From Octopus sinensis (lineage: Eukaryota), in assembly GCF_006345805.1 (NCBI RefSeq), contig NW_021836778.1, positions 1 through 20,678 on the forward strand: 20,678 nucleotides of DNA, written 5' to 3'. The translations under genes and the position numbers were made by a program. The notes beneath the pieces are model-generated. The model ran no database searches. It was given only the letters and a program-made list of their open reading frames with translations, and was not told where the DNA came from. Numbering within the stretch: the first letter of the stretch is position 1; each line of letters begins with the position of its first letter. This document shows positions 1 through 20,678 of the stretch, piece by piece.

Positions 1-242
1 TTCCCAGTAAACAACAGAGTTTCTTATCCACTCCAAGACGACTCCAGTGCCATCCAAATCACACTGAAATTCATCAATATGTTTAGACCTTATTTAAACA
101 AAGTAATAACGGCAAATTAAATTTAAGCATTGAACAGGTGTAGAGCATGTTGACCATAAAAGTAACTGGGTCACGACCACGTTTGAATCGGTGATATACA
201 ACACCACCGTGGGAAATGATGATGTTTGTAAAATATTAATAT

Positions 243-469
243 CTGGGGAGACAGAGAGTCGCCTTGGAGTATACCACGTTCTATATTAACAGTTCCTGGC
301 TGTTTTTTCCCAATCTCAGAGAGACTTTCCAGTTTTGAATAATTGACATAATAAAACTAGTTATCAAAATAAGCAGTCCAGAGTTTTCCAGGATTTCAAC
401 AAGAAAGTCATGACTAACTGAGTCAACTGCCTTATCATGAATTTTATGGAATAACATCCCATATTTATT
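243..469 (-). pseudogene. Degenerate reverse transcriptase fragment related to the R4-like element at 12394-15228
   Basis: Minus translation with one frameshift: KAVDSVSHDFLVEILENSGL...IMSIIQNWKVSLRLGK / KQPGTVNIERGILQGDSLSPQ. Aligns to KAFDSINHEFLAVILKNSGL...VMSIIPNWKVSLKLGKQHLGIVNIERGILQGDSLSPQ in the 944-aa ORF. Confidence 0.9.
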
Positions 470-475
470 CTAAAT

Positions 476-647
476 TTAAAAATTATTATATTGATTCAAC
501 AAATTATTATATTGATTCGAAAAATTATTATATTGGTTCGAAAAATTATTATATGATTCGAAAAGTTATTATATTGGTTCGAAAAATTATTATATGATTC
601 GAAAAGTTATTATATTGGTTCGAAAAATTATTATATTGATCCGAAAA
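476..647 (+). repeat. Minisatellite, ~8 units of 20-21 nt (AAAAATTATTATATTG(A/G)TTCG)
   Basis: Tandem units read directly from the sequence; 21-nt units alternate with 20-nt units in the middle. Confidence 0.95.
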
Positions 648-655
648 CCCTATAT

Positions 656-703
656 AAAAATAGTTGGTGTTGGGGGGAAGATGGTTACCTTAAAATCGTA
701 AGA
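656..703 (+). pseudogene. Possible papain-family (C1A) cysteine protease C-terminal remnant
   Basis: Translates as KNSWCWGEDGYLKIVR, resembling the C1A motif KNSWGxxWGExGY. Only 16 aa; no catalytic Cys or His region found nearby. Confidence 0.3.
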
Positions 704-891
704 ATCGCTTTCATTATCCGATTCTTGGTTAATTAACTAAAAATGAGACATCTATAATTATAATTTTAAATCTCAACTGATGTTTATTGATGCCAGGATG
801 ATGTTTTACTATTGTTTTGGATCCACATTTTTGGTCAATACCAGTGTCTTACTAGGCAGAAGACATAACATATTCAGTCCTGTAAGGCACT

Positions 892-1020
892 CCTTCGTCT
901 ACTTAGAAAGTTGGTGATCAATAGTTTGAGCTTTCCTAGAAACTTGTTTTAAATTATTTTCCTTAATAGAATCTTCCTCAAAACTAAGTCGAAAGCTATG
1001 TCTATATCGACGGAACAGAG
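892..1020 (-). pseudogene. Degenerate RT fragment of a different (LINE/APE-type) non-LTR clade
   Basis: Minus translation LCSVDIDIAFDLVLRKILLRKII*NKFLGKLKLLITNFLSRRR resembles the LINE RT block xLDxxKAFDxV...LLxKL...GxLLxLIxSFLSxR. Confidence 0.45.
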
Positions 1021-2799
1021 TTAATATAATTGATAAATTGCCTTCTTTCATCAGAAGGTCGGCAGTCGGCAACTCCAGAGAGAGTTCGTTGAAGGGGAGT
1101 AGAACCTCTCGGGCAACATTTTGGTATCAACAATTAGTTAAATTCAACTATTAATAGCATATAAACAAAGAATTATTTCCGACTATGTCCAAAAAGATTC
1201 TTTATGAGATTTCGTTTTTTGAATGAATTTTAAATTTGCCAAATAACCAAAAAAATATTGCATCCATAACTTGCATTGACAAAAACGGAATTACAGGAAA
1301 AATGATTTATTTTCTTAAAGAAAAACTACCCTTGAAAAATGGAAATACAATTTGGGATGCTAAAGCAAGTGATAACAGAAAAGGTTTAATGACTGGTACG
1401 GATTACCAGGAATAATGTCTAACATGTTATTAAAACAGCATGAAACTCCACCCAGATTCAATTACCATCTTATTATTATAACATCTAGACTCCCAGGCAA
1501 TAAAAACTATAATACTCATGTTTAATTTATCAATACAAGCACCATTCCGGACTTTAGAAAAAGTCTTATATAACGACTAGCAAACCAAACAAAACTCATA
1601 GCAAATTAAGAAATGATGAAAGTAGAAGATAGTTTTTCCTGTTTTATAAGTTTTTTTTATTAAAAGCGGGTGTTGAACGCTAGGAAATTCATGACATCCC
1701 ATTTATATTTAGAATCCGTATGTGGTGAGATGTCAATGACGCTTAACTCGTCAACCCCTAACGGAGCTCCCGGCACAGGCAGCCGGTGTGAGTTGAACCC
1801 GAGACCGAGAAAGTTGCCAGCAAATATCGAATAAGGTAGTTAATTAAATGACATACTTGTAAACTATTAATAAAATGAATTTTATTTATCGTTCGTCGTT
1901 TCACTTGATTTAAAAATTATCTTTTTTTACATCTGGAATGATTAGAAAAAAACTAATTAACTATTTAACTAAGTAATAAGGCTTCAGACTAAATAAGGGG
2001 TGTCACTCAACAGATATCCTTTTTTGGTCTTTTTAAATCTCTGAGAAAATACAGTCCGAGGCCTCTGGATGACTAAATGTCAGGAAAAGACTGGATCGGC
2101 AAGCATCAGATAAATTTTAAAAAGTCTTAAATAATACCGAAAACTTAAAAAACACTTTAAAAAATCGCCAAATACGTCTTCGTCGTCTAAAAATCGGTTT
2201 TCGAAACATTAGTTTGTGCACCATTTTTGACGTATTTTTTCGCGACAGGAAATTCGAAAACTATTATTCGTCTTTATTATCATTTTCAACAACGTGGCAG
2301 TATAAGAAGTGAGAGGTGTAATATATCTCTACAGACCCTGCATCTTTAAAATGCCATTTCAAAGCCAAGTCTATCCCCAACCACTTTTCATTGAAGTGTG
2401 ACTCCTCTCAATTCCCAACTCATCCGAGAACAATGAAATACAGCAATATTAATACACGTTCTCTTGAATTTAGTAAACATATATTTAAATTCGCGTTTTA
2501 AATTTTTTACTCGTCCCACACACTTATACGATCCGTTTCAAGTTCAAAAGCACGAGGTTACAGTCGGCTAACAAATTCGTAGACAACAGTTAAAACCTTA
2601 TGACAGTTTAATGCCATTCAAGATTTAATGTGGCAACTGGCCTATGTTAGACTGGCGAACAAATGTACGTGATCCCAATACACTCAACCAGGGACTTCAT
2701 CCTCGCTCGGTGTTCTATCCACGAGCCCACACAAGACCGCACCGGGTGGCTCATATCCAAAATTGTATTGGAAAAAAGATGTCAATCATCCGGAAGTAC

Positions 2800-3938
2800 G
2801 TCTAAGCACGACTAAAAGATGGTAATTACATATTTAGATTTCCTTATTTTTGGTTTTAGACTAAATAAATGCGGCCCTCAATGGGAAATTATTAAAAACA
2901 AAGCTACTGCGTTTGACACCCCTGAATTAGTCGTTCTCTCTCAAATTTGTGTTTCAATACTGTGTCACATGACAATTCTATCAATTTTTCCTTTTCAAAA
3001 GTTTTAAATAAAAATTCATAATTTTCTTCATCAATAAATTGCTACTATATCCATGTGAACGTTTTATAGTCGAGATTTTTAAAATAATTAGCAAATCAGC
3101 AAATATGTTTTTGTTTGCTTCAATGTTTACTATGGGACAAAAATTATTTAAAAGTAGAAACATTTCATAGATTTTTTTCGTTATGTTCGATTTCCATAAT
3201 TTCAATTTTATAATCAATACTTTTACTTTGTCTTTTTGAGTGAATGATTACAGCTGTGGTCTCTGCACTAATTTATTTAATCTCACAAAAATTTGAGCCA
3301 AATAGGCAAATTTGACAATAAAGTTATCATTTCTGAACAATTTTGCATCTTCAATGTCATTTTCATCAATAAAATCTGCAACTTGATCTTTGAGCTCAAA
3401 CACCATTTTTGCACAAGATACCCAGCGGACCTCACAATAAAATAAAACTGATGAAACCAACTGATCCAAAAGAACTTAAGATATGTCATCGATGCTTTAT
3501 CTGTAGACGGTATTTGCCGTAATTGTTTGGCATAATATTCGCCAAACATTGTTTCAACCATATCAATGGCTGCTTGCAAAATTAGAGTTTCTCAGATATT
3601 GTGCAGTTTCTTAGATTTTCCAAATTTTGCAGGAAACTTTTTACGTAGCTAATAAAGCATTTGATGAGACAAAAATATGTTTTTTTAACGTTTCCGTTTG
3701 TTTATTGTATTCCTCTAATTTTATTGAAAAATTCTTCAGACTTATAGACATATTCAGAATTTATCGTTTCAAAATGTATTTTTAATTTTGATGGCTTCAT
3801 ACTATCTGATGTAATTGTTTTAAAACAAAGCAAACAGAGGGATATTTCCAAGCCATCAACAATAATACGCGTGAATTCTAATAATAAATCGGATGGACAA
3901 TTTTTTTTATCTTTGGAGTCGTAATAATTATATTCCAA
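2800..3938 (-). pseudogene. hAT (Buster/ZBED8-SCAND3-like) transposase remnant
   Basis: Collinear fragments: BED finger CLLCFKTITSDSMKPSKLKIHFET; AAIDMVETMFGEYYAKQLRQIP; FYCEVRWVS...FELKDQV...AYLAQIFVRLNKL; KLKLWKSNI; LIELSCDTVLKHKF. Frameshifts and internal deletions; no TIRs found; lower boundary approximate. Confidence 0.85.
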
Positions 3939-4366
3939 TTATTTTGACTATTTGAACCACCTTCAATATCTTTATTATTCGTAAATTTTCTTTTTTAACC
4001 ACTCGAAAATTTATCCATGTTGAACCTATTTAAATTAAATTTTTGTCAGAATATAATCACGATTTTTATATAAATCTAACTTAAAAAAAATATTTTTGAG
4101 AAGTGTCTCCCTTGACACAAGTCAAAGCTGAGTCTAATCCACAAGACGACTGTTAAGATAGTCTCCTTTTTTTAATCTGAGACGGTATTGTTTCAAATTC
4201 CTGAGAGCCTACAGTGGGGCAAAAAAGTCATGGAACGCTTGCATATTTTGATTAAATTTAATAATTCTCTACTAAAATAATATCAAAAATTGTAGTTTAA
4301 AAAGAAATTAGAAATATAAAAAATTTTAGATTAATTGTTGAAAAAACTAAACTTGAGATATTTATA

Positions 4367-5066
4367 CAGTACGACCTCGAATTGGGGAAAACCAAGTAGC
4401 GGGGAAATCCTCTTATTTGAGGAAAACCTTGTTTTGGGGAAAATATTTTCGCCATGCCTATAAAATACGATGATTTTTAATGAAATAAACCCCCTACTGG
4501 GGAAAACTAAATCAAAATGAAAAGATTAGAATTTAAAAAGATATACAGTCGGGTCATAAGGATAAAATGAGTTGTGAAGGATTTAACATCTCTAAAAGAA
4601 TCCTATACTAAAAAAGAAAAGGGAAGGAATCCTACCTCAAGGCTACATAACATCCGAAGGGACAATTGGATACGAATTGAATGCCTAGGTTTACGAGATT
4701 TTTCGTTATCTCAGGTCAAAAGGTTTCCCAATCAATGGGCCAACCTTACAGCTTATTACATGTAAAATTGCATATAGAAATTGAAATCACGATTTCACTG
4801 TTTCTAATGGATGACTTTACAGATTCAAGAAACAATTCGACATAAAATTCAGAATTTTACATGGAGAATCACGATAAGCTGATAAAGGATGTGCGGAAAA
4901 CTTCCGATCGACTTTCAATGATTAAAAATAAAAATTGTAGTTATTCGTCTCTGTTATATTATTAAGGTAGGATATCGAACAGGAGAGACCTAAATTTAAT
5001 GAAAAACCTTTTTTTGAAGAAAACCTCAAAATTGGGGAAAAATTTCTCCAATTCGAGGTCGCACTG
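4367..5066 (+). mobile_element. pogo/Tigger-like non-autonomous element, 700 bp
   Basis: 24-bp TIRs (4367-4390 CAGTACGACCTCGAATTGGGGAAA; 5043-5066, 22/24 match), TA on both sides (4365-4366, 5067-5068), repeated subterminal TTGGGGAAA-like motifs. Confidence 0.92.
4719..4904 (+). pseudogene. CENP-B-type HTH remnant of pogo/Tigger transposase
   Basis: KGFPINGPTLQ...DFTVSNG*LYRFKKQFDIKFRILHGES, matching the pattern GxPISGP...FxASxGWLxRFKxRxxI...GES; three in-frame stops. Confidence 0.85.
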
Positions 5067-5137
5067 TACTGCCATAATTAACGATTTTTATGTAAAATCA
5101 ATTTATTGAAGTAAAAAAGTCATGGAACGAAATCGAA

Positions 5138-5745
5138 TTAATATTTAGTTGCGTTTCTTTTTGCTAGTAGCACTGCTTCAAATCATTTGACATTCAAATA
5201 GACTAGTATTTTCCCTTTGTTCATAGCAAATTGCTTTTGTGAATATTTTTTGGTTTCCTTGAACCAAATTTTATTTTAAAAAATTTTACCTAAATGTTGA
5301 TTGGATTGAGGTCTGGTAATTACTTAGTTTCCAAAGCATTTATTTTGTCCCTTAGTAACCATTCAATAGTCATTATGGAATGTTCATTATTGTATCAAAT
5401 TTAATTTAGCGACCGAACGAAACGAATATTCTTCTAGGATTTCGCCATATTTTATTCAATTCGTTATTCTATCTATTACAAATAATTCACTGATGCCTGA
5501 TGATAAAAAACAGCCACACAGCACGATGCTTCTTCCCCTGTCCTTTATGGTAGGTATGGTGTATTTTGGTTATTTGTCTGATTGGATTTACGCCAAATTG
5601 AAGGCGTGTAATTCAGTCCAAAAAGTTGTATTTTTTATTCGTCCGACCATAAAATATTAATTATGAATTCATTTTCTTTATTTAAAAGATATTTGGTCTT
5701 TTTAATTCTTGCAGAAATGTGAATTTTCAGAAATATTTATTTGAA
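5138..5745 (-). pseudogene. Tc1 DDE transposase remnant
   Basis: Minus fragments in the expected order: ILWSDE*KIQLFG; IWRK...PKYTIPTIKDRGRSIVLCGCF; PDLNPI; EAVLLAKRNATKY* (stop at 5138-5140). Confidence 0.88.
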
Positions 5746-5769
5746 ATTCATGAAAATAGTTAATTAAAA

Positions 5770-6078
5770 TAAGTTGCAAAAGTGAAAGTAATCCCTGTTG
5801 TAATGACCTGGGATGGAATTGTCTCAAGATTTTTCAAGGGTCATCTTGATGTCCTCAAGCTGGAAGAAAGAGTGAGAGCATATATTCAGACAGTGGTTCT
5901 GAGGAAGACATTGGAAAGCATGCAAGCTGAAGAGAGACATGGTATATCGATACCTAGTGAGGAGAAAGCTGAAACGGAATGTCAACCAAGGGCAGCCTCA
6001 GAATGTGGAGTGTGCTTCGACGAGAACACACCCATACGGTCACTGGATTATGGGCCCAAAAAGAGAAGATTAAGCTAA
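5770..6078 (+). pseudogene. 5'-truncated R4-like retroelement: C-terminal end of REL endonuclease
   Basis: AKVKVIPVVMTWDGIVSRFFKGHLDVLKLEERVRAYIQTVVLRKTLESM aligns with AKVKIVPIVITWDGIVSTIYRKYMELLGIEERVRSYIQTVTLKATLESM of the 944-aa ORF; different C-terminal tail. Confidence 0.9.
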
Positions 6079-6476
6079 TTAATTAATTACTTTAACATGG
6101 ATTTGTTGTTTAAATAATAAATTAGTCTTTGTTTAAAATGAGTTAAAAAAAATAAAAGCTATCAAAAATAGTGATCATTATAAAAAATGTCCAATTAAAA
6201 AAAAGATAGTTGTTCCATGACTTATTTGTCCTTTTTCAATTGCATGATGAAGAGAATTTGCCTTGAACATTCCTGTAGCCAATATTATGACCTAGAACAG
6301 TGATTTTTAACGGGGCGCTAGAATTTAATTATTATAAATATTTGTATTAGTTTGTGTAAATCATTCTCACCTATTTTTCTATTAATTCTAAATTCAAATT
6401 GTCTTGTGTCTACTTAAACAAAAAATTTATTGATAATATGAATAAATATTTGTTAATTGTATTTAATATTTTACAG

Positions 6477-6901
6477 ATGTCTGATAAAAAACGACGTATA
6501 TATTCGAGTGAATACCTAAAGTTTGGAGTGATATCTTACGACTATAACAATTCACTTCCTATGTGTCTCCTTTGTTAAAAGGTCTTTAAAATGAATGAAG
6601 CCCTCAAGAATGCTAAATTATCTTAAGATTTGTCATCCTGAGAAACATGATGAAGATATTAATTATTTTTCTAATTTGAAATATAATTATGAAAATCGTC
6701 TTATGATAATCAAATATTTACAAAAAATTCAAAGATGCTGGAAAAAGACCTATTAGCATCATACAAAATATCACAATTGATAGCGAAATCAGGGAAATCT
6801 CATACTATTGGAGAGTCATTAATCTCATACTATTGGTGAGTGCTAAATTTAATGGTTGATCGTGATTCTGAATAGATAATATGATTTTGAAGCTAAAGTT
6901 A
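6477..6901 (+). pseudogene. hAT transposase, N-terminal part plus post-deletion segment up to the Helitron insertion
   Basis: MSDKKRRIYSSEYLKFG...LPMCLLC*KVF / MKPSRM...HPEK / LLASYKISQLIAKSGKSHTIGESLI, then after a large deletion YDFEAKV. ATG at 6477 is preceded by an acceptor-like TTTTACAG. Confidence 0.88.
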
Positions 6902-6923
6902 TCTTAATAATAAAATGGTATGG

Positions 6924-6973
6924 GAGAATTTATTAGTTTGTTGACTTTATTTTTGTATTAATTTATAAAAAAA

Positions 6974-7005
<32 letters not shown>
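6924..7005 (+). mobile_element. Extremely 5'-truncated poly(A) retro-insertion (3' end of a CRE-like element)
   Basis: Flanked by AAAATGGTATGG at 6912-6923 and 7006-7017 (TSD; edge ambiguous against the poly-A). 6921-6949 is identical over 29 nt to 7354-7382. Ends in A13-TTT-A27. Confidence 0.8.
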
Positions 7006-7009
<4 letters not shown>

Positions 7010-7017
7010 TGGTATGG

Positions 7018-7053
7018 TGTGTGTCTGTCTGTGTGTCTGTCTGTCTGTCTGTG
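7018..7053 (+). repeat. (TG)n/(TCTG)n microsatellite near the Helitron 5' end
   Basis: TGTGTGTCTGTCTGTGTGTCTGTCTGTCTGTCTGTG read directly. Confidence 0.9.
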
Positions 7054-7119
7054 CACACCCACATTCAAATTGTTACAAACCAGATCAAATTGTCAAAACC
7101 TTCCCTTTTGTAGTTATTC

Positions 7120-7369
7120 GATAAAGAGGCACAATAAAAGGTTTGGCCAATCGTTGTCGAGACTGGATGACTTTTGGTTTTGGCCAATCGTTGTCGAGAC
7201 TTCCGGCGTCTTTGGCTCCGGGACCCTCACTTCCCTAAAGAAATTGGGACATCTTTGTTCTTCGCGGTCCAAGGACCCTAGGGAATTTACTTTCCTCATT
7301 CAGAGGATCCTGCTGGCTGTCATGCGTGGCAACAGCTGTTCCCTCCGTCTCGCTGGGAGAATTTATTAG
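7120..7369 (+). pseudogene. CRE-like non-LTR retrotransposon REL endonuclease C-terminal fragment
   Basis: FWPIVVETSGVFGSGTLTSLKKLGHLCSSRSKDPREFTFLIQRILLAVMRGNSCSL matches the CRE-type pattern FxPxxVETxG...GDPR..FLxQRxSxAxxRGN. A 23-bp direct duplication lies at 7142-7164/7179-7201. Confidence 0.78.
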
Positions 7370-7463
7370 TTTGTTGACTTTACTTAGTAGTTTGACCCAT
7401 AAAAGGTTGATATCCTCTAAGAACCTTCCTGTCAAAAAATTTTAATAAGAAAGAATATCCTCG

Positions 7464-9906
7464 ATGATGAGGTCCCCCAAAACCTTCAAGCCAAAAAATT
7501 AAAAAAATTATTTTCTGCGTTTTTGTTAAAATGAACAACAAGAAAGTCCTCAACTCACATGATGTGGTCCCCCAAAACCTTCAAGCCAAAAAATTAAAAA
7601 AATTATTTTCTGCGTTTTTGTTAAAATGAACAACAAGAAAGTCCTCAACTCACATGATGTGGTCCCCCAAAACCTTCAAGCCAAAAAATTAAAAAAATTA
7701 TTTTCTGCGTTTTTGTTAAATGAACAACAAGAAAGTCCTCGACTCACATGATGTGGTCCCCCAAAACCTTCAAGCCAAAAAATTAAAAAAAATTATTTTC
7801 TGCGTTTTTGTTAAATGAACAACAAGAAAGTCCTCGACTCACATGATGTGGTCCCCCAAAACCTTCAAGCCAAAAAATTAAAAAAATTATTTTCTGCGTT
7901 TTTGTTAAAATGAACAACAAGAAAGTCCTCGACTCACATGATGTGGTCCCCCAAAACCTTCAAGCCAAAAAATTAAAAAAATTATTTTCTGCGTTTTTGT
8001 TAAATGAACAACAAGAAAGTCCTCGACTCACATGATGTGGTCCCCCAAAACCTTCAAGGTAAAAATTAAAAAAAATTATTTTCTGCGTTTTTGTTAAAAT
8101 GAACAACAAGAAAGTCCTCGACTCACATGATGTGGTCCCCCAAAACCTTCAAGCCAAAAAATTAAAAAAAATTATTTTCTGCGTTTTTGTTAAAATGAAC
8201 AACAAGAAAGTCCTCGACTCACATGATGTGGTCCCCCAAAACCTTCAAGCCAAAAAATTAAAAAAAATTATTTTCTGCGTTTTTGTTAAAATGAACAACA
8301 AGAAAGTCCTCGACTCACATGATGTGGTCCCCCAAAACCTTCAAGCTAAAAAATTAAAAAAAATTATTTTCTGCGTTTTTGTTAAAATGACAACAAGAAA
8401 GTCCTCGACTCACATGATGTGGTCCCCCAAAACCTTCAAGCCAAAAAATTAAAAAAAATTATTTTCTGCGTTTTTGTTAAAATGAACAACAAGAAAGTCC
8501 TCGACTCACATGATGTGGTCCCCCAAAACCTTCAAGCAAAAAATTAAAAAAAAAAAAAATTATTTTCTGCGTTTTTGTTTCAAAAAAATTATTTTCTGCG
8601 TTTTTGTTAAAATGAACAACAAGAAAGTCCTCGACTCACATGATGTGGTCCCCCAAAACCTTCAAGCCAAAAAATTAAAAAAATTATTTTCTGCGTTTTT
8701 GTTAAAATGAACAACAAGAAAGTCCTCGACTCACATGATGTGGTCCCCCAAAACCTTCAAGCTAAAAAATTAAAAAAATTATTTTCTGCGTTTTTGTTAA
8801 AATGACCAACAAGAAAGTCCTCGACTCACATGATGTGGTCCCCCAAAACCTTCAAGCCAAAAAATTAAAAAAATTATTTTCTGCGTTTTTGTTAAAATGA
8901 ACAACAAGAAAGTCCTCGACTCACATGATGTGGTCCCCCAAAACCTTCAAGCCAAAAAATTAAAAAAAATTATTTTCTGCGTTTTTGTTAAAATGACCAA
9001 CAAGAAAGTCCTCGACTCACATGATGTGTCCCCCAAAACCTTCAAGCCAAAAAATAAAAAAAATTATTTTCTGCGTTTTTGTTAAAATGAACAACAAGAA
9101 AGTCCTCGACTCACATGATGTGGTCCCCCAAAACCTTCAAGCCAAAAAATTAAAAAAATTATTTTCTGCGTTTTTGTTAAATGAACAACAAGAAAGTCCT
9201 CGACTCACATGATGTGGTCCCCCAAAACCTTCAAGCCAAAAAATTAAAAAAAATTATTTTCTGCGTTTTTGTTAAAATGAACAACAAGAAAGTCCTCGAC
9301 TCACATGATGTGGTCCCCCAAAACCTTCAAGCCAAAAAATTAAAAAAATTATTTTCTGCGTTTTTGTTAAAATGAACAACAAGAAAGTCCTCGACTCACA
9401 TGATGTGGTCCCCCAAAACCTTCAAGCAAAAAATTAAAAAAAATTATTTTCTGCGTTTTTGTTAAAATAAACAACAAGAAAGTCCTCGACTCACATGATG
9501 TGGTCCCCCAAAACCTTCAAGCCAAAAAATTAAAAAAAATTATTTTCTGCGTTTTTGTTAAAATGAACAACAAGAAAGTCCTCGACTCACATGATGTGGT
9601 CCCTCAAAACCTTCAAGCCAAAAAATTAAAAAAAAATTATTTTCTGCGTTTTTGTTAAATGAACAACAAGAAAGTCCTCGACTCACATGATGTGGTCCCC
9701 CAAAACCTTCAAGCCAAAAAATTAAAAAAAATTATTTTCTGCGTTTTTGTTAAATGAACAACAAGAAAGTCCTCGACTCACATGATGTGGTCCCCCAAAA
9801 CCTTCAAGCCCAAAAATTAAAAAAAAATATTTTCTGCGTTTTTGTTAAAATGAACGACAAGAAAGTCCTCGACTCACATGATGAGGTCCTCCACAACCTT
9901 CAAGCC
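7464..9906 (+). repeat. Tandem array, ~26 copies of a 94-96 bp unit (mode 95)
   Basis: Unit ATGAACAACAAGAAAGTCCTCGACTCACATGATGTGGTCCCCCAAAACCTTCAAGCCAAAAAATT(A)7-8TTATTTTCTGCGTTTTTGTTAAA. 25 ATG-anchored units counted from 7531 to 9850 plus a partial first unit; one 130-bp unit (8482-8611); no spacers. Confidence 0.98.
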
Positions 9907-10106
9907 TCGTGAGGCCATTAATTAGCTTAGCTATCTTTTTTCGATGACATAAATTCTTTTTTGTTAAATTTTCGTTAAAAAAATAAAATAAAAGCTCTAA
10001 TTGTTATCGACCATGAATAGACTGTGCAATTATCAGATTTTGAAAACCACTAAAAAGGAAAAAGCAAAAATTATTAGAGATTTACATAATTGATTCTTTT
10101 TAACTG

Positions 10107-10341
10107 CCGAAACTGACAAATTCGATTATGCTACTGTTTAGATTTCTTAAAAGATAGAGGCAAATAAAATTTAAATTAGTCATGTAAATTTCAATTTGCC
10201 TATATTTAAATCTCCTTGATTTAACAGGCTTTAATTTTTTTCCTTATAATACTACAAAGATGAAGCTGATTATCATTTTCTTTACCGAAACAGACAAGTT
10301 CGATTATGCTAAAGTTTCAATTCCTTTAAACATAGAGGCAA
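10107..10341 (+). repeat. Pair of degenerate 57-bp direct repeats (10107-10163, 10285-10341)
   Basis: Ungapped manual alignment 48/57 identical; core GACAA(A/G)TTCGATTATGCTA...ATAGAGGCAA. Confidence 0.8.
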
Positions 10342-10621
10342 TTAAGTATAATGGCTTTGATTGGATAATACACTTTACATAAATTTCACTAAATAAATTT
10401 ACGTAGAAAATTTAATATAAATTACTGATTCGCGTTTACAAAATCATAAGAATGTCCTATAAAGAGAGATCTGAGAATGTTAACAAACAAGAGAATATGA
10501 ACCATATAACAAAAAAAGAGAAACGAGGGAAGATGTGCTTAAATGGTGAGGGAACTTAGACAACAGCTGAACAAGGTCAGGACTGCTGTTAGACTCAACT
10601 ACGGGTAATAGAATTATGCAT

Positions 10622-11424
10622 TCTAGGTTAATTGTTTGGGATGAATGTACGATGGCTCATAAAGGCGCATTCAAGCAGTTGACCGAACATATAGAGATAT
10701 CAAGAATTGTAGCGACCATTTGTTTGGGGGAGCATTAGTTGTATTGGCAGGTGATTTTAGACAGACGCTGCCAATTATTCAAAGAGGGACGCCTGCGGAT
10801 GAATTGAATGCCTGCCTCAAATCGTCATATTTGTGGACACACGTGAAAAAGGTAAGCTTAGATGTAAATGTACATGCACATTTACAAGGCGTTAATAGCA
10901 TATTCCCACAAATCCTTCTAGATATTGGAAATGGGGCAATCACTTCAGAAATGCACGACCAGAAAATTAGGCTACCGGAAGAATTATGTATTTTCGTAGA
11001 AACAGCAGAAGAATTATTGAATGCCGTCTATTCCGAACTATCTGAACACTACGTGAATTTCGACTGGCTGCGTGAACGAGCTATATTAGCTCCACTTAAT
11101 GATGAGGTACTTAATATAAATTTAGATTTATTAATGAAAATCCCTGGCAGAGAAAGAATATATAAATCGGTCGACGTTATTATGGACCATGAAAGGGCCT
11201 GCGATAGATTTAAGAGACTACAATTTCCGCTGAAGATAAGTTTTGCTATGACAATAAACAAGGCCCAGGGACAGTCTTTAAAGGTAGTAGGCTTATTTTT
11301 AGAGAACGAGTGCTTTTCACATGGCCAGCTGTATGTGGGGTGCTCAAGGGTAGGTAGAAGAGAAATTTATTTATATTTGCCAAGGATGGACGGACTGCAA
11401 ACATCGTTTATCCACAGGCCTTAG
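10622..11424 (+). pseudogene. Helitron PIF1-like SF1B helicase, C-terminal part, frameshifted and internally deleted
   Basis: RLIVWDECTMAHK (Walker B) / AVDRTYRD...FGGALVVLAGDFRQTLPII...PADELNACLKSSYLW; RAILAPLN; FKRLQFPLKISFAMTINKAQGQSL; CFSHGQLYVGCSRV. The segment normally between YKSxD and FKRLQFP is absent. Confidence 0.93.
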
Positions 11425-11488
11425 AATAAGGTTATATCAAAGCAGGTCGCATTTATATATCTACATAAATTTATAGTTATTTAAGGAA

Positions 11489-11558
11489 ACTGCGAGCGTA
11501 GCGAGCAGGGCCTCCGCAGGAGCTAGCTCGCAGTGAGCGAAGCGAACTGCTGAGCTAG
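11489..11558 (+). other. Helitron 3' terminal hairpin region with two CTAG ends
   Basis: 9-bp inverted repeat ACTGCGAGC (11489-11497)/GCTCGCAGT (11526-11534); CTCC-GCA-GGAG hairpin before CTAG 11523-11526; GCAGT...ACTGC stem before CTAG 11555-11558. Confidence 0.8.
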
Positions 11559-11821
11559 TTTTTAATAAACATGGATATCAAAAATTTTGACTTACATATA
11601 GACAAAATATTCTCAATTGTTGAATGACATTGAAACAATAATAATAGCTTTTCCTTTAATATATCTATAGTTGAAGAGGATTTAGTGCTTTCTCCAATAT
11701 TTTGACCAAAATAAATAAATTGCAAATTGTGAATAGAAGAGATTTTAGACTTAATCTGTCAAATAGTGAAGCTGACATAAAGAAACTAACAAATTTTCAT
11801 CGGGCTCAAGGCAATCATTAA
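11559..11821 (+). pseudogene. hAT transposase C-terminal (dimerization-domain) part
   Basis: FNKHGYQKF* / KYSQLLNDIETIIIAFPLIYL / GFSAFSNILTKINKLQIVNRRDFRLNLSNSEADIKKLTNFHRAQGNH* matches the hAT C-terminal pattern FPxxYLxExGFS...RxxL...H. Confidence 0.88.
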
Positions 11822-12020
11822 AATTTTTAATTACTAAAAGTTTTGCTTATGAATATTCTTTTTAATTGAATAAATAAATTAGATAATAAGGGGGCGCTGA
11901 AATTTTGAAGCTTTAAAATTGTGTCAAAAGAGGGCGGTAGCTTGAAAAAAGATTAAGAACCACTGACCTAGAATATTAAATAAAGACGTGGATTCACTTT
12001 TTTGGCATTAAAAAATTTTT

Positions 12021-12237
12021 TGAATTGTTCAAAATTGAGGATTTGTTTAAGTTTTAACATGTGTGAATGAATTTCAAGGTTCGTTAAAGCAACGAGACTA
12101 TTAGTACAAATTCCATTTACAAAAGTATCAATTCTTTTAACAGCTTTGATACTTCTTTGTATTTACAACATTCAGATTCCAAATCGGAAGAAATTATTGA
12201 CATTGTTTGAATAGATTAAGGTATGAGAAGAGGTTAT
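12021..12237 (+). repeat. 217-bp direct repeat, copy 1 (partner 17403-17622)
   Basis: TGAATTGTTCAAAATTGAGG...GAGAAGAGGTTAT; the copies differ only by a 1-nt and a 2-nt indel as read by eye. Confidence 0.96.
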
Positions 12238-12393
12238 CTCACGTATTTTTCCTGTAACTTTCTTTATAGCCAATGAAAGGCCTAAATGAGCACATTTTGA
12301 CACAAATAAATAACCTGATTTATATTCACGTCAAAAGTTGTTATATATTTAAAAGATAATTCAAATCATGCTAATTAAAATTATTTTTAATAA

Positions 12394-15228
12394 TTAGACG
12401 GCTCTCAAATTTTTGCTTCCCGAGTTCCCCATAACTCCACTTTGATCTTCTCCGCCATGATCCTCAATCTCCTCGTGGGGCGTGCAGTCTCTGGGCCTCT
12501 TAAGGGACTTGCTGATCTTCATAGAGAAATTATATTTCCGCCAGTCCCTATTTACGGAATTTGCAGAGTCCAGAATTTCACTGAAGCCATGTTTGTACTC
12601 GACAAACATGCTCTCCAGAGTGGCCTTCAGCGTTACAGTCTGGATGTAAGACCGAACACGTTCTTCAATCCCAAGGAGCTCCATGTACTTGCGGTAGATT
12701 GTTGAAACGATTCCATCCCACGTAATGACAATTGGCACAATCTTCACCTTAGCCTTGTGAATCAGTTGTAATTCACTAGCTAAAATGTCGTATTTGTGCA
12801 GTTTTTCTACTTCCACACTCTTTAGGTTATCTATTGAAGTCACACCCACTTCAATAAGCCATATTAGGTTCTCTCTTTTGTCGTAGAGGAAAATATCGGG
12901 TTTGTTATATTGAATTTTCAACTCTGTTGGAATTGTTGTATCAACTCGTATTTCTGCCAAGGTGTTGCACATAATACTCTGGACAGAGTGATTTTTCAGT
13001 CTTCTGGATTTTTTGAATCCAAATCTACGGCACAAGTGCATGTGGATGCATCTCACAATTTCATTGTGTCTTCTCGTATAATCCGAATTAAGCATCCTGT
13101 TGCATCTAGTTGCCATGTGATCAACCGTCTTATTGGAAGATTTACAGTGTGGACATTTTGAATTAGGGTCTCTGAAAAAAATATTCCTGTCTTGAAGAAA
13201 TGAAAACATAGCTTCAGATTTAGGAGATATATTTCCTTTCTTAAGCCATGTTGAAGACGATAGAATATCAAAATTGTTATCATCAAGGGATTCAAATAGC
13301 TTCGAGTGAAGTGTTTTCTTCTTGATATTGGACAGTAAGGAATCAATCTGCAATCTATTCAGTGATTTGGTTATCTCTTCTTGGGTGTTCGTTCCATATT
13401 TACAATGCAGGAATTCTGTGATCGTGGCCATATGGGATTTTCTTTTCTGCTCGGCCCACAGAATTGCTGCCTTTCTTGGGGAGATTAACTTTCGCCTCTC
13501 CAGATTTTCACGAAAGTCAAACAGCATTTTTTCCGACCTGAAGGTAATCGAGGCAAGCCCTCTTCCAAGTTTATCCCTCGGCAAATATAGCCTTTCCTTA
13601 CAGGCTGGTTTCATATGAATATTTAGATCCATTAACAGCTTCCTGACAAATTTGTCAATTTCATCAAAAACGGACGGTTCCAAATCCAGAAGGCCGATAT
13701 AATAATTGTACAAAGATAAGGCATGTTCATTAATTGCCTTAAACAAATTCACCGAATTTAGTTTCGTCTTCGACAATCTTTCGATACGTTGTTGAACCTC
13801 AATCCGTAAATTTTTCAAAACTTCTTCTTTAACAACCTGACTAAACTTATTTTCCAATACACCCAAATAACGGTAACTATCCAGTCCATCCAACAGTTTG
13901 GCATCATTTCTCAACAAACAACTATTCGTTGCCGACTTCTCACAATTCTTTTCCAAACCCGAAGCTTTAAAAAATAAATCCACGTCTTTCATCATACACC
14001 CGAGTGTGACCTCATCTTTGGCGAGCAGTTTCAAATCATCAATGAACAAAAAATGGTTCGTAGAAAAAAACACTGAATTTTCTTGATTGGTATTGACTGA
14101 TAAATTTGGGTATTTAGCCGATAACAATCTGCTCAACGGATCCAAAGTCAAAATGAACAACTGAGGAGACAGGGAATCTCCTTGGAGTATTCCACGTTCT
14201 ATGTTAACAATTCCTAGATGCTGCTTTCCTAATTTGAGGGAGACCTTCCAATTTGGAATTATTGACATTACAAACTTTGTTATCCATTCAGGAAGCCCTG
14301 AGTTTTTCAGAATAACTGCAAGGAATTCGTGATTGATTGAGTCAAAGGCTTTTTTTACGTCTACCCATGAAGAAAATAATTTGTACTCATGTGACCTGTT
14401 CACACAACAGTTAATAAGTGCTTGCTCCTTTGCACCTTGACAATGCCTCTTAGTGCCAAGTTGACACTCAGAGATTAGATCGTATACTTCCACATACTCA
14501 GCAATTTTCTCATTTACACACTTTGTGACGAGTTTATAAAGGCACGGCATACAGGTAATTGGTCTGAAATCACCGGCTTCAGTGGAATTATCCTTTTTCG
14601 GAATAAGATAAGTTATCCCGGTATAAAACCAACTCTGAGGTTGACTGCTTCCAGTAATGATATTTCTGATCTCATCAAATAGAAATTTATGTAGGGAGTC
14701 CAATTTTTTAATGAAGAAGTTGTAAACTCCATCGCAGCCAGGAGCTTTCCAGTTGGGGAGAAATTCGATAATGTTTAAAATGAAGGTGTCATTAACATCA
14801 GGTTCGTGATATTCGGCACCAGTGACTCTTCTATTCACACCCAATTGATACTCACTTATATCTCTTTTTTTCCATACATTAGTCCAAAACTTCAAGCAAC
14901 GGTCAGTGTCAATACACTCATTATGTTGGATGGTAGAATTGAGTCTCCTATAAAAGGATTTTCTATACAACTCAAAATTTCTGTTATCCTTCCTGAACTG
15001 TCTTCTTGAATCAGAAATATTCACTTTCTTCATGAGAATTTTAATTTTATCATTTATGGCTGTCGAAATTCTTTCAAATTCACCATTTTTCAATTTTTTA
15101 TAATTAAAAGAGCAAAGAATATCCGTTGCTTTCTTCTTCTCCTCATCACTTACTGTTGAGGTAAAAAACTTTGTAATGATAGACTCATTTTCAGTTAAAG
15201 ACTCAATCTTCCTTTTCACATTGTCCAC
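12394..15228 (-). CDS. Reverse transcriptase plus CCHC knuckle plus restriction-like endonuclease (R2-group, R4/Dong-like); native N-terminus cut off by insertion
   Basis: WKAPGCDG, FRPITC, QLGTK, WVDVKKAFDSINH, RGILQGDSLSPQLF, FIDDLKL, YRYLGV, RLYLPRDKLGRGL (R4-like), CPHC...HMATRC, RHNEIV, KPDIF...LIEVGVT, KLHKY. 944 codons without stop. Confidence 0.95.
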   Translation of the reverse strand: MDNVKRKIESLTENESIITKFFTSTVSDEEKKKATDILCSFNYKKLKNGEFERISTAINDKIKILMKKVNISDSRRQFRKDNRNFELYRKSFYRRLNSTIQHNECIDTDRCLKFWTNVWKKRDISEYQLGVNRRVTGAEYHEPDVNDTFILNIIEFLPNWKAPGCDGVYNFFIKKLDSLHKFLFDEIRNIITGSSQPQSWFYTGITYLIPKKDNSTEAGDFRPITCMPCLYKLVTKCVNEKIAEYVEVYDLISECQLGTKRHCQGAKEQALINCCVNRSHEYKLFSSWVDVKKAFDSINHEFLAVILKNSGLPEWITKFVMSIIPNWKVSLKLGKQHLGIVNIERGILQGDSLSPQLFILTLDPLSRLLSAKYPNLSVNTNQENSVFFSTNHFLFIDDLKLLAKDEVTLGCMMKDVDLFFKASGLEKNCEKSATNSCLLRNDAKLLDGLDSYRYLGVLENKFSQVVKEEVLKNLRIEVQQRIERLSKTKLNSVNLFKAINEHALSLYNYYIGLLDLEPSVFDEIDKFVRKLLMDLNIHMKPACKERLYLPRDKLGRGLASITFRSEKMLFDFRENLERRKLISPRKAAILWAEQKRKSHMATITEFLHCKYGTNTQEEITKSLNRLQIDSLLSNIKKKTLHSKLFESLDDNNFDILSSSTWLKKGNISPKSEAMFSFLQDRNIFFRDPNSKCPHCKSSNKTVDHMATRCNRMLNSDYTRRHNEIVRCIHMHLCRRFGFKKSRRLKNHSVQSIMCNTLAEIRVDTTIPTELKIQYNKPDIFLYDKRENLIWLIEVGVTSIDNLKSVEVEKLHKYDILASELQLIHKAKVKIVPIVITWDGIVSTIYRKYMELLGIEERVRSYIQTVTLKATLESMFVEYKHGFSEILDSANSVNRDWRKYNFSMKISKSLKRPRDCTPHEEIEDHGGEDQSGVMGNSGSKNLRAV

Positions 15229-15713
15229 CCAGTTTGATGGTGAAAATTCTTTCTTTGTAATTCGATGATAAGTGCATTGTGAGGAATATATGTCACCGGC
15301 CGTAGGCTGGACGGCGCCGTTCGTTGGACACTTTCAAAATTTCATTTATTTCAATTTTGCTCATATAAAACATACCTTAATTTTTTCCAAGTCCCATTTT
15401 AAGCCTATTTTCGATGAATTTGGTGACTTTTGAGAAAATAAGAGAGCTAACAAAACCAACCACACCGTTTTTTCTACGATTATTGATTAAAAATCATAAT
15501 GTTTATTATATTTCGAGGTTTACCATTTTAAAATAATACTTTTTAATAGTTATAAAATCGAATTTATTTGTAAAATTTATTAAATAAAATAGACGTTGGC
15601 ATCCTAACAGCAATTTTAGAGATGACCAGTACAGATTTCTAAAGGGAACCCTAACCAAACCTTAATTGCTGCACACGTATTACTTCTTATCCAGCCTTAG
15701 GCTTTCAGGTAGT

Positions 15714-15890
15714 AAGTCCAACCTAAACCAATTGGCCTACGGCCGGATTTTTTTGGAATCCAACTATTCCCCTATGCGGCCTTCGGCCGCGGTGTGTAGT
15801 TTTTAAAGTCCAACCTAAACCAATTGGCCTACGGCCAGATTTTTTTTGGAATCCAACTATTCCCCTATGCGGCCTTCGGCCGCGGTGTGT
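15714..15890 (+). repeat. Two tandem 84/85-bp subterminal repeats with GC hairpins
   Basis: 15714-15797 and 15806-15890; each has GGCCTACGGCC (shares CCTACGGCC with the TIR) and a perfect GCGGCC-TTC-GGCCGC hairpin. Confidence 0.93.
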
Positions 15891-15953
15891 TTGCTTCTTA
15901 TTTTAAGTTGAAAAACTTTTTATACAATTTTTAAAATTTTATTAACCAAAAAT

Positions 15954-16592
15954 TTAAACTAATCGTTTGAGTCTACTAATGTGAATGGATTCAATTTCTC
16001 TTCCATTTTCATCTTTTAACACACATAAATTATTTTTTTTGTCGACGATATAAAATTTCTCTGAAGATATTTCATCGTGAAGAGGATATTTCCTATTATT
16101 CACATTTGCGTCTCTATCATGTCGGATAATAACAGAATCTCCGACATTTATATCCTCTTCGTCGAATTTCCATTTCCTTTTTTTAGACATTTTCGCTATA
16201 TTGCTCATAAATATTAAACCTGGCAAACTTCACACCGGCTTACAACAGTAAGGACCTCTTTTCTCGTAATCGGATAAATTTCTTCACAGAGTTTGGAATA
16301 AAGCCTATCACGACCAAAATGGTTTAAATTGTGTTCAGTCTACAAAATTTGATTTTATATTTACCTCAATTGTTTTCATCTTAAATTCATTTTGTTCGAT
16401 AGTGAAGAATCTTAGTTTTTTACCATTTTTCAGAATGAAAATCACAGATTGCTCATAAATAAAATTTTTTGAGAGAGAACGTATTTTAAAACGTTCTTTC
16501 CTCTGTGTTTCATCTTCTATCAAGCCAGTTTCAATATAATTAATTAATTTTTCAACAAAGGATTGCAATAGATACAACAAAACCATTCTCAC
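15954..16592 (-). pseudogene. Integrase-type transposase remnant: N-terminus, HHCC zinc-binding motif and C-terminal domain; DDE core missing
   Basis: After a frameshift from ORF 16335-16592: EHNLNHFGRDRLYSKLCEEIYPITRKEVLTVVSRCEVCQV (H-x3-H-x28-C-x2-C, 16217-16339). It directly abuts ...INVGDSVIIRHD...HISRLKRL, resembling integrase C-terminal domains. Confidence 0.78.
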
Positions 16593-16746
16593 GCGATTCT
16601 TAATTTAAACAAAAATTAGGAATATTTAATAAATTATTTAAATAATTTTGATTTTTTAATGGAGATTATTATTGTAAAAATATTTTTAATTAAAAATATT
16701 GCTTAGTGTCCACTCAACGGCGCCGTCCATCCTACGGCCGGTGACA

Positions 16747-17414
16747 ATATATCAAAGTAGAAATGTCATTAATCGATTTTGGGGGATTATCTGATGTATA
16801 TTGGATCAAAGCCCTGTTAATCAAATCGATAACAAGATGATTAATATATTGAGCAGGGACTTTCGGAGTAGGCATTCTTTCTTCAAAAGGTATTGAACTG
16901 TTTTCTTCAATCTGAATCAACAATTCTTCATAGCATTTAGTATATAAGGTTAGATTGGTGCCACCTTTATCGTTGCTGGAGGCATCATTCCTAGCGTTAT
17001 CTCTTACTGAAGCATTATTTCTAAATGAAGCAATAAGCCTCTTTAGTTCAGATATTGATTTCTTCTTCCCAAACTTCAGATTGAAGTAATCCACAGTCAA
17101 AGGCCATCCTCCTCTAGGCATCCGCTTAAACCGATCTTTGACAAGCCCGAAGAGCTGAGTCACCCATTCACCAGGATTCGAAGAGTTGACAGAGTCACAC
17201 AAGCTTTCAGAGGTAGCAGACTTGTCGATATCTGCTGGGGAGGTCCAGTGAGTGAATTTCCGGAGAAATAAGGACGGCCATGAACATTTAAATCCACTCT
17301 TCCATTACAATTTTCACTATTATTTTGAGTAGATGCGTCCATAGATATGGTTATTCCATTTTGTAAACCAACCATCCGTACATCACAAGAAATTTTTTTA
17401 AATGAATTGTTCAA
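16747..17414 (-). pseudogene. N-terminal part of the R4-like ORF (upstream of the insertion; one apparent frameshift near 17200-17300)
   Basis: ...PKSINDISTLIY joins in frame to SSQCTYHRITKKEFSPSNWVDNVKRKIE when 15286-16746 is removed. ATG-containing ORF 17160-17414 overlaps in another frame. Confidence 0.8.
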
Positions 17415-17622
17415 AATTGAGGATTTGTTTAAGTTTTAACATGTGTGAATGAATTTCAAGGTTCGTTAAAGCAACGAGACTATTAGTACAAATTCCATTT
17501 ACAAAAGTATCAATTCTTTTAACAGCTTTGATACTTTCTTTGTATTTACAACATTCAGATTCCAAATCGGAAGAAATTATTGACATTGTTTGAATAGATA
17601 TTAAGGTATGAGAAGAGGTTAT
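17403..17622 (+). repeat. 220-bp direct repeat, copy 2 (partner 12021-12237)
   Basis: Abuts the 5' end of the minus-strand retroelement; near-identical to 12021-12237. Confidence 0.96.
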
Positions 17623-17907
17623 TTAATGGTGAATTCTAATTATAATTTTTCTTATATTGATATTTCCGGGTATAATCTGTTAGCTAAATTATATGAATTA
17701 ATTAATCAGTAAAAATTGCAAAACGGCTGCGTGAATGGGTCTGCGAGATCTCTAATGTTCCAAGTATTTAATTAATAGTGGATTAATCGAGCTATGATAG
17801 TCCAATCTCGTAAAGTAAAATGTGATGGTAAAATTACTAAAATCAATAAATCTTATCTTGACTTTTGTTAAGTCTTTATTTATTAATAAACAAGAGAAAA
17901 ATCTTAA

Positions 17908-18150
17908 TTGGCAGATAGCCAGAGAATTGCCTCTGACTATGGCCATAGATATTCGTTTGGTTAAATACCGGTACTCACACGGATTGCCGGTAACCTTTTC
18001 GATTAGTGAGCCGCTGGAGTAGGGTCCGAGTAGAAGGCACCTGTATTCCTGACGTCTCAACAGCCAGGGGAACAAACACTCTGCCAATTCCGATTCCAGC
18101 GTATTTCTCACTCTTTCTCTTCTCAGTCCGTTCAGACGGGGTTCTCGGAT
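17908..18150 (-). pseudogene. Second CRE-like REL endonuclease C-terminal fragment
   Basis: ERTEKRKSEKYAGIGIGRVFVPLAVETSG then (frameshift) EKVTGNPCEYRYLTKRISMAIVRGNSLAI; same motif order as 7120-7369 but divergent. Confidence 0.78.
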
Positions 18151-18605
18151 TTTTGATAACTTGATATTCTGATTGGAAAAGAAGTTCTATCTTAACTTGA
18201 ACTGTCAAGAGTTCGATTTATTTTTTAACATGATAAATATTCTAAATGTTGAAAATTAATATAAATTATTCTTTTAATCCTTAAAAAGAACAGAAAAAGT
18301 AACTCAAAGAATAGTCGGGAGCCTGATGGTCAGTTCAGGCGCACAAATGTTGCAAATATTCGAATCCAATGCAGAATGCTGTTGACCACACATTTAGAGA
18401 AATATCTTCTCCCTGCACTGAAGCGAAAATGAAATATAAATCAAAAAAATTCACATTTTTTAATCAAATCCTCCTCCAATTGTGACACATCAGAACCGTC
18501 GCTACAAACGGCCAAACTCGACAGAATCTCCTAAAAATCTTAAAAAGATTATAACCAATAACTGTCTTTGTATCAATTCCTTAAGTCATATTATTATAAT
18601 ATTCT

Positions 18606-18920
18606 CTAAATACTATAAAGTTCAGAATCAAACTTAAAATATAATTCCCTCAAATCATCAAAACGTCCCAGCAACTCATCAAAACCAATCCCAATAGTAG
18701 ATGAAACACAAACTGCCTGAAACAAAACAATCTTTAAAAATACCTCAATCGTCTCATTAAAATGATCAAGAACCGAATCAAGTGACGTAATGAGGTTAGA
18801 TGCATGTGATGTATCTTGGTCAAGAGCTTCCCAGTAAACAACAGAGTTTCTTATCCACTCCAAGACGACTCCAGTGCCATCCAAATCACACTGAAATTCA
18901 TCAATATGTTTAGACCTTAT
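18606..18920 (-). pseudogene. Unassigned open frame, possible host-gene remnant
   Basis: Stop-to-stop frame of about 104 codons with no ATG and protein-like composition; no motif recognised. Confidence 0.2.
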
Positions 18921-19067
18921 TTAAACAAAGTAATAACGGCAAATTAAATTTAAGCATTGAACAGGTGTAGAGCATGTTGACCATAAAAGTAACTGGGTCA
19001 CGACCACGTTTGAATCGGTGATATACAACACCACCGTGGGAAATGATGATGCCTGTAAAATATTAAT

Positions 19068-19294
19068 CTGGGGAGACAGAGAGTCGCCTTGGAGTATACC
19101 ACGTTCTATATTAACAGTTCCTGGCTGTTTTTTCCCAATCTCAGAGAGACTTTCCAGTTTTGAATAATTGACATAATAAAACTAGTTATCAAAATAAGCA
19201 ATCCAGAGTTTTCCAGGATTTCAACAAGAAAGTCATGACTAACTGAGTCAACTGCCTTATCATGAATTTTATGGAATAACATCCCATATTTATT
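19068..19294 (-). pseudogene. Second copy of the R4-like RT fragment (see 243-469)
   Basis: Same sequence within the long repeat; ...GTVNIERGILQGDSLSPQ. Confidence 0.9.
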
Positions 19295-19300
19295 CTAAAT

Positions 19301-19470
19301 TTAAAAATTATTATATTGATTCAACAAATTATTATATTGATTCGAAAAATTATTATATGGTTCGAAAAATTATTATATGATTCGAAAAGTTATTTATTGG
19401 TTCGAAAAATTATTATATGATTCGAAAAGTTATTATATTGGTTCGAAAAATTATTATATTGATCCGAAAA
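19301..19470 (+). repeat. Second copy of the 20-21-nt minisatellite
   Basis: Same array as 476-647 with two additional 1-nt deletions. Confidence 0.95.
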
Positions 19471-19714
19471 CCCTATATAAAAATAGTTGGTGTTGGGGGG
19501 AAGATGGTTACCTTAAAATCGTAAGAATCGCTTTCATTATCCGATTCTTGGTTAATTAACTAAAAATGAGACATCTATAATTATAATTTTAAATCGCAAC
19601 TGATGTTTATTGATGCCAGGATGATGTTTTACTATTGTTTTGGATCCACATTTTTGGTCAATACCAGTGTCTTACTAGGCAGAAGACATAACATATTCAG
19701 TCCTGTAAGGCACT

Positions 19715-19843
19715 CCTTCGTCTACTTAGAAAGTTGGTGATCAATAGTTTGAGCTTTCCTAGAAACTTGTTTTAAATTATTTTCCTTAATAGAATCTTTC
19801 TCAAAACTAAGTCGAAAGCTATGTCTATATCGACGGAACAGAG
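19715..19843 (-). pseudogene. Second copy of the LINE-type RT fragment (see 892-1020)
   Basis: Same sequence within the long repeat. Confidence 0.45.
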
Positions 19844-20678
19844 TTAATATAATTGATAAATTGCCTTCTTTCATCAGAAGGTCGGCAGTCGGCAACTCCA
19901 GAGAGAGTTCGTTGAAGGGGAGTAGAACCTCTCGGGCAACATTTTGGTATCAACAATTAGTTAAATTCAACAATTAATAGCATATAAACAAAGAATTATT
20001 TCCGACTATGTCCAAAAAGATTCTTTATGAGATTTCGTTTTTTGAATGAATTTTAAATTTGCCAAATAACCAAAAAAATATTGCATCCATAACTTGCATT
20101 GACAAAAACGGAATTACAGGAAAAATGATTTATTTTCTTAAAGAAAAACTACCCTTGAAAAATGGAAATACAATTTGGGATGCTAAAGCAAGTGATAACA
20201 GAAAAGGTTTAATGACTGGTACGGATTACCAGGAATAATGTCTAACATGTTATTAAAACAGCATGAAACTCCACCCAGATTCAATTACCATCTTATTATT
20301 ATAACATCTAGACTCCCAGGCAATAAAAACTATAATACTCATGTTTAATTTATCAATACAAGCACCATTCCGGACTTTAGAAAAAGTCTTATATAACGAC
20401 TAGCAAACCAAACAAAACTCATAGCAAATTAAGAAATGATGAAAGTAGAAGATAGTTTTTCCTGTTTTATAAGTTTTTTTTATTAAAAGCGGGTGTTGAA
20501 CGCTAGGAAATTCATGACATCCCATTTATATTTAGAATCCGTATGTGGTGAGATGTCAATGACGCTTAACTCGTCAACCCCTAACGGAGCTCCCGGCACA
20601 GGCAGCCGGTGTGAGTTGAACCCGAGACCGAGAAAGTTGCCAGCAAATATCGAATAAGGTAGTTAATTAAATGACATA

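Follow-up and report, generated by a model that had tools for sequence, protein, structure and literature searches.

A probable three-level transposon nest, from hAT through Helitron to LINE stub, in a cephalopod genome

A stretch of 20,678 nucleotides of the Octopus sinensis genome (the window) very probably holds a three-level transposon nest in which a hAT element contains a Helitron and the Helitron contains, among other pieces, a LINE stub. The nesting is genuine and cleanly resolved and represents an ordinary type of transposon pile-up; the hAT, the Helitron and the LINE pieces are each of already known kinds. While the boundaries themselves are clean, the nest is most likely an immobile fossil. 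A previous, sequence-only reading had placed a LINE stub, a LINE fragment, an array and a helicase remnant inside a Helitron and the Helitron inside a hAT, and this order was borne out when the sequence was checked base by base. The further statement that all junctions are resolved to the base holds where hAT, Helitron and stub meet the sequence around them, but not for the joints that separate LINE fragment, array, spacer and helicase from one another, where a comparator would be needed.

The components are listed below in their order along the window. Outside the nest, the two ends of the window are the same sequence (positions 1-1855 and 18828-20678, 99.5% match).

6290-6297, no strand: left target-site duplication of the hAT, ACCTAGAA, which fits nnnTAnnn, is identical to 11966-11973 and abuts the inverted end
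6298-6311, plus strand: left terminal inverted repeat, CAGTGATTTTTAAC, followed by one GGGGCGCT subterminal motif
6477-6880, plus strand: decayed N-terminal part of a FAM200/ZBED5/ZBED8-like hAT transposase of the Buster type, with many stops and frameshifts
6881-6901, plus strand: 21 bp of hAT C-terminal coding sequence (..YDFEAKVI) from the deletion breakpoint to the Helitron, collinear with 11399-11419 of the O. sinensis locus L001
6902-11558, plus strand: non-autonomous canonical Helitron (4,657 bp; 5'-TC, CTAG-3'), inserted between A and T, without target duplication
6902-6923, plus strand: sole uninterrupted Helitron 5' terminal sequence, 22 bp, TCTTAATAATAAAATGGTATGG, the last 8 bp of which are the left duplication of the LINE stub
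6924-7009, plus strand: severely 5'-truncated LINE ('retro-stub') with ORF end, short 3' UTR and an A13-TTT-A27 tail
7018-7052, plus strand: (TGTC)n / TGTGTGTCTGTC microsatellite
7053-7400, plus strand, 3' limit approximate: non-LTR retrotransposon fragment that comprises the C-terminal part of the restriction-enzyme-like endonuclease domain (..WPIVVETSGVFG..RGNS..), the stop codon and the beginning of the 3' UTR
7464-9906, plus strand: tandem array of a 95-bp repeat, 2.4 kb, with 25 full monomers of 94-96 bp and one partial monomer
9907-10582, plus strand: AT-rich spacer with an imperfect 73-bp direct repeat (10095-10167 and 10273-10345, 79%)
10583-11424, plus strand: RepHel protein remnant, corresponding in tblastn mapping to about residues 1213-1572 of a 1,573-aa relative, natural stop kept
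11489-11534, plus strand: GC-rich 3' hairpin with a 13-bp stem and one bulge
11559-11821, plus strand: hAT C-terminal coding remnant (FNKHGYQKF...RGFSAFSNILTK...AQGNH, stop), aligning to L001 11420-11742
11952-11965, minus strand: right terminal inverted repeat, reverse complement CAGTGGTTCTTAAT
11966-11973, no strand: right target-site duplication, ACCTAGAA

The outer shell is a hAT unit of 5,668 bp (6298-11965) with CAGTG inverted ends and the 8-bp duplication, all confirmed base by base. Its terminal inverted repeats match at 11 of 14 bases and the ends are conserved in family copies: four O. sinensis copies yield the consensus ends CAGTGATTCTTAAC... and ...GTTAAGAACCACTG, from which each 14-bp end of the window hAT departs at one position. 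By this comparison, the ends are those of the family and not a chance match. On the left subterminal side, the window hAT has the one motif listed above, compared with three GGGGGCGCTGG motifs in the O. sinensis copies. Perfect 8-bp duplications flank three of the four family copies (TTTTAACC, GTTTAGAC and TGATATAT) and all fit nnnTAnnn; written as nnn-TA-nnn, the duplications of the window hAT and of these three copies read ACC-TA-GAA, TTT-TA-ACC, GTT-TA-GAC and TGA-TA-TAT, and the right flank of locus L002 reads GTA-TA-GAG. The window hAT and its family copies thereby show the duplication pattern described for Buster elements (PMC3517528) as opposed to the Ac-type pattern. The hAT coding remnants share 77-93% amino acid identity with FAM200B/ZBED8/ZBED5-like proteins of O. 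sinensis that carry PF27073 (FAM200-ZBED5 RNase-like) and PF14291, and ZBED5 is known to correspond to Buster1 (PMC3606216). No significant Pfam match was obtained on the window's own hAT remnants or on the C-terminal region. The duplications, along with the protein matches, support the earlier assignment of the hAT to the Buster type.

The window copy is internally deleted. Positions 6324-6880 align to L001 9673-10275 and the alignment picks up again at about L001 11399, which places the breakpoint at about 6880/6881; the longer O. sinensis copy has around 1.1 kb there that the window copy has lost, including the catalytic core of the transposase. The C-terminal ..ERGFSA.. region is collinear with L001, where the counterpart reads ..ERGFSAVSNILTKKRNKL..AQGSH, followed by a stop. 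With 80-83% identity to active-looking O. sinensis copies, the window hAT is heavily decayed and old. Those copies are 98.6-99.7% identical to one another and include several deletion derivatives, suggesting a related family that is young and active-looking.

The C-terminal coding sequence of the hAT is interrupted by a block that begins TCTTAATAATAAAATGG and ends ...GCGAACTGCTGAGCTAG. Its TC starts at 6902 directly after A6901, the left half of an AT target, and its CTAG occupies 11555-11558 and is followed by T11559, the right half. When 6901 and 11559 are joined, the sequence reads GAA GCT AAA GTT ATT TTT AAT AAA CAT GGA, with no base lost or gained and with flanks exactly collinear with intact copies. 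At that very point all four O. sinensis hAT copies carry uninterrupted GAAGCTAAAGTCATTTTCAACAAATATGG (EAKVIFNKYG; YDFEAKVIFNKYGYQQFW) and are contiguous at ..AAAGTCA/TTTTCAAC.. (n = 4; the slash marks the insertion point here and below). Since four of four copies are uninterrupted at 6901/11559, the site is a true empty site in the correct reading frame. The sequence-only reading had staked its case on other hAT copies being contiguous at EAKVIFNK.G, as these four are, and the same empty site confirms insertion at A/T without target duplication. Because one copy of the Helitron is at hand, its 5' end is set by the empty site and not by a family consensus.

Helitron hallmarks, i.e., TC and CTAG ends, an A/T target, no duplication, a 3' hairpin and a RepHel helicase, have been listed for Helitrons (PMC4778049), and the block qualifies as a canonical Helitron by its termini, its A/T empty site, its 3' hairpin and its derivation from RepHel. 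No inverted match was found between the two ends. The main 3' hairpin, which ends 24 nt from the 3' end of the element, folds with -17.9 kcal/mol (z = -1.97; 8 of 200 shuffles as good) and stands modestly above shuffled sequence; a small second hairpin (11536-11556) reaches two bases into the terminal CTAG. The helicase remnant comprises the last ~360 codons of RepHel, lies in the right orientation and reaches the relatives' own C-terminus, with a PIF1 domain match (E = 7.9e-16), one frameshift near 10681 and a loss of about 91 residues that include the Pif1 2B domain. Its nearest full-length relatives are proteins of ~1,500 aa with Helitron_like_N, PIF1 and 2B domains and the helicase at the C-terminus; none of the closest ones has an endonuclease domain. 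As the helicase remnant and the Helitron block contain no Rep domain, the Helitron is non-autonomous, and the window holds neither a hAT nor a Helitron transposase, in line with the earlier reading.

Both LINE pieces lie near the 5' end of the Helitron. The stub is flanked by an 8-bp duplication of its own, TGGTATGG, at 6916-6923 and 7010-7017. It shares 32 bp with the ORF end of the internal fragment (6921-6952 and 7354-7385, 97%), whose stop codon is located at 7367-7369, and one LINE family appears to have inserted twice within a few bases. The peptide encoded by 7019-7369 matches solely the extreme C-terminal region of LINEs with a restriction-enzyme-like endonuclease (R2 / R4-Dong-like); the fragment is 38% identical to L001 2496-2753 over 92 residues (E = 1e-14), also matches 17899-18121 on the minus strand of the window and shows no direct similarity in BLASTP to the 944-aa reverse transcriptase-endonuclease ORF of the window itself. 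L001 contains an ORF (4398-5813) with RPD..D..K..KY..FAVETSG downstream of a reverse transcriptase ORF, and its LINE has a similar short 3' UTR and A-run.

The monomers of the array have a mean pairwise identity of 97% that does not fall with distance. Degenerate monomers reach left to about 7405, one monomer is lengthened to 130 bp by a 29-bp internal duplication (8553-8608), and many differences between monomers are changes in homopolymer length. Such likeness, far above the conservation of the shells, fits local amplification in place and not the import of a ready-made satellite. The 95-bp monomer had no match in the rest of the window, the octopus loci or the metagenomes, and the AT-rich spacer matched no protein, Rfam family or octopus locus. 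We refer to a tandem array here, as the label satellite goes beyond one array of 25 monomers.

The following course of events would account for the present arrangement. A non-autonomous, internally deleted Buster-type hAT of ~1.0 kb, counted without the insert, would have entered ACCTAGAA by cut-and-paste with a transposase provided in trans, giving rise to the 8-bp duplication. A non-autonomous canonical Helitron would then have integrated by rolling-circle ('peel-and-paste') transposition, which makes no duplication, between A and T of ..AAAGTTA/TTTTTAAT.. in the C-terminal coding remnant of the hAT. In this Helitron, what remains of an autonomous element would be its 3' third, from the last ~360 RepHel codons through the natural stop and a 134-bp 3' UTR with hairpins to CTAG, the upstream body being replaced by the 22-bp 5' end, the LINE fragment, the 95-bp tandem array and the AT-rich spacer. 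Later, target-primed reverse transcription of a LINE from the internal fragment's family would have left the 86-bp poly(A) stub, together with the 8-bp duplication around it, at a distance of 22 bp from the 5' end of the Helitron, and the array would have been expanded or homogenised locally by unequal exchange or slippage. We infer that the hAT arrived before the Helitron, although the latter may have entered before the last move of the hAT. The LINE fragment and the array may have come into the Helitron by capture, by chimeric formation or by later insertion, and growth of the array in place is likewise deduced from its homogeneity. The hAT deletion lies 21 bp from the Helitron, a closeness that could be due to chance (roughly 4%) or to linked events.

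Several other explanations were weighed against an immobile nest. The sequence-only reading took the cis ends of both shells to be intact and saw a two-route vehicle, in which hAT transposase or RepHel acting in trans would move the array and seed a satellite. Recognisable termini on both shells, the youth and activity suggested for the related hAT family by 98.6-99.7% identity and several deletion derivatives, and the dispersal of satellite-like repeats by oyster Helitron-family elements with tandem arrays (PMC7492417) speak for such a vehicle. We nevertheless regard it as very unlikely and found the claim unsupported: searches of protein space, JGI metagenomes and 85 kb of octopus loci turned up no further copy of the composite, of the 95-bp repeat or of the Helitron termini; the LINE stub breaks up the 5' end of the Helitron 22 bp in, within the 40 terminal bp that hold the cleavage determinants; the hAT, at 80-83% identity to young copies, deviates from consensus once at each end and lacks two of the three left GGGGGCGCTGG motifs; and the homogeneity of the array fits growth in place. 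For Helraiser, the cleavage determinants have been located in the terminal ~40 bp and the left end is essential for transposition (PMC4778049). It is likewise unlikely, if a shade less so, that the Helitron belongs to a dispersed canonical family (A/T, RepHel-type) that picked up the LINE fragment and the 95-bp repeat and seeded the repeat around the octopod genome, with the hAT ends as a second, cut-and-paste route. A Helentron-type non-autonomous element (HINE), as in oysters or as DINE-1 in Drosophila, is highly improbable. The boundary can be shifted by one T, from [TC...CTAG] at A/T to [C...CTAGT] at T/T, and, as in the HINEs of oysters (PMC7492417), a 4-nt microsatellite (7018-7052) precedes a central array, but the LINE fragment sits between microsatellite and array, and when the 5' 66 bp were aligned locally with the reverse-complemented 3' 190 bp, weak AT-rich matches alone came up, not subterminal inverted repeats. 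Furthermore, the relatives of the helicase combine Rep and PIF1 with a C-terminal helicase and have no AP-endonuclease domain, for which the 134 bp from the helicase stop codon to the Helitron end leave no room.

Two further explanations deny that the 4.66-kb block arrived as an element or that the nest exists. The block could be filler DNA from double-strand-break or gap repair, for instance the same repair that deleted part of the hAT, and merely hold the 3' part of a dead Helitron; the hAT breakpoint (~6880/6881) is 21 bp away, a 5' TC is poorly informative and the 5' end has no second copy as validation. Against this, the 21-bp interval and the right flank are exactly collinear with intact copies and the join is base-exact, the right boundary falls exactly on the 3' terminus of a Helitron, with hairpins and CTAG ahead of a T, 134 bp past the helicase stop, and the left boundary shows TC after A. 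At boundaries that the empty site fixes independently, all of this would coincide by chance with a probability of about 1e-3 or less. Repair filler is even less probable than a Helentron-type element. Least probable of all is an assembly artefact in which mis-joined repeats mimic nesting. The assembly of the region may be unusual, given the 99.5% match between 1-1855 and 18828-20678, and the frequent homopolymer-length differences between monomers resemble long-read errors; a mis-join, however, would not jointly produce family-typical hAT ends flanked by a perfect 8-bp duplication, an empty site exact to the base and a canonical A/TC...CTAG/T junction.

As a base-resolved textbook case of transposon nesting, the hAT-Helitron-LINE nest should help in the curation of repeat libraries for cephalopods: it delimits a hAT family of the Buster type together with its deletion derivatives, supplies both termini of one non-autonomous canonical Helitron and records two insertions of one LINE family a few bases apart. 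About two thirds of the octopus genome consists of repeats, and the origins of cephalopod satellites are essentially undescribed (PMC13282606). Should the Helitron with its 95-bp array turn out to be multi-copy, satellite seeding by a canonical Helitron would be documented in a cephalopod, and if the dispersed-family explanation were true, the association of satellites with Helentrons, so far described in bivalves and in Drosophila, would extend to canonical Helitrons and to cephalopods.

Compared with known systems, the octopus Helitron resembles the canonical Helitrons Helibat and Helraiser (PMC4778049) in its TC and CTAG termini without inverted ends, its 3' palindrome, its A/T target without duplication, its RepHel-type PIF1 helicase on the 3' side and the foreign DNA in its body. 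It differs in having no Rep and only the last quarter of RepHel, without 2B, in a distance of 24 nt from the main hairpin to the 3' end instead of the 11 nt of Helraiser, in a 5' end cut by the LINE stub after 22 bp and in being known from one copy. With Cg_HINE and pearl of oysters and DINE-1 of Drosophila (PMC7492417), non-autonomous Helentron elements proposed as carriers of satellite repeats, it shares the rolling-circle kind, a microsatellite with a central tandem array, the lack of target duplication and, with the oyster elements, a molluscan host. Unlike the HINEs, it has no subterminal inverted repeats, its helicase relatives have no endonuclease domain, its target is most simply A/T, it has the considerable length of 4.7 kb and still contains a helicase remnant, and dispersal was not seen in the searched data. 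The hAT agrees with Buster elements and their MITEs (TcBuster; Mar in Drosophila, PMC3517528; ZBED5/8-related, PMC3606216) in its nnnTAnnn 8-bp duplications, its short CAG... ends, the type of internal deletion that keeps the N- and C-terminal coding ends, and FAM200B/ZBED8/ZBED5-like proteins as closest relatives; it is older than its family, has fewer subterminal motifs and carries a 4.7-kb foreign insert. The DTC84 MITE of Donax trunculus (PMC3879986) is, like the octopus hAT, a molluscan non-autonomous DNA transposon with inverted repeats and an interior tandem array, with the difference that the octopus array, known from one copy, belongs to the nested Helitron and not to the hAT.

The outer shell of the nest at 6290-11973 is a hAT element of 5,668 bp, which begins with CAGTGATTTTTAAC at its 5' end, finishes at its 3' end with the reverse complement of CAGTGGTTCTTAAT and encloses a foreign block at 6902-11558. 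The features of the nest, in window coordinates, are:

6290-6297 and 11966-11973: hAT target-site duplication ACCTAGAA, identical copies on both sides
6924-7009: LINE stub of 86 bp, 3' end A13-TTT-A27, TGGTATGG on either side
7018-7052: (TGTC)n microsatellite, beside the stub and the LINE fragment
7464-9906: tandem array of 25 monomers of 94-96 bp and one 130-bp variant
between array and helicase remnant: AT-rich spacer of 676 bp with an imperfect 73-bp repeat
10583-11424: C-terminal portion of a PIF1-type helicase (Pfam match, E = 7.9e-16)
11489-11534: GC-rich 3' hairpin with a 13-bp stem (-17.9 kcal/mol, z = -1.97)

DNA of the same hAT family came from three Octopus sinensis contigs (loci L001, L002 and L004), which contain four copies, at 9594-11906 in L001, at 11480-13786 in L002 and at 9468-11300 and 16200-18033 in L004. 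These copies share the 5' end CAGTGATTCTTAACGGGGGCGCTGG and the 3' end ..GGTTAAGAACCACTG, and the termini of the window element are genuine family ends. Three of the four are flanked by perfect 8-bp duplications (TTTTAACC, GTTTAGAC and TGATATAT), and every hAT duplication, that in the window as well as those of the O. sinensis copies, fits nnnTAnnn, the pattern of the Buster family (PMC3517528), of which Buster1 is ZBED5 (PMC3606216). The coding remnants share 77-93% amino acid identity with FAM200B-like, ZBED8-like and ZBED5-like proteins of O. sinensis, and together with the recovered family DNA this makes an octopod source almost certain. As the copies are 98.6-99.7% identical to each other and fall into at least two size classes of internal-deletion derivatives with perfect duplications, the family was probably active recently in this species. 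Two identical-type copies of 1.83 kb lie 6.7 kb apart in L004. The window element is only 80-83% identical to the other copies, contains many stops and frameshifts and has a single left subterminal GGGGCGCT motif where they have three. It also lacks ~1.1 kb of internal coding sequence (6880 aligns with L001 10275, and the alignment restarts at L001 ~11399), such that without the insert it would be a non-autonomous derivative of 1,011 bp.

The family copies reveal the empty site of the inserted block, whose 5' TC directly follows A6901 and whose 3' CTAG directly precedes T11559. All four are uninterrupted at this point (TATGACTTTGAAGCTAAAGTCA|TTTTCAACAAATATGGATATCAA), and the translation, YDFEAKVIFNKYGYQQFW, belongs to the hAT C-terminal region immediately upstream of the ..ERGFSA.. 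motif. Not a single base was lost or duplicated at the join; the boundary is ambiguous by one T, which also permits a reading with a T on each side of the insert. The sequence-only reading had noted that joining 6901 to 11559 restores the codons EAKVIFNKHG, and comparison with the four copies establishes these as a genuine empty site in a genuine frame. The N-terminal remnant uses another frame, and we considered whether EAKVIFNKHG might be arbitrary; this was rejected, as it is the true frame downstream of the internal deletion according to the O. sinensis copies. Only 21 bp (6881-6901) separate the deletion breakpoint from the insertion. Their collinearity with the intact copies shows that the insert did not arise as breakpoint filler. 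That the sites lie so near each other is either coincidence (probability about 4% in a 1-kb element) or the outcome of two linked events.

With the boundaries fixed independently by the empty site, the features were then read at those positions: 5'-TC, CTAG-3' and A|T flanks, neither duplication nor inverted ends, which are the defining features of Helitrons (PMC4778049). Besides the GC-rich hairpin, a second, small one extends to two bases short of the 3' end. The helicase remnant corresponds to residues ~1213-1572 of 1,573-aa relatives, reaches their natural C-terminus, carries one frameshift and lacks ~91 residues, the 2B domain among them. Among 1.8 billion representative proteins, the closest full-length relatives (about 1,500 aa) combine Helitron_like_N, PIF1 and 2B, terminate with the helicase and lack an AP-endonuclease domain, and judged by these relatives the insert is assigned to the canonical Helitron type and not to the Helentrons. 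The architecture of HINEs, non-autonomous elements of the Helentron type, was sought and rejected, the insert having no subterminal inverted repeats. Since the insert contains no Rep domain, it is non-autonomous. A further candidate, a conserved truncated helicase, was suggested by a protein of O. bimaculoides:

O. bimaculoides locus L003, 10001-12266: Helitron helicase remnant, annotated as the 304-aa 'uncharacterized protein' P0043 / LOC128251090

This idea was rejected because the apparent deletion of the 2B domain in P0043 is an annotated intron (11762-12038) that removes the 2B-domain region, which carries a frameshift. What is annotated as a gene is probably a transposon pseudogene, and no array comparable to that in the window lies upstream of this remnant in L003.

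The initial 22 bp of the Helitron, TCTTAATAATAAAATGGTATGG, are followed by the LINE stub, and a copy without the stub would have the contiguous left end TCTTAATAATAAAATGGTATGGTGTGTGTC. The stub has 32 bp in common (97%) with 7354-7385, a stretch that forms the end of a 116-codon ORF (7019-7369). In the product of this ORF, the C-terminal part (..WPIVVETSGVFG..RGNS..) shows homology to the terminal portion of the restriction-enzyme-like endonuclease domain in octopus LINEs; it matches L001 2496-2753 (38% identity across 92 aa, E = 1e-14) and also the window at 17899-18121 on the minus strand, and a related L001 ORF, with RPD..D..K..KY..FAVETSG, is located downstream of a reverse transcriptase ORF. 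Stub and fragment of one LINE family thus lie at most 8 bp apart (6916-7060) and adjoin (TGTC)n, and this side-by-side arrangement hints that the family prefers microsatellite-adjacent targets. Such a preference is known for some endonuclease-bearing LINEs. The array monomers have a mean pairwise identity of 97% that does not fall off with distance, and degenerate monomers are found at the left edge. Derivation of the monomer from neighbouring sequence was considered and rejected, as similarity was at chance level only.

The most likely history of this arrangement would begin with a non-autonomous Buster hAT pasted into ACCTAGAA and a non-autonomous Helitron integrating at an AT dinucleotide within the hAT, events of which either could have come first. 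Target-primed reverse transcription would have added the LINE stub, and the array would have grown or been homogenised in place. The LINE fragment and the array may have entered the Helitron by capture, by formation of a chimera between a 5' end and a downstream 3' end, or by later insertion.

The window as a whole is AT-rich eukaryotic DNA (26-43% GC), dense in transposon remains, and scanning it for Rfam families and tRNAs retrieved nothing. Beyond the nest, the following elements were recognized:

3248-3938, minus strand: second, unrelated hAT remnant, internally deleted (..CLLCFKTITSDSMKPSKLKIHFET.., then ..LFYCEVRWVS..)
4365-5068: 704-bp element with 26-nt TACAGT... inverted ends and TA flanks
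5782-6078, plus strand: C-terminal fragment of a LINE endonuclease domain (..VIPVVMTWDGIVS..), ~210 bp 5' of the hAT
12010-12237 and 17387-17622: 236-bp direct repeat (96%), bracketing the LINE ORF, the MITE and minus-strand ORF pieces (16732-17414)
12394-15228, minus strand: uninterrupted 944-aa ORF, reverse transcriptase domain (E = 6.6e-27)
15291-16746: MITE-like element of 1,456 bp with 42-nt GC-rich terminal inverted repeats (TGTCACCGGCCGTAGGCTGG...) and AT-rich flanks

The second hAT remnant shares only ~36% protein identity with the first family, and the 704-bp element looks like a Tc1/mariner-type MITE. Downstream of the reverse transcriptase, the 944-aa ORF contains a CCHC-like motif (CPHCKSS..H..C) followed by KPDIF..EVGV..K..KY, with a weak restriction-endonuclease match, and it represents a LINE with a restriction-enzyme-like endonuclease, possibly still autonomous. 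About 420 bp separate its end from the right flank of the hAT. The 236-bp repeat could reflect LINE copies arranged head to tail or the terminal direct repeats of a single element. The MITE-like element, which has an internal 93-bp tandem duplication (15714-15890), sits between the 944-aa ORF and the minus-strand ORF pieces. The region around the hAT is a graveyard of this endonuclease-domain LINE type. The window begins and ends with the same sequence (1-1855 and 18828-20678, 99.5% identity, offset 18,827 bp), and the window may comprise one unit and the start of the next in a tandem or segmental duplication of ~18.8 kb, or else be a contig with overlapping ends; in the tandem case, the entire nest may occur a second time just beyond the window. 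A 21-bp minisatellite, AAAAATTATTATATTGATTCG, occurs in about eight copies within these duplicated ends (478-647 and 19303-19470).

The sequence-only reading had also proposed a two-route vehicle, in which array and cargo could be moved in trans by a cut-and-paste or a rolling-circle transposase, and this proposal gained no support. In 5.8 billion proteins, the top matches of the helicase ORF were only ~50% identical and no second Helitron copy was found; the array and LINE-fragment peptides had zero protein matches at E <= 1e-3, and exact look-ups of the 944-aa and 234-aa ORFs of the window returned no record. Two metagenome scans gave no hits for the satellite core and the Helitron 3' end, and neither the Helitron termini (fuzzy search) nor the array monomer is present in ~85 kb of octopus loci. 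No second copy of the Helitron, the array or the composite was detected in these collections, outside which the DNA of the source genome appears to lie, and as to that genome the negatives are weak. In Helraiser, a canonical animal Helitron, the left end is essential and cleavage determinants lie within the terminal 40 bp (PMC4778049). With a LINE stub 22 bp into the left end and an old hAT copy with fewer subterminal motifs, the evidence points against present-day transposition competence of the composite. The nest is of low interest unless its element proves to be multi-copy.

Nesting of insertions is commonplace where genomes are rich in repeats, and in O. vulgaris repeats account for about 66% of the genome (PMC13282606). 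Among rolling-circle elements, Helentron derivatives of oysters are well documented to contain tandem arrays (PMC7492417), internal arrays in Drosophila Helentron derivatives are cited in the same article, and arrays are likewise documented within inverted-repeat MITEs of clams (PMC3879986). In contrast to the Helentron derivatives, the array carrier described here is a putative canonical Helitron and resides in a cephalopod, which, together with the resolution of the nest to the base, is mildly new.
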